Below, one piece after another: positions 1 through 64,000 of a stretch of DNA of 64,000 nucleotides. Source of the stretch: Candidatus Nealsonbacteria bacterium. GTDB taxonomy: Bacteria > Patescibacteriota > Minisyncoccia > Minisyncoccales > JANBVM01. Each line of letters starts with the position of its first letter. Within the stretch, counting starts at the first letter, position 1. Below the pieces are notes generated by a model. The model searched no databases. It saw only the letters and a list, made by a program, of their open reading frames with translations, and had not been told where the DNA came from. The DNA lies in assembly GCA_026016225.1 (NCBI GenBank), contig CP061210.1, forward strand, positions 66,000 through 129,999, in the 5' to 3' direction. The position numbers and the translations under genes are program-made.

Positions 1-1595
1 AAATAAGTATTTATAAATTGACAGGCATAATCAAAATGTTCCATCTGACAACGATAATCTTCAAAATAAAATATTTCGTAGTTCTTTTTAATCTCTTCTG
101 AAATTGCGTTTAAAAACATATCTTTATTTTCTGGAGAAATAAGGTCTATGTCAATTGCTCTTCTTTGGTTGTCTTTAAAATAATCATTAGTAACAACCAT
201 AAATCTAGTAGTAATAATAATTGAATCTTTGGGGGTTTTGCTAACAGCTAAAAAATAATCTTTATTAAAACCTATCTGGCCTCTTGCATCTTTGAATAAA
301 GCACGAGGGAAGGATAAATGTGAAGTAAAAATAAGTGCGAGAGCTAAAAAAGAAAGAATCCACTCCTTTTTTATCCTTATTCTTTTTTTTATCCTATTCC
401 CGATCCAATCCCAGGTATAAGCTGCTATTATAGCATAAGGTAAATGAAAAAATAAACTCCTCCTTACATAATCATCACTAAAAAGATTGTCAACAGAAAA
501 TGAGGCATAAAATATCAGATACAATAAAAATAAAGATAAAATAAAAATATATTTAACTTTAGTAGATAAAATTATAAGTATGAAACCGACAAAGAAGAGA
601 AAGGTAGCAAAGATACTATATTGGTTTACTTCCTCTATTGGAGAAAAAGGAATAATATTAAAAAACTGTTTTAAAAAAAGCTGAACATTATAAGGGATTC
701 TTTTATAATAAAGACCAAAAATACCAGGAACGTCATAATAAATATAAGGATTGTTATGCAAAAGCCAATAAAGAGCTGGAATCTGAATAATTAAAAAAAG
801 TAAAACCAAGGCAAAAGCATACAGGATGTATTTATAGTTTGTTTTCCCTAAGGAAAAATTTTTCGGTATGGCTCTAATCTCTTCCCATTTAAAGAGGACT
901 AAGAAGAATAATAAAAGAGGTAAGAGTATATAATTTTCTTGTCGTACATAAATAGAATAAGATAAGCTCAAAACGGTCAAAATCCACAGACTCAATTTAT
1001 TGGCTCTCAGAGCAATAAAATAAAAAAGAATTGTCAATCCTACAAAGAATAAATAAGTAGGTCTCGAGGAACCAGTTTGAGAATGAATTATATTTAAAGG
1101 AAGAAGAGAAAATATAAGAGAAGCATATAATCCAACTTTTTTATTAAAAATTAAGTAAGAGATAAGAAAAATAATTATTATCGTCAGACTGCCAAGAACG
1201 GCTGAAATTATAGGGCCGTTTAAGCTGTGAAAACCAAACAAAATGCTGACTAAAGATATAAGAAATGGATAACCTGCTAAAAAGAGCACCTGTTCATAAA
1301 GCAAACAATTCTTAATATTCCCCAAAGCGCAACATTTAACAAATTCACCCTGATTTAGCCAATAGTTAGCTGATTCCTGAAAAACAAAACCATCTGTATG
1401 GGGTCCCAGCCAGTATTGGGAGTTCCTTAAACAAAAACCAATAATAAATATCAATAATAAGATAGACCATGTTTTTTTACTTATCTTTTTAAAGGGGCTC
1501 AAAATATCTTTAAGGTTAATAACAAAAAGAAACATCAGAGCTATTAAATGAACCGACATAAAATAAAATAACCAACTGGAAAAAATTTTATACAT
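1..1595 (-). CDS. Polytopic membrane protein, GT-C / GT39 (ArnT/PMT_2)-like glycosyltransferase; partial, C-terminus runs off the window
   Basis: Hand translation from the ATG at 1595-1593 (MYKIFSSWLFYFMSVHLIALMF...) found no stop down to position 1. The product has many hydrophobic helices. It is absent from the ORF track, presumably because it has no in-window stop. Confidence 0.45.
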   Translation of the reverse strand, partial: MYKIFSSWLFYFMSVHLIALMFLFVINLKDILSPFKKISKKTWSILLLIFIIGFCLRNSQYWLGPHTDGFVFQESANYWLNQGEFVKCCALGNIKNCLLYEQVLFLAGYPFLISLVSILFGFHSLNGPIISAVLGSLTIIIIFLISYLIFNKKVGLYASLIFSLLPLNIIHSQTGSSRPTYLFFVGLTILFYFIALRANKLSLWILTVLSLSYSIYVRQENYILLPLLLFFLVLFKWEEIRAIPKNFSLGKTNYKYILYAFALVLLFLIIQIPALYWLLHNNPYIYYDVPGIFGLYYKRIPYNVQLFLKQFFNIIPFSPIEEVNQYSIFATFLFFVGFILIILSTKVKYIFILSLFLLYLIFYASFSVDNLFSDDYVRRSLFFHLPYAIIAAYTWDWIGNRIKKRIRIKKEWILSFLALALIFTSHLSFPRALFKDARGQIGFNKDYFLAVSKTPKDSIIITTRFMVVTNDYFKDNQRRAIDIDLISPENKDMFLNAISEEIKKNYEIFYFEDYRCQMEHFDYACQFINTY

Positions 1596-1619
1596 AACCT
1601 ATAGATTATTATTTATAAA

Positions 1620-2519
1620 TTATTTAATTGGCTTAAATTCATCCCAGCCAAAAATTTCCGGATATTCCTTCCAGGGACCTTCACAAATTTTATAATATTT
1701 ACAATGAGAACAAGCAGGTCCTTTGACCTTCCCCTTGGTTTTACGATAATAACCGTAGTTATCTATTTCCAAATCGTTATCAAAAACAGTAGTATCAGGA
1801 ATCACTTTTTCAGCTATATATTGCTCGTATCCTTTCATAAAACAATAAGGAATGGCTTCGGTCATTACTTTAACTCCGGCTTTAATTCCAGTCTGTAATC
1901 CTTTTTTTACATAAGGTTCTACCTCTGAATGTTTTGGTACAATCTCTTTAATTAACTGAGGGTTACGAGCAATAGTCTGATTAATATGCATAAAAGCAAA
2001 CTGAAACTGGTCTACCCCTAAATCCACCAGTAATTTAGCTAAATTTGGTAAATCTTTGTAATTTGGTTTAGTAATTACTGTATTGGTTAAAATATACTGC
2101 CCTAGAGATTTTAAGTTTTTAATTCCTTGAACAGTTTGCTCAAAACTACCTGAAACCCGGGTTAGATAATTATGGACTTTAGCATTGGAGGCATGAAGGG
2201 CTGGTGAGAACTCATCTGCTCCGGCTCTAATTACTTTACTGCAAAAATCCTTGTAGGCAAACATTCTTCCGTTGGTTTGGATTTGAATTGCTTCATAACC
2301 CAACTCTTTGGCATATTTCACCCATTCTGCAAGTTCTTTTCTAATAGTAGGCTCTCCTCCCGTAAAAACAACTCCCTGGTGGTCCTTTACTTCTTTTCTT
2401 AAAATTGCTCTTACTTCTTCATCAGACCTATTGGGGCATATTTCCCTCTTATTTCCTTGGACACAAAATCTACAGCGGTTATTACATTGAAAGCCTATTT
2501 TTAAATCAATTCGTCTCAT
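1620..2519 (-). CDS. Radical SAM protein (fourth rSAM of the locus) with a C-terminal Cys-rich twitch/SPASM-like segment
   Basis: CNNRCRFC (CX3CX2C) at residues 12-19, GGEPT motif, and C-terminal CSHCKYYKICEGPW. Confidence 0.8.
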   Translation of the reverse strand: MRRIDLKIGFQCNNRCRFCVQGNKREICPNRSDEEVRAILRKEVKDHQGVVFTGGEPTIRKELAEWVKYAKELGYEAIQIQTNGRMFAYKDFCSKVIRAGADEFSPALHASNAKVHNYLTRVSGSFEQTVQGIKNLKSLGQYILTNTVITKPNYKDLPNLAKLLVDLGVDQFQFAFMHINQTIARNPQLIKEIVPKHSEVEPYVKKGLQTGIKAGVKVMTEAIPYCFMKGYEQYIAEKVIPDTTVFDNDLEIDNYGYYRKTKGKVKGPACSHCKYYKICEGPWKEYPEIFGWDEFKPIK

Positions 2520-2625
2520 TGTTATTTTAAAGATAAAATATCTTATCTATTTTATGTTTTATCTTAACATTTTTAAAGGAGGCAACAAGCCTCCTCAAAT
2601 TTAACTATTTATTTTAATTTTAGCT
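2518..2625. repeat. Noncoding direct repeat, copy 1 (about 72 nt identical to copy 2, then diverging)
   Basis: attgttattttaaagataaaatatcttatctattttatgttttatcttaacatttttaaaggaggc recurs at 3525. It contains the aagata-aaa-tatctt palindrome and the aggaggc/gcctcct hairpin. Confidence 0.85.
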
Positions 2626-2741
2626 AATTCTATTATTTTATTAAGACATTTTCCTTAAAATTGTAAACTTACTTCTACTATTGACTCGCCCCCGGAATTC
2701 CCAAAAATTGACTAGAGATAATCTGTTTCCCAAAAACTTTC

Positions 2742-3368
2742 TTAATAATAAATAATATTCTCGTTTAAGTCTACTATCCCTGTTACAAAATGAGTAGCTA
2801 CCGTTTCTCCTAATAAATTCTTGAGAGGCTCTAAACACTTTATTCTTTGAGTTCTATCAATCCATTCTTGGGTTATTTCCTCTTCCCTAAGAGTTATAGC
2901 AAAGAAATAATAATCGGTAAGCTGAGATAGATTTCCATTTTCAGACTCTATAAAAACCCTGCAATTCTTCCCAGAAGACCTAACAGCTTCATCTATAGCC
3001 TTGGCGGTGTCAAGATTACACTCCTTTATTTGTCCCATAGAAACGCTCTGCTGAGGAAAATATTTATTCAAATTGGCTGTTTGGTAGGCAGGACCGAATC
3101 GACAGGAAAACCAGTAACCGGTAGGTTCTTTCACGATATGGACCAGGTTAACTAGATGGTCTTCCTTTAGAAAATCACCGTACATTTCTATTGCCTTCTG
3201 TCCTGTATGCTGTCTTGCTATGGCAAAAATCTTCCTGAGCTCCTCATCTGTAATAGGAGAAAGCTCTCTAGGTGAAGTCTCCGCTTGGTTAAAATACTGG
3301 AAAAAGAACAGGGTTCCTACTCCTATCACAAACAGAACGCCAGTTAATAATATCAATTTTTTATTCAT
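2742..3368 (-). CDS. N-terminally anchored/exported protein of unknown function, paralog of 3665-4297
   Basis: N-terminal hydrophobic helix (LILLTGVLFVIGVGTLFFF). Shared blocks with its neighbour include LVNLVHIVKE, SC.FG.AY.T.NL and GQIK.C...TAKAID. Four Cys positions are conserved. Confidence 0.55.
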   Translation of the reverse strand: MNKKLILLTGVLFVIGVGTLFFFQYFNQAETSPRELSPITDEELRKIFAIARQHTGQKAIEMYGDFLKEDHLVNLVHIVKEPTGYWFSCRFGPAYQTANLNKYFPQQSVSMGQIKECNLDTAKAIDEAVRSSGKNCRVFIESENGNLSQLTDYYFFAITLREEEITQEWIDRTQRIKCLEPLKNLLGETVATHFVTGIVDLNENIIYY

Positions 3369-3524
3369 GTCTCTTTTTTATGTGATATTTATTTCTCTCT
3401 TTGACCTTTAGAAAAATATAAACCTCTTTATTAAGATAACACAGTCAATAAATCTCGGCAAGCTAAAATTAACCAATGTTTACTAGTTTTAAATCTTTAT
3501 TTGTTAATTTTCCAGAGTCTTTAG

Positions 3525-3632
3525 ATTGTTATTTTAAAGATAAAATATCTTATCTATTTTATGTTTTATCTTAACATTTTTAAAGGAGGCGACAAGCTTC
3601 CCTTAAACTATTTAATCTTAAATTTTAGCTAT
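3525..3632. repeat. Noncoding direct repeat, copy 2
   Basis: Offset 1007 nt from copy 1. The hairpin arm is degraded here (ggaggcgacaagcttcc). Confidence 0.85.
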
Positions 3633-3664
3633 GGTGAAAGATAATATTTTCTTTAAATAAATTC

Positions 3665-4297
3665 TTAGAAATAAATATAGTTTTCGTCTAAATCAACTAT
3701 CGCTGTGAAGACAGTAGACGTTATTTCTCCTATAAAATTCTCTAAGAGGGGTTTGGCGCATTCTCCTTCTTTATCATAAGTATCTATTAACTCCTGGGTT
3801 ATTTCTCTCTGTTCTAAAAGTAAAGTAATTAAATAATAATCGTTCTTTCTGAATCCCGACATATCAGAATCTAAAGGAACTAAACATTGAATATCGTTAG
3901 AAGTTATAGCTTGGTCTATTGCTTTTGCAGTTTCGACATCACAGTTTTTGATTTGACCTAAGGTAACTAATCCTTCAGGGAAGAACCTATGTAAATTAAC
4001 AGTCTCATAGGCGGAACCGAACTGACAAGAAATTTCATAATCGGAACCTTCTTTTACAATATGAACTAAGTTAATTAAAGACTTTTCGTTTAAAAAGGGG
4101 TCGTACCTCTCCATTATATCTCTCATATATTTTCCTCGTTGTTGTACAGATATATCAAAAATCTTTCCTAATTCAAATTTTGCAACGGGCGGAAACTCTT
4201 CGGTTGAAGGAATGGTTTGTCTGGAATATTGAGAAAAGAATATAATAGTTATTCCTATCACAACTACACTTATTAAAATCATCTGTATTTTATTCAT
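3665..4297 (-). CDS. N-terminally anchored/exported protein of unknown function, paralog of 2742-3368
   Basis: Same architecture and conserved blocks as 2742-3368; the two form a tandem duplicate. Confidence 0.55.
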   Translation of the reverse strand: MNKIQMILISVVVIGITIIFFSQYSRQTIPSTEEFPPVAKFELGKIFDISVQQRGKYMRDIMERYDPFLNEKSLINLVHIVKEGSDYEISCQFGSAYETVNLHRFFPEGLVTLGQIKNCDVETAKAIDQAITSNDIQCLVPLDSDMSGFRKNDYYLITLLLEQREITQELIDTYDKEGECAKPLLENFIGEITSTVFTAIVDLDENYIYF

Positions 4298-4421
4298 AAT
4301 TTATCTTCTGGTCTACTATTTATTTTGTTTTTTGACCTTTAAAGAATATAAGCCCCTCTAATAAGAAGAATAACATATCTAATATAAGCCAGCAAGCTAA
4401 AGTTAATCTTTACTTGGAAGT

Positions 4422-5945
4422 TCAAAAAAATTTCGCTGTTAAATATTCAACCGGAGCAAAATCATCAGTAAGTATAAAAACAGCATCAAAGTTGAGATTT
4501 TCAGGATCAAGAAGTTTTTTGGGTAAATTGCGAATTAGTCTCTTTTCGTGCTGTAAAATCTCTTGACTTCCAAAATCAATTCTCCGAGAGTTATTTAAGC
4601 CGAGAAAAATGAAATTTTGTAAACCTTTTTTATCTGGTGAATCTACTGCAAAAAAATAACTATTTTCAAAAACCGACCTAAAGGTCTTCATCTCCGAAAG
4701 TATAAAGGAGTCAGCTCCTTTATTTAATGTTCCACCAATATTCATTAAAAAGAGGCCATCTTCTGAAAGTTTGCTTTTAGCTAAAGAAAAGAACTCTTGA
4801 GTCGTAAAGTGGGTAGGAATGAAATAAATATAATAAACATCTGCAAAAATCATGTTATAGTTTTGATTTGTCTCTTGAAGAAACCTCCGTCCATCAGTAA
4901 CATGATTGAACAATCTCGGGTCTTCTTGGAACCTGAAATATTTCTTAGCTATCTGGTAAAGTTCTGGTGCGATTTCCACTACATCAATTCTTTTAACATT
5001 ATTTTGATCTAAAAGTAGTTTTCTTGGGGTAGAATAGGCACCCCCTCCTAAAAATAAAGCTTTTTCAGCTTGAGGATTCACAATCTCGTAAATGACATAG
5101 TATTTTGTATATTCAAAGGGTAATTCATCTGATTCAAGAAACGCCGCTCCTTGAAGAGTACCATCAAGACGCAGAACTCTAACTTTTTCATTTCTGATTT
5201 CAATATCCTCAACGATTATCTGATTGTAAAGACCGTCTTTTTGCAAAATAATAGATTCATCCTTTGGTAAAAAAAGAGTGATAAAGCTAAAAAGCAAAAC
5301 AATTATCGTGAAGAGAAATAATTCAGGCCTCTTAAAATAATTTTCATACTTCTCGTCCTTGAAAAACCAACCTCCTGAAACCCCAACAATAATAAGCGTT
5401 AATGCGGTTGAAATAATAATTTTACTTATCCCAAAATGAGGGATAAGAAAAAAACCAGCAAGAAAACTACCGATAATACTTCCAAGAGTTGACCAAAAAA
5501 ACACCTTGCCTGTTACTTTGCCGATTTCTTTCAATTCAAGGGTCTTTAATTTGATAGCAAAAGGAGATATCATCCCTAAGATTAAACTAGGAATGAAAAA
5601 TAAAATCAGACTAGCAATGGGAAGGCCTATCTTCATATCAAGAGTTGTTCCTAAAGTCGGCAATGCAGTTTTTGAGAAGACCTGGATTAAAAGAGAGAAA
5701 ATACCAGCAACAAAAATGAGGAAGAAAAAAACTGAAAATTTAGGATATTTGTCAGCAAAAACACCCCCGAGATAATAACCCAAACTTAATCCTCCTAAAA
5801 CAATACCGATTATACTCGAAATAGTAAATAAAGTATTACCAAAATAAGGAGCAAGTATTCTGATGGCAGTAACCTCAATAATAAGAATTGCTGCTCCAGT
5901 TATAAAAACTATAAAAAAGAGGATATTTCTTTTTAGGATCTCCAT
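4422..5945 (-). CDS. Membrane-embedded spermidine synthase-like (aminopropyl/methyltransferase-fold) fusion protein
   Basis: About 7 N-terminal TM helices, followed by a class I SAM-fold region (LFLGGGAYSTPRKLL, VDVVEIAPEL, DVYY) typical of spermidine synthase family fusions. Confidence 0.65.
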   Translation of the reverse strand: MEILKRNILFFIVFITGAAILIIEVTAIRILAPYFGNTLFTISSIIGIVLGGLSLGYYLGGVFADKYPKFSVFFFLIFVAGIFSLLIQVFSKTALPTLGTTLDMKIGLPIASLILFFIPSLILGMISPFAIKLKTLELKEIGKVTGKVFFWSTLGSIIGSFLAGFFLIPHFGISKIIISTALTLIIVGVSGGWFFKDEKYENYFKRPELFLFTIIVLLFSFITLFLPKDESIILQKDGLYNQIIVEDIEIRNEKVRVLRLDGTLQGAAFLESDELPFEYTKYYVIYEIVNPQAEKALFLGGGAYSTPRKLLLDQNNVKRIDVVEIAPELYQIAKKYFRFQEDPRLFNHVTDGRRFLQETNQNYNMIFADVYYIYFIPTHFTTQEFFSLAKSKLSEDGLFLMNIGGTLNKGADSFILSEMKTFRSVFENSYFFAVDSPDKKGLQNFIFLGLNNSRRIDFGSQEILQHEKRLIRNLPKKLLDPENLNFDAVFILTDDFAPVEYLTAKFF

Positions 5946-5962
5946 ATGAAAAAATAATTACT

Positions 5963-6913
5963 TTATGAGGGCACAGATTCATTATTTTGAAGAAATTTAT
6001 AAATTAAACAGCCGCCTTGACACTGTTTATTCTTTTTAAAAACACAATCTTTGCACTGAGGAAAGAAATCTATCTCCCATTTTAGTCTATTAACAACATC
6101 TTTATAATAATTTGTTATCTCTTTTTGGTTCTTAAATTTCTTTAAGGAAGGACCCTCCACAGCTAAAAGAAGACAGGGTAATATTGTCAAATCAGGAGTT
6201 ACTACGCAACCTTCTCCTGTCCAACAAATGCTGTGAAAACCGCTATTTTTCATTAAGAATGCTCTCTCTTTTTCGGAAAAAAGACATCGAGGAAACGGTT
6301 GAGCAAAACAGCCTCGGATATCATGTTCTACCAGGCTTTTCGCTAACTTTAAAATATATTGAGTGAAATCCTTCAGTTTTTCCTTTTTAATATATTCGTT
6401 TTGATTGAGGGCTGAGGGTAAAACCAATGCAAAATCTACCCGGCGAATATTTAATCTCTCACAGGTATCAATAAGATAGCTATAAGAAACATCAAGGGAG
6501 ATTATATTAAATCTCAAAATCACCCTTTTAACTCTTCTCATGGCTTCTAAATTAGAATAAAGAGTCTTTAGTTCTTGGGAAGAATATTCTGAAGGCGGAT
6601 TAAGGGTAACCAAAAAAGAATCTATAGCCGGAGAGTCGATATTGATTCTTTTAATATCGGTAGTTCCATTAGTAGAAATTACTATCTTCAAGCCATACTT
6701 CTCAGCCAATTCTAAGGCAGAATTAATTTTACTAAATAGAGTAGGTTCTCCCCCGCCAAAACTTACCCTTTTTATCTTTTGTTTAGTAGCCCATCTAAAA
6801 ACACTTTCCAGTCCCTGTAAAGAAATCTCCCGGGGCCATTTTTCTAAAAATCCCTTAGCAAAACAATAATTGCAATTTCTATTGCAAGCATAAGTGAGAT
6901 TAATATGCATCAT
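5963..6913 (-). CDS. Radical SAM/SPASM-domain protein (third rSAM of the locus)
   Basis: CNRNCNYC near the N-terminus, GGGEPTLF, and the C-terminal Cys cluster CWTGEGC...LPC...CKDC...CQGGC. Confidence 0.8.
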   Translation of the reverse strand: MMHINLTYACNRNCNYCFAKGFLEKWPREISLQGLESVFRWATKQKIKRVSFGGGEPTLFSKINSALELAEKYGLKIVISTNGTTDIKRINIDSPAIDSFLVTLNPPSEYSSQELKTLYSNLEAMRRVKRVILRFNIISLDVSYSYLIDTCERLNIRRVDFALVLPSALNQNEYIKKEKLKDFTQYILKLAKSLVEHDIRGCFAQPFPRCLFSEKERAFLMKNSGFHSICWTGEGCVVTPDLTILPCLLLAVEGPSLKKFKNQKEITNYYKDVVNRLKWEIDFFPQCKDCVFKKNKQCQGGCLIYKFLQNNESVPS

Positions 6914-6916
6914 CTA

Positions 6917-6943
6917 ATAAAAATGGCTATACTCCCAATAGCC
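6917..6943 (-). terminator. Weak hairpin plus T-run between the HxS-repeat gene and the next rSAM gene (possible attenuator)
   Basis: On the minus strand, ggctat-tgggagt-atagcc is followed by atttttat, directly upstream of the ATG at 6913. The stem is only 6 bp. Confidence 0.25.
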
Positions 6944-7010
6944 AATATTATAGTAATATTTTCCAAATTTACAAAAGTAAACACTTCTTATTCAGAATAT
7001 ACTAACCCTG

Positions 7011-8687
7011 TTAAAGAGGAGTGTAATATCCTTTAGATTTCAGAACAAACGAAGCTCTCTGATTAAGTCCAAGAGTCTCTTTTATTATAGGAAACTCCAA
7101 TTCAATGTATTGACCTGGAATCAATTCTACTCTTCCATCTTTTAAGCACTTTTTATTAACATCTTTATTTTCAGAATGCTTCAAGTTAGATAGTTTAACA
7201 ACCTTCTCTCTAATATTAGAAGTACTTGAGATATTATTAACATCTGTCAAACCAACAAAACTTAGATTATGAGGTCTGGTCCACTTTGCTCTCAGAGATA
7301 AGGATTTCTGACTTTTTTTAACATATTGGGAAATATCAACCAGACCCAAAGAGAGCTTCTCTCTAGGATGGACAACCTCAACTGGCTTTTCTTTATTTTT
7401 ATCAGCATATATAAATAGATGGATGCTTGGCGAAATTTTCGCCAAAGCACCTTTAGCGTCCTTTGCTTCTTTAATAATATTTGCCACTGCTATAGAAGCT
7501 ACTCCTATCTTTTTCAAGGAATCAATTAATCTGTTTCCAGAAACAATCCTTTCCAGTTTCTGTTCTACCTCTTTAATTCTGGGGTAATCTCCTCTAAGGC
7601 TGGCTCTAAAAATCAGGTGACAGTTTCTCAAGTCCTCAATATTATCAAATCTAATATTTAATATCTCGCCTTTCTCGCCTTTAAAGAATGCTTTATCGTT
7701 TAAAGCAGACAGTTTCTTTGTCCAATCTTTGCCTTTTTTATCTTTAATTGAAGAGGGCAGGACAAGATTTTTGAAAGCAACTATTTTATTATTGATAATG
7801 CCAATGCTTGATTCTTTTGGATGAATAATTTTAATGAATTCAAAATTGTGGAAATAAGAGTGTTCTCTCTCAAACTCCATTACTCTTAAGAGGTATTTCT
7901 TGTTCTTTGGCTGAGGTATTATCTCCAATTTATACAGCTCTTCAATAATAGTATCTTTTCTCAATATGTTTTCAGATTCGGGCAAGATATTGTTATCAAT
8001 AATAAACCTTCTGCCGTTCCAGACTGAAATAAAGGGACAACAACCACTAGTATGGCAGGAGCTATGGGAGCTATGGCAGTTAGTATGGCAGGACTGGTGA
8101 TTGACGTGGCAGGAGCCGTGAGAGCCGTGGGAACTGTGGGAACCGTGGGAACCGTGAGAGCTGTGAGAGCCGTGAGAGCCGTGAGAGCCGTGGGAACCGT
8201 GGGAGCTGTGAGAACTGTGAGAGCCGTGGGAACTGTGGGAACCGTGGGAACCGTGGGAACCGTGGGAGCCGTGGGAGCTGTGAGAACTGTGGGAGCTGTG
8301 AGAGCCGTGAGAACCGTGGGAACCGTGAGAGGCGTGAGAACTGTGAGCAAGGACTCTGCGGGAGCCAAGAAAAGTATGACTTCCATCTCCTGATTCATTT
8401 GAGAAATAACTTGTATGACTGGCTGGAGGAGATACGGGCTTAGCAAGACCTGACTGAGGAATATTATGTCCAGATATGTTTTCAAAAAAGCTTTGATGGG
8501 TAGCAGAAACTGTTTGAGCTAACATTGTTCCTAACATTGCCACCCCTATCCCTAAGTCTAAAACACTTTTCTTACTTATCTTCCCCTCCTCGCTTGTAAG
8601 AAAGGCTTTGATATCCTTTTTTATTGAAGGTAGTTTCTTCATAGTTCTCTTTATGTTATTATTTTTACCGCTTTTATTATAGCCCAA
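7011..8687 (-). CDS. His-Xaa-Ser repeat protein (HxsA-like): signal/anchor, 26 HxS triplets, Cys/His cluster and a roughly 340-aa C-terminal domain
   Basis: Residues 115-192 read HSS HAS HGS HGS ... without interruption, followed by CHVNHQSCHTNCHSSHSSCHTSGCC. The N-terminal hydrophobic segment is LGIGVAMLGTMLAQTVSA. The true start may be the internal MKKLPSIKK. Confidence 0.8.
   Translation of the reverse strand: MGYNKSGKNNNIKRTMKKLPSIKKDIKAFLTSEEGKISKKSVLDLGIGVAMLGTMLAQTVSATHQSFFENISGHNIPQSGLAKPVSPPASHTSYFSNESGDGSHTFLGSRRVLAHSSHASHGSHGSHGSHSSHSSHSSHGSHGSHGSHGSHSSHGSHSSHSSHGSHGSHGSHGSHSSHGSHGSHSSHGSHGSCHVNHQSCHTNCHSSHSSCHTSGCCPFISVWNGRRFIIDNNILPESENILRKDTIIEELYKLEIIPQPKNKKYLLRVMEFEREHSYFHNFEFIKIIHPKESSIGIINNKIVAFKNLVLPSSIKDKKGKDWTKKLSALNDKAFFKGEKGEILNIRFDNIEDLRNCHLIFRASLRGDYPRIKEVEQKLERIVSGNRLIDSLKKIGVASIAVANIIKEAKDAKGALAKISPSIHLFIYADKNKEKPVEVVHPREKLSLGLVDISQYVKKSQKSLSLRAKWTRPHNLSFVGLTDVNNISSTSNIREKVVKLSNLKHSENKDVNKKCLKDGRVELIPGQYIELEFPIIKETLGLNQRASFVLKSKGYYTPL
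8112..8345 (-). repeat. Coding tandem repeat (9-nt unit, CAC-NNN-TCN) encoding (His-Xaa-Ser)x26
   Basis: The plus strand reads gtgggaacc / gtgagagcc / gtgagaact units. The tract is locally much more GC-rich than its surroundings. Confidence 0.9.
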
Positions 8688-8733
8688 TTTATATTATAGC
8701 ACAATGAAAATCCCAAAGAAAGCATTTCAAGGT

Positions 8734-9873
8734 TCAATCTTCTTCAATCCATTTCTGGTCCAGTCTCTCCTCTTTCTCTTTCTTGCCGGCTCTCCATTTT
8801 AAATTCGGGTCAGGCAATTCTTTAAATATCCTCCAACATTGGGGAGAAGGAGAAAAAGGGTCTCCAAAATGGGCATAGTTTATACACTTGGCACCCCCTT
8901 GACATTCATTAAAAAAGGGACAGTCCTGACAGACATCGTTGATATTGTTTAAGTTCCTTAATCTTTGAAGTTCCTTGGAATTATAGTAAATATTGCTGAA
9001 TGACTGCTTTAATAAGTTTCCCGAAAGCAGGGGCAGCCGCCGGCAGGGATAGATATCGCCATTGGGAAGAACAGTAAAGCTTGCGTAACCAGCAGAACAG
9101 CCGATAGGTAAATAATGCATTTCTTGAGCTAATATACCGTCCTCACAACCTATTCCAATATTAATTTTAGAATCTCTCTTTATTTTTAAAATATATAAAA
9201 ATAATTTTCTAACCTCTTCTGGGGTCAAAACCATCCCTTTTACTTCCTTGCTCCTTCCGAGAGGAACAAGCCGTCTAATACCCAAGAAATTAACTTTTAA
9301 ATCCTTGGCAAGATTAATTACAGCTGGTACATCCTGAATGTTTATCTTACTTACCGTCATAGAAATACCTATTGATATTCTTTCTTCTCTTAACAACTTA
9401 ATTGCTCTTATTATTTTTTCAAAAGTCCCTTTTCCCCTAATGTAATCGTTTGTTTTTTTAGTCCCTTCCAGACTTACCTGGATGTAGTCTACTTTTAAGT
9501 CTTTGAGTTTCTTTATAATACTTCGATTCAGCAAGGTCCCGTTGGTTAATATCCCATACTGGGTTATGTTTCGGTTCTCATAGCATTTTTCTAAAAGGTC
9601 AAAAAAATCCTTTCTTATGAATGGCTCTCCTCCGGTAAAGGATATTCGAACCGCTCGTTTGGGTAATTCCCACTTCTCAATTTGTTCTACGTATTGGTTT
9701 AAAATCCCAATCAGTTCCTGAAGAGATAACTCATTCTTTAAGAGTGCTGGGTCGCTATAACAATGTTTGCAATGGAGATTACATCTCTCTGTAATGTGCC
9801 ACTGAAGATGAAAAGATTTCGGTCTGAACATGTTTTTTCTCAAATAAACTATCCCCGGCTTCGTTTTACCCAT
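8734..9873 (-). CDS. Radical SAM/SPASM maturase, HxsC-like (B versus C assignment tentative)
   Basis: CNLHCKHC, TGGEPF, and the C-terminal cluster CSAG...PC...CQDCPFFNECQGGAKC. Its start overlaps the upstream rSAM gene by 25 nt. Confidence 0.75.
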   Translation of the reverse strand: MGKTKPGIVYLRKNMFRPKSFHLQWHITERCNLHCKHCYSDPALLKNELSLQELIGILNQYVEQIEKWELPKRAVRISFTGGEPFIRKDFFDLLEKCYENRNITQYGILTNGTLLNRSIIKKLKDLKVDYIQVSLEGTKKTNDYIRGKGTFEKIIRAIKLLREERISIGISMTVSKINIQDVPAVINLAKDLKVNFLGIRRLVPLGRSKEVKGMVLTPEEVRKLFLYILKIKRDSKINIGIGCEDGILAQEMHYLPIGCSAGYASFTVLPNGDIYPCRRLPLLSGNLLKQSFSNIYYNSKELQRLRNLNNINDVCQDCPFFNECQGGAKCINYAHFGDPFSPSPQCWRIFKELPDPNLKWRAGKKEKEERLDQKWIEED

Positions 9874-11303
9874 TGAAGGAAAATCTTTTTTACTTCTTCG
9901 TTTTCTATTTTTCTAAAGAGGTATTCAAACATTTCTTCATGTATCTTACACTGGTCAGTATTTCTGAATTGTGGAAAAAGGTTACCATAAAGAGCATAAG
10001 ACAAAACCGGACAGACCCCGCAATAGGGTTTATAGACACAATAGTCACACGATAAATTATCTAAGGTGGAAGCTGTAATCATTGTTTTGACTTTGGGGTT
10101 GGAAACTATCTCTTCATAAGCATCTTTATTTACATCTCCCAGCATGAAAGTGTCATCTTTTACCATTCTCCCCTCGTCACAAGTATAAACCCTACCATCA
10201 TAGTTATAAACCAACTGTCCAATCGCTGCTCCGCAGGGCGACCTTAAATCAAGAAACCCAGGATTTTCGTCTGTTAAAATCTTCTTCAGCATTATTGCCG
10301 CCCCTCTTTCATAAAAAAATCTCCCTCTGACATTGATTTCTATAATATAATCCATACTTTTTCTCCAAAACTCCATAAACTCCCTGGCCGAATAGCCAAT
10401 CTTTTCCTTAGCTGTTCCTCCTGAAAAACCCAAAAAGCTTAATGGTCTCAAATGAATACCCCTAAAACCCCACTTGTAATATTCTTCTACAATCTCCTTT
10501 GGATACTGAAGGGAGAACTTGGATATGGTGGTAAGGGCAGATAAGTGGTAGCGTCCCCGACCGCTCTTCTCCTCCTCTTTTTCTTCTTTTTTTATTTTAT
10601 CTATCCAGGAAGTGACAATCTGATAACTGTTTCCTTTTGTCCAAGGTCGATTTTTATTATGAAGCTCTTCAGGCCCATCTAAAGAAGTACAAAGACTTAC
10701 CTTTTTCTCAATGAAAAACCTGTATTTCTCTTCTGTCATTAGGCTGAGATTAGTAACCAAAGAAATTAAAAGTTTCTTTTTAACCTTCTTATTCTTTTTT
10801 CTTGCATATTCAACAATAAATTTTACCACCGGCCAGTTGACCAAAGGCTCTCCTCCTTGAAACTCTATGGTAATGATATCACTCGGGCTCTCAAACATCA
10901 TGTTCACCACATTCCTGGCTGTTTCTTTACTCATATCATATTGCTTTTCTTCCATCGGACGACGGCTGGCTTGACAATAAATACACTTAAAATTACATCT
11001 TAGGGTAACAACTACTATATGAAGAGAAGTTCCTTGGAATAAAAAACTGTTATAACAACGGTAGGTATCAATCATCTTGTCTATATCATAATCGTCCTTG
11101 ATAAATCCTTTCTCTTTTAATTCTTGATAAGTCTCGCTTTCTTCTTTTAATTTTCCCTTTATAAAATCTTTAAATTGAGCAGGTTTTAAAAATTTATAAA
11201 ATCCCACGTCATTAGTTAATAAATATTTATCATCTAATTTCTTAAAACGGCAAAAGGCTACCTTTTTAGTATTCAACTTAATTTTGTTTAAGTCTAATGG
11301 CAT
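9849..11303 (-). CDS. Radical SAM/SPASM maturase, HxsB-like (anaerobic sulfatase maturase-like fold)
   Basis: CNFKCIYCQA, QGGEPL, and the C-terminal cluster CGAA...CDEG...CDYCVYKPYCGVCP. An N-terminal extension of about 90 aa precedes the cluster motif. Confidence 0.75.
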   Translation of the reverse strand: MPLDLNKIKLNTKKVAFCRFKKLDDKYLLTNDVGFYKFLKPAQFKDFIKGKLKEESETYQELKEKGFIKDDYDIDKMIDTYRCYNSFLFQGTSLHIVVVTLRCNFKCIYCQASRRPMEEKQYDMSKETARNVVNMMFESPSDIITIEFQGGEPLVNWPVVKFIVEYARKKNKKVKKKLLISLVTNLSLMTEEKYRFFIEKKVSLCTSLDGPEELHNKNRPWTKGNSYQIVTSWIDKIKKEEKEEEKSGRGRYHLSALTTISKFSLQYPKEIVEEYYKWGFRGIHLRPLSFLGFSGGTAKEKIGYSAREFMEFWRKSMDYIIEINVRGRFFYERGAAIMLKKILTDENPGFLDLRSPCGAAIGQLVYNYDGRVYTCDEGRMVKDDTFMLGDVNKDAYEEIVSNPKVKTMITASTLDNLSCDYCVYKPYCGVCPVLSYALYGNLFPQFRNTDQCKIHEEMFEYLFRKIENEEVKKIFLQWVKRSRG

Positions 11304-11331
11304 AATAGTTATAAAAAATATTTAAAAGCTA

Positions 11332-11538
11332 CTACTTAAATCTTTTGGTTTCTGCCAGAACATAGTTGCAGAATTCATCCTTAATAAGAGCCTTAACGCT
11401 TTTCTCTATTCTACTTATATCAACCTTAATATTGTTCTTTTTTTCTTTAAGTTTAAAAACAGCCAGTTCGTCGTAGGCTTTAATAGCTTTTTTTATGGCT
11501 TCAAGCGAATAAAATTTTTTGTTAAAAAAAATAGTCAT
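11332..11538 (-). CDS. Small protein, HxsD-like (short paralog, 68 aa from the internal ATG)
   Basis: Begins MTIFFNKKFYSLEAIKKAIKAY and ends ...DEFCNYVLAETK. Its ATG overlaps the upstream stop as ATGA at 11535-11538. The track ORF extends to 11601. Confidence 0.45.
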   Translation of the reverse strand: MTIFFNKKFYSLEAIKKAIKAYDELAVFKLKEKKNNIKVDISRIEKSVKALIKDEFCNYVLAETKRFK

Positions 11539-11957
11539 AATGCTTTTTTTCCGTACTTCTCTTCCCAAGGAACCGCAATCCCTAAGGGGTCTTTTTGCCA
11601 ATCTTTTCTATCTGATTGTATTAATTTCTTGGTGTCCTCTCCCGATGCGCCTATTAAAGCAGCTCCCACTATGTATTCTCTGATTTTGCGGTTATCTTTT
11701 GAAATCTGACACCTCAGATTATAATTTAAAAGTTCATTTAAAAACTCATCTGCCAAAGCCCTTATTTCTTTCTTTGTAAGTTTCTTTTTCCCTTTTAGAC
11801 TAACATAAACTTCTTTTTTAGGGTCGCCGTCTAAAAAAATATAAGCCCGGTCTAAAAAAACATAAGCTGCACCATATAGAGCCTGTAAAGGGTAGAGCTT
11901 TGGGTTTACAGAAACAATTATTTTATTTTCTGATTTATGAATTTTTATTCTTGGCAT
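11535..11957 (-). CDS. Small protein, HxsD-like (140 aa)
   Basis: YPLQALYGAAYVFLDRAYIFL ... EFLNELLNYNLRCQI ... IREYIVGAAL resembles my recollection of the HxsD family pattern. It is the first gene of the string. Confidence 0.5.
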   Translation of the reverse strand: MPRIKIHKSENKIIVSVNPKLYPLQALYGAAYVFLDRAYIFLDGDPKKEVYVSLKGKKKLTKKEIRALADEFLNELLNYNLRCQISKDNRKIREYIVGAALIGASGEDTKKLIQSDRKDWQKDPLGIAVPWEEKYGKKAL

Positions 11958-12124
11958 TGTTTTATTAATATAAATTTTTGTTGGGTTTGTTCATTACTAT
12001 CCAGTATAAGACAAAAACTAACCATTGTAAATCTAACATTATTAATGTTTGAGTTTAAAAAATAATTTTATTTTTGAGTATAGCGAGAATCAATACCTCT
12101 GCGAAGATGGGTCTCGTATAGGTA

Positions 12125-12985
12125 TTAATAAGGAACGAGAAAATAGAATTCTACGGCACTTCTATCAATTTGACTCTTTAAGATATTATTCCTAAAAACC
12201 TTTATGTTTTCCCGAGATACTACAATTGTATCTGCATTCTCAAAATTCTTATATAAATTATTACGTAATGCGTTGCTTAAGATTTTATAACTTTGCTCCT
12301 CCTTTGATTTCTCCATTAACAGAAGAAGGGGGATTTCTTCTCTCATATCATAATTAGCACTGGAATTAGGAAACACTAAAACAGGAAAATGGCAATATTG
12401 GTATATTTTTTTATAAAAGTGTGGATAATTTGACTGAATTACTTTCGATATTGCTTTTGCTAATTTTAAACTCTTCTTACAATTAAGAGAGCAAGGGAAG
12501 TGATTTATTAAGTAAGCATTAGATACTAATCTTGCAAAAGGGTTAATCAGAAAAGGAAAACTTGAATCTTTGGTAATATTCATACATCCAAATATATCTT
12601 TGTTTGCCTTCATACACTCCATATATGAATCAATACAACAAGAGGGATAACCCATTAATCTGCCTAATTTTTCTGATTCATGGGGTATTTTAAATCTCTT
12701 AGGATTAAAAATATAAATACGGAACTCTCCTTTTCTTTTATCATTAATGTCTATACGTTTAAAATTTCCTTTTTTTCTTTCTTCTAAATCAAATTTAAAA
12801 TTAGATTTTACAACTGCCCAACCCAATTTTTTAACTATTTTTTGTAAATCCAAAAATCTACGTTCAGAACGTAAATCCAATTGAACAACTTTTCTAAGAT
12901 TATACTTTAAACTGATAAACTCTACCGCATTAAAGGGAGTAAAGGGATAATCTTCAAATTCTGAGACATTAGATATTCTTCGCAT
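12125..12985 (-). CDS. Hypothetical protein with GYPSCC and HFPCSLNC motifs (DUF483-like, from memory)
   Basis: Cys motifs MGYPSCCIDSY and HFPCSLNCKKS. No TM segments were seen. Confidence 0.35.
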   Translation of the reverse strand: MRRISNVSEFEDYPFTPFNAVEFISLKYNLRKVVQLDLRSERRFLDLQKIVKKLGWAVVKSNFKFDLEERKKGNFKRIDINDKRKGEFRIYIFNPKRFKIPHESEKLGRLMGYPSCCIDSYMECMKANKDIFGCMNITKDSSFPFLINPFARLVSNAYLINHFPCSLNCKKSLKLAKAISKVIQSNYPHFYKKIYQYCHFPVLVFPNSSANYDMREEIPLLLLMEKSKEEQSYKILSNALRNNLYKNFENADTIVVSRENIKVFRNNILKSQIDRSAVEFYFLVPY

Positions 12986-13056
12986 AAATTCTTTTTTTTT
13001 ATTTTAAAATTAGACTAAGACAGGAAGAGGACAGTCCCTCGTTAAGCCTCGTTAAG

Positions 13057-13911
13057 TTATACCACAAATAGCCGAAGAGAAAAGTCAATTATTTTTTCTC
13101 CAAAAAACATTGCCAGAAAGGTTCCCGTAACCAAAAATGGAGCAAATGGAACCTCTGATTTAAAACCTCTTTTACCACTAATAATTAACATTATTCCGAT
13201 TATTGCTCCTAAAAAAAAGCTTGAAAATAAAGCAACTAAAATGTTTGGGTAGCCGAGTAATAATCCCATAAAAAAAGCTAATTTTACATCTCCTATTCCC
13301 ATACCTTTTCCATTAGAAATCAGAACTATTGCCAAAAAAAATACTGCAGCTAAAACGGCAGAATACATAATGTTTAATATTTCGTATTTTAGATAATGAT
13401 TAAAAAAAATACTAACTACTAAATACCAGCTGCCAGCTGTAAATATAGCAGGATAAACTACTCTATCTGGAACAACATAGTGTTTAAGGTCATAAACAAA
13501 AATAATTATCAAGAAACAAGAAACAAGAAACAAGAAAAGAATATTTAAAAAGCTAAAAATAAGAAAACCAGTCGCTCCGCTCCTTGTAATTGCTTCGCAA
13601 TTAAGAAGCTCAAAAAACAGTGAGTCTATATTCTGTAATACTACTAATAAAAATAAAAAGCCGGTAGCGAGCTCCACCAAGGGATACTGCAGAGAAATGG
13701 GTTTTTTACAATATCGACACCGCCCTTTTAAAATCAGAAAACTCAAGAGCGGAATCAAATCCTGCCAATGTAAAGTATGTTTACAATAAGGACAATAAGA
13801 TTTTTTAACCAAAAAACTTTCTTTTTTTGAAAGTCGATAAATTATACAATTCAAAAAAGAACCAACAATCAACCCAAATATAAAGACAAAAAGATAAATT
13901 AAGGCTTTCAT
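13057..13911 (-). CDS. pilD: Prepilin peptidase (A24 family)
   Basis: CPYCKHTL...CRYCKKPISLQYPLVEL zinc motif and a polytopic membrane body with the GIGDVKL motif. Confidence 0.85.
   Translation of the reverse strand: MKALIYLFVFIFGLIVGSFLNCIIYRLSKKESFLVKKSYCPYCKHTLHWQDLIPLLSFLILKGRCRYCKKPISLQYPLVELATGFLFLLVVLQNIDSLFFELLNCEAITRSGATGFLIFSFLNILFLFLVSCFLIIIFVYDLKHYVVPDRVVYPAIFTAGSWYLVVSIFFNHYLKYEILNIMYSAVLAAVFFLAIVLISNGKGMGIGDVKLAFFMGLLLGYPNILVALFSSFFLGAIIGIMLIISGKRGFKSEVPFAPFLVTGTFLAMFFGEKIIDFSLRLFVV
13565..13605 (+). repeat. 41-nt hairpin element, copy A (inside the pilD coding sequence)
   Basis: aaaccagtcgctccgctccttgtaattgcttcgcaattaag. It encodes NCEAITRSGATGF within PilD. Confidence 0.8.
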
Positions 13912-13993
13912 TTTCTACATTGTATCATTTTCAAACTAAAATAAAAGTTGGCATAAAAATCCTGCCAACTTAGCAATTACAACAATATTATCC

Positions 13994-14449
13994 TTACTTA
14001 CAAGTATCAAGAACAGTAGGCTCAGTGCCAAGAGTGCTTATTCCAGAATCAGAAGCAGTAAAAAAATTACCATTTTCCAGAGTAGCATAGACACAATATT
14101 CTGGACCCGCATCAGAGCTGACGGGTGCACAGTAAGCGCCTTTGCTGCTATTGCAACCATGGCTGCCTCCTCCAGGATCTAGAGGCCAAGGGTCTAAATA
14201 AGTAGGAGTCGTGCTCGTACTGTTTATTCTCTTATTAGCATCTACTGTAATAGCAGGATATTGCACGTCATCACTATATTGCAACTCTAAGGCAGCAGCA
14301 ATCTGCCTGATATCAGACTGTCTTGCTACGTCCCTGGCTTTACTCCTGGCGCCACCTAAAGAAACCAAAACCAATCCGGATAAAACTCCAATAATGGCAA
14401 TAACCACCAATAGCTCAATTAAAGTAAAACCTTTATTCTTTTTAAACAT
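13994..14449 (-). CDS. Type IV pilin (prepilin with class III signal)
   Basis: MFKKNKGFTLIELLVVIAIIG. The start is taken at the internal ATG at 14449; the track ORF extends to 14488. Confidence 0.85.
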   Translation of the reverse strand: MFKKNKGFTLIELLVVIAIIGVLSGLVLVSLGGARSKARDVARQSDIRQIAAALELQYSDDVQYPAITVDANKRINSTSTTPTYLDPWPLDPGGGSHGCNSSKGAYCAPVSSDAGPEYCVYATLENGNFFTASDSGISTLGTEPTVLDTCK

Positions 14450-14471
14450 AGTGTTATTTATAATGCTATCC

Positions 14472-14939
14472 TTACTTACAAGTCTCAAGGTCAGTAGGAA
14501 TAGAACTAAGAGTGCTTATTCCAGAATCAGAAGCAGTAAACCAGTCATCATTTTCTAAAGCAGCAACGACACAATAGTCTCCCCCCGCAGAGCTAGTAAA
14601 TGCACAGTAAGCGCCCTGAGTGCTATTACAATCATGGCTGCCTCCTCCAGGATCCTGGGGCCAAGGCTTTAAATAAGTAGGAGTTATCGTTTCAAGGTTA
14701 GTGGTTATTCTCGCAAGAGTAGGCTCAGTACCTGCTGTAATAACAGGATATTCTCCATCATCACTGTATTGCAACTCTAAGGCAGCAGCAATCTGCCTGA
14801 TATCAGACTGTCTTGCTACGTCCCTGGCTTTACTCCTGGCACCACCTAAAGAAACTAAAACCAATCCAGATAAAGTTCCAATAATGGCAATAACTACCAA
14901 TAGCTCAATTAAAGTAAAACCTTTATTCTTTTTAAACAT
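14472..14939 (-). CDS. Type IV pilin, tandem paralog
   Basis: The N-terminal ~60 aa are nearly identical to the neighbour (one substitution). The middle is divergent, and DPGGGSH.CNS..GAYCA is shared. Confidence 0.85.
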   Translation of the reverse strand: MFKKNKGFTLIELLVVIAIIGTLSGLVLVSLGGARSKARDVARQSDIRQIAAALELQYSDDGEYPVITAGTEPTLARITTNLETITPTYLKPWPQDPGGGSHDCNSTQGAYCAFTSSAGGDYCVVAALENDDWFTASDSGISTLSSIPTDLETCK

Positions 14940-15107
14940 ATTGTTATTTATAATTATTTATAACGATTATTTCAGATAAATTTTTTGTTTAAAAAATTTC
15001 TATGGTGTGAATAACTTTTATTCGCATTGCTTTCTTTTATTTTCTAATTATAGCATTATTTTGTCAACCCCGGTAGAGAAATTTTGACTGACCTCGCCCC
15101 GAAAAAA

Positions 15108-16310
15108 TTAAATAGATATTGTTTGATAAAGAGGCATTAAAACAGAAAATATTAATCCTCCAACCAGACCTCCTAAAAGAATAATTAAAACGGGCTCTAA
15201 GATATTTAATATATTGGTGATTCCTCTCTCAACTTCTCCTTGATAAAAATCAGAGACCTCTTTTAAACTATTGGCTAAATTTCCTGTCTTTTCTCCAACC
15301 AAAGTCATTTGAATAAATAGAGGAGTAAAAATATCTGGAAAAAGGATTAAGACCGAAGAAGCCTGCTTTCCTTTTCTGACCTCGTCTCTAAGCAAAAAGA
15401 GAGCATTTTTATAAGTTGAGTTGCCGACGATATCAGCAGAAAGCTCAATAGCTTGAGTAATCATTAATCCTCCTGATAAAAGAATAGAAAGACTTTCTGC
15501 TAATCGAGAAAGATATAATGTTTTTAGAAAAGGACCAATAACGGGCAATTTAATTAAGATTTTATCAACAAAACTTTTTCCGCTTTCTGTTTTATAATAT
15601 CTGAAGAGTAAAAAGAAAAAAATAAAAAGCCCTAAAACAAAAAAAAGACTGTAATTCCTTAAAAATTCAGAAGAACTAATTACTATCTCGGTAAGTCTTG
15701 GTATTTCAGCTCCGGTTTCTTCAATCACAATTTTTAACTGAGGGATAATTGTATAAGTCATTAATCCTATAACCGAAACCGCCATTAAAAGAACTAAAGC
15801 AGGATACATAAGAGCTCCCTTTGTTTTAGATGTTAAATTGTATTCTTTTTCCAAGTACTCGGCTAAATAATCAAGAGATTCAGACAATTTACCTACTGTT
15901 TCTCCGGCTTTAACCATGGCAATATAAAGAAAGGAAAATGTCTCGGGATAACGTGAGAGGGCTTTGGAAAAAGAACTTCCTCCTTCTATTTCTTCTGATA
16001 GGTTTAAAATTTGCTCTCGAAGCTGTATATTTTTAGTCTGACCACCTAAAATCCTTAAAGCCTCAACAAGGGAAACTGCTGAACGAAACATCATTGACAG
16101 CTGTCTGGAAAATAGAACAATATCTTTCTGAGAAATTCCCCTTAACAACTCTATTTTCCTGGCGTAAAAAGGTATTTTGGCTTCTTCAAGATAAGTAACG
16201 TAATATCCATGCTTTTGTAAAAGAGAAAGAACAGCCTCTTTGGAAGAAGCTTCAACTACTCCGCTCTGAATTTCTCCTTTTTTAGTTCTGACCTGATAAT
16301 TAAACTTCAT
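15108..16310 (-). CDS. pilC: Type IV pilus platform protein (GspF/PilC family)
   Basis: 400 aa with a duplicated T2SS-F domain pattern and 3 TM blocks. Confidence 0.85.
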   Translation of the reverse strand: MKFNYQVRTKKGEIQSGVVEASSKEAVLSLLQKHGYYVTYLEEAKIPFYARKIELLRGISQKDIVLFSRQLSMMFRSAVSLVEALRILGGQTKNIQLREQILNLSEEIEGGSSFSKALSRYPETFSFLYIAMVKAGETVGKLSESLDYLAEYLEKEYNLTSKTKGALMYPALVLLMAVSVIGLMTYTIIPQLKIVIEETGAEIPRLTEIVISSSEFLRNYSLFFVLGLFIFFFLLFRYYKTESGKSFVDKILIKLPVIGPFLKTLYLSRLAESLSILLSGGLMITQAIELSADIVGNSTYKNALFLLRDEVRKGKQASSVLILFPDIFTPLFIQMTLVGEKTGNLANSLKEVSDFYQGEVERGITNILNILEPVLIILLGGLVGGLIFSVLMPLYQTISI

Positions 16311-16329
16311 GCGCTTCGCTTAATCTTAA

Positions 16330-17394
16330 TTATCTTATAAGCATTTTCAGTTCTTTTGGAATTAGAGAATAAATAAGAGCAGTTTCTAAGGAAACTTCTT
16401 TTCTTTTCACCAAATCAGATAAGGAGCGATTTAAAGAAATCATTCCCTGTTCCAGACTAGTCTCAATAACCGTTGGAATCTCGTGAACTTTATTTTCGCG
16501 GATTAGATTAGCAATGGCAGGATTACTAATCATTACTTCACAAGCAGGTATAATCCCTCCCTTAATTCTCGGAACTAATCTCTGGGAAATCACTCCTAAA
16601 AGAGAGCTCGAGATCTGAAACCTAATCTGGTTTTGCTGCTCGGGAGGAAAAGAATCAACAATTCGGTGAATTGTCTGAGCAGCAGAATTTGTATGAAGCG
16701 TAGTAAAAACTAAATGACCCGTTTCAGCTGCAGTAATGGCTGTGGACATTGTTTCTACATCTCTCATTTCTCCCAACATAATTACGTCAGGGTCTTGACG
16801 AAAAGTCGAACGAAGAGCTTTAGCAAAACTCAAAGTGTCCCGCCCCAACTCTCTTTGGTCAATAATAGATTTATCAGGAGTAAAAATATATTCAATAGGG
16901 TCTTCAATGGTAATGATATGGTCTGCACGAGTGTGGTTAATTTCATCAATTAAACTCGCCAAAGTGGTTGACTTTCCCTGAGAGGAAGGACCGCAAACTA
17001 AAACAAAACCTTGCTTGGCTCTGGTGAATTCATATAATACCGGAGGTAAATTAAGTTCACTAATAGTTTTGATTTTAACCGGCACTAATCTTAAGGCGCA
17101 GGAAACATATCCTTTCTGAAAAAATATATTTACTCTGAAACGAGACTTTTCTCTAAAGCCATAAGAGAAATCAATTTCTTTTTCTTTTAAAAATTCTTCT
17201 CTTTGCAGAGCATTCATAAGAGCAAAGGCAAGATTTTTTGTATCTTCAGGAGAAAGTTTTTTCTCCTTTATCAGGGGGACAAGCCGACCTGAAATTCTTA
17301 TAATAGGAGGGTGACCAACAGAAAGATGCAGGTCTGAAGCCTGTTCTTTAATTATTAATTCTAAGAGTTTTGCAAGTTGAGAATTATATGCCAT
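16330..17394 (-). CDS. pilT: Twitching motility (retraction) ATPase PilT
   Basis: GPSSQGKSTT Walker A, plus AHLVFTTLHTNSAAQTIHRIVD-like blocks. Confidence 0.85.
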   Translation of the reverse strand: MAYNSQLAKLLELIIKEQASDLHLSVGHPPIIRISGRLVPLIKEKKLSPEDTKNLAFALMNALQREEFLKEKEIDFSYGFREKSRFRVNIFFQKGYVSCALRLVPVKIKTISELNLPPVLYEFTRAKQGFVLVCGPSSQGKSTTLASLIDEINHTRADHIITIEDPIEYIFTPDKSIIDQRELGRDTLSFAKALRSTFRQDPDVIMLGEMRDVETMSTAITAAETGHLVFTTLHTNSAAQTIHRIVDSFPPEQQNQIRFQISSSLLGVISQRLVPRIKGGIIPACEVMISNPAIANLIRENKVHEIPTVIETSLEQGMISLNRSLSDLVKRKEVSLETALIYSLIPKELKMLIR

Positions 17395-17396
17395 AA

Positions 17397-19109
17397 TTAT
17401 GTTGTTCTTAAAACCTCTTCTATGGTGGTAATTCCTTTCAAAACTTTTAATATGCCGTCCTGCCTCATTGTAGTCATTGATTGTCTTTTAGCTTCTTTCA
17501 ATAAGCTTTTCTCTGAAATATCTTTTGAAATTATTTCGGCAAACTCCTCGGTCATTTCAAAAACTTCAAAAAGACCAATCCTTCCGGAAAATCCTCCATG
17601 GTTGCACCTTTCACAGCCTTTCGCCTCCCAAAGATAAAGAGGTTCTGAAAGTTTAATCTCTTCTTTTACTTTTTTTGAAAAACCTGCCACTTCCTTTAAA
17701 ATTAAATTTTTAATTTCCTCTTTAGCTTTTATCTTTTTTTTACATTTGTCGCACAGCCTCTGAACTAACCTCTGAGCTACAGCTAAACTCAGAGTTGCTG
17801 GAATCAGAAAGGGCTGAACTCCTAAATCAAGTAGTCTTGGAATTACTCCTAAAGAATCATTAGTATGCAGGGTTGATAAAACAATATGGCCTGTTAGAGC
17901 AGCATGAGTAGCCAAAGAAGCAGTTTCTTCATCTCTAATCTCTCCTACCATAATAACGTCAGGGTCCTGCCTAAGAATAGACCTTAATCCATTGGCAAAA
18001 CTGTAACCAATTTCCGGCCTAATTTGAGACTGATTAATCCCTTCTATAAAATACTCTACCGGGTCTTCAAGCGTGATAATATTCACGCTTTCTTTGTTTA
18101 GAATCTGTAATATTCCATATAAAGTTGTTGTTTTACCGCAGCCGGTTGGACCCGTAGCTAAAATCATCCCGAATGGTTTTTTAATTGCTCTCATGAGAAT
18201 CTCTAAATTTCTTTTAGATAAGCCCAACCCTTCAAGCTTCTTCAAACCCATTGTTGGATCTAAAATTCTAATAGCCACTTTTTCTCCTAAAGTTGTTGGA
18301 AAGGTAGAAACTCTAAAGTCAATGTCCTTGTTGTCTATTATGGTTGAAAACCTACCATCTTGAGGAATTCTGGTTTCATCAAGTTTCAAATTAGATAAAA
18401 CTTTAATTCTGGAAACTATAGCCTGATGGGCTCTGATTGGCAAAATAATCGAGGAATGCAAAGAGCCAAGTAATCTAAAACGTATTCTTAATTTTTCTTT
18501 TTCTGGCTCAATATGAACATCAGATGCTTTCCCTTCAACTGAATATCTCAAAATCACAGCCACCACTTTTGAAATAGGAGTTTCCTCAATTAATCTTTCT
18601 ATCTCGGCAGCTGTAGGAGCGGGACCTTTCTTTACTTTTAAGTCCTCTTTTAATTTCTCTAAAGCTTCTCCTACTTCTTGCGTTAAACTTCGATGTTGCT
18701 TTAATATTTTATTAAAAGTAGTAGGAGTAATCAAATATATTTTATAATCAAACTTACCTCTTCTTGTTAAAAACTTCAATGCCTCTACGGCATCTAAATC
18801 TTCAGGATAAACCATTCCCACATCTAAAACATTATCTTTTTTCGCTAAGACAATTATTTTATAATGTTGAATGGTCTCTGACGGTATTAATCCTAAAATT
18901 TCCAAAGGGACTTTTTTTGGATCTACTTCTTTTAAAGGAATGCCTAAGTCTTGTGATTTTAGATTAAATAAAGATTCTTCGGAAACTGCCTTTTTCTCTA
19001 AAAGAACTTCTTCTTCTTTTTTACCCGAAGCTTCAATTTCTTTTTCTAAAAGAATTGCTTTTTCTTTTTCCAACAATCCTTTTTTAACTAATTTTGCTAA
19101 TAATGACAT
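17397..19109 (-). CDS. pilB: Type IV pilus assembly ATPase (GspE/PilB family)
   Basis: GPTGCGKTTT Walker A, the tetracysteine CDKC...CERC, and 570 aa length. Confidence 0.85.
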   Translation of the reverse strand: MSLLAKLVKKGLLEKEKAILLEKEIEASGKKEEEVLLEKKAVSEESLFNLKSQDLGIPLKEVDPKKVPLEILGLIPSETIQHYKIIVLAKKDNVLDVGMVYPEDLDAVEALKFLTRRGKFDYKIYLITPTTFNKILKQHRSLTQEVGEALEKLKEDLKVKKGPAPTAAEIERLIEETPISKVVAVILRYSVEGKASDVHIEPEKEKLRIRFRLLGSLHSSIILPIRAHQAIVSRIKVLSNLKLDETRIPQDGRFSTIIDNKDIDFRVSTFPTTLGEKVAIRILDPTMGLKKLEGLGLSKRNLEILMRAIKKPFGMILATGPTGCGKTTTLYGILQILNKESVNIITLEDPVEYFIEGINQSQIRPEIGYSFANGLRSILRQDPDVIMVGEIRDEETASLATHAALTGHIVLSTLHTNDSLGVIPRLLDLGVQPFLIPATLSLAVAQRLVQRLCDKCKKKIKAKEEIKNLILKEVAGFSKKVKEEIKLSEPLYLWEAKGCERCNHGGFSGRIGLFEVFEMTEEFAEIISKDISEKSLLKEAKRQSMTTMRQDGILKVLKGITTIEEVLRTT

Positions 19110-19123
19110 ATTTAAAATTAGGT

Positions 19124-19396
19124 TTATTTAGGTTTAGGGATAAATGGGTTTTCCCGTCCCATCTCTCCTTCAAACTCAGGTATCTTCTCTATTGGTTGAA
19201 GTTCTTTAAAAAAAGAATTTTCGAAAATTTTAAAATCTATCTTTATTTTCCTAAAGTGCATTATTGGTTCGACAAAAAGTTCTTCTTCAATATGTTGACT
19301 CCACCAAACAATGGAAATAGTAATTAAGACTAAGACTAAAAAAACTAAAATCAAATTTTTTTGTTTCTTTATTTGTTTTTTAAATACTATAGCCAT
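19124..19396 (-). CDS. Small single-TM protein in the pilus operon
   Basis: Begins MAIVFKKQIKKQKNLILVFLVLVLITISIVWW. The track ORF extends to 19441 through repeat copy B via a non-ATG codon. Confidence 0.4.
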   Translation of the reverse strand: MAIVFKKQIKKQKNLILVFLVLVLITISIVWWSQHIEEELFVEPIMHFRKIKIDFKIFENSFFKELQPIEKIPEFEGEMGRENPFIPKPK

Positions 19397-19406
19397 ATTA
19401 AGAAGG

Positions 19407-19445
19407 AACCAGTCGCTTCGCTCCTTGTAATTGCTTCGCAATTAA
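19407..19445 (+). repeat. 41-nt hairpin element, copy B (intergenic); a partial second copy lies at 19452-19474
   Basis: aaccagtcgcttcgctccttgtaattgcttcgcaattaa, followed by aaaccattagcttcgcaattaat. Confidence 0.8.
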
Positions 19446-19469
19446 AAAAGGAAACCATTAGCTTCGCAA

Positions 19470-19988
19470 TTAATAGGAATGAACTCCTGTTATTATATTA
19501 AAACTAAATAACTTTTTTCCTTCTGAGTAAGAAAATGAAATATTATCAACTTCAATTAATCTGGTTGACCTTTCTATAATTGAAAGAAAGTTTTTAAAAT
19601 CAGAGTAATCACCCTTTAAAAAAAGATTAATCTTTCTGGTTTTAATTTTCTCTTCTTCAGTAGAAGGAGTTGAGCCTGGAGATACTCTTTCTAAAATGAG
19701 CCCTGACCGGGAAGCTGTTTTTTGAAAGAGATTCAAAAGCTCTGTCAAGGAAGAATCTTTAGGCAGGGCAGATTCAATTTTTAAAAAGGACTCTTGTTTC
19801 TCTTTAATTTCATCTAAAATTCCTTGAAGTTCTTGAAAGTGCTTTTCGTAAGAGCGAAGTTCAAAATCTTTCTTAAAAATATTTTGCTTTAAATAATTTA
19901 AAGCCCTGTATTCAGGCAATAATAAAGCAAATATAAGTAAAAGAGATAAAGAAAAAGTAATTACAATATAAAGTGGATAGTTTCTCAT
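19470..19988 (-). CDS. PilO-like pilus assembly protein
   Basis: N-terminal TM helix plus coiled-coil, with size and operon position matching PilO. Confidence 0.45.
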   Translation of the reverse strand: MRNYPLYIVITFSLSLLLIFALLLPEYRALNYLKQNIFKKDFELRSYEKHFQELQGILDEIKEKQESFLKIESALPKDSSLTELLNLFQKTASRSGLILERVSPGSTPSTEEEKIKTRKINLFLKGDYSDFKNFLSIIERSTRLIEVDNISFSYSEGKKLFSFNIITGVHSY

Positions 19989-19989
19989 G

Positions 19990-20544
19990 TTAGTCTTTAT
20001 TTATTGGTGTTGTTATTGAATATCTAAAAAGCTCCTCTTTAAATAAAATATCTAAATTAAACTCAATCCCTCCTTTTTTAGAGATGGAAACATCAGATAA
20101 AATCACGTCCTTAACTAATTCCTCTTGTTTAAAAATCGAAATTTGCTGTCCTAAAGATAAAAAACTATCAGCCAGCCCATAAAGAGAAACCCTTGAGCTT
20201 TTAGATTTTAAGTTAGTTTCAGAAAAGAAAACCTGAGGATGGGTTTTACTCTCCATAAAATCAAAAAATTTTGTGTTTAGAATGTGATTTTCAAAAAGAA
20301 AAGAAAAATCTTCAAGTTTTCTCTTGTAATCAAGAATCTCTTTTTCTAAATCAATTATTCTGAAGACTCCTTCTTGAGACAATCTTTCTTCCAAGGCATC
20401 AAGATCTTTCTCTGACTTTTCTTTAAAATTACGTAATACGAAAAAACCTACAATAATTGCTATAAGCAAAAAAATCAAAAAGTAAAGTAAATTTCTTTGC
20501 CAAGAAGGTATTTCCTCAAATGATTTTGGTATTATTTCAACCAT
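19990..20544 (-). CDS. PilN-like pilus assembly protein
   Basis: Single TM helix after a short cytoplasmic N-terminus. It lies immediately downstream of pilM. Confidence 0.45.
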   Translation of the reverse strand: MVEIIPKSFEEIPSWQRNLLYFLIFLLIAIIVGFFVLRNFKEKSEKDLDALEERLSQEGVFRIIDLEKEILDYKRKLEDFSFLFENHILNTKFFDFMESKTHPQVFFSETNLKSKSSRVSLYGLADSFLSLGQQISIFKQEELVKDVILSDVSISKKGGIEFNLDILFKEELFRYSITTPINKD

Positions 20545-20596
20545 AGTGGTAATGCATAATCAGGTCTCGACCCTCCTCCGATAGGGGATGTTTTTC

Positions 20597-21682
20597 TTAT
20601 TCCACTCCTCTTAAAGCCATTCCTACTGCAATCGCATAAGAGGGTCCTATCTCTTTTAATGTTTTATCAAGAATTGGAGGAAAGAAAATTTTTGAAAAGG
20701 GATTAGCAATCACTACTTCTCTTTTAGTAAAATGGTCTTTAAAATATTCAAATAAACCGGGCAAAAAAGCATTTCCTCCAGCTAAAATAATCTTTTCCAC
20801 CTCCTTTTTTTCTTTTAAATAAAAATTCATAAAAATTTTATCAATCTCACTAATAATTAAATCAATCAGTGGAATCAAAATATCTCTTACATGATTTTCA
20901 TCTTCTTTTCCAGCTCCTCCCAAAGATAATATTCCATATTTTTTCTTAAGCTCTTCTGCTTTTTTATAGTCCACTGATAATCCTTTAGATATTCTCTCTG
21001 TCAAACTGTCTCCGGAAATATCAAAGCTGCGCGAGACCTTTAAAACTCTTTTCTCAATTATACTACAACTTGTGCTTCTAGCGCCAATATCAACTAAACC
21101 AACAATTCCTTTTTCTTCACTTTTTACCAGAGACCTGACCAGGCCAAATACTTCTGCCTCCAGAACTGAAAGTTTAAGGTTTAAATTAGTAGCAATGTTT
21201 TGATACTGATTAACAACTTCATTAGGAACCGCAACTAAAAGGATTTCTAAATTTTCAGCTTTGTTTCTTCCAGGTCTGTTTATTATCTGCCAATCTAATA
21301 TCACCTCTGCTAAAGGAAGGGGAACATGTCGCCTCGCTTCTGCTCTCACTGCTTGAGAAACTTCTTCTTTACTCATTGATGGTAATTCAAAAGTGGTAAA
21401 AAAACTAGAAAAATCTGGAATGGAAAAAGCGACTTTTTGTGATTTAATATTAGCCTCTTCAATAATGGCTTTAATTGCTCTGGAAACATCTTTGGTGGAA
21501 AGTAAAAGAGTACTTTTTTCAAATGTCCTGAATGGTTTTTTATAAAGAAACTCAGCCGAAACCTCGCCATAGTTTTCCAGATTTCTCCTCCCTGCCCAAC
21601 TCGAGAGTTCCACCACCTTAATAAATGAAGTACCAATATCTATTCCTAAAAATTTTTGTGGGATTAATCCTAAAAACCGCAT
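20597..21682 (-). CDS. pilM: Type IV pilus assembly protein PilM (actin-like ATPase fold)
   Basis: GIDIGTSFIKVVEL and VDIGARSTS phosphate motifs. Confidence 0.75.
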   Translation of the reverse strand: MRFLGLIPQKFLGIDIGTSFIKVVELSSWAGRRNLENYGEVSAEFLYKKPFRTFEKSTLLLSTKDVSRAIKAIIEEANIKSQKVAFSIPDFSSFFTTFELPSMSKEEVSQAVRAEARRHVPLPLAEVILDWQIINRPGRNKAENLEILLVAVPNEVVNQYQNIATNLNLKLSVLEAEVFGLVRSLVKSEEKGIVGLVDIGARSTSCSIIEKRVLKVSRSFDISGDSLTERISKGLSVDYKKAEELKKKYGILSLGGAGKEDENHVRDILIPLIDLIISEIDKIFMNFYLKEKKEVEKIILAGGNAFLPGLFEYFKDHFTKREVVIANPFSKIFFPPILDKTLKEIGPSYAIAVGMALRGVE

Positions 21683-21685
21683 TTT

Positions 21686-22390
21686 GTGTTATTATATCAT
21701 ATGAGAAAAAAAATAAAAAACCTTTTTCTCAATTTATTATTCCCAAAATTTTGCTTTGGCTGTCATAGAGAAGGATGTTATCTCTGCCAAGATTGCAAAA
21801 GCATCCTTGAACTTTCTGATTTTCATCAAATCTTAAAAACGGAAGAGCTCGACGATTTATACTTTTCTACGGAATACAAAAGTCCTCTACTTAAAAATCT
21901 GATCCAAAATTTCAAATATCAACCATTTATCAAAGAACTCTCTTTGTCTCTATCTTCCTTAATAATAGAACATTTTCAATTACTTGATAACCCGCCATTA
22001 TTTTATAGGGAAAAATCGAACTTTACTTTAACTCCTGTCCCGCTTGAAAAAAGAAGGTTAAGGTGGCGAGGGTTCAATCAAGCAGAGGAGATTGCAAAAA
22101 AGCTTTCAGAATTTTTAGAAATACCCTTGGTCAATGACGTTTTGATAAAAAAACGAGAAACATTACCTCAGGTTAAACTCTCTAATGAGGAAAGAAAAGA
22201 AAATGTTTCAAAAGCTTTTTACTGCCAGAATCAAGAAAAGATAAAAGGAAAAAATATTCTATTGGTTGATGATATTTATACCACAGGTTCTACAATAAAG
22301 GAAGCGGCTAAAGTTTTAAAAACATCGGGAGCAAAAAAAATTATAGGAATAGTTATTGCCAGAGCCAAGCCCGGCCAAGACAGTGTATAA
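21686..22390 (+). CDS. comF: ComF family phosphoribosyltransferase-domain protein
   Basis: N-terminal CFGC...CQDC zinc finger and the C-terminal PRTase motif ILLVDDIYTTGST. Confidence 0.75.
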   Translation: MLLYHMRKKIKNLFLNLLFPKFCFGCHREGCYLCQDCKSILELSDFHQILKTEELDDLYFSTEYKSPLLKNLIQNFKYQPFIKELSLSLSSLIIEHFQLLDNPPLFYREKSNFTLTPVPLEKRRLRWRGFNQAEEIAKKLSEFLEIPLVNDVLIKKRETLPQVKLSNEERKENVSKAFYCQNQEKIKGKNILLVDDIYTTGSTIKEAAKVLKTSGAKKIIGIVIARAKPGQDSV

Positions 22391-22476
22391 ACTATCGCCA
22401 ACTAAAAATCATGTCAATGATAACCAAAAGCCGAGGAAAACTCCCGGCTTTTATTGAATTTTTTATAAGAAAAGGG

Positions 22477-22562
22477 CGGTGGGTGCAGGACTTGAACCTG
22501 CAAGCCCCTTGCGGGGCGCTGGTTTTCAAAACCAGTTCCTTACCAATTCGGAGCAACCCACC
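22477..22562 (-). tRNA. tRNA-Ser(TGA)
   Basis: Hand fold: acceptor ggtgggt/acccacc, anticodon loop tttgaaa, long variable arm, T-loop ttcaagt. Confidence 0.8.
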
Positions 22563-22573
22563 CTTAAAAGGGG

Positions 22574-22661
22574 CGGAGGAGGTGGGACTCGAACCCACAG
22601 GCCGCTGTTTAGACGGCTACAGTTTAGCAAACTGCTGGCTTGCCATTCGCCGCACTCCTCC
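22574..22661 (-). tRNA. tRNA-Ser(GCT)
   Basis: Acceptor ggaggag/ctcctcc, anticodon loop ttgctaa, long variable arm. Confidence 0.8.
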
Positions 22662-22749
22662 TGATAACTGGCTATATTCTATCTTTAAAAATCAATAAAG
22701 TCAATCTTGTTTTTAGATAAATTTTGTGATAAATTAAGTAAGAAATAAT

Positions 22750-22822
22750 GTCCCCGTAGTTTAATGGATAGAACATCAGATTGCGGATTTGAAGGTTGTA
22801 GGTTCGAGTCCTACCGGGGACA
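22750..22822 (+). tRNA. tRNA-Arg(GCG)
   Basis: Acceptor gtccccg/cggggac, anticodon stem tcaga/tttga, loop ttgcgga, T-loop ttcgagt. Confidence 0.75.
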
Positions 22823-22850
22823 CAAGAAATGATTACATGTTTCATGTTCT

Positions 22851-24953
22851 ATGAATCTCTCTACTTCTGTTGAAAAAATTCCAAGAATCGGTCCTCAGTA
22901 TCAAAAAAAGTTAAAGAAACTGGGGATTAAAACCGTTCGTGAACTTTTGTTTCATTTTCCTCATCGCTATGAGGATTTTTCGACTTTAACACCAATATCT
23001 GAAGTAAAGATTGGAGGAACTGTTTGTATCCAGGGAAAAATTTTGGAAATCAAAAACACCATAACCTGGAAAAGGCGAATGGTTATAACCGAAGCAATAG
23101 TAGAAGATGATTCTGGAGCAATTAAGGTTATCTGGTTTAACCAACCTTATTTAATTGATACCTTAAAACCAGAAAATCTCGTCTGTCTGGCAGGAAAAGT
23201 AGCCCTGGGCAAAAAAAGTTATCCCGGAATTTATCTGTCCAGTCCTTCTTATGAAAAAATATCAGATGCTGAAAAAAAGAATCTAATTCACACAGGAGGT
23301 TTAATTCCGGTTTATCCTGAAACAGAAGGTCTTTCTTCAAGATGGCTGAGATATATTTTAAGGCCTCTTTTAGCCAAGTTTAAAAAAGAAATCAAAGATT
23401 CCCTGCCAGAGCTCATTAAAAAAGAGGAAAGTTTACTACCATTAAATCAGGCTTTATGGCAAATTCATTTTCCAGATTCAAAAGAATTAGCAAAAAAAGC
23501 CAGAAAAAGATTTTCTTTCCAGGAACTTTTTTTCATTCAGTTAAATGTTCTCAGGGAAAAAATGAGATTGAAAATGGAAAAAGCAATCTCTATTCCTTTT
23601 GATTTGAAGATTGTAAAAAGTTTTGTTGACTCTCTGCCTTTTAAACTGACCAATGCCCAAAGAAAATCTGCCTGGCAAATATTAAAGGACATAGAAAAAC
23701 CAAGACCAATGAACAGGTTGTTAGAAGGTGATGTGGGTTCTGGAAAAACAATTGTTGCTACCATTGCTGCTTTAAACGTAGCTAAAGCCGAATATCAGGT
23801 AGCTTTTATGGCACCGACAGAAATTTTAGCCGAGCAGCATTTCAAAAACCTTAAAAATATCCTAAAAGATTTTAAATTAAAAATTGGGCTTCTCACAGGA
23901 AGTAATTCTAAAATCTCTGAAAAAAAAATAACTAAAAAAACATTATTACAAAAGATAAAAGAGGGAGAAATAGATATTATTATCGGAACCCATGCTTTAA
24001 TCCAGGAAGAAGTAAGGTTTGGGAAATTAGCTTTAGTAATTTTAGACGAGCAACATCGATTTGGAGTAGAACAACGAGCCCGCCTCTGCCAGGGAGCAGA
24101 CTCGCAAGTAAAACTTATACCTCATTTATTATCAATGACTGCAACCCCTATTCCAAGAACGTTGGCTTTAACTTTATATGGCGACTTGGACCTGTCCTTG
24201 CTTGATGAAATGCCAAAAGGAAGAAAAAAAATAATCACAAAAGTAATCCCGCCAAAAGAAAGAGAAAGAGTTTACGATTTTATTAAAGACGAAGTTAAGA
24301 AAGGGAAACAGGTTTTTGTTATCTGCCCTCGGATAGAAAGCACAGAAACAAGTAAGAATTGGTCAGACGTAAAAGCTGTTAAAAAAGAATATGAGAAATT
24401 ATCAAAAAAAATTTTCCCTAAATTAAAAGTAGCCATGCTTCACGGAAAAATGAAGTCTAAAGAGAAAGAAGAAGTAATGAAAAAAATGAAGAATAAAAAA
24501 ATTGATGTTTTAGTTTCTACTTCAGTAATAGAGGTAGGTATTGATATTCCTAATGCCACCTTAATGCTCATTGAAGGAGCTGATAAATTCGGCTTATCAC
24601 AGCTCCACCAATTTAGGGGAAGAGTTGGAAGGAGAGAAGACCAATCTTTCTGTTTTTTATTTACTGATTCAGGAGCTAAAAAAACAAGAATGCGCTTAAG
24701 AGCACTTCTGGATTCAAAAACAGGTTTTGAACTAGCGGAAAAAGATTTGCAAATCAGGGGACCTGGTGAAGTTTTTGGCGCCAGGCAGTGGGGAATACCG
24801 GATTTAGCTATGTCTTCCCTATCAGATGTATTTTTGGTTGAAAAAACAAGGTCCTGGGCCCAAAAGATTTTACAACAAGACCCTCAATTAAAAAAATATC
24901 CGCTTTTAGCGGATGAAATAAAAGAATTTGGCAAAATAATTCACCTTGAATAA
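22851..24953 (+). CDS. recG: ATP-dependent DNA helicase RecG
   Basis: Wedge/OB N-terminus, GDVGSGKT Walker A, DEQHRFG, TATPIPRTL, QLHQFRGRVGR. Confidence 0.9.
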   Translation: MNLSTSVEKIPRIGPQYQKKLKKLGIKTVRELLFHFPHRYEDFSTLTPISEVKIGGTVCIQGKILEIKNTITWKRRMVITEAIVEDDSGAIKVIWFNQPYLIDTLKPENLVCLAGKVALGKKSYPGIYLSSPSYEKISDAEKKNLIHTGGLIPVYPETEGLSSRWLRYILRPLLAKFKKEIKDSLPELIKKEESLLPLNQALWQIHFPDSKELAKKARKRFSFQELFFIQLNVLREKMRLKMEKAISIPFDLKIVKSFVDSLPFKLTNAQRKSAWQILKDIEKPRPMNRLLEGDVGSGKTIVATIAALNVAKAEYQVAFMAPTEILAEQHFKNLKNILKDFKLKIGLLTGSNSKISEKKITKKTLLQKIKEGEIDIIIGTHALIQEEVRFGKLALVILDEQHRFGVEQRARLCQGADSQVKLIPHLLSMTATPIPRTLALTLYGDLDLSLLDEMPKGRKKIITKVIPPKERERVYDFIKDEVKKGKQVFVICPRIESTETSKNWSDVKAVKKEYEKLSKKIFPKLKVAMLHGKMKSKEKEEVMKKMKNKKIDVLVSTSVIEVGIDIPNATLMLIEGADKFGLSQLHQFRGRVGRREDQSFCFLFTDSGAKKTRMRLRALLDSKTGFELAEKDLQIRGPGEVFGARQWGIPDLAMSSLSDVFLVEKTRSWAQKILQQDPQLKKYPLLADEIKEFGKIIHLE

Positions 24954-27067
24954 GGCCAGTCCTCAATCATTAAGCACTTCTTTTTATTTTTAATTGGTAA
25001 ATTCTGGTAAATCTCTTCTGTAATAAAAGGTATAAAAGGATGTAAAAGCTTCAAAGAAGATAATAACACATATAGCAAGATTTTCTTGGTTACTTCTTGC
25101 TCTTTTTTTGATTTAGCATTTTTAACCTGCAGTTTTGATTGTTCAATGTATTTATCGCAAAAATCATGCCAGAAAAACTCATAAAGAATCCTGGCTGCTT
25201 TTCCAAACCTAAAATTCTCTAAGTGTGCGTCAACAGATTCTATTGTTTTTTCTAAAGCCTTTAATATCTTTTTATCTGCTTTGGTTAAGTTTTGAATTTT
25301 AAACCCCGCACCGGAAGCTCCGCTTCGGCACAAGGCATGTTTTGAATTTTGAATTTGAAACAATATATATCTCGTTGCATTCCAAATCTTATTGCAGAAT
25401 TTCTTCCCCATAACAATACTGTCCTCACTAAATCTAATATCTTGTCCTCCTGTAAGCTGCCAGGCAAATCCAAATCTTAAAGCATCAGCTCCATATTTCT
25501 CAATTAAAATCATTGGGTCAATACCTATTCCAAGAGATTTTGACATTCTTCTTCCTTCTTTTGTCAAAACAGTAGGATGGATATAAACATCTTTAAAAGG
25601 TTTCTTTTTCATAAATTCCATCCCTGAAAATATCATTCTCAGCACCCAGAGATTAATAATGTCTCTGGCTGTTGATAAAACGTCTGTTGGATAAAATTTC
25701 TTTAAATCTTTTGTTTTCTTGGGCCAGCCGAGCGTTGCAAATGGCCAGAGAGCTGAAGAAAACCAGGTGTCTAAAACATCTTCAGAACCTTTAATAGGAA
25801 TTTTATGGCCCCACCAAATTTGTCTTGAGATACACCAATCTTTTATATTTGAAATCCAATCGAAATAAATCTTTTCAAATCTTTTTGGATGAAATTTTAT
25901 TCTCCCTGACCTGACTTCCTTTTCAGCCATCTTTGCTAATTTTTCCATCTCCACAAACCATTGCTTAGAAGGTAAAATCTCAATTTTTGTCTTACAGCGG
26001 TCACAAAAAGGAACCTGATGAGAAAAATCTTTAATCTTCTCTATTAATCCTAATTTTTTTAAGTCTTTAACAATTGCTTCTCTTGCTTTTAAAATTGATA
26101 GACCTTGATAATCAGCCGGTGCATTTTTTTTAATTTTACCCTCTTCATCAATAACTTGAGTAATATCCAAGTTATGAGAAATACCAATTTCGTAATCTTT
26201 TAAATCGTGGGCTGGAGTAACTTTTACAGCTCCTGTCCCAAATTCCAAATCAACAAGTCTATCAGAAATAATTGGAATTTCTCTATTAACTAAAGGTAAA
26301 ATTGCTTTTTTACCAACTAATTTTTTGTACCTTTTATCTTTTGGATTTACGGCTACTGCCGCATCACCTAACATTGTTTCGGGTCTTGTCGTCGCAACTA
26401 CGATATATTTTGTAGTTTGTGTTTTGTAATTTGTATTTTTAAGCGGATATCTTATGTACCATAATTTTCCTTGTTCTTCTTTATAATCTACCTCTAAATC
26501 TGATAAACTGGTCTGGCATCTTGAACACCAATTAATTGGTCGTTCTTTTTTATAAACTAAACCCTTCTTATAATAATTCAAAAAAGCTTTTTTCACGGCT
26601 GCTGAATATTCTTTGTCCATCGTAAATCTTGTTCTTGACCAATCTAAAGAAGAGCCTAATTTTTCAAATTGTTCTAAGATAGCATTTCCGTATTTTCGTT
26701 TCCATTGCCAAACCCTTTTTATGAATAGTTTTTTACCCAAATCAAAACGAGTTTTACCTTCTTTTTTCAATTCTTTTTCAACCTGAACCTGGGTAGCTAT
26801 TCCAGCGTGGTCGGTTCCGGGCAGCCATAGGGTTCTATATCCTTTAAGTCTTTTCCAACGGATTAAAATATCATTAATAATTGCATTTAAAGCCTGTCCC
26901 ATATGAAGTCTTCCTGTAACATTAGGAGGAGGCAGCATAATAGTAAATGGCTTTTTTCTTTTTCCCAAAAGTTTGTCGGGATTAAAAAAACCGCTCTTTA
27001 GCCAAAGCTTATAAATGCGATTTTCTACAGTTTTTGGATTGTGGACTTTTGGGATTTCAGATTTCAT
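24941..27067 (-). CDS. valS: Valine--tRNA ligase (short form)
   Basis: PPPNVTGRLHMGQA (HIGH-type motif), RMSKSLG (KMSKS), TRPETMLGD. The start is taken at MKSEIPKV; the track ORF extends to 27088. Confidence 0.85.
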   Translation of the reverse strand: MKSEIPKVHNPKTVENRIYKLWLKSGFFNPDKLLGKRKKPFTIMLPPPNVTGRLHMGQALNAIINDILIRWKRLKGYRTLWLPGTDHAGIATQVQVEKELKKEGKTRFDLGKKLFIKRVWQWKRKYGNAILEQFEKLGSSLDWSRTRFTMDKEYSAAVKKAFLNYYKKGLVYKKERPINWCSRCQTSLSDLEVDYKEEQGKLWYIRYPLKNTNYKTQTTKYIVVATTRPETMLGDAAVAVNPKDKRYKKLVGKKAILPLVNREIPIISDRLVDLEFGTGAVKVTPAHDLKDYEIGISHNLDITQVIDEEGKIKKNAPADYQGLSILKAREAIVKDLKKLGLIEKIKDFSHQVPFCDRCKTKIEILPSKQWFVEMEKLAKMAEKEVRSGRIKFHPKRFEKIYFDWISNIKDWCISRQIWWGHKIPIKGSEDVLDTWFSSALWPFATLGWPKKTKDLKKFYPTDVLSTARDIINLWVLRMIFSGMEFMKKKPFKDVYIHPTVLTKEGRRMSKSLGIGIDPMILIEKYGADALRFGFAWQLTGGQDIRFSEDSIVMGKKFCNKIWNATRYILFQIQNSKHALCRSGASGAGFKIQNLTKADKKILKALEKTIESVDAHLENFRFGKAARILYEFFWHDFCDKYIEQSKLQVKNAKSKKEQEVTKKILLYVLLSSLKLLHPFIPFITEEIYQNLPIKNKKKCLMIEDWPYSR
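25289..25350. repeat. GC-rich palindromic insert flanked by 12-nt direct repeats, inside valS
   Basis: gttttgaatttt occurs at 25289-25300 and 25339-25350, flanking aaaccccgcaccggaagctccgcttcggcacaaggcat. Confidence 0.7.
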
Positions 27068-28184
27068 TTTCAATTCTAAGATTAGCATTTACGGTTATTT
27101 TTTTCCAGTCTTTTTTAATCTCTAAAACCCGGTAATAATAAGCTGTTATAGCTACCATCAATGCGTTGTCAGTACAGAAAATTTTTGACGGAACCAAAAA
27201 TTTCACTTTATGGTTTAGGGTTTTTAGTTTATATTTGAATTGCTTACGCAATTCATCATTGGCAGCCACTCCTCCTCCCAAAATTATTGTTTTTGCCTTG
27301 TGGTTTTTGGCTGCCTTAATGGTTTTATAAATTAAAACATCAATAATTGCCTGTTGCGTTTCAGCCGACATTGCCCGGACATAATCTATTGATTTTCTAA
27401 CATTTGATTTTTGTTTCTTATAATTATACAAAGCTGCTGTTTTTAACCCGGAAAAACTAAAATCATAATTTTTCTGATGTATCATTGGTCGAGGTAGAGT
27501 AACTTTGAACTTTAAACCTTTAACCTTTTTAGAAGCCTCAACTTCTATGGCGGGTCCTCCCGGATAACCTAACCCCAACATTCTTGCGATTTTATCAAAG
27601 CATTCACCGGCAGCATCATCCCTGGTTTCCCCAAGAATTTTGTATTTACCAAATTCTTTCATCAGTATTAATTGAGTGTGTCCTCCACTTACCACCAAGC
27701 AAACTATCGGAAACATATTATTTAAGTGTTTAAAGCCGGGTTTTAAACAACAGTCAAATTTGGAATTTGAACCGGTTGGCACAAGCAAACTGGCAAAAAT
27801 ATGAGATTCAATGTGATTGATAGGGATAATTGGTAACTTTAATTTTTTAGCCAAACCTTTGGCAAAATTCACCCCTACCCAAAGACAGGGTTCCAACCCC
27901 GGACCCACGGTAACAGCAATCAAATCAATCTTGCTCCGCCGGCCGGCGGATTCAGCCTCTTTTTTTGCTTTTTCAAATAGTAAGGGAAGATTTTTCTGAT
28001 GTTCTCTCTTTGCTAAAAAAGGATAAACGCCACCGTATTTTTGATGAATCTCCACCTGTGAAGAAATAAGGTTTGATAATACTTTAATCTTTAACTTCTT
28101 TTTCTCGCCGCCTTTTATTAAAGCTACGCAAGTGTCATCACATGAGGTTTCAATAGCGAGAATGATTATGTTTTTATTTTTCAT
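27057..28184 (-). CDS. tsaD: tRNA N6-adenosine threonylcarbamoyltransferase (Kae1/TsaD family)
   Basis: ILAIETSCDDT, H.ESH, VSGGHTQL, GGVAAN. Confidence 0.85.
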   Translation of the reverse strand: MKNKNIIILAIETSCDDTCVALIKGGEKKKLKIKVLSNLISSQVEIHQKYGGVYPFLAKREHQKNLPLLFEKAKKEAESAGRRSKIDLIAVTVGPGLEPCLWVGVNFAKGLAKKLKLPIIPINHIESHIFASLLVPTGSNSKFDCCLKPGFKHLNNMFPIVCLVVSGGHTQLILMKEFGKYKILGETRDDAAGECFDKIARMLGLGYPGGPAIEVEASKKVKGLKFKVTLPRPMIHQKNYDFSFSGLKTAALYNYKKQKSNVRKSIDYVRAMSAETQQAIIDVLIYKTIKAAKNHKAKTIILGGGVAANDELRKQFKYKLKTLNHKVKFLVPSKIFCTDNALMVAITAYYYRVLEIKKDWKKITVNANLRIENEI

Positions 28185-28270
28185 TATTTTTTCTCTAAAA
28201 CTTAAAATGACTTGCCTTTTTCCAATTTTGAGATAAAATTAAGAATTAAACAAGCTTAAAACCAGTTTTT

Positions 28271-28342
28271 GGCCCCATCGTCTAATGGTTAGGACAGTAG
28301 GTTTTCAACCTACCGACAGGGGTTCGACTCCCCTTGGGGCCA
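28271..28342 (+). tRNA. tRNA-Glu(TTC)
   Basis: Acceptor ggcccca/tggggcc, anticodon loop ttttcaa, T-loop ttcgact. Confidence 0.85.
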
Positions 28343-28343
28343 T

Positions 28344-29870
28344 ATGAAAAACTATTTAGATATTTCAAAAGCTGAAAGTCTAAAAGATTCTAAAGAAAAA
28401 TTCTTATATCGTTTCCTGGAAATCATCCCAGGGTTTTTATCTTGGATAACTCTAATTGGAGCTTTTTTCCTATCCTGGTTGACCCCGACAACGGTGGCCA
28501 TTTTCATTATTTTATTTGACCTCTATTGGCTGTTAAAGATTGTCTATTTATCTTTTCATCAAATAGCAAGTTTTAAACAAATGAGAAAAAACCTCAAGAC
28601 TGACTGGTTAGAAAAACTTGAGCAGCTTAATGAGGAATGGAATAAGATTTATCATTTGATAGTTTTGCCTATGTATAATGAAAGTAAGGAAATAGTTGAA
28701 AGTTCTTGTCAGGCAATATCTGATTGTCAATATCCAAAAGATAGAATGATTGTGGTTTTAGCAATAGAAGAGAGAGCAGGTAAAAGCGTTCAAAAAATGA
28801 CAAAAGAAATAGAGAAACGATTTTCCAAAAAATTCTTAAGGTTTTTAATCACCGTTCATCCTAAAAACATTCCGGGAGAAATAAAAGGTAAAGGTTCAAA
28901 TGCCGCCTGGGCAATAAAAACGGTGAAGAAAAAAATAATTGAACCTTTAAAAATTAAAAAAGAAAATATTATTGTGTCGAGCTTTGATATTGATACTAAA
29001 CCTTATCCCCAATATTTTGCTTGTTTAACATTTCATTATTTAACAATAAAAAATCCCTATAGAGCTTCTTATCAGCCAATTCCTGTCTATAACAATAATA
29101 TTTGGTCAGCTCCTAACTTTTCGAGGCTTGTGGCAACATCCAATACTTTCTGGCAAATGATGCAACAGGAAAGACCGGAAGCGCTGGTAACCTATTCTTC
29201 TCATTCCGTACCTTTTTGTGTTTTAGAACAAGTAGGTTATCCAAAAAATGTTGTGCCCGACGACTCAAGAATATTTTGGAAGTCCTACCTCTTTTATGAC
29301 GGAGACTACCGTGTTATTCCTATCCACTATCCAGTTTCAATGGATGCTGTTTTAGCAAAAAATCTTTCAAGAACAATAATTAATCAGTATAAGCAGCAAA
29401 GGCGTTGGGCTTGGGGATGCGTTGATATCCCTTTTTTACTATTTGGTTTTTTAAAAAATAAAAAGATTTCTCTTTCAAAAAAACTATATCATTGCTGGAA
29501 TATCTTAGATGGCTTTTGGTCCTGGGCAGTTGCGTCTTTATTGATTTTCTTTTTAGGATGGTTACCCTTAGTTTTAGGGGGAGAAAAATTTAATATTACT
29601 CTTTTATCATATAATTTGCCGCGGGCAACCAGAAGTATGATGACAATATCTATGATAGGAATGCTTGTTTCTTCTATCATTAGTTTCTTAATTTTACCGC
29701 CAAAACCAAAAAAGTTTGGTAAATTAAAAGATGTCTCATTGGCTCTTCAGTGGTTAATGTTACCCATTACCCTAATTTTTTTTGGAGGTATTCCAGCTTT
29801 AGATGCTCAAACAAGATTAATCTTTGGAAAACGTTTGGGTTTTTGGGTAACTGAAAAGGCAAGATTATGA
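28344..29870 (+). CDS. Membrane glycosyltransferase, family 2-like
   Basis: VLPMYNES, a QQRRWAWG (QxxRW-like) motif, and flanking TM helices. Confidence 0.65.
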   Translation: MKNYLDISKAESLKDSKEKFLYRFLEIIPGFLSWITLIGAFFLSWLTPTTVAIFIILFDLYWLLKIVYLSFHQIASFKQMRKNLKTDWLEKLEQLNEEWNKIYHLIVLPMYNESKEIVESSCQAISDCQYPKDRMIVVLAIEERAGKSVQKMTKEIEKRFSKKFLRFLITVHPKNIPGEIKGKGSNAAWAIKTVKKKIIEPLKIKKENIIVSSFDIDTKPYPQYFACLTFHYLTIKNPYRASYQPIPVYNNNIWSAPNFSRLVATSNTFWQMMQQERPEALVTYSSHSVPFCVLEQVGYPKNVVPDDSRIFWKSYLFYDGDYRVIPIHYPVSMDAVLAKNLSRTIINQYKQQRRWAWGCVDIPFLLFGFLKNKKISLSKKLYHCWNILDGFWSWAVASLLIFFLGWLPLVLGGEKFNITLLSYNLPRATRSMMTISMIGMLVSSIISFLILPPKPKKFGKLKDVSLALQWLMLPITLIFFGGIPALDAQTRLIFGKRLGFWVTEKARL

Positions 29871-30640
29871 ATTATATTTTAAATTATTCCCTTTATATTT
29901 TTTTTGGAGTATTGCCCAGTCTTCTCTGGCTCCAATTTTATTTAAGGAGAGACGTTAAGCCAGAACCCAAATTAATGATTTTCAAAATTTTTTTTTACGG
30001 AATGCTATTAACCATTCCGGCAATTTTTCTTGAAAAAGCATTTTTTGAAATTAAGATATTCAACCTTTCCCCTTTTACCGTTTCAATTCTGAATATTTTT
30101 TTAGGAGTAGCTTTAATTGAAGAATGTTTAAAATTTTCATTAATAAAATTAAAAATTCTAAACAACCCTGAGTTTGATGAACCGGTAGATGCTATGATTT
30201 ATATGATAATTGCAGCCTTAGGTTTTGCGGCAGCAGAAAATCTTTTGGTTTTGTTTTCTGTAGGAAGTCAAAGTTCTACCGGAGGCGAATTTTTACTCCC
30301 TTTATTAACTCCTGTCTTTTTTGGGAAAATTTTTGAAATTTCTATTTTAAGATTTTTAGGAGCTACTTTTTTGCACACTCTCTCTTCAGCCATAATTGGT
30401 TTTTTTATCGGTCTTTCATTTTTTGAAAAAGAAAAACGGAAAAAATTAATTTTAGCAGGTATGATATTAGCTATCTTGTTGCATGGTTTTTATAATTTTT
30501 CTATAATAGAAATGGAAAAAGGTTTAAACACTTTAATAATTCCCTTTTTTCTTTTAGTGACTGCTGCTATCTTTGTTTCTTTTGGCTTTAAAAAACTAAA
30601 GAGAATGGCAGGCTCTAATCAAGAAATTTTTAATTATTAA
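29867..30640 (+). CDS. PrsW-family intramembrane metalloprotease
   Basis: Polytopic protein with EECLKF, AAAENL and HGFYNF motifs. Confidence 0.65.
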   Translation: MNYILNYSLYIFFGVLPSLLWLQFYLRRDVKPEPKLMIFKIFFYGMLLTIPAIFLEKAFFEIKIFNLSPFTVSILNIFLGVALIEECLKFSLIKLKILNNPEFDEPVDAMIYMIIAALGFAAAENLLVLFSVGSQSSTGGEFLLPLLTPVFFGKIFEISILRFLGATFLHTLSSAIIGFFIGLSFFEKEKRKKLILAGMILAILLHGFYNFSIIEMEKGLNTLIIPFFLLVTAAIFVSFGFKKLKRMAGSNQEIFNY

Positions 30641-30659
30641 TTATTCGTTTTTATTTACT

Positions 30660-31226
30660 ATGGGAACTTCATTTTTCGAAAAACTTAAAAAAGGAATGGA
30701 CATAGAAGAAACACCTGAAAAAAAGCTAAACAAAGAAAAAATAGAGAATGAAGAAATTAAACAAATATCGATTGAGTTAGAAGAGAAAAAGCAAGCAATC
30801 CGCCAGCCGGCGGAAAAAAAATTGAAGAAAAAAGAAAAGGTTGAAATAAAAAAATCCTCCGCAACTTTAGCTTTAAAGGACAAAGAATGGCCTAAAACAG
30901 AAGGACAGTTAGCGGTCGATATCTATCAAACAGAATCTGAATTAATTATCCAATCAGCAATTGCCGGTGTAAAACCCGAAGAATTAAATATCTCAGTAGA
31001 AGGAGACCTTATTACCATTAGAGGGGAAAGAAAAAGACCTGCTGAAGAAAGTGAGGATTATTTTTCCCAAGAATGTTATTGGGGACCATTTTCCCGGAAA
31101 ATAATCCTACCTGTTGAGGTTGACCCGGGACGGATTGATGCCATATTAAAGGAAGGGATTTTAACAATTAGAATGCCAAAAATTTCAAGAGAAAAGAAAA
31201 GGAAAGTCACGGTTAAAAAGTTGTAG
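30660..31226 (+). CDS. Hsp20/alpha-crystallin small heat shock protein with a K/E-rich N-terminal extension
   Basis: Alpha-crystallin core: GQLAVDIYQTE...VKPEELNISVEGDLITIRGER...GILTIRMPK. Confidence 0.8.
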   Translation: MGTSFFEKLKKGMDIEETPEKKLNKEKIENEEIKQISIELEEKKQAIRQPAEKKLKKKEKVEIKKSSATLALKDKEWPKTEGQLAVDIYQTESELIIQSAIAGVKPEELNISVEGDLITIRGERKRPAEESEDYFSQECYWGPFSRKIILPVEVDPGRIDAILKEGILTIRMPKISREKKRKVTVKKL

Positions 31227-31240
31227 CGTAATTAAACTAG

Positions 31241-31324
31241 TGCCGGGGGTGGGACTCGAACCCACAAGCCAAAAATGGCACGAGGTCCTAAACCTCGCGT
31301 GGTTGCCAATTTCACCACCCCGGC
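31241..31324 (-). tRNA. tRNA-Leu(TAG)
   Basis: Acceptor gccgggg/ccccggc, anticodon loop tttagga, long variable arm. Confidence 0.85.
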
Positions 31325-31455
31325 AGTTTGACAAAATATTTAGCAATCTGCCTCAATTTTAGCTTTTTTATCAAATAAAATCAACCTCATTTATTTGAGG
31401 TTGATTTTTGGAACCAGGCGCTTTTTTAAACTCAAATGTCTTTTGTTTTTAGTTT

Positions 31456-31881
31456 TTATACTCCTAATACTGTTCTGACAAGTGCTGGAATGGCTTTAGC
31501 AAAAAGAGCAATCGCTAAACCAATCATAGCAAAAAGTATAAAATCCTTTCCCTGTTTCAACTTCTCTTCAGAGCCACCTGCTGTAGTTATATTAAATCCT
31601 CCCCAAATTACCAGAAAGCCTGTCACTGCTATTAAAACAAAAAACATCCAATCAGTTACAGTATAAACTGCATTCATCAGACAGCATATACCACACGGTT
31701 TGTCTTTTGAATCAAAAGGACAATTTCCATCGTCCGCCCAATTATCAGGACAACCCTCTATACCTACATCATGCGTTATGGTACAGCCAGTAGCAGGTCC
31801 TTCTTGAGCTAAAGCTGCCATAGGAACTATCGTTCCAACTAACACGCTGGCTAAAACTAAGTTTAAAAGTGTTTTTTTCAT
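31456..31881 (-). CDS. VirB2/TrbC-like (T4SS pilin-like) small membrane protein with a Cys-containing N-terminal ectodomain
   Basis: Signal peptide, 7 Cys, then two TM helices separated by TTAGGSEEKLKQGKD. Confidence 0.55.
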   Translation of the reverse strand: MKKTLLNLVLASVLVGTIVPMAALAQEGPATGCTITHDVGIEGCPDNWADDGNCPFDSKDKPCGICCLMNAVYTVTDWMFFVLIAVTGFLVIWGGFNITTAGGSEEKLKQGKDFILFAMIGLAIALFAKAIPALVRTVLGV

Positions 31882-31940
31882 TTTAATGTTTCTTTCTATC
31901 TCTTAATTTGATTCGACCTTTTGTTTTATTGTTTTTATCC

Positions 31941-32300
31941 TCAAAATAAACTACTAAGTAAAGCTACAATTCCTTTTGAAAACAAAACTATTGAAAATCC
32001 AATAATGGTCCAGGTAATTATTTTTTTAGCTTGAGCTATTTTTTCAGCATCACCTGCCGCTGTAGTAAATAAAAAACCAGCTACAATTATTATTAGGGGA
32101 GCTACGATAATCGCAAGATAAAAAATAAAGTTGGTGAGACTATCTATGATATCTCCTATGGTCTTATTTCTTAAAGGACCCTCAAATATATAATCAGCTC
32201 TTAAATTAGTTGCTATTAAAAAATTTAATACCAAACAAAAAATCCCGGTTAAAAGAAATAGAAATATCTTCTTTCTCATAGACATTTTATATTTTAGCAT
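31941..32300 (-). CDS. VirB2/TrbC-like (T4SS pilin-like) small membrane protein
   Basis: FIFYLAIIVAPLIIIVAGFLFTTAAGDAEKIAQAKKIITWTIIGFSIVLF. The 3' ~140 nt are nearly identical to the next gene. Confidence 0.55.
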   Translation of the reverse strand: MLKYKMSMRKKIFLFLLTGIFCLVLNFLIATNLRADYIFEGPLRNKTIGDIIDSLTNFIFYLAIIVAPLIIIVAGFLFTTAAGDAEKIAQAKKIITWTIIGFSIVLFSKGIVALLSSLF

Positions 32301-32334
32301 AAAAAAGTGTTAAAACTCTATACTCTCTTAAAAA

Positions 32335-32937
32335 TTAACCTCCTATAACACCTGTTATTAAAGCTACAATTCCTTTTGAAAACAAAACTATTGAAAATCC
32401 AATAATGGTCCAGGTAATTATTTTTTTAGCTTGAGCTACTTTTTGAACATCACCTGCCGCTGTGGTGAATAAAAAACCAGCTATAATGAGCATTAAGGGA
32501 GCTATGACAATCGCAAGATAAAAAATAAAGTTAACAAGGTCATTGATGATAATATCAAAGCTTGTAGCATTTAGAATATTTAGAATTTCAATTATTCTAC
32601 CATCATTATTATCATTATCTTTATCATTATCATTATCTTTATCATTATCTCCATTACCTTGACACACTCCTCCACTGCAAATTCCAGAAGCGCATTCGCT
32701 ATCACAATAGCACTTTTGACCGTTATTAATTGACCTATCTGGCTTACAACAAATACCGTACCCACCAGGAAACTCATCACAATGAAGGTTCTGGCCAGTA
32801 CAACAATCTAACTCTGACTTCCGACCGCATTCCCCTCCCCAATCTGAGCATTGAGCTTTGGCAGTAGTCGGGATAAAAGAAATTAATACTAAACAAAAAA
32901 TTCCAAGTAAAAGAATGAAAAAGGTTTTTTCCCTCAT
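32335..32937 (-). CDS. VirB2/TrbC-like pilin-like protein with a Cys-rich knot-like module and a D/N/K repeat
   Basis: Signal peptide, CSDWGGECG...CCTG...CC...CYCDSECASGICSGGVC, then GDNDKDNDNDKDNDNNDG, then the two-TM pilin-like core. Confidence 0.55.
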   Translation of the reverse strand: MREKTFFILLLGIFCLVLISFIPTTAKAQCSDWGGECGRKSELDCCTGQNLHCDEFPGGYGICCKPDRSINNGQKCYCDSECASGICSGGVCQGNGDNDKDNDNDKDNDNNDGRIIEILNILNATSFDIIINDLVNFIFYLAIVIAPLMLIIAGFLFTTAAGDVQKVAQAKKIITWTIIGFSIVLFSKGIVALITGVIGG

Positions 32938-32976
32938 ATATTTTATAATCGCATAGAATAAATTAAAATTAAAACA

Positions 32977-33540
32977 TTACAACCTTTCAAAAATTAAACC
33001 CCAATGATAAACGCCAGCTGAAAATTCTTTCTCTAATTCTAAACCAGTTTCTTTTGCCATTTTTTTTATCTCCTCGGGCGAAACCTTATTCTCAGGACCT
33101 AAGGGAGAATCTTCTTTCCAGTCAACTACTAAAAGCTTACCGCCTTTTTTTAAAACTCTTTTTCCCTCTTCCATTACTTTCTTTTTATCATCTACTTCAA
33201 AAAAAAGATTGGTCATTAAAACCAAATCACAACTATTACCCAAAAGCTTGGAGGTTCTTTCTATGTCTGACTTTATTGTTTCAATATTTAAGATTTTTTC
33301 TAATCTTATCTTGCTTTTTAATGCTGAAAGAGGTTCCTCTAAAATATCTATCGCATAAACCTTTCCTTGTTTTAGTCTTTTTGCCAAGGGGATTACCCAA
33401 CCGCCAGAACCTGAACCAAAGTCAGCCGCAACAAAACTTTCTTTCAAACCAAGCATATCTAAAACTCTTGAAGGATTAAGAAATGCCATGTTCTTCCATT
33501 TTACCTTTTCTTCACCAAAGATGTCAAAAGAAAAACCCAC
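32977..33540 (-). CDS. Class I SAM-dependent methyltransferase
   Basis: Motif I VAADFGSGSGGW. The likely true start is MAFLNP at 33489. Confidence 0.7.
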   Translation of the reverse strand: MGFSFDIFGEEKVKWKNMAFLNPSRVLDMLGLKESFVAADFGSGSGGWVIPLAKRLKQGKVYAIDILEEPLSALKSKIRLEKILNIETIKSDIERTSKLLGNSCDLVLMTNLFFEVDDKKKVMEEGKRVLKKGGKLLVVDWKEDSPLGPENKVSPEEIKKMAKETGLELEKEFSAGVYHWGLIFERL

Positions 33541-33551
33541 AAGAAAGGATT

Positions 33552-36500
33552 TTAAACACAGACCATTGAAACAACTTTATCTTTTTCTCCTAATTTCATA
33601 ATTCTTACTCCCTGGGTTGCCCGGCTCAATTTTGAAATTGACCCAATCTTTATTCTAATTACGTGGGCTTGTTGGGAAACGGCTATTAAATCTTCTTCTT
33701 CCGTCAGAATTTTTGAAGCAACCAGCCTCCCTATTTTAGGGATTATTTTCGCTGTCTTAACTCCTACTCCACCTCTTTTCTGCAAACCATACTCTTTTAA
33801 ATCTGTTCTTTTACCATAACCATTTTCAGTCACTACCAATAAATATTGTTTAACTTTTAATTTTTTGCCTTTTTCCGCCAACTGGCGGATTGGTTTTATT
33901 ATATCCATTCCTATTACCTCGTCTCCTCCCTCAACCTGAACTCGAGATGAAGATTTTTTCAATCTGATTCCTCTTACTCCGGCGGCTGACCGCCCCATAG
34001 GTCTTATATCTTTTTCTCTAAACCTTATTGACTGACCATTTTTAGTTACTAAAATTATTTCATCTTCTCCCGTAGTTTTACAAACTTTTTTCAGTGAATC
34101 TCCCTTTTTTAAGGAAATAGCGATTAGTCCCGAACGACGAATATTTTTGAATTCCTCTAAAGCGGTTTTTTTGATTACCCCGTTTTTAGTTACCATTACT
34201 AAATATTTTGCCTCGATTTTTTCACTCTTTTTGCTTAAAGATATTAAAGATAATACTTTTTCTTGAGGGGAAATTTCTAAGAAATTAAGTAAACCCCTGC
34301 CCTTGGCAGTTCGGGTTCCCTCGGGGATTTCGTAAGCTGGAATTCTGAAAACCTTTCCTGAGTCAGTAAAGAATAAAAGACTATCATGAGTGTTGGCAAT
34401 CAAAAAGTGTTCCACGATATCTTCTCCCACTGTTTTCATTCCTAAAATTCCTTTCCCTCCTCTTCTTTGAAGCTTATATGTCTTAGGGTTTATTCTCTTT
34501 ATGTAACCACCCTGAGTTAGAGTAATAATCGTTTCTTCTCTGGGAATTAAATCTTCTTCTGATATTTCACCTATTTTCCTTTTAAAAACTTTTGTTCTTC
34601 TCTCATCTCCAAAGTTTTCTTTCACTTCTTTTAATTCTTTTTTAATAACGCTTTTTATCTTTTGGGGACTCTTTAAAACAGCTGTTAGTTCTTTGATTTT
34701 AGCACGCAACTCTTTCAGTTCATCTTCAATTTTTTTCCTTTCTAACCTTGCTAAAGCTGCTAGTTTTGTATCTAAAATTGCGTTAGCCTGAATTTCTGTT
34801 AGTTTAAAACGCTTCATTAAGTTTTTCTTTGCGTTTTCTCTATCTATTGATTTTTTAATCGTTGATATTACCGCGTCAATTTTTTGCAAACACTTGTGTA
34901 AACCTTCTAAAATATGGGTTCTCTCTTTTGCCTTTTCTAATTCATGCTTAATCCTCCTTAAGACAACTTCTTTCCTGTGTGAAATAAAATATTCTAAAAC
35001 CTCAACAAAATTTAAAATTTTGGGTTGAATTCCATCAACCAAAGCTACCGTATTTAAATGAAAAGTTCTCTGTAAGTCGCTAAATTTAAAAAGACGATTC
35101 AAAATCCTATTAGCTATTACGTCTTTTTGGAGTTCTATGACAATTCTCATTCCTTCTTTGTCTGATTCATCTCTAATGTCTTTTATTCCTTTAATTCTTT
35201 TTTCTGAAACCAATTTAGCAAATTTGGCAAGCAAAGTTGATTTTTGAACCTGAAACGGAATTTCAGTAATTAAAATCTTTTGTTTTCCTTTTTCATCTTC
35301 AATAATTTCTGTTTTACCTCTTACTAAAATAGGTCCTTTACCTTGAGAATAAACTTCCATTATCCCTCTCTGGTCATAAATGAAACCTCCCGTTGGAAAA
35401 TCCGGACCCTGAACAAATTGAAAAACATCCTCGACATCAGCTTTTGAATGTTCGACTAAATAAATTAAAGCATCACAGATTTCATTTAAATTATGGGGAG
35501 GAATATTGGTTGCCATCCCAACCGCAATTCCCAAACAACCATTTAATAAAAGTTGGGGAAGAGGAGAGGGCAAAACAACGGGTTCTTTTCTCGTACCGTC
35601 ATAATTATCAATAAAATCAACTGTATCTTTTCCAATATCTTTTAACATTTCTTGACCCTCTTTCGAAAGCCGCATTTCTGTATTGTGACTAATAAATCCA
35701 TTAGAAATGAAAGAATGACATATACTATCTACTCTTAAAGAATAAACTCGTTCCTCTCCTTGTTGTTTTACAGAAACAATCTGCTCAAATAAATAATGGT
35801 TTTTTAAGAAATTCTTAACAAGCTTTAAATCGAATTGGTCCAGTATTTGTTCCAAACGATTATAATATTTTCTAAGTTTTGGATATCTATCCAAATTGTG
35901 GGTTTTAAGCCAAACTTTATCTGCTCGCTTTATGTTCAATCCCTGATACTTTTCCCTTATATACTGGGCAAGATACGGAATATAATCAGTTTTAGACATT
36001 ATTCTGTGATCGGAATTAAGTTTTGAAAATTCCTCTAATCTTTGTTTCTTTCGTCTTGAAATAAAACCAATTTGTTTTTTAAATAAACCAAAATTGTTAT
36101 GCCCATGAATAAATAATCTTAATGTTGTTCTTGTTCTTTCGGGTCTTAAAAATGAATCTATGCCAAATCTTAAAAATATGATTTGTAACTGCTCAAGTAA
36201 TTTCTTACTACAAGAAGTATAGACTATTTCTATTGATCTTTGTTTTTTATCTTTATTGCGGTGCTTACAAAGATAGATAGATCCATCTCCCTCAAAAAGT
36301 CCTTTCAGAAAAGCAGATGTTGATTTTTTGCTTGCATGAAATATAATTTCAGGGATTTGTTTTTTAGAAGCACGAGCTCTTTTTAATCCTAAACTTTCCA
36401 GAAATTCAGTAATATAATTTGAATGAACTTCTAAAGCTGTATGGTCCTGTTTTCCGTAACCTAAAGGCCCCCTCTTAAATTCATGTAATCGGCAAGTAGG

Positions 36501-37439
36501 AAAAACTTTTTTAAAACTATTTTTAAAAGCATTTATGAATTCTTTGTCTGTGTTTGCGAAACCAAAGCATTTTTCTTTAGATTTCTTATGGGAAACATAG
36601 CCCTCTGATAAAATTGCTCCCAGCAGAAAAGCTAAATCAGAATTCATCCGAGAGGGTAGTTTGTGAATAACAAAATGTCTGTTTTTTATTTTGGGATAAT
36701 ATTTCTTAAGACTTGGTTCTTTTCGCTGCCATAAAGTATTGTTGTTTCTATCAATAACTGCAAAATTGCCCTTTTTAATTTCTTTTAATAATTTCCATTT
36801 AAATATAGGTCTGCCCTCGTTATCTTTTTGAAGAGTTAAGATTGGATGATTATTCGTTCCTTTCAATTTATAACCCCTAAATGTTTTCACTTCTAAAACA
36901 GGATGAACACCTGAATCAAACCACTTTGATGCTGAATTTATTTTTTGAGCAAAGGACAAAACATTTAAAGAAATATTCTCTTTATCAGAAATTTCATCAA
37001 TTCTTTCCAAACAACGATTGGTCACTATAATAGAATCACCAGTAATACAATATCTCATCGCCGCATATTCACCTGGGTCATCAATTGAGCCCATGTTTCC
37101 TTGACCCTGAATCAAAGGGTATCTCAGGGAAAAATCCTGTGCCATTCTTACTGCAGCTCCATACACTGCCTGGTCGCCGTGTGGATGATAGCGGCCCAAG
37201 GTGTTTCCTACGACAGTTGCTGATTTTCTGGATTTTGCATCATGACGCAATCCCATATCATACATGGCATACAAAATTCTTCTCTGGACAGGTTTTAAGC
37301 CGTCTCTAACATCGGGCAAAGCTCGAGAGATAATCACTGACATAGCATAATCAATATATGATTCCTTCATCTCTTTGGTAATCTCTCTTGTTTGTACTTT
37401 AGCAAGTTCCTTATTTGGTTCTTTTTTATCTTTTTTCAT
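33552..37439 (-). CDS. gyrA: DNA gyrase subunit A, interrupted by a 456-aa intein
   Basis: [19 protein letters not shown], then AAMRY|CITGDS...FISHN|TEMRL. The C-terminal beta-pinwheel repeats are present. Confidence 0.9.
35682..37049 (-). mobile_element. GyrA intein with an intact-looking LAGLIDADG homing endonuclease domain
   Basis: Cys1 (tgt at 37049-37047), block B TNNHP, LAGLIDADG motifs [10 protein letters not shown] and [10 protein letters not shown], terminal SHN followed by Thr (aat at 35684-35682). Confidence 0.85.
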
Positions 37440-37456
37440 TTAATAATCTATAAAGG

Positions 37457-38194
37457 TTATTGAGAATCCTCCTCCATTTTTTCTAAAACTTTTTTTAAAT
37501 CCCTTGGTATTTCGGATTTAAATTCTTTTTCTTTATCATTTAAAAGTTTTATTTTCAAAAAACCAGCGTGCAAGAATTGTCTTTTTAAACTTTCTGGATG
37601 GACTTGATTCTTAAAAGAGTATAATCTATCTCCTGCAACCGGATGACCTAAATAACTAAAATGAGTCCTAATCTGATGCTTTCTACCGGTTCTTAATGTA
37701 ACTCCGACTAAAGTATAATAATTTCTTCGCCCTCCCTTACTAATACTTCGGAGGGGTAATAAAACTCTATATTTTGTAACAGCTGTTCTTTTCCCTTCAG
37801 AACCCGGCTCAAGTGGAAGATAAACTTTTTGTTTTACTCTGTTTTTTGGTGAGCGACCAATCAAGGTTTTAATCTCTCCTTGGGTTTCTTTTAATTTCCC
37901 TGAAAGTAAAGCAATGTATCTTTTAACTACTTTCCTGTTTTTGAATTGTTTTTGTAGAAAAGATAAACTTTTATTATTTTTAGCTATCAATAAGATTCCT
38001 GAAGTATCTTTATCTAACCTATGAACTATTCCATATCTTGGGGGTTCACCTACTTTTCTTAAATAAGGAAATTGTTTTAAAAGTATGTCAATTAATGTTC
38101 TTTCAGTAGTCTCTTTTTCTGGAAAAACAATAATATTAACTGGTTTATCTATTACTAAAAGATTTTTATCTTGGTAGATAATTTTCAATTTCAT
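37457..38194 (-). CDS. RluA-family pseudouridine synthase
   Basis: The HRLDKDTSG catalytic motif. The start is taken at MKLKIIYQD; the track ORF N-terminus runs into a tRNA gene. Confidence 0.8.
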   Translation of the reverse strand: MKLKIIYQDKNLLVIDKPVNIIVFPEKETTERTLIDILLKQFPYLRKVGEPPRYGIVHRLDKDTSGILLIAKNNKSLSFLQKQFKNRKVVKRYIALLSGKLKETQGEIKTLIGRSPKNRVKQKVYLPLEPGSEGKRTAVTKYRVLLPLRSISKGGRRNYYTLVGVTLRTGRKHQIRTHFSYLGHPVAGDRLYSFKNQVHPESLKRQFLHAGFLKIKLLNDKEKEFKSEIPRDLKKVLEKMEEDSQ

Positions 38195-38209
38195 ATATTC
38201 TATTTTTTG

Positions 38210-38283
38210 TGGGCGATACAGGATTTGAACCTGTGACCTCCACAATGTCAGTGTGACGCGCTAACCAACTGCGCCAATCGCCC
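38210..38283 (-). tRNA. tRNA-Val(GAC)
   Basis: Acceptor gggcgat/atcgccc, anticodon loop ctgacat. Confidence 0.85.
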
Positions 38284-38305
38284 ATATTTGCCTGCGACAA
38301 ATTTG

Positions 38306-38377
38306 TGGGCGTGCGTGGATTCGAACCACGGACCTTGTCTTTATAAGAGACATGCTCCACCACTGAGCTACACGCCC
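38306..38377 (-). tRNA. tRNA-Ile(TAT)
   Basis: Acceptor gggcgtg/cacgccc, anticodon loop cttataa. Confidence 0.75.
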
Positions 38378-38408
38378 GTAATTAAATTATAAACCTCAAA
38401 CTATAAAC

Positions 38409-40304
38409 TTATAAACTTTTAACTTTTACTTTAATTGATTTTTCTTTTTTTCTGGTTGGTTTTGAAGTTTTGAATGTTTTTACCTCTTTCTTTTTAATTA
38501 ATTTTTCAAACTCCTCTTTTTCAATTGTTTCTTTCTCAATTAAGGTTTTTGCAATCTTTTCTAATAATTTTTTCTTTTTCAATAAGATTTTTTTGGCTCT
38601 TTTTTCAGCATCCTTGATAAATTTTTCTACTTCTTTATCAATTAAAGCAGCGACTTTTTCAGAATAGTTCCTTTGTTCTGAAATCTCTCTTCCTAAAAAA
38701 ATTAATTCTTCTTTTTCACCAAAAGAAACTGGCCCTAACTTAGACATTCCATATTTTTTAACCAATCTTCTAGCTAAACCAGAAGCTTTTTTTAAATCAT
38801 CGGCAGCTCCAGTTGTGATCTGGCCGAATTTTAATTTCTCAGCAACATATCCTCCAAGCAAAGTTGCCATCTCTGCTAAAAATTCTGTTTTTGTTTTAAT
38901 CCTCTTTTCCTCTTTGGGCATTTTTAAGGTATAACCAGCCGCAAATCCCCTGGCAATAATTGAAATCTTTCTAACAGGTTCTGCTTCTAAAAGAAAAGAA
39001 GAAACCAAACCATGACCTGCTTCATGAAAAGCAGCTATTTCTTTCTCCTTTTTTGATAAGATATGGCTTTTTCTCTCAGGGCCCAATAAAACTTTTTCAA
39101 TAGACTCTAAAAATTCTTCTTGAAAAATTTGGGTTTTGTTCCTTCTTGCAGCTAAAATTGCTGCTTCGTTAGCAATGTTTGCTAAATCTGCTCCAGAAAA
39201 TCCGGGAGTCCTTTCAGCAACTTCTCTCAAGCCCACATCTAAAGCTAATGGTTTTCCCCTACAATGAATTTTTAAAACTTCTTCCCTGTCATTAATATCT
39301 GGTAAGTCTAAAACTACCCTTCTATCAAATCTACCAGGACGTAAAAGTGCAGGGTCCAAAATATCAGGGCGATTGGTCGCACTGATAACTATGACATTGG
39401 TATCTCTTTCAAAACCATCCATTTCCACTAATAATTGATTTAGAGTTTGTTCCCTTTCATCATGTCCTCCACCAATTCCCGCTCCTCTCATACGACCTAC
39501 AGCGTCAAGTTCATCCAAAAACACCAAGCAAGAAGCGCTCTTTTTTGCAGTAGCAAATAAATCCCTAACTCTAGCAGCTCCTGTTCCCACAAACAACTCT
39601 ACGAAAGTGGAACCTGAAGTATGGAAAAAAGGAACATTAGCTTCCCCGGCTACTGCCCTTGCTAACAAAGTTTTTCCTACCCCGGCTGGGCCTAAGAGCA
39701 ATATTCCTCTTGGAATTCTCGCTCCCATTTTCAAATATTTTTTTGGATTTTTAAGAAAATCTACTACTTCTTTTAATTCCTCTTTTGCCTCTTTTTGACC
39801 GGCAACATCTTTAAAACTAATTTTTTCTTTTGGATGACCTTCTGCTCCAAATAATCTAGCTTTTGCCTTAGTAAAATCAAAAGCCTGCATCGCTCCACTT
39901 TTAGCTTGCCGAAAAATCATCCAAAAAAAGACACCAAAAAGTAAAACAGGAAGCACTGAGAATAAAACAGGTCCAAGCCAACTCCAATTTCCACCTCTTT
40001 CTTTTATATCAACCTTAAGTTGAACTAACTTTTCTTTCTCTACTCCATAGTTTATTAATGACTCAAACAAAGAAGCTTCTGGTTCTTTCTTGGATTTAGC
40101 TATTGTTTCATCTTTATATATTGCTTCAATCTCATCTCCAGAAACAGTAATTTTTTCAACTTTATCCTGATTAATATCTTCAATCAGTTGGGTAATTGAT
40201 AATTCTTTTATTTCTTTCAGCGGCTGGAAAAATAAACTAAAAAGGGCAGATATTGTTAGAAAAATGAATAAAATGAGTAAAAAATTTTTAACTAAAATTT
40301 TCAT
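38409..40304 (-). CDS. ftsH: ATP-dependent zinc metalloprotease FtsH
   Basis: GPAGVGKT, DELDA, the HEAGH zinc motif, and two N-terminal TM helices. Confidence 0.9.
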   Translation of the reverse strand: MKILVKNFLLILFIFLTISALFSLFFQPLKEIKELSITQLIEDINQDKVEKITVSGDEIEAIYKDETIAKSKKEPEASLFESLINYGVEKEKLVQLKVDIKERGGNWSWLGPVLFSVLPVLLFGVFFWMIFRQAKSGAMQAFDFTKAKARLFGAEGHPKEKISFKDVAGQKEAKEELKEVVDFLKNPKKYLKMGARIPRGILLLGPAGVGKTLLARAVAGEANVPFFHTSGSTFVELFVGTGAARVRDLFATAKKSASCLVFLDELDAVGRMRGAGIGGGHDEREQTLNQLLVEMDGFERDTNVIVISATNRPDILDPALLRPGRFDRRVVLDLPDINDREEVLKIHCRGKPLALDVGLREVAERTPGFSGADLANIANEAAILAARRNKTQIFQEEFLESIEKVLLGPERKSHILSKKEKEIAAFHEAGHGLVSSFLLEAEPVRKISIIARGFAAGYTLKMPKEEKRIKTKTEFLAEMATLLGGYVAEKLKFGQITTGAADDLKKASGLARRLVKKYGMSKLGPVSFGEKEELIFLGREISEQRNYSEKVAALIDKEVEKFIKDAEKRAKKILLKKKKLLEKIAKTLIEKETIEKEEFEKLIKKKEVKTFKTSKPTRKKEKSIKVKVKSL

Positions 40305-40328
40305 TTTTGCAATAAAAATTATTTAACT

Positions 40329-41426
40329 TTACTTATCCTTGATTAATTTTAAACTCATTCGATGTTCTTTCTCGTCAATTGATAAAATTTGGAATTTGTA
40401 TTTTTTCTCTATCTCTAAAACATCTACCATTTTCTCGCCTTCAAACTCAGAAACGTGACAAAGTGCTTGAATCTCTTTATCTATTTGAATGAAAGCTCCA
40501 AAAGGATTAAGTTTAGTTACCTTGCCTTTAATTATTTCGCCTTTCTTATATTTTTTCTCAATGCCTTTCCAGGGGTCTTTTTTTAAGGCTTTTAGAGATA
40601 AAGAAACCTTACCGTTAGATATATCAAGAATTTTTGCTTTTACTTTATCACCTACTTTAACAGTTTCTGCTGGGTCCTCGATGATTTTCCAATCCAACTC
40701 GGAAATATGAATTAAGCCCTCAAGCTGCTCCTTTTTGGAAGAAGCTTTCTCCTTCGCCGAGGATTTGGAGGACAAGGGAAATTTAATAAATGCTCCAAAA
40801 TTAGTAATACCAGTAATTTCTCCCTTCACAACGTCTCCTATTTTATAACTTTTCAATATTTCTTTTATCTTGTCTAAATCTTTTGCTTTCTCTGATAAAA
40901 TAATTTGTTCTTTCTCTGGGAATAAATCAAGTATCTTTACATCAAGCTCTTGACCGATGAATTCTTGAAGCTCTTTCAAAATTTTTGCTTTATCTCCTCC
41001 CTCAACTTTTGGGTAGTGCTCACTTGCTAATTGAGAAACTGGCAAAAAAGCAGAAATGCCTGAAATCTCGCTTATTAAACCGCCTTTATTTGCTCCTAAA
41101 ATTCTTATTTTTATCAATTCACCTTTCTCCTTCTTCTCTCTAAGGCTTTCAAAAGATAACTCCCTAAATGCCCCACTTACCGATAATTCAATGAATCCCT
41201 CTTCTGCATCAAGCTCGATTATCTTGCTGAAAATTTTATCACCAATTTTTAAATTTTTTAATTTTTCTTTAGCTTGATAAAACTCTCTTCCATAAATTTT
41301 TCCTGTTCCAATTGCTCCTAAATCCAAAAAAATTGAGGACCTTCCCTTACCAACAACTGTTCCTTCAATAATATCTCCGATTTTTGCCGGTTTCAAAAAA
41401 TTGTTTTTTTCTAATAATTCTTTCAT
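40329..41426 (-). CDS. S1 RNA-binding domain protein (ribosomal protein S1-like, four S1 repeats)
   Basis: Repeated G.I..G.V......G.F..L motifs. Confidence 0.7.
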   Translation of the reverse strand: MKELLEKNNFLKPAKIGDIIEGTVVGKGRSSIFLDLGAIGTGKIYGREFYQAKEKLKNLKIGDKIFSKIIELDAEEGFIELSVSGAFRELSFESLREKKEKGELIKIRILGANKGGLISEISGISAFLPVSQLASEHYPKVEGGDKAKILKELQEFIGQELDVKILDLFPEKEQIILSEKAKDLDKIKEILKSYKIGDVVKGEITGITNFGAFIKFPLSSKSSAKEKASSKKEQLEGLIHISELDWKIIEDPAETVKVGDKVKAKILDISNGKVSLSLKALKKDPWKGIEKKYKKGEIIKGKVTKLNPFGAFIQIDKEIQALCHVSEFEGEKMVDVLEIEKKYKFQILSIDEKEHRMSLKLIKDK

Positions 41427-41553
41427 ATTAATATTATCTATTAGATGCTATTTATCTTACAATGTTTCATTTAAATTTTCAACCCCATTAATGGTTGAAT
41501 TATAAGGAGATTTATGATAAGAGTAAATTATATTCTTATTCTTATTTACCCCT

Positions 41554-42207
41554 ATGCAAATTATTTGGTATGGTCATTCTTTATTTCAAATAACAACTAA
41601 TCCTGAGAGAAACAGCCAGGTAAAGATTGTAATTGACCCCTATGATAAAAGTATTGGATTAAGAGTACCGAAACTTGAAGCTGATATTGTATTAGTTACC
41701 CATCAGCATCATGACCATAATAATGTTGCAGCTGTTGCTGGAAATCCTTTTTTAATTGAAGGACCTGGAGAGTATGAGGTAAAAAATATTTTCATTCAGG
41801 GAATCTTGAGTTCTCACGATAATTCTCAAGGAAAAGAAAGAGGCACAAATACAATATATACTATTGAAAGTGAAAATATTAAGCTTTGTCATTTGGGAGA
41901 TTTTGGACAAAAAGAATTAACTGATGAGCAACTAGAAAAAATTGGTGAAGTTGATATTCTAATGGTTCCGATAGGAGGAAATTATACTCTTTCTGCAAAA
42001 GAGGCTGCTAAGATAATGTCTCAATTAGAACCGAAAATTACTATCCCAATGCACTACGCTATCCCAAAATTAAAAATTAAGTTAGATTCCTTAGATAATT
42101 TCTTAAAGGTTTTTGGGATAAAATCTTTATCCCCAATAAATAAACTTTCAATCAAGAAAAAAGATATATCAACTGACGAAGCAAAAATAATAGTTTTTAA
42201 AAAATGA
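41554..42207 (+). CDS. Metallo-beta-lactamase-fold hydrolase (UPF0173-like)
   Basis: [12 protein letters not shown] motif; 217 aa. Confidence 0.7.
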
Positions 42208-42692
42208 AAAAAGTAGAAAATATTATAAAACCATTTTTAAAAAAGGATATTCCCGACGTTCGCCCCGGCGATACGGTAAAGGTTTTCCAGAGAATCAAAG
42301 AGGTTCCAAAGAAGGACAAATCTTCTAAGAGAGAAAAGGGTAAAGAAAAAATCCAAATCTTCGAAGGAATAATTATTGCCAGAAAACATAAAAAAGAAAT
42401 TGGAGCTACAATCACGGTCAGGAAAGTAATCAGTGGTGTTGGGGTAGAAAGAATTTTTCCTCTTCACTTACCAACAATTAAAAAAATAGAAATAATAAGA
42501 AAAAGCAAGGTAAGGAGGGCAAAACTCTATTACCTAAGAAAAGCTAAAGGAAAAAGGGCAAGGCTAAAAAGAAAAGAATTTGCCAAAGCAATAGCAGAAG
42601 AGAAATCAAAAGAAGAAGAAATTAAAAAAGAATGTACTAAAGAAGAACCACAAGAGGAACAAGATGAAACCAAAAAGAACTCAAAAAATTAA
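42204..42692 (+). CDS. rplS: 50S ribosomal protein L19 with a K/E-rich C-terminal extension
   Basis: RPGDTVKV...ERIQIFEG-like core. A tail of about 45 extra residues overlaps the next ORF. Confidence 0.8.
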
Positions 42693-43323
42693 ATGGTCGC
42701 CAGAACTTGCTTATGCTGTTGGACTCATTAGTGCTGATGGCTGTCTATCTATTGATAGAAGACATATAAATTTTACTTCAAAAGATATTAAACTCCTAAA
42801 GACTTTTAAGAAATGTCTTGGGTTAAGGAATAAAATAGGCCGCAAGAGTAGTGGTAAATCATCTGAAAAGAAATATTATCAAGTTCAGTTCGGAGATGTT
42901 ATTTTTTATCGTTGGCTTAATGAAATAGGCCTCACCCCACATAAAAGTAAAACTATTGGAAAGTTAAAAATTCCTAATAAATATTTTTTTGACTTTTTAA
43001 GAGGTAATTTTGATGGAGATGGATATTTCTATTCTTATTGGGATAAACGCTGGAAAAGTAGTTTTATGTTCTATACTATATTTAGTTCCGCTAGCCGAAC
43101 TTTTATCGAGTGGTTAAGAAAAAGAATAAAAACGTCACTTGAAATAAAAGGGTATATAGTTCAAAACAGAAAGGAAAATTTTTGGCAATTAAAGTATGCG
43201 AAAAGAGAATCAAGAAAATTATTATCAAAACTTTATTACTCTAATAAAATTCCCCTCTTAGAAAGAAAATATTTAAAAATAAAAAGAGCCGAGGTGGAGG
43301 AACTGGAAGACTCTCATCCTTGA
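42664..43323 (+). CDS. Free-standing LAGLIDADG homing endonuclease (double-motif)
   Basis: [15 protein letters not shown] and [12 protein letters not shown]. The last 11 codons and the stop lie inside tRNA-Leu(GAG). Confidence 0.75.
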
Positions 43324-43371
43324 GGTGGATGTGTCAGCAATGACGTGCGGGTTCGACTCCCGCCCTCGGCA
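43288..43371 (+). tRNA. tRNA-Leu(GAG)
   Basis: Acceptor gccgagg/cctcggc, anticodon stem catcc/ggatg, loop ttgaggt, long variable arm, T-loop ttcgact. Confidence 0.85.
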
Positions 43372-43477
43372 CAATAAATTAGAAATTAATACGATTGCTC
43401 CGCAACCTTTAGTTAATGAGTTTATGAGAAAAGATTTTACTCATCACTCATCTACTCATCAACTAATTACCAAATAC

Positions 43478-43549
43478 GGGCAATTAGCTCAGTGGAAGAG
43501 CGCGTCGCTTACATCGACGAGGTCGCAGGTTCAAGTCCTGCATTGCCCA
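43478..43549 (+). tRNA. tRNA-Val(TAC)
   Basis: Acceptor gggcaat/attgccc, anticodon loop cttacat. Confidence 0.85.
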
Positions 43550-43562
43550 CACTATTAAAAAT

Positions 43563-44552
43563 TTATTTTAATCTTTCCAAAGCCCTCTTATATATCTTTT
43601 CATTAACCGGAGTTTTAACTCCTGTTTTTTTTCCGAGGTTGACCACAGCTCCATTATAGTAATCAATCTCATCTAAATCCTTTGGTTTTCCGCCTCTTCC
43701 TTTGCTAACAATCTTAGTAATAATGCCTCGGAAAGGTAGTAAAAAAGAAGTTGGTACTAAACCAAATAAGCTAGCGAAAAGTTTTACGGGATAACGAGGG
43801 AAATTAAGAAATTCTCCTCCAGAAAGTTTTACTGTTTTAATATATTCTCTTAAAGCTTTTACTTCTTCTTTAAATATTTCTTTGTTTTTAAATCCATCTT
43901 CGACTGAAGCTCCCCTTGAAGCTGCTGCCATACCAATTAAGTTTAAAAATAATTTTGAAAATTCTAAATTCTTGGCATCTTCTGAAGGGAATTCTTTAAT
44001 TTCAAAACCAGCTTTTTCAAAAATTTCAACAATATCTTTAATATCTTCATCATCCGAAGTTTTTGAAAGAGCAATTCTAATAGGTAAGGAATATTTAATA
44101 TAGGTTTTATTTCCTGATTCTCTTTTATCTATTGGATTAAAAAGGGCAATTCTAATTATTCTTACTTTTTCTGCCTCTTTCCCTAAAACTTGTCTGAGGG
44201 ATTCTTTTGCTTCAGAGATAGCTGCAATACCATTTTGAGAAATTAAGAGAGAGGGTGGTTTTCTTCTACATCTTGTAAAGTAATATTTTATTGGAGGAGA
44301 AACCGGATTTTTGGTTGTTAAAAAAATAGTATCTGGTTCAACTTTAGCTTTAAATTCGGTATCTTTAATAATATTTTCTTCAAAAACCTGAGGTATTTTT
44401 TTCTTCCTCTCAATAAAAAGCTTCTTCTCCTTAACCAACTTTACCTCTCTTCCTCTAGCCACCCCCAAAACATTAGCTGAATTCCTGAGTTCAAAAGCAA
44501 ACATTGTCCCGGTCCTTCCTCCAACTCCGATTATGGCAATTTTCTGTTCCAT
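43563..44552 (-). CDS. NAD(P)-binding oxidoreductase, ketopantoate reductase (ApbA/PanE)-like
   Basis: IAIIGVGGRTG Rossmann motif and a C-terminal DYYNGAVVNLGKKTGVKTPVN block. Confidence 0.5.
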   Translation of the reverse strand: MEQKIAIIGVGGRTGTMFAFELRNSANVLGVARGREVKLVKEKKLFIERKKKIPQVFEENIIKDTEFKAKVEPDTIFLTTKNPVSPPIKYYFTRCRRKPPSLLISQNGIAAISEAKESLRQVLGKEAEKVRIIRIALFNPIDKRESGNKTYIKYSLPIRIALSKTSDDEDIKDIVEIFEKAGFEIKEFPSEDAKNLEFSKLFLNLIGMAAASRGASVEDGFKNKEIFKEEVKALREYIKTVKLSGGEFLNFPRYPVKLFASLFGLVPTSFLLPFRGIITKIVSKGRGGKPKDLDEIDYYNGAVVNLGKKTGVKTPVNEKIYKRALERLK

Positions 44553-44699
44553 ATTTTATAAATATATCATTATTTAATAATTAAATGAACTCTATGAGCG
44601 AGGTGAATTGATTTAAAGTAAATTTTGTGATAAATTTAAAACGAATTTTCAAAAACTAATCCTATCCCCTAAATTATATATTCTAAATTCTGGATTTTT

Positions 44700-44785
44700 G
44701 GAGGGTTGGCAGAACGGCAATTGCGCTGGTTTCGAACACCAGTAGGAGTAATCCTTTGTAGGTTCAAATCCTACACCCTCCGCCA
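44700..44785 (+). tRNA. tRNA-Ser(CGA), CCA encoded
   Basis: Acceptor ggagggt/accctcc, anticodon loop ttcgaac, long variable arm, 3' gcca. Confidence 0.8.
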
Positions 44786-45023
44786 GTCAGAATTTTTCAA
44801 GGATTTATTCGCCTCGCGCCTCACTGCGGCTCGGCGCTCGGCCACCAATTTATACTCACTTTGAGGCAAAAAAGAAAATTGTTGATTAAGTAAAATATGG
44901 TTCGAGCCGATATTTTTTAGAAATGACGATTTAACAAAATAAACCCTTGCTTATTTTGCGGGGGGGGGAAATATAAGTAAAGGTCGCGTAAAAAATAATT
45001 AACTAATTTTTAAGAACAAAAAT

Positions 45024-46256
45024 ATGATTAACCAACAACTGCTTGATTACATCAAGCAACAATTACGACAGGGTGTAAGCAAAGAAGAAATTAAAAATTC
45101 TCTTTTAACTAATGGTCGGCAGGCAAAAGATATTGATGAAGCTTTTAATTCAATAGGACAGCTAGAGCAACCAGAATCGTATGGTGCACCAGGAACCACT
45201 TTTCCGCAATCGGACATTTCTTCTGTAAAGCCCCAAAAAAAGAAACTGGCTTTGATTATCTCTGTGATTTTGGGAGTCATTATTATAGGAGGCGGAGTAT
45301 TCGGCTATTTTTATTATTTCCAGTCACCGGAAAGAATTGTCCAGAAAATGACTGAAAAGATGACCGAAATAAAATCTCTGGAATATACAGGACAAATCAC
45401 AGTTGAAATTGAAACCAGTAATCTTCCTGCGCTTTCTCCGTTAGGAAATGGCAACCTTCAACAACCGAAAGAACCATCATCGCTCAAACAAACGGGTAAG
45501 TTTTCGATAGATTTTAGCGGTGCTTCAGATTTGCACGATTTAAATAATCCGAAGGCACTTTTCAAGTTTGATATAAACACAGATGTTTTGCCGCAAAGTT
45601 TTGGATTAGAAGTAAGAACTATTGAGAATATCACCTATTTGAGACTAAGTAATGTTCCTGATTTGGGATTTTTTGATTTATCGTTCTTAAAAAATCAATG
45701 GATAAAAGTTGATCCTGAAGCAATAAAAAAGCAATTCGGATTAGAAAAATTAGATGAACAACTTAAAGAAGTACAGAAAGAACAAGAATTATCGCCTGAG
45801 CAGATAGAACAGATAAGGGAAGTTGTTGCTTCTATAAAGATCTTCGAAATTACAGAGAAATTGCCAAGCGAAAAAATCGACGAAGCAAATACTCACCACT
45901 ATAAATTCGTAATAGACAAAGAGGGACTCATAGAGTTATTTACAGAAATAAGTAAAATAATACAGAATAAATCTCTGACCGAAAAGGAATTACAAGAATT
46001 AAACGAGTCATTACAGGCAATAGAAAGGTCCGAAGGAGAAATTTGGATCGGGAAAAAAGATTTGCTGCTCTATAAAATTCTCTTAAGTTTGAATATCAAA
46101 GAAACAGAAAAGACAAAATCTGAAGGTAAAATCACTATGACAGTCCAATTTAAAAACTATAATAAAGCTGTACAAATAGATATTCCGACATCCGTAAAAA
46201 CACTGGAAGAAATTCTGGGTGAATTGTTTGGTGGATTATTTGGCGATGGTTTATAG
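45024..46256 (+). CDS. Membrane-anchored extracytoplasmic protein of unknown function
   Basis: A short N-terminal helical domain, one TM helix (LALIISVILGVIIIGGGVFGYFYYF), then a roughly 310-aa ectodomain. Confidence 0.4.
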   Translation: MINQQLLDYIKQQLRQGVSKEEIKNSLLTNGRQAKDIDEAFNSIGQLEQPESYGAPGTTFPQSDISSVKPQKKKLALIISVILGVIIIGGGVFGYFYYFQSPERIVQKMTEKMTEIKSLEYTGQITVEIETSNLPALSPLGNGNLQQPKEPSSLKQTGKFSIDFSGASDLHDLNNPKALFKFDINTDVLPQSFGLEVRTIENITYLRLSNVPDLGFFDLSFLKNQWIKVDPEAIKKQFGLEKLDEQLKEVQKEQELSPEQIEQIREVVASIKIFEITEKLPSEKIDEANTHHYKFVIDKEGLIELFTEISKIIQNKSLTEKELQELNESLQAIERSEGEIWIGKKDLLLYKILLSLNIKETEKTKSEGKITMTVQFKNYNKAVQIDIPTSVKTLEEILGELFGGLFGDGL

Positions 46257-46419
46257 AACCTCGGACCAGGCTTTCAGTTACCGAATCAACAACCGCAACA
46301 ATTACCTGAAGGAACAATGGATTTTAATAATGAATTTTTGCCCGCCTGCCTGCCCTGCGAAGCAGGACTTGGGATGGGAAGAGACTACATTATATATAAT
46401 ATAAGTAATCTATAAGTCT

Positions 46420-46791
46420 ATGTTTAAGTTTTTAAAAAAGAAAAAAGAACCCAAGAACTTAAAAGAAATTTTATCTCAATTTAATGATATAAAGGGAAGT
46501 TTTAGTAGAATCTCCAAAAAGCTGAAAGATTTGGAGAACAAGAATAAATTTTCGATTCAAGGAATAGGTGTAGTCAGATTTAATCCTTTTAAAGAAAGCG
46601 GCGGAGACCAAAGTTTCTCAATTGCCCTTTTAGATGGCAATAAGGATGGAGTGGTCATCAGTAGTCTCTATGGGAGAGAGGGAAATAGAGTTTTTGCAAA
46701 GCCAATAAAAAATGGTAGGTCAGAATATTTACTGACCGAAGAAGAAAAAAGGGCAATAGAACAAGCAAAAAAAAATGGTAAAAACAAATAA
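46420..46791 (+). CDS. DUF4446-like protein
   Basis: GVVRFNPFKESGGDQSFSIALLD...VISSLYGRE pattern, recalled from memory. Confidence 0.5.
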   Translation: MFKFLKKKKEPKNLKEILSQFNDIKGSFSRISKKLKDLENKNKFSIQGIGVVRFNPFKESGGDQSFSIALLDGNKDGVVISSLYGREGNRVFAKPIKNGRSEYLLTEEEKRAIEQAKKNGKNK

Positions 46792-48274
46792 AAACTTAAT
46801 TAATCGTCCTCCGGTGGTGGTAGTATTAGGTCATATTGACAGCGGGAAAACAACTCTTCTTGACCAGGTCAGAAAAACAAAGGTTGCCGAAAAGGAATCC
46901 GGCGGCATTACCCAACATATCGGTGCATACCAGATTGAAAAACAAGGAAAAAAAATTACCTTTATTGATACCCCTGGTCATGAAGCTTTTTCTCAAATGA
47001 GGTCAAGAGGAGCTAAAATAGCTGATATTGCTATTCTGGTAATCGATAGCTGTAAAGGAGTGGAAAAGCAAACAGAAGAAGTTATTTCTCATATTAAAGA
47101 AGCTAAAGTTCCACCAATAGTTGCCTTTAATAAAACCGATAGACCAGAAGCTAATCCTGAAAAAGGAAAAAGAGAATTGCAAAAAGAAGGTATTTCGGTT
47201 GAATCATTAGGAGGAAAAGTGCCTTCAGTTGAAATTTCGGCAAAAACAGGACAAGGAGTCGAAGATCTTTTAGACTTAATTCTACTCATGGCAGAGATGG
47301 AAAACCTAAAAGCAGACATCTCAAAGAAAGCTACGGGAGTAATTATTGAATCTTATTTAGACAGCCAGAGAGGTCCAACAGCCACCTTAATTTTAAACGA
47401 AGGGGTATTAAGGTTAGGAGATGCTATAGCTACTCTTTCAGTATTTGGAAAAGTTAAAAGTTTAGAAGATTTTCAAGGGAAACAAATCTTTGAGGTCTTT
47501 CCGGCAGACCCTGCGGTCTTTTTGGGTTTAGAAGATGTACCAAAGGTGGGAGAAAATATTATGGTTTTCTCTAATTTAGAAGAAGCAAAAAGCTATATTC
47601 AACCTTCGCTAAAAGAAAAGGTGATACAGGAAAGATTTGAATTAAAACCTGAACAAAAAGTTCTAAACCTAATCTTAAAAACTGATGTTTTAGGGTCAAT
47701 TGAAGCAGTTAATGAAGTTTTAAAAAAACTGCCTCAAGAAAAAATTGTCTTAAGGATTTTAAAATCAGATGTTGGAGATATTAATGAAAATGACGTTAAG
47801 TTAGCAAAAAGCTCGAAGGCTCTAATTTTGGGTTTTAGAGTGAAAATAAATCCTGTTGCTAAAAAACTGCTCCAGAGAGAGGAGACTAAGGTTGATGTAA
47901 TGAACTTTGATATAATTTATGATTTGGTGGAAAGAGTTAGAAAATTTATGGAAAAGACCTTAGAGTATAAAACTATTAGAACCGACATTGGAAAGATGAA
48001 AGTTTTGGTAACCTTTTGGAGTAAAAAGAATCGCCAGATTGTTGGAGGAAGAATTATTGAAGGAGAAACAAAAAGGGGAACCTTAATTGAGGTTTTGAGA
48101 GATGAAGAATTGATTGACCGAGGGAAAATGATTAATCTTCAGAGAAATAAAAAAGATATTGAAAGTGTGGCGAAAGGTGAAGAGGCTGGAATATTATACG
48201 AAGGAAATAAAAAAATCGAAAAGGGAGATACCTTAATATTCTATACAAAAGAGAAAAAGAAAATGGAACTGTAA
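46775..48274 (+). CDS. infB: Translation initiation factor IF-2 (short form lacking the N-terminal region)
   Basis: RPPVVVVLGHIDSGKTTLLD, DTPGHEAF, NKTD. Confidence 0.85.
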   Translation: MVKTNKNLINRPPVVVVLGHIDSGKTTLLDQVRKTKVAEKESGGITQHIGAYQIEKQGKKITFIDTPGHEAFSQMRSRGAKIADIAILVIDSCKGVEKQTEEVISHIKEAKVPPIVAFNKTDRPEANPEKGKRELQKEGISVESLGGKVPSVEISAKTGQGVEDLLDLILLMAEMENLKADISKKATGVIIESYLDSQRGPTATLILNEGVLRLGDAIATLSVFGKVKSLEDFQGKQIFEVFPADPAVFLGLEDVPKVGENIMVFSNLEEAKSYIQPSLKEKVIQERFELKPEQKVLNLILKTDVLGSIEAVNEVLKKLPQEKIVLRILKSDVGDINENDVKLAKSSKALILGFRVKINPVAKKLLQREETKVDVMNFDIIYDLVERVRKFMEKTLEYKTIRTDIGKMKVLVTFWSKKNRQIVGGRIIEGETKRGTLIEVLRDEELIDRGKMINLQRNKKDIESVAKGEEAGILYEGNKKIEKGDTLIFYTKEKKKMEL

Positions 48275-48448
48275 ATCTCAAGACGTATCAAACGAGTTAA
48301 TCAATTAATAAAACGCGAGATATCTCGAATTGAGGAAATTTTAGCAGAGTTGAAAAAGAAGGGAAAATAAGGTAAAATGAAAGGACGAATAGGGCGCGGT
48401 AGCGAAGGCGGTAGTCTGCCTGCCCGCTAGTCGGCCTGAGCTGGTCAT

Positions 48449-48521
48449 GGCCACGTACCCAAGTAGGTAAGGGGGCAGTTTGCAAAACTGCTATACGTCG
48501 GTGCAAATCCGACCGTGGCCT
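48449..48521 (+). tRNA. tRNA-Cys(GCA)
   Basis: Acceptor ggccacg/cgtggcc, anticodon stem gcagt/actgc, loop ttgcaaa, discriminator T. Confidence 0.8.
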
Positions 48522-48539
48522 CAAAGCTCTGGCAGGCGG

Positions 48540-48582
48540 GCAAAACTATTATACGTGGGTGCAATTCCCATCCGCTCCTCCA
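48540..48582 (+). pseudogene. tRNA-Cys-like 3' portion (anticodon GCA through acceptor, with TCCA encoded); no convincing 5' half
   Basis: gcaaaactattatacgtgggtgcaattcccatccgctcctcca aligns to the 3' part of the adjacent tRNA-Cys. Confidence 0.35.
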
Positions 48583-48592
48583 TTTGGTTTTT

Positions 48593-49237
48593 ATGAAATC
48601 TCATAAACACTCACTTAAACAAGATTTTTTTGATAAATGGTCCCCGGAAATGGCTTATGTTTTAGGATTTTGGTTTGCAGATGGATACATGCGAAGAAGT
48701 GGATCTTATAAAATTGTATTTTATGCAAAAGATTATGAGATGCTTACTAAAATTAGAAATGTAATGGGTTCAAGCCATCCATTTTATAGAGATAAAAGAT
48801 ATGAAAGTTTCCAATTTACCGTATACTCAAAACGACTGTTCCAGAAGTTATTAGAATTGGGAGGAATTCGGTGTAAAAGTAAAACAATGAAGTTTCCAAA
48901 AGTACCCTTCCAGTATTTACCAGATTTTATTAGAGGCTATTTTGACGGTGATGGAAGCGTATTTTATACAACTTATATACATAGCAAAAATAAAAAACTT
49001 CGTCGGGAATTAAGAAGTAACTTTACTTCTGGCAATAAAGAATTTCTTGAATCTCTTCAAAATATCTTTATAAATGTTCTTGGATTTACTAAAAAAAAGA
49101 TATGTCCTTACGATGAAAGGGCGTCCTGGAAATTAGGGTACGGAACAAAAGATACTTTAAGCTTGCTACGATTCATGTATTATCCTAATTATCCAATAGG
49201 ATTGGATAGAAAGTCTTCCTTTTTAAAAAATAGATAA
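48593..49237 (+). CDS. Free-standing LAGLIDADG homing endonuclease (double-motif)
   Basis: MAYVLGFWFADGYM and FIRGYFDGDGSVF. The start is taken at MKSHKHS; the track ORF start at 48515 reads through tRNA-like sequence. Confidence 0.75.
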   Translation: MKSHKHSLKQDFFDKWSPEMAYVLGFWFADGYMRRSGSYKIVFYAKDYEMLTKIRNVMGSSHPFYRDKRYESFQFTVYSKRLFQKLLELGGIRCKSKTMKFPKVPFQYLPDFIRGYFDGDGSVFYTTYIHSKNKKLRRELRSNFTSGNKEFLESLQNIFINVLGFTKKKICPYDERASWKLGYGTKDTLSLLRFMYYPNYPIGLDRKSSFLKNR

Positions 49238-49250
49238 AATAAATATAATT

Positions 49251-49336
49251 GCCGCGGTGGCGGAATTGGCATTACGCGAGTGACTTAAAATCACTTGGGA
49301 TTATATCCCGTGTGGGTTCGAGTCCCACCCGCGGCA
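49251..49336 (+). tRNA. tRNA-Leu(TAA)
   Basis: Acceptor gccgcgg/ccgcggc, anticodon loop cttaaaa, long variable arm. Confidence 0.85.
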
Positions 49337-49342
49337 CAAACT

Positions 49343-49381
49343 AAAAAACCACCTACGCCAGTTGGCGGGGGTGGTTTTTTT
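49343..49381. terminator. Bidirectional rho-independent terminator
   Basis: A-run, then stem ccacctacgcc / ggcgggggtgg (10 of 11 pairs), loop agtt, then T-run. It lies between convergent genes. Confidence 0.55.
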
Positions 49382-49416
49382 ATTAAGCTCTTAATTTTTA
49401 AAGTTTAAGATAAATG

Positions 49417-49971
49417 TTATCTTTCTAAGATTTCAATATATGTTCTTTTTGCTCCAAAAGCAAGAGCTTGGGAATATTCAGAAAACCAAATATCAATGTG
49501 ATAATTACCCTTTTTCCAACTCATTCTATCCTCAACAATAAAAACCTTATCATCATATATTTCAGGAATTCTAATCTTTGTACCAAAAGGCAAAAAATTA
49601 TTTGCTATAACTCCCTCTCTCACAAAAGTCCCGGATGCAGTAATATAGGGACTATCATCGGTTTGACAGGGTGTACTTGAATAAGCAGTTATTACTACCC
49701 GTAACTTTTCGGTAGCCTTTAAAGGCGGGTTATTTGGATTGGAAAGAGAAGCTAAAGTGTTTTCTTGAAAAACAACAAAACTCTGGATACTATCCAGTTC
49801 TGATTGATTATTACTTTTTAACTCAGAAAGAGAGTAAACTTTAAACAAAACCCCAAAGAATATTAGAAAAACTAAGCTAATCAACGCCCAAACCTTTGGG
49901 CGTTTGCAATTAAACCCTTGCTTTTTACAAGAGCCTTGTTTTTTTCTTTTTTTAGGACCAGAAATTTTCAT
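49417..49971 (-). CDS. 3D-domain protein (MltA/RlpA-like fold), membrane anchored
   Basis: ITAYSSTPCQTDDSPYITASG...GTKIRIPE...FIVEDRM. Confidence 0.65.
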   Translation of the reverse strand: MKISGPKKRKKQGSCKKQGFNCKRPKVWALISLVFLIFFGVLFKVYSLSELKSNNQSELDSIQSFVVFQENTLASLSNPNNPPLKATEKLRVVITAYSSTPCQTDDSPYITASGTFVREGVIANNFLPFGTKIRIPEIYDDKVFIVEDRMSWKKGNYHIDIWFSEYSQALAFGAKRTYIEILER

Positions 49972-50091
49972 CTTAAAAACCCTTATTTTTAGGGTTGAAT
50001 TATCCTAACTCATTCACCAAAGCATGTCAATACTAAAGGCTAAAAAATAAAATGGGCAGGTTCAAAAAAGCAAACTCATTAATTGAAGTTA

Positions 50092-50163
50092 AGCGGGAGA
50101 CGGGGATTGAACCCGCGACCTTCTCGTTGGCAACGAGACGTTCTACCACTAAACTACTCCCGC
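50092..50163 (-). tRNA. tRNA-Gly(GCC)
   Basis: Acceptor gcgggag/ctcccgc, anticodon loop ttgccaa. Confidence 0.85.
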
Positions 50164-50178
50164 AGATTCATAAAGAGG

Positions 50179-50250
50179 TGCCGCGGGCCAGAATCGAACT
50201 GGCGACCCTATAGTTTTCAGCTATATGCTCTACCACTGAGCTACCGCGGC
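50179..50250 (-). tRNA. tRNA-Phe(GAA)
   Basis: Acceptor gccgcgg/ccgcggc, anticodon loop ctgaaaa. Confidence 0.85.
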
Positions 50251-50265
50251 TATCTGCAAATTATG

Positions 50266-50339
50266 TGGACCCAGAGGGAGTCGAACCCTCGACCTTCGGT
50301 ATGCCATACCGACACTCTAACCAACTGAGCTATGGGCCC
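50266..50339 (-). tRNA. tRNA-Ala(GGC)
   Basis: Acceptor gggccca/tgggtcc with G3:U70, anticodon loop atggcat. Confidence 0.8.
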
Positions 50340-50348
50340 TTCAATTGA

Positions 50349-50422
50349 TGCCCTCGGGGGGACTCGAACCTCCAACCTAGGCGTTAGGAGTGCCTTGCTC
50401 TATCCTGTTGAGCTACGAGGGC
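50349..50422 (-). tRNA. tRNA-Arg(CCT)
   Basis: Acceptor gccctcg/cgagggc, anticodon loop ctcctaa. There is one mismatch in the T stem. Confidence 0.75.
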
Positions 50423-50526
50423 AATTCCTACAGAAATTGTTTTTAAGTATCAAATATTACTTTCAAAAATATAATAGCAACTTCTGGTCTTGTTGACAAT
50501 AGAAGTTAATGATAAAATAAAAACAT

Positions 50527-51552
50527 ATGGAAAAATCACCAATTGTTGAAATAGCAAAAAGAGTTTGTCCTGCGGTAATAACTATTGTTATTAGCAAGGA
50601 CTTACCCAAAATAGAAGGGTATTACATTTTTCCTTTCGGCGGACGGCAATTTGTTATTCCTCAAATAGAAAAGAGAGGGAAAGAAAAAACAAAAATTGGA
50701 GGAGGTTCAGGATTTGTTGTTTCTCCTGACGGTTATGTTATAACCTGCAACCATGTGGTTAAAGATTCAACAGCCGATTATACGGTAATTTTAGAACCAA
50801 CAAAAAAATATCCTGCTAAGGTTTTAGCTAAAGACCCATTAATTGATGTAGCTATCTTAAAGATAGAAGGAAAAGATTTTCCCTGCTTAGAAATAGGCAA
50901 TTCCTCAAAAATTGAATTAGGAGAAACTGTAGTAGCGATTGGAAATCCTCTGGGGGAATTTGAAGACACCCTTTCTTCTGGAATCGTATCCGGCTTAAGT
51001 AGAAAGATTACAGCTTACGGAGGATTATCGTTTAGAGCTACAAGTTTAAGAGGCTTAATTCAAACTGATGCAGCAATAAATCCCGGCAATAGTGGAGGAC
51101 CCTTAGTAAACATGGAAGGAAAAGCTATCGGAATTAATACTGCAATGGTTATGGGAGCCCAAAATATTGGATTTGCTATACCAATTAACTACGCCAAAAG
51201 AAATCTGGAAGAAGTAATAAAATATGGAAAGATAAAAAAGCCGTTTTTAGGAGTAAGATATTTTCTTTTAAACAAAGAAATAGCCAAAGTAAATAAACTT
51301 CCCGTTGACTATGGAGCTTTAATTGTCAGAGAAAGCTTAGGGGAAAAAGCAATAGTAAAAGAATCACCTGCTGATAGAGTGGGGCTGAAAGAATATGACA
51401 TTATTTTGGAATGTAATGGAAAAAAAATAAATGAAGAAAATCCTTTAGCTGACATTTTACAGAAACATAAGATTGGAGAAAAGGTTTCGTTAAAAATTCT
51501 TAGAGAAGAAAAAAAAATAAATGTAAAAGTGCAATTAGAAGAGAAAAAATAG
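50527..51552 (+). CDS. HtrA/DegP-family serine protease with one PDZ domain
   Basis: GSGFVV, TDAAINPGNSGGPL, and a C-terminal PDZ-like segment. Confidence 0.85.
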   Translation: MEKSPIVEIAKRVCPAVITIVISKDLPKIEGYYIFPFGGRQFVIPQIEKRGKEKTKIGGGSGFVVSPDGYVITCNHVVKDSTADYTVILEPTKKYPAKVLAKDPLIDVAILKIEGKDFPCLEIGNSSKIELGETVVAIGNPLGEFEDTLSSGIVSGLSRKITAYGGLSFRATSLRGLIQTDAAINPGNSGGPLVNMEGKAIGINTAMVMGAQNIGFAIPINYAKRNLEEVIKYGKIKKPFLGVRYFLLNKEIAKVNKLPVDYGALIVRESLGEKAIVKESPADRVGLKEYDIILECNGKKINEENPLADILQKHKIGEKVSLKILREEKKINVKVQLEEKK

Positions 51553-51643
51553 CGGTTTTGTACTTTTTACAAACATCAACTTAGAAAATTATAAAGGTCG
51601 CTTTTTTATCGTTTTATTCAATAAAATAATATTAAAATAATAT

Positions 51644-52210
51644 ATGGTTTTCTCTCTTATCTCACGTATAGTGAATAGTGCAAAAGAGGGGATAAAAACG
51701 AGTCTAAAAGGAGTTAGTGACATTGGCAGTGCTATTGTCGGTGTTGTAAAAGATTTAACCACCACTACCTTAGGAGAGACAGGTGAACTTCTTTCAAAAG
51801 GCGTTGAAGCTACTGCTTCAATTGTAAAAGGTGCTATTTATGGAGTTTCTGATATCGGAATATCAATTGTAAGTGCAATCAGGAATATTGTTAGAGGAAC
51901 GGTGGGTGGTTTTATGGAGGCTGGTGGTGAACAAAAACCTGCTATTCAAGGAGCAGTCGCCCAAGCAATCAATAGTGCAAAAGAATTAGGATTAGATATT
52001 GGAGAAGTTGCTGTAGAAGCAGTGAAAGGTTCAATCCAGGCCGTTACAACAGTAGGTGGTGATACGGTTCAGGCAACAAAAGAAGCTGTTTCAGCTGCTA
52101 TAGAAGCTGCCAAAGATATTGGAGGAGAAACATTAGGCGCTGTAAAAGACGCACTTGCCAGTGGTGTTGAAGGAGCTAAAGACATTATTGAAGCGGCAAA
52201 AGAAGAGTAA
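51644..52210 (+). CDS. Hypothetical Ala/Gly/Val-rich repeat protein
   Basis: Recurrent G.SDIG..IV and AKD(I/L)G motifs. No family was recognised. Confidence 0.35.
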   Translation: MVFSLISRIVNSAKEGIKTSLKGVSDIGSAIVGVVKDLTTTTLGETGELLSKGVEATASIVKGAIYGVSDIGISIVSAIRNIVRGTVGGFMEAGGEQKPAIQGAVAQAINSAKELGLDIGEVAVEAVKGSIQAVTTVGGDTVQATKEAVSAAIEAAKDIGGETLGAVKDALASGVEGAKDIIEAAKEE

Positions 52211-52240
52211 AATTTCTTAAGTTTTTCAGTTTCAAAAATG

Positions 52241-52270
52241 AACGGCGGGTTAAATCCCGCTCGTTTTTTT
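52241..52270 (+). terminator. Rho-independent terminator
   Basis: Stem acggcggg / cccgctcgt, loop ttaaat, then ttttttt. Confidence 0.5.
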
Positions 52271-52355
52271 GTCAAAAGACCAAAAAAAAGAGGGAAGAAG
52301 AAGTAGAAAATAATTAGTTTCTCTACTTAGTTCTTTTTCCCTATATAAAATAATT

Positions 52356-52850
52356 TTAGATGAATATTCCTCTTTCTTTGATTACTTCCTCGAATTTCTT
52401 AAGAATCTGATGGAATTCTATTGGAATCTTATCAGGATCCATTGCTTTTATTTGATCCCGGCAAGCATTCCATATTATCCTTATTTGATTTTCTGAATAA
52501 GGTTCTGATTTCTTTTTTACATCACCCGACCAAATATTATCCTCTTCCATTTTCGGAAAGAAGATTTTTATGGAAGTTCCCCCGGTAAATTCGTTTGTTT
52601 CTATCCTGACATTCTTAATTTCTCTAGTTTCTCTGAATTCCTCTTCCTTTTCTTCTTCTTTAATTTTCTTTTTCTTTTTCTTTCTCATTTTTTTTACCTC
52701 CACAAGTTTAGATTTTCTCTTCCTTATAAATTCAAAAGAGCTACTTGCCACTTTTATATACACTAAAACAAAAACTTTATCAAGAGGTAATAAAAAAATT
52801 TGTTTCCTATAATATTTGAAATCATTCTTTTTCTTTTTTACTTTCTTCAT
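52356..52850 (-). CDS. Hypothetical protein with a poly-Lys/Glu segment
   Basis: ORF only. The start is uncertain, with several internal Met codons. Confidence 0.25.
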   Translation of the reverse strand: MKKVKKKKNDFKYYRKQIFLLPLDKVFVLVYIKVASSSFEFIRKRKSKLVEVKKMRKKKKKKIKEEEKEEEFRETREIKNVRIETNEFTGGTSIKIFFPKMEEDNIWSGDVKKKSEPYSENQIRIIWNACRDQIKAMDPDKIPIEFHQILKKFEEVIKERGIFI

Positions 52851-53037
52851 CCCACTCTTCGTAGGCTTTCTCTAATTCCTTCTCCATTTCTTCAACAGTT
52901 TTGCCAGAAAACTTCTTTTTTTCTTCTTCAAAATCCTTCTCAACTTTTTCTTTAAGTTCTTTTTGTTGTTTTTTAAATTCTTCCATTGCTTTTTTGTCTT
53001 CCTTTGATTCTCTCCTTAGTTTTTCTGGGTCTATCAT
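52822..53037 (-). CDS. Hypothetical K/E-rich small protein
   Basis: ORF only, of low complexity. Confidence 0.2.
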   Translation of the reverse strand: MIDPEKLRRESKEDKKAMEEFKKQQKELKEKVEKDFEEEKKKFSGKTVEEMEKELEKAYEEWDEESKKEKE

Positions 53038-53234
53038 GCTTTTTTGATTTACATTAGGTAATATTTTTGATATTCCCTAACCTTTATATTCCATTATACC
53101 ACAAACCCCCCAAGCTAAATGCTTCAGTAAATTCAGCACAGGTGCTCGGGATGCCAGTGTGATGGATTGAATGGTATATCTAGAGCAGAATTTCTTGTTT
53201 TGACTTTATTTTCAACTTTTTACCTAAGTAGTTG

Positions 53235-53306
53235 GGAGGCCAAAGGGATTTGCACCCTCACCGAGAGTTCCACAAACTCTAATGCTGCTATTACACCATG
53301 ACCTCC
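53235..53306 (-). tRNA. tRNA-His(GTG) with encoded G-1
   Basis: G-1 plus gaggtca/tggcctc, C73, anticodon stem agagt/actct, loop ttgtgga. The D arm is atypical. Confidence 0.65.
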
Positions 53307-53394
53307 ATAAATTTTTTAAAAATTCAGATTTTCTCTTACCCTTCCTCTGTTTATTTTACCCAAAATCAGCTGAAAGTAAAGGTAATCGTATCCT

Positions 53395-53433
53395 GCCACA
53401 GCGAGGCGCTTTACCAATTAAGCTACGACCACC
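53395..53433 (-). pseudogene. tRNA-His-like 5' half (G-1 through anticodon loop ctgtggc); no 3' half found
   Basis: g-gtggtcg-ta-gctt-aattggta-aagc-g-cctcg-ctgtggc, after which the tRNA structure ends. Confidence 0.4.
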
Positions 53434-53484
53434 ATATTGATAGAAAACAATTATATAACTATTAAAAATTAAATACAAGATACA

Positions 53485-53525
53485 CTTAATTACGTAGTAA
53501 TTACAAGGAGTGAAGCGACTGGTTT
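53485..53525 (-). repeat. 41-nt hairpin element, copy C (inverted orientation, intergenic within the tRNA cluster)
   Basis: The reverse complement reads aaaccagtcgcttcactccttgtaattactacgtaattaag. The hairpin stem carries a compensatory GC-to-AT change. Confidence 0.8.
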
Positions 53526-53581
53526 GTAATACTAACCCCCTAGTGCCCCCATCAGGATTTTTACCTCGCACCAATTCATTA

Positions 53582-53654
53582 TGCCCCGTGAGGGATTCGA
53601 ACCCCCGACCTTAAAGTTAAGAGCTTTCTGCTCTACCAACTGAGCTAACGGGGC
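53582..53654 (-). tRNA. tRNA-Lys(CTT)
   Basis: Acceptor gccccgt/acggggc, anticodon loop ctcttaa. Confidence 0.8.
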
Positions 53655-53668
53655 TTTATTATTTTTAT

Positions 53669-54115
53669 TTATTGGCATTTAATCTCCCACCAACTTTCTT
53701 TCAATCCCGTCCATTCAGCTATTCCAATAGCACCTAAGAAAGTGTTTAAAAAGACCCAGGAGGCAAAAATGATTATAAAACCAATTACAACAGCTGTGAT
53801 TGCTTTTTTCCCTTGAGATAAAAGGGCTGGTCCTCCTTTCTGTCCTCCTGCAAGCATTTCTGTCCCTCCAAAATGGGCAACAATAAACATAAATCCTGCA
53901 ATAGTAATCATCAAAACTACTGTAATAGGCAACAAACAGGTAAGGAAAAACTTAAGAATATTGTTTAAAAGTTCAAAGATATGACAGAGGTTACATGCCG
54001 GTTTTCCGTAACGACCGCAAGGAACTATCGGACCTTCACAGATAGCTAAAATAGAAACAGGAGTTGATAACGAAAGCAAAAAAACTAAAAAAGTTGTTAA
54101 AAGTATTTTCTTCAC
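53669..54115 (-). CDS. VirB2/TrbC-like pilin-like membrane protein (short paralog)
   Basis: Signal peptide, CEGPIVPCGRYGKPACNLCH, two TM helices; ends WWEIKCQ. Confidence 0.5.
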   Translation of the reverse strand: MKKILLTTFLVFLLSLSTPVSILAICEGPIVPCGRYGKPACNLCHIFELLNNILKFFLTCLLPITVVLMITIAGFMFIVAHFGGTEMLAGGQKGGPALLSQGKKAITAVVIGFIIIFASWVFLNTFLGAIGIAEWTGLKESWWEIKCQ

Positions 54116-54183
54116 CTTACTTTATTAAATTAAAAGTATCTTTTAGAAAAAAGGTGTCTTAATTTCTTCTTATATTCCATCTT

Positions 54184-56025
54184 TTAATAATTACATACAC
54201 ATATACGCCAAGAATAGCTACCAGGACTAGATTTACAAGATTGATCTATACTTGACTTGCGGCCGTAGCAGTGATTCATATCACCCCATATATTTGCCCA
54301 AAATGGAGCCCATGAGCCGCAGACTACTGCAGAATCAGGAGTACACCTAGCGCTATCTCCAAAAAATTTTCTACAGACCTTGCACTTATCATTATCATCC
54401 CAATTTGCATCTACACATCCACCATGAGTAGCACATACATCCTTACAAAGTTCACCCCTATTGTCCCATGGTGGATTAACAAGACCTCCCTTATACCAAC
54501 AACCCATTCCTCCTTCCCCACCGCACTTTGGTTCGTCAGCTGGACAATTAGCACTATATAAATAGCCGCCGCCTGTTCTGCTACTACACTTTTTACACTC
54601 ACCCTCAAAGCAACGCTGGTTATAAGCTGTACATCCATATGAACCTGCTCCCCAACCACTATCTGGAGAATTCTTAATACATGAACCTACACCATTACAG
54701 AGCTTGCAGCTGGAACAACCACTATCACGAAAGCCCTCTGAATGAAACTCGCAGTCTATATTATTATCATCTTTACAGGTGTAACAGATGGGGCAACCAC
54801 CGTCACCTGAGCTTTGAACACCACAAGAATAATATGTACCACTGCAGTACTCAGAACTGCAGCCATCAGACGCCGTTGAACCTTGACTACACTCATGCCA
54901 TTTATCCTCATTATTCTCCTGACGATTATAACCAAAACCAGAATTACACTCTGCACAAGTACGTAAATCAGTGCAAGTATGATTTGATTTTTTACAATAT
55001 TTTCCAGAAGAACATTTAGAACAAGCACAACAACCTATATCAACAGAACCTCCACTACAAGTTCCCGAACTACAAGTAGTTGGAGCGTAAAAAGTATTAC
55101 CTTCACAACCATAACTACCCGAGCAAGGTAATCCTTCGTTTATATTTACCCAGGGCCCATAAACGTCATTACAAGAACCTGAGTCATTACACTTACCATC
55201 TTTAGTTCTTGATTGACAAAAGCTCAAGTTCGGACCTCCACCATTTCTATACTCCGGGTCAGGCCAACATTTACCTCCGGGGTTAGTACCAGCTGTAGCA
55301 TTTCCACACAAACCTGATTGGCAGGCTTGACAGGTTCCATCGCAGCCATCATCCTGGGTATTATCTGTTATAGGAACACACTCTTCTGGACCCGTATCCA
55401 GGCCTGAACATGCATGACAGATTGAACAATCACCCCAGAGGTCTTCACCATTCTCCTGACGATTATAACCAAAACCAGAATTACACTCTGCACAAGCAGG
55501 TAAATCACTGCAGGTATGAATTGATTCTTTGCAATACTCTCCAGAAGAACAATCAGAGCACTGTTCACAATATACGGGCGGGGCACATTTAATCTCCCAC
55601 CAGGTTCCTAATCCTGTCCATTTAGCTATTCCAATAGCGCCTAAGAAAGCGTTTAGAAAGACCCAGGAGGAAAAAATGATTACCACACCAATAACAACAG
55701 CCGTGATTGTTTTTTTCGCCTGAGATAAAAGGACTGGTCCTCCTTTCTTTTCCCCTGCAAGCATTTCTGGTTCACTAAAATAAGCAAACATAAACATCAT
55801 TCCACCAATAACCAGTATTAAACCGGCCACAATTGGAACCAAACAGGTAAGGAAAAATTTAAGAATGTTGTTTAAAAGTTCAAAGATATGACAGAGTGAA
55901 CAAGCTGGTTTCCCAGGACGACCGCAAGGAACTAAAGGTCCTCCACAGATAGCTAAAACTTGATTAGCTAAAGATAAAAAAAACAAAATTGAAAGAATTG
56001 TTACTAATAATCTTTTATTTTTCAT
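54184..56025 (-). CDS. VirB2/TrbC-like pilin-like protein fused to a roughly 470-aa cysteine-rich C-terminal domain
   Basis: The N-terminal ~145 aa are paralogous to 53669-54115. After WWEIKC a Cys-dense region follows, with an internal duplication (46 nt identical at 54914-54959 and 55451-55496). Confidence 0.6.
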   Translation of the reverse strand: MKNKRLLVTILSILFFLSLANQVLAICGGPLVPCGRPGKPACSLCHIFELLNNILKFFLTCLVPIVAGLILVIGGMMFMFAYFSEPEMLAGEKKGGPVLLSQAKKTITAVVIGVVIIFSSWVFLNAFLGAIGIAKWTGLGTWWEIKCAPPVYCEQCSDCSSGEYCKESIHTCSDLPACAECNSGFGYNRQENGEDLWGDCSICHACSGLDTGPEECVPITDNTQDDGCDGTCQACQSGLCGNATAGTNPGGKCWPDPEYRNGGGPNLSFCQSRTKDGKCNDSGSCNDVYGPWVNINEGLPCSGSYGCEGNTFYAPTTCSSGTCSGGSVDIGCCACSKCSSGKYCKKSNHTCTDLRTCAECNSGFGYNRQENNEDKWHECSQGSTASDGCSSEYCSGTYYSCGVQSSGDGGCPICYTCKDDNNIDCEFHSEGFRDSGCSSCKLCNGVGSCIKNSPDSGWGAGSYGCTAYNQRCFEGECKKCSSRTGGGYLYSANCPADEPKCGGEGGMGCWYKGGLVNPPWDNRGELCKDVCATHGGCVDANWDDNDKCKVCRKFFGDSARCTPDSAVVCGSWAPFWANIWGDMNHCYGRKSSIDQSCKSSPGSYSWRICVCNY

Positions 56026-56054
56026 TTTGAATTTTTAATTTAGTGAAGAGCCTG

Positions 56055-56126
56055 TGCCCCCGGAAGGATTCGAACCCTCAATTAGGCATCCGAAGTGCCT
56101 CGTGTTATCCATTATACCACGGGGGC
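56055..56126 (-). tRNA. tRNA-Arg(TCG)
   Basis: Acceptor gcccccg/cgggggc, anticodon loop cttcgga. Confidence 0.8.
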
Positions 56127-56183
56127 TTTTTCAATTCTATCAAAATAATTGAAAAAAACAAGGATTTAAGATAAGATTCAGGT

Positions 56184-57668
56184 ATGGATATCCCAAAAGA
56201 AGTAAAATTTGTTATTGAAAAATTAAAAAACAAAAAGTTTGAAGCTTATATTGTTGGGGGATGTGTTCGTGATTTTTTGCGAAATGTAGAACCTGAAGAC
56301 TGGGACATTACAACAAATGCCAAACCAAAAGAAATTCAGCAAATATTTCCAAAAAGTTTTTATAAAAACAAGTTTTTGACGGTGACCGTTCAAACTGAAA
56401 GTAAAAACCCTAAATTAAAAGAAATTGAGATTACCACCTTTCGTTTGGAAACAAGATACACTGACAAACGTCATCCAAGCGAAGTTAAGTTTGCCAAAAC
56501 CGTCAAAGAAGATTTAGCCAGAAGAGATTTTACAGTCAATGCAATAGCAATAGAAGTTCCACGTTCGAAGGTCAAAGTTCAAAGTTCGGAATTAAAGATT
56601 GTTGACCCTTTTAATGGACAAAAAGATTTAGAAAACAAAATTATTCGGGCTGTGGGAAATCCAGAAAAAAGATTTTCAGAAGATGCCTTAAGAATGCTTA
56701 GAGGAGTAAGATTCGCTGTAAAATTAGGAAAAAATTGGAAGATTGAAGAAAAAACAGCCAAAGCCATTAAAAAGAACTCAATCTGGCTGCAGGCTATTTC
56801 TAAAGAAAGAATTAGAGATGAATTTATGAAAATTATTATGGCGGAAAGAGCAGCAGAAGGGATTGAACTCTTAAGAAAATTAGATTTGTTAAAATATATT
56901 ATCCCTGAAATAGAAGAAGGTTATGGTATCGCTCAAAATAAACATCATATTTATAACTGCTATGAACATTTTGTGCGCTCTTTAGATTATGCGGCTAAAA
57001 GAAGTTTTAATAAATATGTAAGATTAGCAGCTTTATTTCATGATATTGGGAAACCGAGAACAAAAAGAGGTGAAGGACCAGATGCTACTTTTTACGGCCA
57101 TGAAATAGTTGGGGCAAGAATGACTATTCAGATTTTAAACCGATTAAAATTTCCTAAAAAAGAAATTGAAAAAATCGCCAAACTCGTTAGATATCACCTT
57201 TTTTACTATAATCCAGGAGAAGTCGGTGAAAGTTCTGTCAGAAGACTGGTACGTCAGGTAGGACCTGAGAATATGGAAGAATTACTGCAGGTAAGAATGG
57301 CAGATAGAATTGGCTCAGGAGTTCCAAAAGCTGAGCCTTATAAACTCCGCCATTTACGATATATAATTGAAAAGGTATCTCAAGACCCTATCTCAAGCAA
57401 AATGTTAAAAGTCAATGGAAATGATATAATGAGAATCTTAGATATAAAACCAGGACCAAAAATAGGACAAATTTTAGGTGTACTGCTTAGTTATGTTTTA
57501 GAAGACCCTGAAAAAAATAAAAAAGAGTTTTTAGAAAAAGAAATTAAAAAATTAGGAAATTTAAGCGAAAAGGAGTTAAGCTCCTTAGCCCAAAAAGCAA
57601 GAAAAGAAATAAAGGAAATAGAAACAAAAAGAGACCAGATGACAAAAAAGAAATATTGGGTGACCTGA
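56184..57668 (+). CDS. cca: CCA-adding enzyme / tRNA nucleotidyltransferase with an HD domain
   Basis: GGCVRDFL...DWDITT, RRDFTVNA, and HDIGKP (HD domain). Confidence 0.8.
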   Translation: MDIPKEVKFVIEKLKNKKFEAYIVGGCVRDFLRNVEPEDWDITTNAKPKEIQQIFPKSFYKNKFLTVTVQTESKNPKLKEIEITTFRLETRYTDKRHPSEVKFAKTVKEDLARRDFTVNAIAIEVPRSKVKVQSSELKIVDPFNGQKDLENKIIRAVGNPEKRFSEDALRMLRGVRFAVKLGKNWKIEEKTAKAIKKNSIWLQAISKERIRDEFMKIIMAERAAEGIELLRKLDLLKYIIPEIEEGYGIAQNKHHIYNCYEHFVRSLDYAAKRSFNKYVRLAALFHDIGKPRTKRGEGPDATFYGHEIVGARMTIQILNRLKFPKKEIEKIAKLVRYHLFYYNPGEVGESSVRRLVRQVGPENMEELLQVRMADRIGSGVPKAEPYKLRHLRYIIEKVSQDPISSKMLKVNGNDIMRILDIKPGPKIGQILGVLLSYVLEDPEKNKKEFLEKEIKKLGNLSEKELSSLAQKARKEIKEIETKRDQMTKKKYWVT

Positions 57669-57680
57669 CCTAAATTTTAT

Positions 57681-57751
57681 CAGGATGTAGTATAACGGTA
57701 GTACACGGCCTTCGGGAGGCCGGAGCCTGGGTTCAACCCCCAGCATCCTGA
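57681..57751 (+). tRNA. tRNA-Pro(CGG)
   Basis: Acceptor caggatg/catcctg, anticodon stem cggcc/ggccg, loop ttcggga. Confidence 0.75.
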
Positions 57752-57762
57752 AATTATTAAAA

Positions 57763-58677
57763 TTAAACATCAATCAAACCTCTAAATTTATCTCTTAACC
57801 TACCGTCAAGGCATTCTTTAGGATAAACATCTTGAGGATAAATCGCAACCAAAGTAAGCTTGTGCCTACGACAGAGCTTTTTCTTTTTCATTATGGTCCG
57901 ATCGTAACGAGGACTATCGTTGGCAAGACCAAAATACTCCACAAATATCTTCTGTCCTCCTATAAAAATAGCCCAATCTGCCCTGTAATTTGTTTTCGGA
58001 TAGAACACCTCTCTTTTATGAAAAATGTTGTTTTTCGTAAGCCAGTTATCAATAATGGCCTCTGAAACAGAGTCACATAGATGCCCATCTAACGCCACAG
58101 TATTTGTGCGTTTATACATACGTTGACTGTGCGAGCGATTTGGCTGGAGTCCTGCAGTAATAATAGCATTATTCCAAGAACCAAAAGTTTTTCTACACAT
58201 GTCAGCGATTTCTTTTAGTTCTCGCTTTGCAGGCACTCTTTTTAATGCTCGAGCGGTTCGTTCTATAATATCTATAAGTTGCTGAGGAGTATACCTTCGC
58301 CCTGCCTCTCTTCTGCACTTCATAGAACAATATTTTAAATTTCCTTTACTTCTTCTGAACCGTTTACCGCATCTAACACAGGTTTTAAACTTCGGTCTTT
58401 TTTCGGAGTCCCTCCTGTTATTTACCATAGCAGCACAAGAGTGAGAACAAAAAATAAATCCCCATTTAGATCTTCTAAATTGACCAAGTTCTCGCGAAAC
58501 CTCATTATTGCAATTAGGGTTTCCACAAACCTTTTCAACTCTGGTGACCTTGGCTGTATTTTGACACTCTTTGGAGCAATACTGATTCCAGCCAAACTTT
58601 TTGGCCTCATTATATCGACCCTTTTGCCTAAAAAATTCTTTACCACAAAACGCACATTTTACTTTTATTAAAATCAT
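57763..58677 (-). CDS. Zinc-ribbon repeat protein with a homing-endonuclease-associated-repeat-like segment and a C-terminal endonuclease-like domain
   Basis: Three CxxC...CxxxC units, the segment LKRVPAKRELKEIADMCRKTFGSWNNAIITAGL, and a C-terminal ...RADWAIFIGGQKIFVEYFG block. Confidence 0.4.
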   Translation of the reverse strand: MILIKVKCAFCGKEFFRQKGRYNEAKKFGWNQYCSKECQNTAKVTRVEKVCGNPNCNNEVSRELGQFRRSKWGFIFCSHSCAAMVNNRRDSEKRPKFKTCVRCGKRFRRSKGNLKYCSMKCRREAGRRYTPQQLIDIIERTARALKRVPAKRELKEIADMCRKTFGSWNNAIITAGLQPNRSHSQRMYKRTNTVALDGHLCDSVSEAIIDNWLTKNNIFHKREVFYPKTNYRADWAIFIGGQKIFVEYFGLANDSPRYDRTIMKKKKLCRRHKLTLVAIYPQDVYPKECLDGRLRDKFRGLIDV

Positions 58678-58819
58678 AACTTTCCGAAACTTTAAAGATT
58701 ATTAAAAAGTTAAATTTTCTAATTGACCTTATTCTCTATTTTTTATAATATAATTATGGTAATAAGAAATAATATATAAGCAAGTATAACTACTTTAATA
58801 CTAATATTTTCATACAATA

Positions 58820-59035
58820 ATGTCAAGAGAACTTTCCCCTATTGCCAAAAATATAAAAAGGCTTAGAAAAAAACTCGGACTATCCCAAGATAAACTTTCG
58901 AAATTGGCTAATGTTTCTCACAATACAATTATTAAAATTGAATCAGGAGGAATTCAGAGTCCGACAATTAAAACAGCTCAAAAGATTGCCAGAGCTTTAG
59001 GCGTTTCTGTTGATTATTTAATTAAGGAAAAATAA
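58820..59035 (+). CDS. XRE-family helix-turn-helix transcriptional regulator
   Basis: IKRLRKKLGLSQDKLSKLANVSHNTIIKIESG. Confidence 0.75.
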   Translation: MSRELSPIAKNIKRLRKKLGLSQDKLSKLANVSHNTIIKIESGGIQSPTIKTAQKIARALGVSVDYLIKEK

Positions 59036-59039
59036 ATCT

Positions 59040-59717
59040 GTGAAACCAAAATTAATAAATTCGAAGAATCAAGGTTCTTTATCAGGGATAAAGGTTCTTA
59101 TCTTTGATTTCTGGAAAACATTGGCTTATTCGCCAAAAAAGGATCCGAAAGAATTCTATTCTTCGCTCCCAGGCTTTGGTATTGAAATTACAGGAAAAGA
59201 AGATATAAAACGTTTTTCCTCTTCATTCTCTAAGTTAATGTGTTTTTCTAAGGATTGGGAAGATTTTAGCCAACAGCTCTTACAAGAATTCAGTAAAAAA
59301 CAAGGTGAAGAAAACATAACTGAACTTGCCAATTTTTTAAGAGAAAATATAGCTTACAAAATATATGATGATGTAAAAGAAGTTTTAGATTTACCTTACG
59401 CAAAAGCTATTTTAACTGATAGCGCCAGATTCCTTGTTGAAAACTCAGAATTGAAAGATTTAGGGAGAATTTTTACTCCAGCCGAAACAAAGGCCTTAAA
59501 GCCAGACTCAAGGGTTTTTTTAACAGTCATAAATGAGTTCAAAATAAAAGCAGAAGAGGCAGTAATGGTTGGTGACGACATAGAAAGGGATTTAGTTCCG
59601 GCTAAAAACTTAGGAATAAAACCTGTATTAATTGATAGAGAAAATAAATTTCAAGATTATCAAGGAATCAGAATTAATTCATTTAAAGAATTAAAAAAGC
59701 TTTTAGAAAATGATTAA
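59040..59717 (+). CDS. HAD-superfamily hydrolase
   Basis: Motif I LIFDFWKTL and motif IV MVGDDIERD. Uses a GTG start. Confidence 0.6.
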   Translation: MKPKLINSKNQGSLSGIKVLIFDFWKTLAYSPKKDPKEFYSSLPGFGIEITGKEDIKRFSSSFSKLMCFSKDWEDFSQQLLQEFSKKQGEENITELANFLRENIAYKIYDDVKEVLDLPYAKAILTDSARFLVENSELKDLGRIFTPAETKALKPDSRVFLTVINEFKIKAEEAVMVGDDIERDLVPAKNLGIKPVLIDRENKFQDYQGIRINSFKELKKLLEND

Positions 59718-59788
59718 GGGCCCGTAGTTTAATGGTAGAACGGCGCATTCGCATTGCGCAAACGGCAGTTCGATTCTGCCTGGGTCCA
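59718..59788 (+). tRNA. tRNA-Ala(CGC)
   Basis: Acceptor gggcccg/tgggtcc with G3:U70, anticodon loop ttcgcat. Confidence 0.8.
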
Positions 59789-59789
59789 T

Positions 59790-60170
59790 ATGAATACTAA
59801 AGAACTTGGAAATTTAGGTGAAAAAATAGCCCAAGATTATTTAAAAGACAAGGGATATAAAATCCTGGATAAAAATTATTGTTTTAGAATGCAGGGCAGT
59901 CCTCAAAAAGGGGAAATAGATATTATAGCTAAAAAAGATGGTGTCATTTCTTTTATTGAAGTAAAAACATTACAAAACAAAGGGTTATCAAGAATATTCT
60001 CTCCGGAAGACAAAGTAAATTTCCTTAAGAGAAAAAGATTAAGAAAAACTGCTGAATATTGGTTAACTAAGAACAAAATTCCATTAGATTCTAAATGGCA
60101 AATAAATATTATTGCAATAACAATAAATTTACTTGAAAAAGAAGCAAAAATTAGGTATTTTAAAACTTAA
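59790..60170 (+). CDS. YraN-family (UPF0102) endonuclease-like protein
   Basis: GEKIAQDYL...GEIDIIAKKDGVISFIEVKT. The start is taken at MNTKEL; the track ORF N-terminus overlaps the tRNA. Confidence 0.7.
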   Translation: MNTKELGNLGEKIAQDYLKDKGYKILDKNYCFRMQGSPQKGEIDIIAKKDGVISFIEVKTLQNKGLSRIFSPEDKVNFLKRKRLRKTAEYWLTKNKIPLDSKWQINIIAITINLLEKEAKIRYFKT

Positions 60171-60213
60171 TTAAAGTCGAAATATAATATAACTTTAATT
60201 TTATATATTTATC

Positions 60214-61143
60214 ATGAAAAAGATAAGAACCTTCTCTTCGAGAAGAACCTTGATTTACCCTCAAAGTAAAATAGGTTTAGTTATCGGCAAAGGCGCTGAT
60301 TTACCTAAAGAAATAATTGAAAAACATCAAATAGAGATTATTTCTTACAAAGCAGACTGGCCTGAAGTCGAGGGTCTTCCAGGTGAAAATATTTTCCAAA
60401 AAATGAGAGAGGCTGAAAAAAAAGAAATCAAAACTTTTGTCAAAACATCCCAGCCCTCACCAAAGGTTTTTTTAGACGCATACAAAAAACAATTAGAAAA
60501 ATTTGAAAATGTTTTTTGTATTACTCTAACCTCAAAACTCTCCGGAACCTATAATTCTGCTATTCAAGCAAAGAATTTTTTAAAACCACAGAACCAAGAA
60601 AGAGTTTTTGTTGTAGATTCCCTAAATGTCAGTGGCGGACAAGCACTTTTAGCTTTTAGATTGTTTGATTTAATAAATGAAGGAGAAAAAACAATGAAAG
60701 AAATTAAAAAAGAATTGGAAGAATTACGTTCAAAAATTAATTGCCGGGTAATATTCAAAGACCCAAAATGGGTGGAAGCTGCAGGAAGAATGTCCCCTAC
60801 GATAGCTAACTGGGTGAGAAGAATGGAAAAGGTTGGAATCCGTCCCTTAATTGGAATTAAAGATGGTCTCTTAAAGCCAGTAGGAATAAAAACTGGAGCA
60901 AAAGATATTGTTATTGCTCTCTTTAAAGAGATAAAAGAAAAAACCAGAAAATTAAGGAATCAAAATAAAAAAATCAGGGTAATTATTACCCATGGAGATG
61001 ATGTAAAAGCAGCCCAGAGATTAAAAGATATGATTGAAAAAGAATTAGAAGGAGGTGAGGTCTTGTTTATAAATATACTCAATGATATTATTGGAACTTT
61101 AGCCGGACCTGATGCTTTAATCCTCTCCTGGATTGAGGGCTAA
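60214..61143 (+). CDS. DegV-family (fatty-acid binding) protein
   Basis: TSQPSP, LSGTYNSA, and size matching DegV. Confidence 0.75.
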   Translation: MKKIRTFSSRRTLIYPQSKIGLVIGKGADLPKEIIEKHQIEIISYKADWPEVEGLPGENIFQKMREAEKKEIKTFVKTSQPSPKVFLDAYKKQLEKFENVFCITLTSKLSGTYNSAIQAKNFLKPQNQERVFVVDSLNVSGGQALLAFRLFDLINEGEKTMKEIKKELEELRSKINCRVIFKDPKWVEAAGRMSPTIANWVRRMEKVGIRPLIGIKDGLLKPVGIKTGAKDIVIALFKEIKEKTRKLRNQNKKIRVIITHGDDVKAAQRLKDMIEKELEGGEVLFINILNDIIGTLAGPDALILSWIEG

Positions 61144-61716
61144 ATATATCCTTTGGACAGCTGTAAGGTTGGAAAGAATAGCCAAAATTATTATCGGATA
61201 GATTATCAAAGAAAATCTAAAAATTCCCAAAGCAATTGCCAAGAAAATTAAAATTACTCTTTCCGCCCTGCCAAAAAAACCTTTTTTGAGTTCTCTTACT
61301 ACCAGTTCTTTTTCTTTAGCCGCTGCCTTTGAATAGGTAGTCATTAAAGAACCAAAGAAAGCAAGGAAAACCCAAATTTTAGAAGGTAAAAAAATATAAG
61401 ACAAGGGTAAAAAAAGAAAACCCAATAAAATAATTCCCTCAACATAACGGTCACATATTGTATCTATATAGGCTCCTTTTTTTGTGGCCCTTTTTGTTAT
61501 TCTGGCTACAGCTCCATCAACAAAATCCAAAGAAACAGCAAAGAAGAAAAAAGCTAAAGCTAAAATCAGCTTTATCTTAATTAAAAAATAAAAAGAAATG
61601 ACAGCAAAGAAAATAGACAGTAAAGTATAGTGATTAGGGTTTAAACCAAATTTAGAAAAAATTTCTCCTGTTTTAACCTCAATCTTTTTAAATTTTCCTC
61701 TTTTTTGCTCTAACAT
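61117..61716 (-). CDS. CDP-alcohol phosphatidyltransferase family protein
   Basis: DFVDGAVARITKRATKKGAYIDTICDRYVE matches the D-G-x2-A-R-x8-G-x3-D-x3-D signature. Confidence 0.75.
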   Translation of the reverse strand: MLEQKRGKFKKIEVKTGEIFSKFGLNPNHYTLLSIFFAVISFYFLIKIKLILALAFFFFAVSLDFVDGAVARITKRATKKGAYIDTICDRYVEGIILLGFLFLPLSYIFLPSKIWVFLAFFGSLMTTYSKAAAKEKELVVRELKKGFFGRAERVILIFLAIALGIFRFSLIIYPIIILAILSNLTAVQRIYLALNPGED

Positions 61717-62368
61717 AATAATTTAATTTAGCAATACTTCTTTTGGCATAAGCAATTGTCCTTTTAAAAAAATTCACTTCTTTGCCCCAAGGCTTTCCTT
61801 TTTTGTTCTTTATTGCTTCTAAAACTTGTTCAATAGAAAGATTTTCTCCTGGAATTTCTAAATAAGCTGAACCGATAATGTCCGGGGAGTGAGCATCAGA
61901 GCCTGCGGTAAAACAAAGGTTGTACTTTTTGACAAAATTCAAAGCTTTTTTATTTTCCCAGGTGAACATAGAAGCATTTAATACTTCTATTCCATCAATA
62001 TCGCTCAAAAAATCTTTTAGGTTTCCTTTAAAAGGGTAAAACATAGCAAAGGGATGAGCGATAATTGCCATACCTCCCTGTTCTTTAATTCTCATTATAG
62101 TTTCTTTTGCTGATAACCCCTTTGGAATTGTCTTTTCGATATTCAATCCTAAAATATCCCCTTCTCTGCTTTTCACTTCAATTCCCGGTATAATTAAAAC
62201 TGATTTATTCAAAGCATACCTTATAGTTTCAAATGCTCCCTTTATTTCCTCATGGTCGGTAATAGCTAAACAATCAATACCTTTTTGAATTGCAGCATCA
62301 ACTATTTGTTTGGGCAAAGAAGTGCTATCATAAGAATAACAAGTATGAACATGTAAATCACATTTCAT
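61688..62368 (-). CDS. PHP-domain phosphoesterase
   Basis: MKCDLHVHTCYSYDS and the later AITDHE, AHP, GSDAH motifs. Confidence 0.7.
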   Translation of the reverse strand: MKCDLHVHTCYSYDSTSLPKQIVDAAIQKGIDCLAITDHEEIKGAFETIRYALNKSVLIIPGIEVKSREGDILGLNIEKTIPKGLSAKETIMRIKEQGGMAIIAHPFAMFYPFKGNLKDFLSDIDGIEVLNASMFTWENKKALNFVKKYNLCFTAGSDAHSPDIIGSAYLEIPGENLSIEQVLEAIKNKKGKPWGKEVNFFKRTIAYAKRSIAKLNYYVRAKKRKI

Positions 62369-62390
62369 TCTGACATTCTAACATAGCATT

Positions 62391-62951
62391 ATGAATTTTC
62401 AATTTATTATTTCTTGTTTCTATTTCTTTCTTCCGGCTTATCTTACCAATATGACTCCTCCTTTAGCTAAAAAAACGGGAGTCTTTAAATTTTTAGACAA
62501 GCCGGTTGATTTTAACAAAAAATTTAAAGGAGAGCCTATTTTAGGCTCTCATAAAACCTGGCGAGGAGTTATTTTAGGAATAATTATAGGGCTCTTAATA
62601 GTTTATTTTCAGTCATTGCTTTATCAATTTCCATTAATACAAAAAATCAGTTTTTTTGATTATAAAAAAGAGAATATTTTACTGCTTGGGTTTTTAATTT
62701 CAGGAGGAGCAGTTTTTGGCGATTTGCTTTTTGCTTTTTTAAAGAGAAGATTAAGGTTAAAACCAGGAGCCAAATTTTTACCCTTTGACCAAACCAATTA
62801 TGTTATAGGAGCCGCCATTTTTATTTCATTGACACCATTTTTTGAAATTGATATTCTGGTCTGGTTAACTCTTTTTATTCTAACTTTCTTTTTACATATA
62901 ATATTTAATCGACTTGGCTACCTCTTGAAGTTCCATCAAGCAAAATGGTAA
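62391..62951 (+). CDS. CDP-archaeol synthase family (CarS/DUF46-like) membrane protein
   Basis: LPAYLTNMTPP, PVDF, GSHKTWRG, GDLLFAFLKRRL..KPGAKFLPFDQTNYVIGA; C-terminal ...HQAKW. Confidence 0.65.
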   Translation: MNFQFIISCFYFFLPAYLTNMTPPLAKKTGVFKFLDKPVDFNKKFKGEPILGSHKTWRGVILGIIIGLLIVYFQSLLYQFPLIQKISFFDYKKENILLLGFLISGGAVFGDLLFAFLKRRLRLKPGAKFLPFDQTNYVIGAAIFISLTPFFEIDILVWLTLFILTFFLHIIFNRLGYLLKFHQAKW

Positions 62952-62962
62952 AATAAGAAAAC

Positions 62963-63616
62963 ATGTTTCAAGAAACTATTAGCTTAGTTTGGGAAAAACT
63001 AACTCAAATCTCACCCTCAATTTTTTGGGCGAGCTTTCTTTTCCTTGTGGGCGTCATTATTTCAAAATCAATGGAAAAGCTTTCAGTGGCTTTCTTAAAC
63101 AAGATTAGATTAAACAAAGTCTTAGAAAGAATGGGTTTGAAACAAGCTTTTTCCAGAATAGATGTCAATCTTGACGGTTCTAAGATATTTGGTGAAATGG
63201 TTAAATGGTTTATTATTATTCTTTTTTTGATGATATCTTCTGGAATTTTGGGATTAACCGAACTAAGCCAATTCCTACAAAATGTAATTGTTTACTTCCC
63301 CAACATTTTTATTGCTGGTTTAATTTTTGTAGTTTGTGCCTTTTTAGCTGATTTTACTCAAAAAGTTGTTGTTGGCACCTTAGAAAAAGAGAAAATAATC
63401 TATTCCAGACTTTTGGGAAGGTCTATCCGTTGGATAATCTGGTTTTTTGCAATCCTGGCTATTTTATATCAACTCAAGATTGTTCCTTCTTTAATTTTAG
63501 TTATTTTTATTGGTATGGTAGCTGCTATCTCTCTTGCTTTAGGAATTGCTTTTGGTCTGGGAGGAAAAGATTTATCAGTTAAAATCCTGAAAGAATTAGA
63601 AGAGAAATTTAAGTAG
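62963..63616 (+). CDS. Polytopic membrane protein (TM-helix-repeat / mechanosensitive-channel-like N-terminal type)
   Basis: Hydrophobic helices only, so the family call is weak. Confidence 0.3.
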   Translation: MFQETISLVWEKLTQISPSIFWASFLFLVGVIISKSMEKLSVAFLNKIRLNKVLERMGLKQAFSRIDVNLDGSKIFGEMVKWFIIILFLMISSGILGLTELSQFLQNVIVYFPNIFIAGLIFVVCAFLADFTQKVVVGTLEKEKIIYSRLLGRSIRWIIWFFAILAILYQLKIVPSLILVIFIGMVAAISLALGIAFGLGGKDLSVKILKELEEKFK

Positions 63617-63619
63617 TTT

Positions 63620-64000
63620 ATGCAATACCTCACGCAAAAAGAATTAAAGGAAATGATGCTCCTCTCTTACAAAAGAATTGAAAAAGAAAAAGAAGAAATT
63701 AATAAAATCAACATCTTCCCAGTGCCTGACCAAGACACGGGAAACAACATAGCAAAAACTTTATTGGGAATAAAAGAAGCTATTAAAGGAAAAGAATTTA
63801 AAAATTTAGAGGATATCTCAGAAGCTATTTTAGATGGAGCTTTAATTAATGCCCAGGGAAATGCCGGTGTAATATATACCGGCTTTTTGGCTGGGTTTTT
63901 ACCCCAACTTGATAAAAATCCAGTTGATACTAAAAAATTAAGTTTAGCTTTTGAAAAGGGAGCAGAAAGAGCCAGAATAAGTATTCAAAACCCGCAGGAA
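63620..64000 (+). CDS. DAK2/DhaL-domain protein (YloV-like), partial, continues beyond the window
   Basis: Hand translation gives MQYLTQKELKEMM...FPVPDQDTGNN...NAQGNAGVIYTGF with no stop before position 64000. Confidence 0.7.
   Translation, partial: MQYLTQKELKEMMLLSYKRIEKEKEEINKINIFPVPDQDTGNNIAKTLLGIKEAIKGKEFKNLEDISEAILDGALINAQGNAGVIYTGFLAGFLPQLDKNPVDTKKLSLAFEKGAERARISIQNPQE

Follow-up and report, generated by a model that had tools for sequence, protein, structure and literature searches.

We identified three copies of a short repeated element in the 64-kb stretch of DNA analysed here (hereafter the window), one of which lies inside the gene for a prepilin peptidase. The window is AT-rich (34% G+C), with a GC skew too irregular to place the copies relative to the direction of replication, and is 99.9% identical to the closed genome CP179892.1 (653,831 bp), for which a sister closed genome, CP179891.1 (694,748 bp), is also available. 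The relevant features are as follows.

13057..13911, minus strand: open reading frame of the prepilin peptidase/N-methyltransferase PilD (284 aa; PF06750 and PF01478 homologues), host gene of copy A
13564..13605, plus strand: copy A, a 42-nt unit of AA, the 39-nt core AACCAGTCGCTCCGCTCCTTGTAATTGCTTCGCAATTAA and G (pattern, model, alignment)
13566-13604, plus strand: consensus core of copy A (exact pattern match)
13587..13603, no strand assigned: hairpin of copy A, TAATTGC-TTC-GCAATTA, with a 7-bp stem
19407..19445, plus strand: copy B, in the pilus-operon spacer that separates a PilO-like gene from a 90-aa gene
19407-19445, plus strand: consensus core of copy B (exact pattern match)
19446..19473, plus strand: 28-nt short form, AAAAGG AAACCATTA GCTTCGC AATTAA, in tandem with copy B
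53485..53530, minus strand: copy C including its ATTACA left extension, between tRNA-Lys and a truncated tRNA-like remnant that is followed by tRNA-His
53486-53524, minus strand: consensus core of copy C (exact pattern match)

Copies within the window

The 39-nt consensus proposed in a preliminary description of this sequence has three exact (zero-mismatch) matches in the window, where none is expected by chance and none occurred in 100 dinucleotide-preserving shuffles. The placements given in that description were likewise borne out: copy A is in frame within the prepilin peptidase coding sequence, where it is translated antisense as (L)NCEAITRSGATGF of PilD, copy B is intergenic in the pilus operon with a partial extra copy beside it, and copy C is inverted within a tRNA cluster. 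A covariance model of the element (R1) scored copies A, B and C at 69.5-70.4 bits, and the full model, run with filters off, gives a density of three copies per 64 kb, or approximately one per 20 kb. The next-best R1 match, at 35737-35785 (17.9 bits), falls within the gyrA intein and was treated as chance. Boundaries are sharp, with similarity between copies ending within 1-3 nt of the 39-nt core in BLAST comparisons of the copies and their flanks, and no flanking gene fragment is common to the copies.

Copy B runs opposite to the direction of transcription, with 12 nt separating its end from the downstream ATG of the 90-aa gene, and short-read contigs of the same strain break off inside it from both sides. 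The short form in tandem with it looks like a copy of the element minus the stretch between its two GCTTCGC motifs. It constitutes a clean indel, missing in the closely related strain L104 (whose PilD is 96% identical) and retained in the sister closed genome (L114). Look-ups in short-read contigs and in both closed genomes (for site A, in CP179891.1, L114) showed all three sites to be filled, and the sole strain difference was the 28-nt short form, in L104 only. Copy C is identical across four related assemblies and carries the hairpin TAATTAC-TAC-GTAATTA, in which an A-T pair replaces the G-C pair of copies A and B.

Architecture of the element and conservation of its hairpin

Among 82 distinct copies collected from metagenome contigs (described below), the consensus reads (ATTACA)AACCAGTCGCTTCGCTCCTTGTAATT, followed by a variable hairpin top and AATTAAG. 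The element has two parts, a non-palindromic core of about 26 nt, AACCAGTCGCTTCGCTCCTTGTAATT, and an adjoining hairpin that is followed by AAG; the unit is 39-46 nt long, typically about 42 nt, and pairing is confined to a 7-bp hairpin at one end. That the 26-nt core is invariant in the 82-copy set is partly imposed by the exact search pattern used to collect it. Moderate conservation (0.5-0.9 bit each) extends beyond the pattern, to six bases on the left side of the core and to the G on its right side; the left flank is ATTACA-like in about 55-60% of copies.

The hairpin varies between copies: 46 different hairpins were found, all with a constant AATT/AATT foot and with tops ranging from 6 nt (CTGCGG) to 27 nt. 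When base pairs were counted on an alignment of 79 distinct copies, 96.7% of cells in the helix were paired, compared to 16-47% when the 3' partner was slid. Double-sided changes were observed in 30 cells against 7.4 in shuffles, and the observed covariation score was reached in none of 500 shuffles. The sixth pair (35-47) occurs as GC in 44 copies, CG in 15, AU in 9, UA in 3 and GU in 2, and a diverged subfamily has changed both sides of the stem, from TAATT/AATTA to TCATT/AATGA. Covariation and the double change in this subfamily together indicate that compensatory substitutions have preserved the palindrome. The preliminary description was correct on the 7-bp stem and on the paired G-C to A-T change of copy C, and its claim that selection acts on the structure holds over a far larger set, although single-stranded DNA rather than RNA could be its target.

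Folding of the element as DNA is weak (-4 to -5 kcal/mol; -4.3 kcal/mol, z-score approximately -1.4, not significant), and the antisense RNA folds at -8.4 kcal/mol, also without a significant z-score. The hairpin top occurs in both polarities (GCTTCGC in 16 copies and GCGAAGC in 8, with similar pairs for other tops), which fits a DNA palindrome with a flippable centre better than one specific RNA loop. A possible second helix between the left flank, ATTACAA, and the hairpin foot, TTGTAAT, was paired in 73% of cells, compared to 35-51% when slid; this helix showed no covariation, and variants with CTGTAATT are uncompensated.

The ends of the element, AACCAG... and ...AATTAAG, are not complementary, so there are no terminal inverted repeats (TIRs), and no T-run follows the hairpin on either strand. 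Neither a specific offset nor an adjacent direct repeat indicative of target duplication rose above the general similarity of the flanks. Our searches returned no strictly empty and filled pair of sites at high nucleotide identity, so the exact ends and the lack of target duplication rest on protein alignments and the population profile. Common direct words of at least 8 nt were found in the flanks of 24% of copies, compared to 5% of random sites in a control not matched for intergenic composition, and short tandem arrays often lie on both sides. These direct words may reflect a target preference.

Insertion into PilD

The distribution of copy A among PilD homologues, which carry Patescibacteria labels, speaks to how it was acquired. 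No trace of the element was found in 117 of the 120 closest homologues. The three exceptions differ in kind: P0001 (96% identical) carries an intact copy at the window's site, the sole such case among the 120; P0002 (73% identical) carries at this site a decayed remnant with 12 nt of the hairpin deleted; and P0012 carries an independent insertion, NCEAITKSTAAGF, approximately 65 residues further on and in the same frame, at a position that is empty in both the window and P0002. When 20 PilD proteins were aligned, the 14-residue segment was present in the window and P0001 only, and a motif scan of all 120 recovered P0001 and P0012 only. The segment is lineage-specific, the point that the preliminary description had proposed to check. 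In P0002 the core is intact while its flanks have diverged, a pattern that purely neutral decay would not predict and that may reflect constraint or gene conversion.

The inserts of the window and of P0012 are each exactly 14 residues (42 nt) long, and orthologues lacking the element are shorter by that amount. As these 42 nt are accounted for by the 39-nt core together with partly conserved flanking CA and G, there is no room for a longer duplication. The empty PilD site corresponding to the P0012 insertion already contains the repeat GTTTTTGAG...GTTTTTGG. In the window, the insert of copy A occupies residues 104-116, in a loop between two predicted membrane helices. An AlphaFold2 model of PilD (mean pLDDT 79) places a low-confidence coil between helices 75-104 and 113-144, with pLDDT below 50 at residues 105-111.

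Other copies within genes

PilD is one of several protein genes that carry the element, and about one-seventh of copies (approximately 15%) lie in frame inside genes. In genomes that are mostly coding, so low a share suggests strong purging from genes and survival only in tolerant loops. An open frame of at least 40 codons on either side was present for 12 copies, nine of which were confirmed by Pfam, with the domain match flanking the insert. These confirmed hosts are TsaD (three hosts), MnmA, RsmA/KsgA, SecA, archease, a DUF3048 protein and a lytic transglycosylase (SLT). Some apparent intragenic copies proved to be artefacts of open reading frame (ORF) extension; those at L037, for example, sit in spacers before rplF and secY.

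In TsaD, two of the copies occupy one loop as LIAKQLQGAKRLV and the third, inserted on the opposite strand, occupies a different site as TSRFAPCNCKAIK, in host proteins with pairwise identities of 49-53%. The element has four stop-free frames, three of which are used in genes, and 11 of the 12 intragenic copies are antisense to the consensus strand. Persistence inside genes is limited to copies in stop-free frames, and because the element is usually a multiple of three in length, a host protein gains a loop of 13-14 residues. Taken together, the PilD distribution, the occupation of two sites in TsaD of approximately 50%-identical hosts, and the 28-nt strain indel point to insertion and not ancestry: the element has been added at many unrelated sites, in both orientations, intergenic as well as intragenic.

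Distribution across Patescibacteria and metagenomes

Further copies exist well beyond the window. A scan of species genomes (one genome per species) with a 19-base degenerate pattern returned 17 matches, 13 of which lie in Patescibacteria MAGs with similarity covering the whole element; their hosts include Nealsonbacteria, Wildermuthbacteria, the Parcubacteria group, one MAG labelled Saccharibacteria, and unnamed 'bacterium' MAGs. The remaining four matches, in other phyla, were rejected, as their similarity ends at the pattern and their number is approximately that expected by chance for 19 fixed bases. Species genomes with the element have one or two exact matches each, and most Patescibacteria species genomes contain no exact copy. 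On these figures (three in 64 kb; one or two exact copies per species genome), the number of copies per genome appears to be low, which is unusual for a proliferating repeat.

Metagenome contigs searched with a 24-base pattern yielded 86 loci, comprising 82 distinct copies after removal of duplicates. Model R1 recovered 17 additional, diverged copies in the same loci, e.g. AACCGTTCGCTTCGCTCACTGTAATTTGCTTCGCAAATTAA and the short AACCGCTTCGCTGTAATTGCTATGCAATTAA, so the family is wider than the set collected by pattern. Copies occur in both orientations and in a variety of arrangements: four lie within 14 kb in L039, a full copy is nested after AAACCAGTCGCT in L051 and L056, and two cores of opposite orientation have one common hairpin in L090 and L096. 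Tandem, truncated, nested and back-to-back forms therefore all exist.

Searches of other collections returned little. There was no match in viral contigs (exact pattern) or in plasmid and phage collections (blastn), and a protein search of a 5.8-billion set, with the four translated frames joined as the query, gave one candidate sharing words and nothing that scored. Rfam searches, at gathering thresholds on the window and at permissive thresholds on six loci and the copy C region, returned only tRNAs and chance matches. The element's sequence was not found in the literature searched, nor was any report of such repeats in Patescibacteria. Consistent with the preliminary description, which was aware of no equivalent in this kind of genome, the element thus appears to be undescribed for Patescibacteria.

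Genomic neighbourhood and search for a putative mobilising enzyme

No constant neighbour accompanies the element. The 108 nearest genes represent 131 Pfam families, none of which occurs more than twice, and are ordinary housekeeping genes. A search for one-sided flank similarity, as expected of a longer parent element, found shared host genes only. Over 660 kb, a tblastn search with three Y1 transposase queries (two real and one approximate RAYT-like sequence) identified one IS200-type gene (L043) and no RAYT gene or REPtron. The L043 gene has GC-rich end hairpins of its own, which bear no relation to the element. Small GIY-YIG proteins are encoded near several copies.

Relationship to known repeat families

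The palindromic elements of Rickettsia (RPEs) were reportedly described by Ogata et al. in 2000. The Patescibacteria element resembles them in being a non-coding interspersed repeat of a small, reduced genome that is found between genes and in frame within conserved protein genes, where the inserted peptide lies in a tolerated loop, and in having no known transposase. Despite these similarities, there are clear differences. RPE-1 to RPE-8 are 105-146 bp long and form one end-to-end long stem-loop with terminal inverted repeats of about 12 bp (PMC2229807), whereas the present element is about 42 nt long (a third of RPE size), lacks TIRs, and has a 7-bp hairpin at one end beside a 26-nt core. 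There is also no sequence similarity, the host phylum differs, and the element occurs in many divergent lineages, whereas RPEs occur in one genus. Size and architecture differ, and the element is not a member of the RPE family. The RPE-like character proposed in the preliminary description accordingly stands for behaviour, given the in-frame insertions in PilD, TsaD, SecA, MnmA, RsmA, archease and others, and does not extend to family membership.

Repetitive extragenic palindromes (REPs) are 20-40 bp long and consist of a short hairpin and an unpaired GTAG/CGTC tag; the GTAG class is associated with RAYT transposases, a single-strand DNA mechanism has been proposed, and the groups from which families are on record, namely Proteobacteria, Cyanobacteria, Chloroflexi and the PVC group, do not include Patescibacteria (PMC3733652). 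Our element is of the same size class, likewise combines one short hairpin with a conserved unpaired side, occurs as singletons, dimers and clusters, has some copies in ORFs, and shows no target duplication. Measured against a REP-like definition (a palindrome of 20-40 bp in many copies), its size fits, and it reaches three copies in 64 kb here and up to four in 14 kb (L039). In contrast to REPs, no GTAG or CGTC abuts the stem, its immediate neighbours being CTCCTTG before it and AG after it; 26 unpaired nt are conserved, where REPs have 4; and the stem is A+T-rich where that of REPs is usually G+C-rich.

Among bacterial MITEs, the 107-bp form of Correia/NEMIS, ERIC, YPAL and the Coxiella QMITEs are known to be fused in frame to genes (PMC2229807, PMC5896051). 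MITEs are generally 100-200 bp long, with terminal inverted repeats, TA ends and target duplications (PMC2229807). The element is similarly small and non-autonomous, with open reading frames and fusions to host ORFs, but it lacks the TIRs, TA ends, target duplication and larger size of MITEs. Insertion in frame was already known from RPEs, and later from some MITEs and intragenic REPs, and the element falls outside those families. Its best reading is RPE-like in behaviour and REP-like in size.

A further comparison concerns the IS200/IS605 family, whose ends, according to Barabas et al. 2008 and related work, are said to contain a subterminal hairpin that is read by shape. In these transposons, the flanking target, a fixed tetra- or pentanucleotide on the left, is recognised through pairing with a short guide sequence located at the hairpin's 5' foot, and the two ends carry different hairpins. 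The Patescibacteria element shares asymmetric ends, a subterminal hairpin, and the lack of inverted repeats and target duplication. Its foot sequence, TTGTAAT, is complementary to the ATTACA that often forms the left flank. Unlike IS200/IS605, it has a single hairpin and no linked TnpA (in the 660 kb searched), and the pairing of flank and foot is without covariation, with diverged variants uncompensated. By analogy, the closest mechanistic parallel would appear to be HUH/Y1 single-strand transposition.

Interpretation and alternative explanations

We consider it likely that the element represents a family of non-coding, non-autonomous interspersed repeats of approximately 42 nt, specific to Patescibacteria (mostly the Parcubacteria group), that spreads as selfish DNA, probably by means of an enzyme acting in trans. 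The principal alternative is that it serves the host as an RNA cis element, either as a hairpin in mRNA stability or processing or in tuning translation of the next gene, with intragenic copies as by-products. The position of many copies is consistent with such a role, as they lie in very short operon spacers (e.g. before rplF and secY in L037) and many have their end within a few to 25 nt of a start codon; the antisense strand also contains AAGGAG, its RNA folds somewhat better (-8.4 kcal/mol), and the hairpin covaries. However, this AAGGAG is never closer than 14 nt to a start codon, and roughly half of the copies have it on the wrong strand, the two polarities of the top would yield different RNA loops, the fold z-scores are not significant, and no Rfam family matches. 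Moreover, intergenic copies between co-directional genes show no orientation preference (23 in one orientation and 16 in the other), and neither strand has a T-run after the hairpin; both observations speak against a terminator or other strand-specific RNA role. We regard this explanation as unlikely, and the same indifference to orientation favours DNA over RNA, such that selection may act on the hairpin in its single-stranded DNA form.

A DNA recognition sequence, whether an uptake signal for type IV pilus/ComEC competence or a binding site of a nucleoid or replication protein, could spread by uptake bias and recombination. Known DNA uptake sequences (DUS of Neisseria and USS of Pasteurellaceae) have cores of 9-12 nt and occur about once per kb. 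Like them, the element is clade-specific and conserved across lineages, is present in both orientations and in coding (in tolerated frames) as well as non-coding DNA, and belongs to organisms with pilus and competence genes, as seen in the window. Nevertheless, a conserved stretch of about 26 nt plus a structured hairpin at one copy per 20 kb is far too long and too rare, the element arrives as discrete 42-nt block insertions and not by point substitution, an exact copy is missing from most Patescibacteria species genomes, and a top of such variable length is hard to reconcile with a fixed dimeric protein site, all of which makes this explanation very improbable. Solitary CRISPR repeats or array remnants are more implausible still: in their length (36-40 nt) and in having a hairpin at just one end the copies do resemble some class 2 repeats, but approximately 100 loci show no repeat-spacer periodicity, consisting of single exact or irregular tandem and partial copies, and there is no cas gene among the 108 neighbouring genes, while copies lie inside essential genes. 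That short-read contigs end within the element might suggest an artefact of sequencing or assembly (adapter or chimera), or else chance similarity; with zero chance matches expected, copies present in both closed genomes as well as in assemblies made independently by many projects, divergence by compensatory change, and host reading frames that stay open across the copies, this is scarcely conceivable.

The selfish-repeat interpretation allows a mechanism to be proposed. Movement would occur within genomes and between lineages, and an enzyme supplied in trans would read the core by its sequence and the hairpin by its shape, most plausibly on single-stranded DNA. Asymmetric ends, of which only one has a hairpin, together with the lack of TIRs and target duplications, form a signature of HUH/Y1-type single-strand transposition, and by analogy with IS200/IS605 and REP/RAYT systems the element probably moves as hairpin-forming DNA. 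We hypothesize further, and more tentatively, that the element is the working end of a minimal, undescribed Patescibacteria transposition system in which a trans-acting nuclease or recombinase moves the 42-nt single-stranded hairpin and horizontal spread is ongoing; we find this conceivable and hold it to be doubtful. The mover could then be a divergent HUH enzyme, the small GIY-YIG proteins being a weaker candidate. If such a system exists, its 42-nt unit would be among the smallest mobile DNAs proposed, of a length that never shifts the reading frame, and it would currently be spreading among Parcubacteria whose housekeeping proteins are approximately 50% identical, seeding loops in essential proteins.

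Implications for Patescibacteria genomes

Patescibacteria genomes are among the smallest and most compact of bacteria and are thought to be poor in selfish DNA. The presence of the element in SecA, TsaD, MnmA, RsmA and PilD indicates that such streamlined genomes are still invaded and that their proteins gain loops as a result. There are also practical consequences: short-read assemblies break at the element, and gene calls are inflated or split by it, as when an ORF is extended at its N terminus across an intergenic copy. The occurrence of a near-unchanged element in many lineages suggests that genetic exchange links distant lineages, and the element could be used as a marker of exchange among uncultured ones. 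The mobilising enzyme, if found, would represent a very compact DNA insertion system specific for both sequence and shape.

Repeats and gene duplications in the window

The copy of the ~42-nt hairpin element inside pilD (copy A) lies 15 nt from a heptamer tandem that codes for part of a membrane helix in PilD, and two tandem pilin genes adjoin pilD. These and other repeats of the window are as follows.

13515-13551: heptamer tandem, AACAAGA x4
13984-14954: two tandem pilin genes
8058-8381: long tandem array, 9-nt period, ~36 units
2518-2594 and 3525-3601: 77-nt direct repeat, 97% identical

The pilin genes share 80-93% DNA identity with each other, whereas the sister closed genome CP179891.1 has a single pilin gene at the corresponding place (10171-10629 of L114, its matching region). 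The 77-nt direct repeat, which terminates in AAAGGAGG, seems to be an upstream region that two adjacent genes share through duplication. Short tandem arrays are also found beside many other element copies (loci L033, L086, L064, and L091). At another element-bearing locus, L037, the gene for ribosomal protein S5 is directly preceded by three tandem repeats of ~45 nt each (5611-5760), whose translation as the recurring peptide ARTLFLATLEIRTLPS makes the called ORF too long.

In the stretch from copy C to tRNA-His there is a truncated tRNA-like 5' half (window 53381-53432, minus strand), which scored 19.7 bits against the tRNA model, under threshold, and received no tRNA call from ARAGORN. Elsewhere in the window, the GyrA ORF (33552-37439, minus strand; 1295 aa) contains a large insertion past the conserved N-terminal region; this insert resembles homing endonucleases in sequence and is an apparent intein.

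Mobile-DNA genes near element copies

Small stand-alone GIY-YIG nuclease genes (~90 aa) were found 0.2-9 kb from the element at 6 distinct loci; there are none within the window.

L072: 4772-5041 and 2671-2910
L074: 1606-1839
L089: 5049-5318
L022: 11514-11711
L024: 5060-5314
L087: 9796-10008

At L043, the region adjoining ruvA is a local mobile-DNA cluster with two transposase genes.

663-1604 (minus strand): rve-type DDE transposase gene
1760-2167 (plus strand): IS200/IS605 TnpA gene

The end of the former is separated from the element by 25 nt, while the latter is 1.1 kb away and has its own GC-rich end hairpins, unrelated to the element.

A second in-frame hairpin repeat

Locus L004 contains a 54-nt repeat, unrelated to the ~42-nt element, that includes a GC-rich hairpin (GCCCGCCGAAGGCGGG).

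42-95: first copy
1005-1058: second copy

Both copies are in frame within one TsaD gene, where they encode the peptide KEGARRRRE(G/S)GGSGVVKL. Element copies in L037 and L057 are flanked by similar GCCCGAAGGC hairpins. Given this second, unrelated repeat in TsaD and the similar hairpins at the other two loci, the in-frame hairpin repeats of these genomes are not confined to one family.

Follow-up and report, generated by a model that had tools for sequence, protein, structure and literature searches.

Why does a gene for a LAGLIDADG protein start within the gene of a ribosomal protein and stop within that of a tRNA, and how did it come to lie there? The gene, here called HEG1, is found in the window, by which we mean the whole stretch of 64,000 nucleotides that was analysed. 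It is packed among the following features.

42204..42692, + strand: rplS, ribosomal protein L19 (ORF list; Pfam Ribosomal_L19, E=3.4e-35)
42654..42658, + strand: GAGGA, a Shine-Dalgarno-like motif within the rplS coding sequence (read from the sequence)
42664..43323, + strand: HEG1, a free-standing gene for a predicted monomeric double-motif LAGLIDADG homing endonuclease, 219 aa
43288..43323, + strand: segment of 36 nt shared by HEG1 and tRNA-Leu(GAG) (sequence, ORF list, ARAGORN)
43288..43372, + strand: tRNA-Leu(GAG), intact, class II (ARAGORN)
43478..43550, + strand: tRNA-Val(TAC) (ARAGORN)
43609..43632, + strand: terminator-like hairpin, then a T-run (consensus scan only)

The first-pass annotation had described a 219-aa double-motif ORF that overlaps the 3' end of rplS by 29 nt and runs into tRNA-Leu(GAG) at 43288, and both boundaries hold. 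The final 29 nt of rplS, the product of which has a K/E-rich C-terminal tail, are the opening 29 nt of the HEG1 ORF. At the other end, the start of the tRNA at 43288 is agreed on by ARAGORN and the Rfam tRNA model, the latter covering 43288..43371 with 45.5 bits (gathering score 29). Nucleotides 1-36 of the tRNA are also the last 11 codons and the stop codon of HEG1, the TGA at 43321-43323 being formed by U33, G34 and A35 (context ...cat cct TGA ggt...), as had been noticed at first reading. The GAGGA motif is separated from the HEG1 ATG by 5 nt, and we infer from its location inside rplS that it functions in translational coupling of HEG1 to rplS. The hairpin at 43609..43632 is likely the end of an rplS-HEG1-tRNA-Leu-tRNA-Val transcription unit. 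Sigma-70-like promoter sites within the window are not above expectation (14 vs 9.4 +/- 3.2 in shuffles).

HEG1 as a LAGLIDADG enzyme

The HEG1 product is matched by the Pfam family LAGLIDADG_3 (PF14528) with E=2.4e-9 and 37.7 bits (cut-off 22.5), and weakly by LAGLIDADG_1. It contains two motifs, ...GLISADG and ...FDGDG, which carry the catalytic aspartates D25 (codon at 42736-42738) and D119 (codon at 43018-43020). The D25/G26 and D119/G120 columns are invariant in the family alignment, and both motifs are intact in 81/81 genomic copies. The AF2 model of HEG1 (pLDDT 90.6, pTM 0.88) predicts two alpha-beta-beta-alpha-beta-beta-alpha repeats, that is, a pseudo-dimeric fold, for which the top Foldseek matches are I-Tsp061I, I-AniI, the bI3 maturase and I-DmoI. 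The best match is I-Tsp061I both in fold (PDB 2DCH, TM 0.66-0.70) and in sequence (E=3.8e-9). Taken together, motifs, profile matches and predicted structure show HEG1 to be, as far as can be read from sequence, a LAGLIDADG enzyme of the monomeric two-domain type, intact and with neither catalytic aspartate lost.

Like the monomeric archaeal-type enzymes I-Tsp061I and I-DmoI, HEG1 is a single chain of ~200 aa in which each of two motifs supplies a catalytic Asp. However, these enzymes are encoded in rRNA introns, whereas HEG1 is a free-standing gene with a protein gene on one side and a tRNA gene on the other, and identity to them is only 15-18%.

A fixed site between rplS and tRNA-Leu(GAG)

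At least 554 matches to HEG1 were found in species-representative genomes, and the loci examined are the best-scoring 80 of these, a selection by which decayed copies may have escaped notice. tRNA-Leu(GAG) lies directly 3' of the HEG1 homologue and on the same strand in 78/80 of these Patescibacteria loci (with an AAG instead of a GAG anticodon in one of the 78), while the other two stop at a contig edge; rplS lies 5' of the gene in ~70/80. With tRNA-Leu as the next gene in 78/80 homologous loci, chance is far from sufficient to explain the adjacency. The rplS/tRNA-Leu(GAG) junction is probably the home of the HEG1 family in Patescibacteria (CPR), and we hold with moderate confidence that this is a large, free-standing family of the site-specific homing type.

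The overlap itself is variable. The HEG ORF terminates within the tRNA in 35/78 loci, the 36-nt overlap of the window recurring in 10 other loci of the family and a 15-nt overlap being seen in 16, and the position of the stop differs among members. The frame is in phase with nucleotide 1 of the tRNA in 30/35 overlapping ORFs. Such variability is in line with an ordinary gene that lies beside a tRNA by chance because the genome is so compact, adjacency being coincidental and the overlap biologically irrelevant. This explanation is further helped by loci that lack the gene, in which spacers of 1-10 nt between rplS and the tRNA are usual and rplS itself can end inside tRNA-Leu(GAG), by 10 nt in L082 and by 15 nt in L090. 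It is contradicted by the confinement of 78/80 family members to one site, by a second family that is found at its own site in every further context examined, and by a tRNA-derived relic upstream of HEG, both described below. Compaction may account for the overlap but not for the adjacency, for which coincidence is already refuted, and as an account of the whole locus coincidence is extremely unlikely. With HEG1 flush against the tRNA and genes tightly packed, the overlap is best read as a by-product of a gene abutting a tRNA, and not as a special device.

A sister family between tRNA-Cys and tRNA-Leu(UAA)

Two further LAGLIDADG modules are present in the window, one in a second tRNA-gene spacer and one in an intein.

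48449..48522, + strand: tRNA-Cys(GCA), complete, left neighbour of the HEG2 site (ARAGORN; Rfam tRNA 62.3 bits)
48540..48582, + strand: 3' part of a tRNA-Cys, a relic copy from the anticodon GCA to ...TCCA
48593..49237, + strand: HEG2, a LAGLIDADG endonuclease gene paralogous to HEG1, 214 aa (ORF list; Pfam)
49251..49337, + strand: tRNA-Leu(TAA), 13 nt past the HEG2 stop (ARAGORN, Rfam)
35682..37031, - strand: intein with a LAGLIDADG_3 domain in gyrA (residues about 137-586 of ORF 33552..37439)

HEG2 is 32% identical to HEG1 and starts 10 nt past the tRNA-Cys-like fragment, which agrees with the first description of this gene and its distances to the flanking tRNA sequences. That description recognised the fragment but overlooked the complete tRNA-Cys(GCA) directly upstream. 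The T-arm of the fragment is like that of tRNA-Cys in other CPR lineages (L021, L167) and unlike that of the resident tRNA-Cys, and the fragment looks foreign. It occurs in the window only, and relics of tRNA-Leu(UAA) were found upstream of HEG2 in none of the other loci. The HEG2 family has 1314 matches. The gene lies between tRNA-Cys and tRNA-Leu(TAA) in the window and in all five further independent homologous contexts examined (L052, L161/L162, L163/L164, L165/L166 and L167/L168), and empty tRNA-Cys/tRNA-Leu(UAA) sites are seen in L001, L021 and L051. HEG2 is best read as a sister family with the same behaviour in the tRNA-Cys/tRNA-Leu(UAA) spacer. The module that had been noted in the gyrA intein is indeed the third of its kind in the window, with a weak tblastn match to HEG2.

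ORFs of ~230 aa are also found 5' of tRNA-Gly in L001 and L080; Pfam gives only sub-threshold HTH matches for them.

A tRNA-Leu half upstream of HEG1 homologues

A motif spanning the D-loop to the anticodon loop of tRNA-Leu is found upstream of the HEG in 57/81 loci, compared to 3/1620 shuffles, and elsewhere in the loci it is matched essentially only by genuine tRNA-Leu genes. Furthermore, a profile built from real tRNA-Leu 5' halves matches 44/81 upstream regions and 0/81 shuffles, several of these matches spanning the full acceptor strand. The relic corresponds to nucleotides ~1-37 of tRNA-Leu(GAG), breaking off in the anticodon loop, and has the consensus GGTATACGCTATTACCTTGAGG. It is followed at fixed offsets by a -10-like hexamer. 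The distance from relic to ORF is 3-111 nt (mostly 14-55 nt), and that from ORF to tRNA is ~0-30 nt. It is thus probable that the ancestral element entered tRNA-Leu(GAG) at the anticodon loop. The evidence comes from relatives, since the relic is missing from the window and its nearest relatives; the clade of the window has lost it.

Relics are more similar to one another than to the tRNA of their own locus (identity 0.80 vs 0.67, values subject to ascertainment by the regular expression used to find them). Judged by these identities, the relic is the more conserved copy, which is the opposite of a simple picture of a native relic and a foreign healing copy. A relic more conserved than the resident tRNA requires selection on it, putatively as a promoter or operator.

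The first-pass annotation had named decay of former tRNA introns as a possible origin. HEG1 would then be the ORF of a former self-splicing group I intron that had split tRNA-Leu(GAG) at its anticodon loop, and the ribozyme would have been lost after duplication or retro-conversion had given an uninterrupted downstream tRNA. The relic ends in the very loop where tRNA introns reside, the closest solved structure stems from an archaeal rRNA intron and other top matches are intron- or intein-encoded, and introns with LAGLIDADG genes abound in the rRNA genes of CPR bacteria (PMC11270868). However, a permissive Rfam search for Intron_gpI and group II introns in positions 41000-51000 of the window and in 8 relic-bearing loci returned only tRNAs and noise, and the gaps on either side of the ORF are too short to hold a ribozyme core. 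No tRNA-Leu gene is incomplete, an interrupted tRNA being seen in 0/82 loci, and HEG2 lies between two intact tRNAs. What stands of the earlier suggestion is the break in the anticodon loop, while the lack of a group I or II core in the searched regions and the intact tRNAs make a decayed intron very improbable. Group I introns do occur in anticodon loops of bacterial tRNAs, such as cyanobacterial tRNA-Leu(UAA) (review PMC3984707). The HEG1 family would share with them the anticodon loop of tRNA-Leu as a place of insertion, as the relic suggests, but it has no ribozyme and leaves the tRNA unsplit, and HEG1 lies outside the mature tRNA except for 36 nt.

Empty sites, transfer and selection

Occupancy of the site was sampled by an rplS-based metagenome scan, which yielded 17 rplS-tRNA-Leu loci. 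A HEG1 homologue is present in 2/17 and absent from 15/17, including the closest relative (L081), the rplS of which is 79% identical to that of the window. Besides the two empty loci in which rplS ends inside the tRNA, the spacer measures 1-10 nt in 8 and 27-230 nt in 5. The empty sites contain no HEG remnants, as judged by a sensitive hmmsearch of their six-frame translations. tRNA-Val(TAC) is kept downstream of tRNA-Leu(GAG) in occupied and empty loci alike. The comparison with relatives that lack the ORF, proposed at the outset, gave clean rplS/tRNA-Leu and tRNA-Cys/tRNA-Leu(UAA) junctions.

A core gene was considered as an identity for HEG1 and ruled out, as most loci in the rplS-based scan are empty.

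Divergence of the gene and its host marker is discordant in both directions. In the pair L041/L064 the HEG has diverged less (pS 0.53, pN 0.14) than rplS (pS 0.93, pN 0.35), and in the pair L054/L070 the discordance runs the opposite way. The Mantel correlation between HEG identity and rplS identity is 0.24, with the short rplS as the only host marker. HEG identity follows tRNA-Leu identity (r=0.17-0.30, p=0.001), which rplS identity does not. These discordances may reflect horizontal transfer, although close pairs co-diverge. The two families, each with a single spacer, the empty sites and these signs of transfer lend support to the initial suggestion that tRNA-flanking sequence is the target of homing or insertion.

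Selection on the gene is strong. HEG dN/dS in close pairs is 0.05-0.10, no higher than for rplS, and HEG dS equals rplS dS; over the family, mean HEG identity is 57%, the same as for L19, and HEG G+C follows host G+C (r=0.80). Degenerate copies were found neither among the 81 loci nor in the sampled empty sites. Matching G+C, equal dS, low dN/dS and intact copies fit long vertical residence and host-level selection no less than they fit homing. Occupied and empty loci do not differ in the identity of their tRNA to the relic (0.705 vs 0.694, p=0.62), and inspection by eye found no base separating the tRNA-Leu of the two groups. Neither comparison thus gives a difference by which a carrier allele might be immune to its own enzyme, and this speaks against homing.

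All of this could be said in favour of a domesticated, host-beneficial LAGLIDADG protein, kept by selection as an accessory of a unit for tRNA-Leu/tRNA-Val expression, inherited mainly vertically and repeatedly lost in streamlined genomes. Such a protein might be a regulator that uses the anticodon arm of the relic as operator, a trans-acting maturase for CPR rRNA introns or a strain-exclusion nuclease. The ameliorated G+C, the divergence like that of rplS and L19, the intact copies, the empty sites free of pseudogene relics and the occupied and empty tRNAs with no visible immunity difference are in line with it, as is the conservation of the relic, which extends past the two promoter hexamers. 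Against domestication, presence is far from near-universal, with 2/17 sampled loci occupied and the nearest relative lacking the gene. The catalytic aspartates are invariant, unlike in domesticated relatives of the WhiA type, and HEG and rplS are discordant both ways. In addition, paralogous families occupy other tRNA spacers, each with presence/absence polymorphism, and the data name no host function. Domestication is an unlikely explanation, although the strong purifying selection would agree with a role at host level. A related objection in the first-pass annotation was that the genes might turn out to be ancient, syntenic and non-mobile: they are syntenic and under purifying selection, which answers to half of that description, but only 2/17 sampled rplS-tRNA-Leu loci are occupied.

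A proposed route of invasion

The reading that we consider probable, with moderate confidence, is that families of free-standing homing endonucleases, each specific to one site, have colonised the spacers beside tRNA genes, with an origin in the anticodon loop and a healing copy. The ancestral element would have inserted in the anticodon loop of tRNA-Leu(GAG), at or beside position 37/38, and brought with it a second tRNA 5' half by which the target tRNA gene was healed. The displaced 5' half may then have become the promoter of the element. The ORF would enter the healing copy and end at the first in-frame stop, either the TAA of the D-loop or the TGA of U33-G34-A35. By endonuclease-triggered gene conversion, the unit of HEG and tRNA-Leu would spread into HEG-less rplS-tRNA-Leu loci, the target probably being recognised through conserved tRNA-gene sequence, and within lineages it would be inherited vertically. 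In the clade of the window, terminator and relic-promoter would have been deleted; with both lost, HEG1 would be read from the rplS message and take its tail and stop from the tRNA.

An alternative to pure selfishness, distinctly unlikely in our estimation, is a nuclease-competent LAGLIDADG protein that binds the half-tRNA relic as operator and has its dosage tied to tRNA maturation. The HEG would be the first gene of a tRNA-Leu/tRNA-Val unit, with a promoter built from the half-tRNA relic, a remnant of the gene that the enzyme itself once targeted. Purifying selection like that on a ribosomal protein would keep the protein nuclease-competent, and it would regulate itself through the relic operator. 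I-TevI autoregulates at its own promoter. With the stop codon inside the tRNA, processing by RNase P would strip it from the message, leading to tmRNA tagging. If true, this would be an invader of tRNA genes, or a gene drive, that heals its target and limits itself, and no such type has been described from the chromosomes of cellular bacteria.

Relation to known systems and significance

The colonisation of tRNA-gene spacers, as preferred here, has partial parallels. SegB of phage T4 is free-standing in a tRNA cluster, recognises tRNA-gene sequence and drives co-inheritance with neighbouring tRNA genes (PMC2330249). HEG1 is likewise free-standing by tRNA genes, and tRNA-Leu similarity follows the HEG and not rplS. 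However, SegB is a GIY-YIG enzyme, phage-borne and not fused to a tRNA, whereas HEG1 is a chromosomal LAGLIDADG gene in one fixed spacer, with a tRNA-half relic upstream in its family.

The mORF elements of fungal mitochondria carry replacement gene termini and make hybrid genes (Allomyces atp6; Glomus atp6/atp9/cox2/nad3; PMC3630166). The ORF is flanked by a duplication of the target gene, the functional copy often being in phase with it and the other copy a relic (PMC3630166). In the HEG1 family the target is similarly duplicated in part around the ORF, with the phase kept in 30/35 overlapping loci. The polarity is the mirror image of that in mORF elements, which duplicate the 3' end of the gene upstream, whereas here the 5' part of the downstream gene is doubled. 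The targeted gene codes for a tRNA and not for a protein, and of the two copies it is the relic, apparently a promoter, that is better conserved; it is not visible in the window.

In CPR bacteria, LAGLIDADG genes are known from insertion sequences and introns, frequently of group I, that interrupt the genes for 16S or 23S rRNA (PMC11270868; PMC11809585; PMC7143001). HEG1 belongs to the same phylum and superfamily and, like them, would target highly conserved RNA genes, but its locus has no ribozyme. In the literature on CPR LAGLIDADG genes we found no report of tRNA-flanking or free-standing copies, and according to that literature CPR homing endonucleases have so far been described only inside rRNA genes. 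The present families would be at least two large ones, each with well over 1000 database proteins and one of them in at least ~550 species genomes, in tRNA-gene spacers of cellular chromosomes. Each keeps to one spacer, that of HEG1 being bracketed by a half-tRNA duplication that was apparently reused as a promoter.

For annotation, caution is needed, as many HEG ORFs, and sometimes rplS too, end inside a tRNA gene. The families offer a natural set of compact monomeric meganucleases with guessable targets, the tRNA-Leu and tRNA-Cys gene junctions. They may serve as a marker by which recombination and the exchange of DNA can be traced in ultra-small bacteria that are uncultivated, and provide a test case for the persistence of a homing endonuclease under strong purifying selection.

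The HEG1 locus and its predicted enzyme

In this Candidatus Nealsonbacteria (Patescibacteria/CPR) window, the free-standing LAGLIDADG gene HEG1 lies between rplS, encoding L19, and tRNA-Leu(GAG), in the following arrangement:

42204..42692, + strand: rplS (L19, E=3e-35)
42664..43323, + strand: HEG1 ORF (219 aa; Pfam LAGLIDADG_3 match above threshold)
43288..43372, + strand: tRNA-Leu(GAG) (ARAGORN; the Rfam tRNA model agrees, 45.5 bits)
43609: terminator-like hairpin

ORF calling and Pfam confirm the double-motif, 219-aa ORF of the first-pass annotation, including the 29-nt overlap of its start with the rplS 3' end. On sequence inspection, a GAGGA motif stands 5 nt before the HEG1 ATG, and translation in the window is probably coupled to that of rplS. 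The annotation had also claimed that the ORF reads into the tRNA, which is borne out by the ARAGORN and Rfam boundaries: tRNA nt 1-36 therefore double as the final 11 codons and TGA of HEG1, with U33-G34-A35 as the stop. The hairpin at 43609 suggests co-transcription with the adjacent tRNAs, and RNase P processing may affect a message whose stop codon sits in a tRNA.

The predicted enzyme looks functional. Residues D25/G26 and D119/G120 are invariant in an alignment of 32 homologues, HEG2 (the paralogue 5' of tRNA-Leu(TAA)) included, and both LAGLIDADG motifs are kept in 81/81 genomic copies examined. The AlphaFold model built from this alignment (pLDDT 90.6, pTM 0.88) shows a doubled alpha-beta-beta-alpha-beta-beta-alpha fold, in which the tRNA-encoded tail completes the last helix at lower confidence. 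By both sequence profile and fold the top match is I-Tsp061I (2DCH), a monomeric archaeal intron enzyme, followed by I-AniI, bI3 maturase and I-DmoI.

A fixed position beside tRNA-Leu(GAG)

A database search matched HEG1 to 2994 proteins (E<=1e-3), typically at 55-70% identity, and the C-termini of many resemble translated tRNA-Leu 5' ends. Scanning GTDB at one genome per species yielded at least 554 HEG1-family coding stretches, the best 80 of which, labelled as many different CPR groups, were surveyed as loci (L-numbers). A tRNA-Leu(GAG) follows immediately 3' on the same strand in 78/80 (AAG in one locus), while a contig edge cuts off the remaining two; rplS stands directly 5' in ~70 of the 80. 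Adjacency to tRNA-Leu is thus a family trait. Counting only properly located stop codons, 35/78 ORFs terminate within the tRNA; a D-loop TAA at nt 15 accounts for 16 of them and an anticodon TGA at nt 36 for 10. The first tRNA nucleotide is codon position 1 in 30 of these 35, a preference absent among the 43 ORFs stopping 0-31 nt before the tRNA.

The first-pass annotation had proposed comparison with homologous loci lacking the ORF. An independent rplS-profile scan provided 17 CPR-like loci with rplS followed by tRNA-Leu(GAG/AAG) and usually then tRNA-Val(TAC); the endonuclease gene is missing in 15 and present in two, and HEG1 is hence a non-core gene. In one empty locus, L081, rplS is 79% identical to that of the window. 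Endonuclease-gene remnants were looked for in the empty loci and none was detected. Between the rplS stop and the tRNA there are 1-10 nt in eight empty loci and 27-230 nt in five, and in L082 (about 3411-3420) and L090 (about 3310-3324) rplS itself ends 10 and 15 nt within tRNA-Leu(GAG). ORF/tRNA overlap is therefore a property of the compact locus and not specific to the endonuclease, and is best read as a structural by-product. Overlaps of protein genes with tRNAs seem routine at this junction and could be mis-annotated.

Two endonuclease-free spacers still carry tRNA-Leu 5' fragments. That of L139 (1561-1790) holds tRNA nt 1-17 in two tandem copies, each followed by a hairpin (cccgctcttcgcgaagagcggg), and that of L103 (963-1051) a degenerate 5' half interrupted by a hairpin. 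Such fragments might have been left by lost elements or by a different small insertion.

A half-tRNA relic upstream of HEG1 homologues

In occupied loci a spacer of usually 50-190 nt (median 75) separates the rplS stop from the start of the endonuclease gene and often opens with a terminator-like hairpin. A motif, GGTATACGCTATTACCTTGAG(G), occurs in 57/81 of these spacers vs 3/1620 shuffled windows; elsewhere in the loci, essentially only genuine tRNA-Leu(GAG) genes match it. The equivalent stretch of tRNA-Leu(GAG) runs from the D-loop and D-stem through the 5' strand of the anticodon stem to the anticodon loop, and several relics (L001, L008, L013, L052, L055) also keep the acceptor 5' strand. 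A profile of real tRNA-Leu 5' halves matched 44/81 upstream regions, 0/81 shuffles and 4/81 internal controls. Past G36/G37 of the anticodon loop the resemblance to the tRNA ceases. Next comes a -10-like hexamer at preferred offsets: directly behind TTGAGG in 23 loci, giving TTGGTA-N18-TATAAT, and 17 nt past TTGAGN in 10. Most simply, the relic would be a putative promoter of the HEG1-family unit, from which transcription presumably starts. Relics are more alike mutually (identity 0.80) than to the tRNA of their own locus (0.67), although some positions are predetermined by the search pattern; the relic therefore appears to be an old, selected part of the unit.

A tRNA-Leu 5' half thus stands on either side of the endonuclease gene as a direct repeat, in the relic upstream and in the tRNA itself downstream. 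This is the footprint expected if an ancestral element had inserted into the anticodon loop, carrying a 5'-half copy that healed the tRNA. Fungal mitochondrial mORF elements carry replacement gene termini (PMC3630166), of which the HEG1-family architecture is the mirror image. The window has lost both terminator and relic, as have its nearest relatives (L012, L019, L042, L063); in the window, L012 and L019 the endonuclease gene overlaps rplS.

The alternative of a decayed tRNA intron, raised in the first-pass annotation together with a search of the flanks for group I cores, is not supported: with Rfam run at permissive settings, neither a group I nor a group II intron turned up in the window region or in the eight relic-bearing loci searched, and every tRNA-Leu is complete at the loci examined. 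The relic-ORF-tRNA distances are also too short to accommodate a ribozyme core.

HEG2 and other residents of tRNA spacers

Further features of the window are:

33552..37439, - strand: gyrA, with an intein at residues ~137-586 containing a LAGLIDADG_3 domain
48449..48522: complete tRNA-Cys, directly 5' of the tRNA-Cys-like fragment
48540-48582: tRNA-Cys 3'-part relic (anticodon GCA through ...TCCA), between the complete tRNA-Cys and HEG2
48593..49237, + strand: HEG2, a LAGLIDADG ORF 32% identical to HEG1

The LAGLIDADG_3 domain substantiates the third module noted in the gyrA intein; with HEG1 and HEG2, the 64-kb window therefore holds three. HEG2 had correctly been placed beside a tRNA-Cys-like fragment and 13 nt before tRNA-Leu(TAA), but the complete tRNA-Cys just upstream had been missed. 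HEG2 has 1314 relatives at E<=1e-20. Its position between tRNA-Cys(GCA) and tRNA-Leu(TAA) recurs in four independently sampled contexts, L052 and the window, downstream of infB (with rbfA intervening where present) and with spacers down to 1 nt and 7 nt. In L001, L021 and L051 the two tRNAs stand 12-21 nt apart with no intervening gene. The T-arm of the tRNA-Cys relic (GTGGGTGCAATTCCCA) differs from that of the resident gene and is identical to that of tRNA-Cys in other CPR lineages (L021, L167), which points to imported flanking DNA, as if a donor flank had arrived together with HEG2.

Relatives (L161-L165) have infB, rbfA and then tRNA-Cys, and the window shows no rbfA ORF between infB (46775-48274, 499 aa) and tRNA-Cys. 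Just 5' of tRNA-Cys, an unusually G+C-rich stretch (48392-48448, gggcgcggtagcgaaggcggtagtctgcctgcccgctagtcggcctgagctggtcat) in A+T-rich surroundings has no Rfam match. In L163, a Staskawiczbacteria contig, the HEG2/tRNA-Leu(TAA) unit is followed after a few hundred nt by a reverse-transcriptase (RVT_1) ORF fragment (2699-3238, - strand).

LAGLIDADG paralogues sharing 46-50% identity with HEG1 occur in the same tRNA array in L061 (4206-4853), between tRNA-Val and tRNA-Phe(GAA) with a 10-nt overlap of tRNA-Phe, and in L080 (4905-5630), after tRNA-Val(GAC). Immediately 5' of tRNA-Gly(GCC), L001 (5728-6420) and L080 (6028-6735) have ~230-aa ORFs carrying an HTH at the N-terminus together with a LYWAEGS/LYWGEGT motif, that of L001 terminating 15 nt within the tRNA. 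Pfam gave only sub-threshold HTH matches for these ORFs, and they could represent a third type of gene residing in tRNA spacers.

Vertical and horizontal history

Signals of vertical residence and of horizontal transfer coexist in these sequences. Suggestive of the former, mean pairwise identity is 57% for endonuclease and L19 alike, the endonuclease gene and rplS co-diverge with similar dS in very close pairs, and endonuclease G+C tracks host G+C (r=0.80) at ~8 points below. Between the two identity matrices the correlation is only weak (Mantel r=0.24, p=0.001). Suggestive of transfer, the L041/L064 endonuclease genes are unsaturated at synonymous sites (pS 0.53, pN 0.14), in contrast to the rplS genes of this pair, which have reached saturation (pS 0.93, pN 0.35); discordance also runs the opposite way, e.g. 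in L054/L070 (rplS pN 0.11 vs endonuclease pN 0.32). Moreover, endonuclease similarity correlates with similarity between the neighbouring tRNA-Leu genes (5' half, r=0.17; 3' half, r=0.30; p=0.001), whereas rplS similarity does not, the pattern expected if endonuclease gene and tRNA move together by gene conversion. T4 SegB provides a demonstrated case of such joint movement with nearby tRNA genes (PMC2330249).

The main rival reading is an accessory gene under host-level selection. It also fits the strong purifying selection in close pairs (dN/dS 0.05 and 0.10 for the endonuclease vs 0.04 and 0.06 for rplS), as well as the amelioration of G+C and the lack of any decayed copy. The tRNA-Leu beside the endonuclease gene is intact and indistinguishable from empty-site tRNAs, a point against homing, which would require the carrier allele to be immune. 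Nevertheless, the best-supported reading is that HEG1 belongs to a predicted family of site-specific, free-standing LAGLIDADG homing endonucleases.

Free-standing homing endonuclease genes and mORF-like partial duplications are known kinds. CPR LAGLIDADG genes have been described within rRNA insertions (PMC11270868, PMC11809585, PMC7143001), and our literature search found CPR reports only from that setting, with no tRNA-spacer families and no half-tRNA relic. What is new is the tRNA-spacer setting and the architecture of the HEG1 element, whose family would persist by vertical descent mixed with gene-conversion-mediated spread alongside its tRNA.
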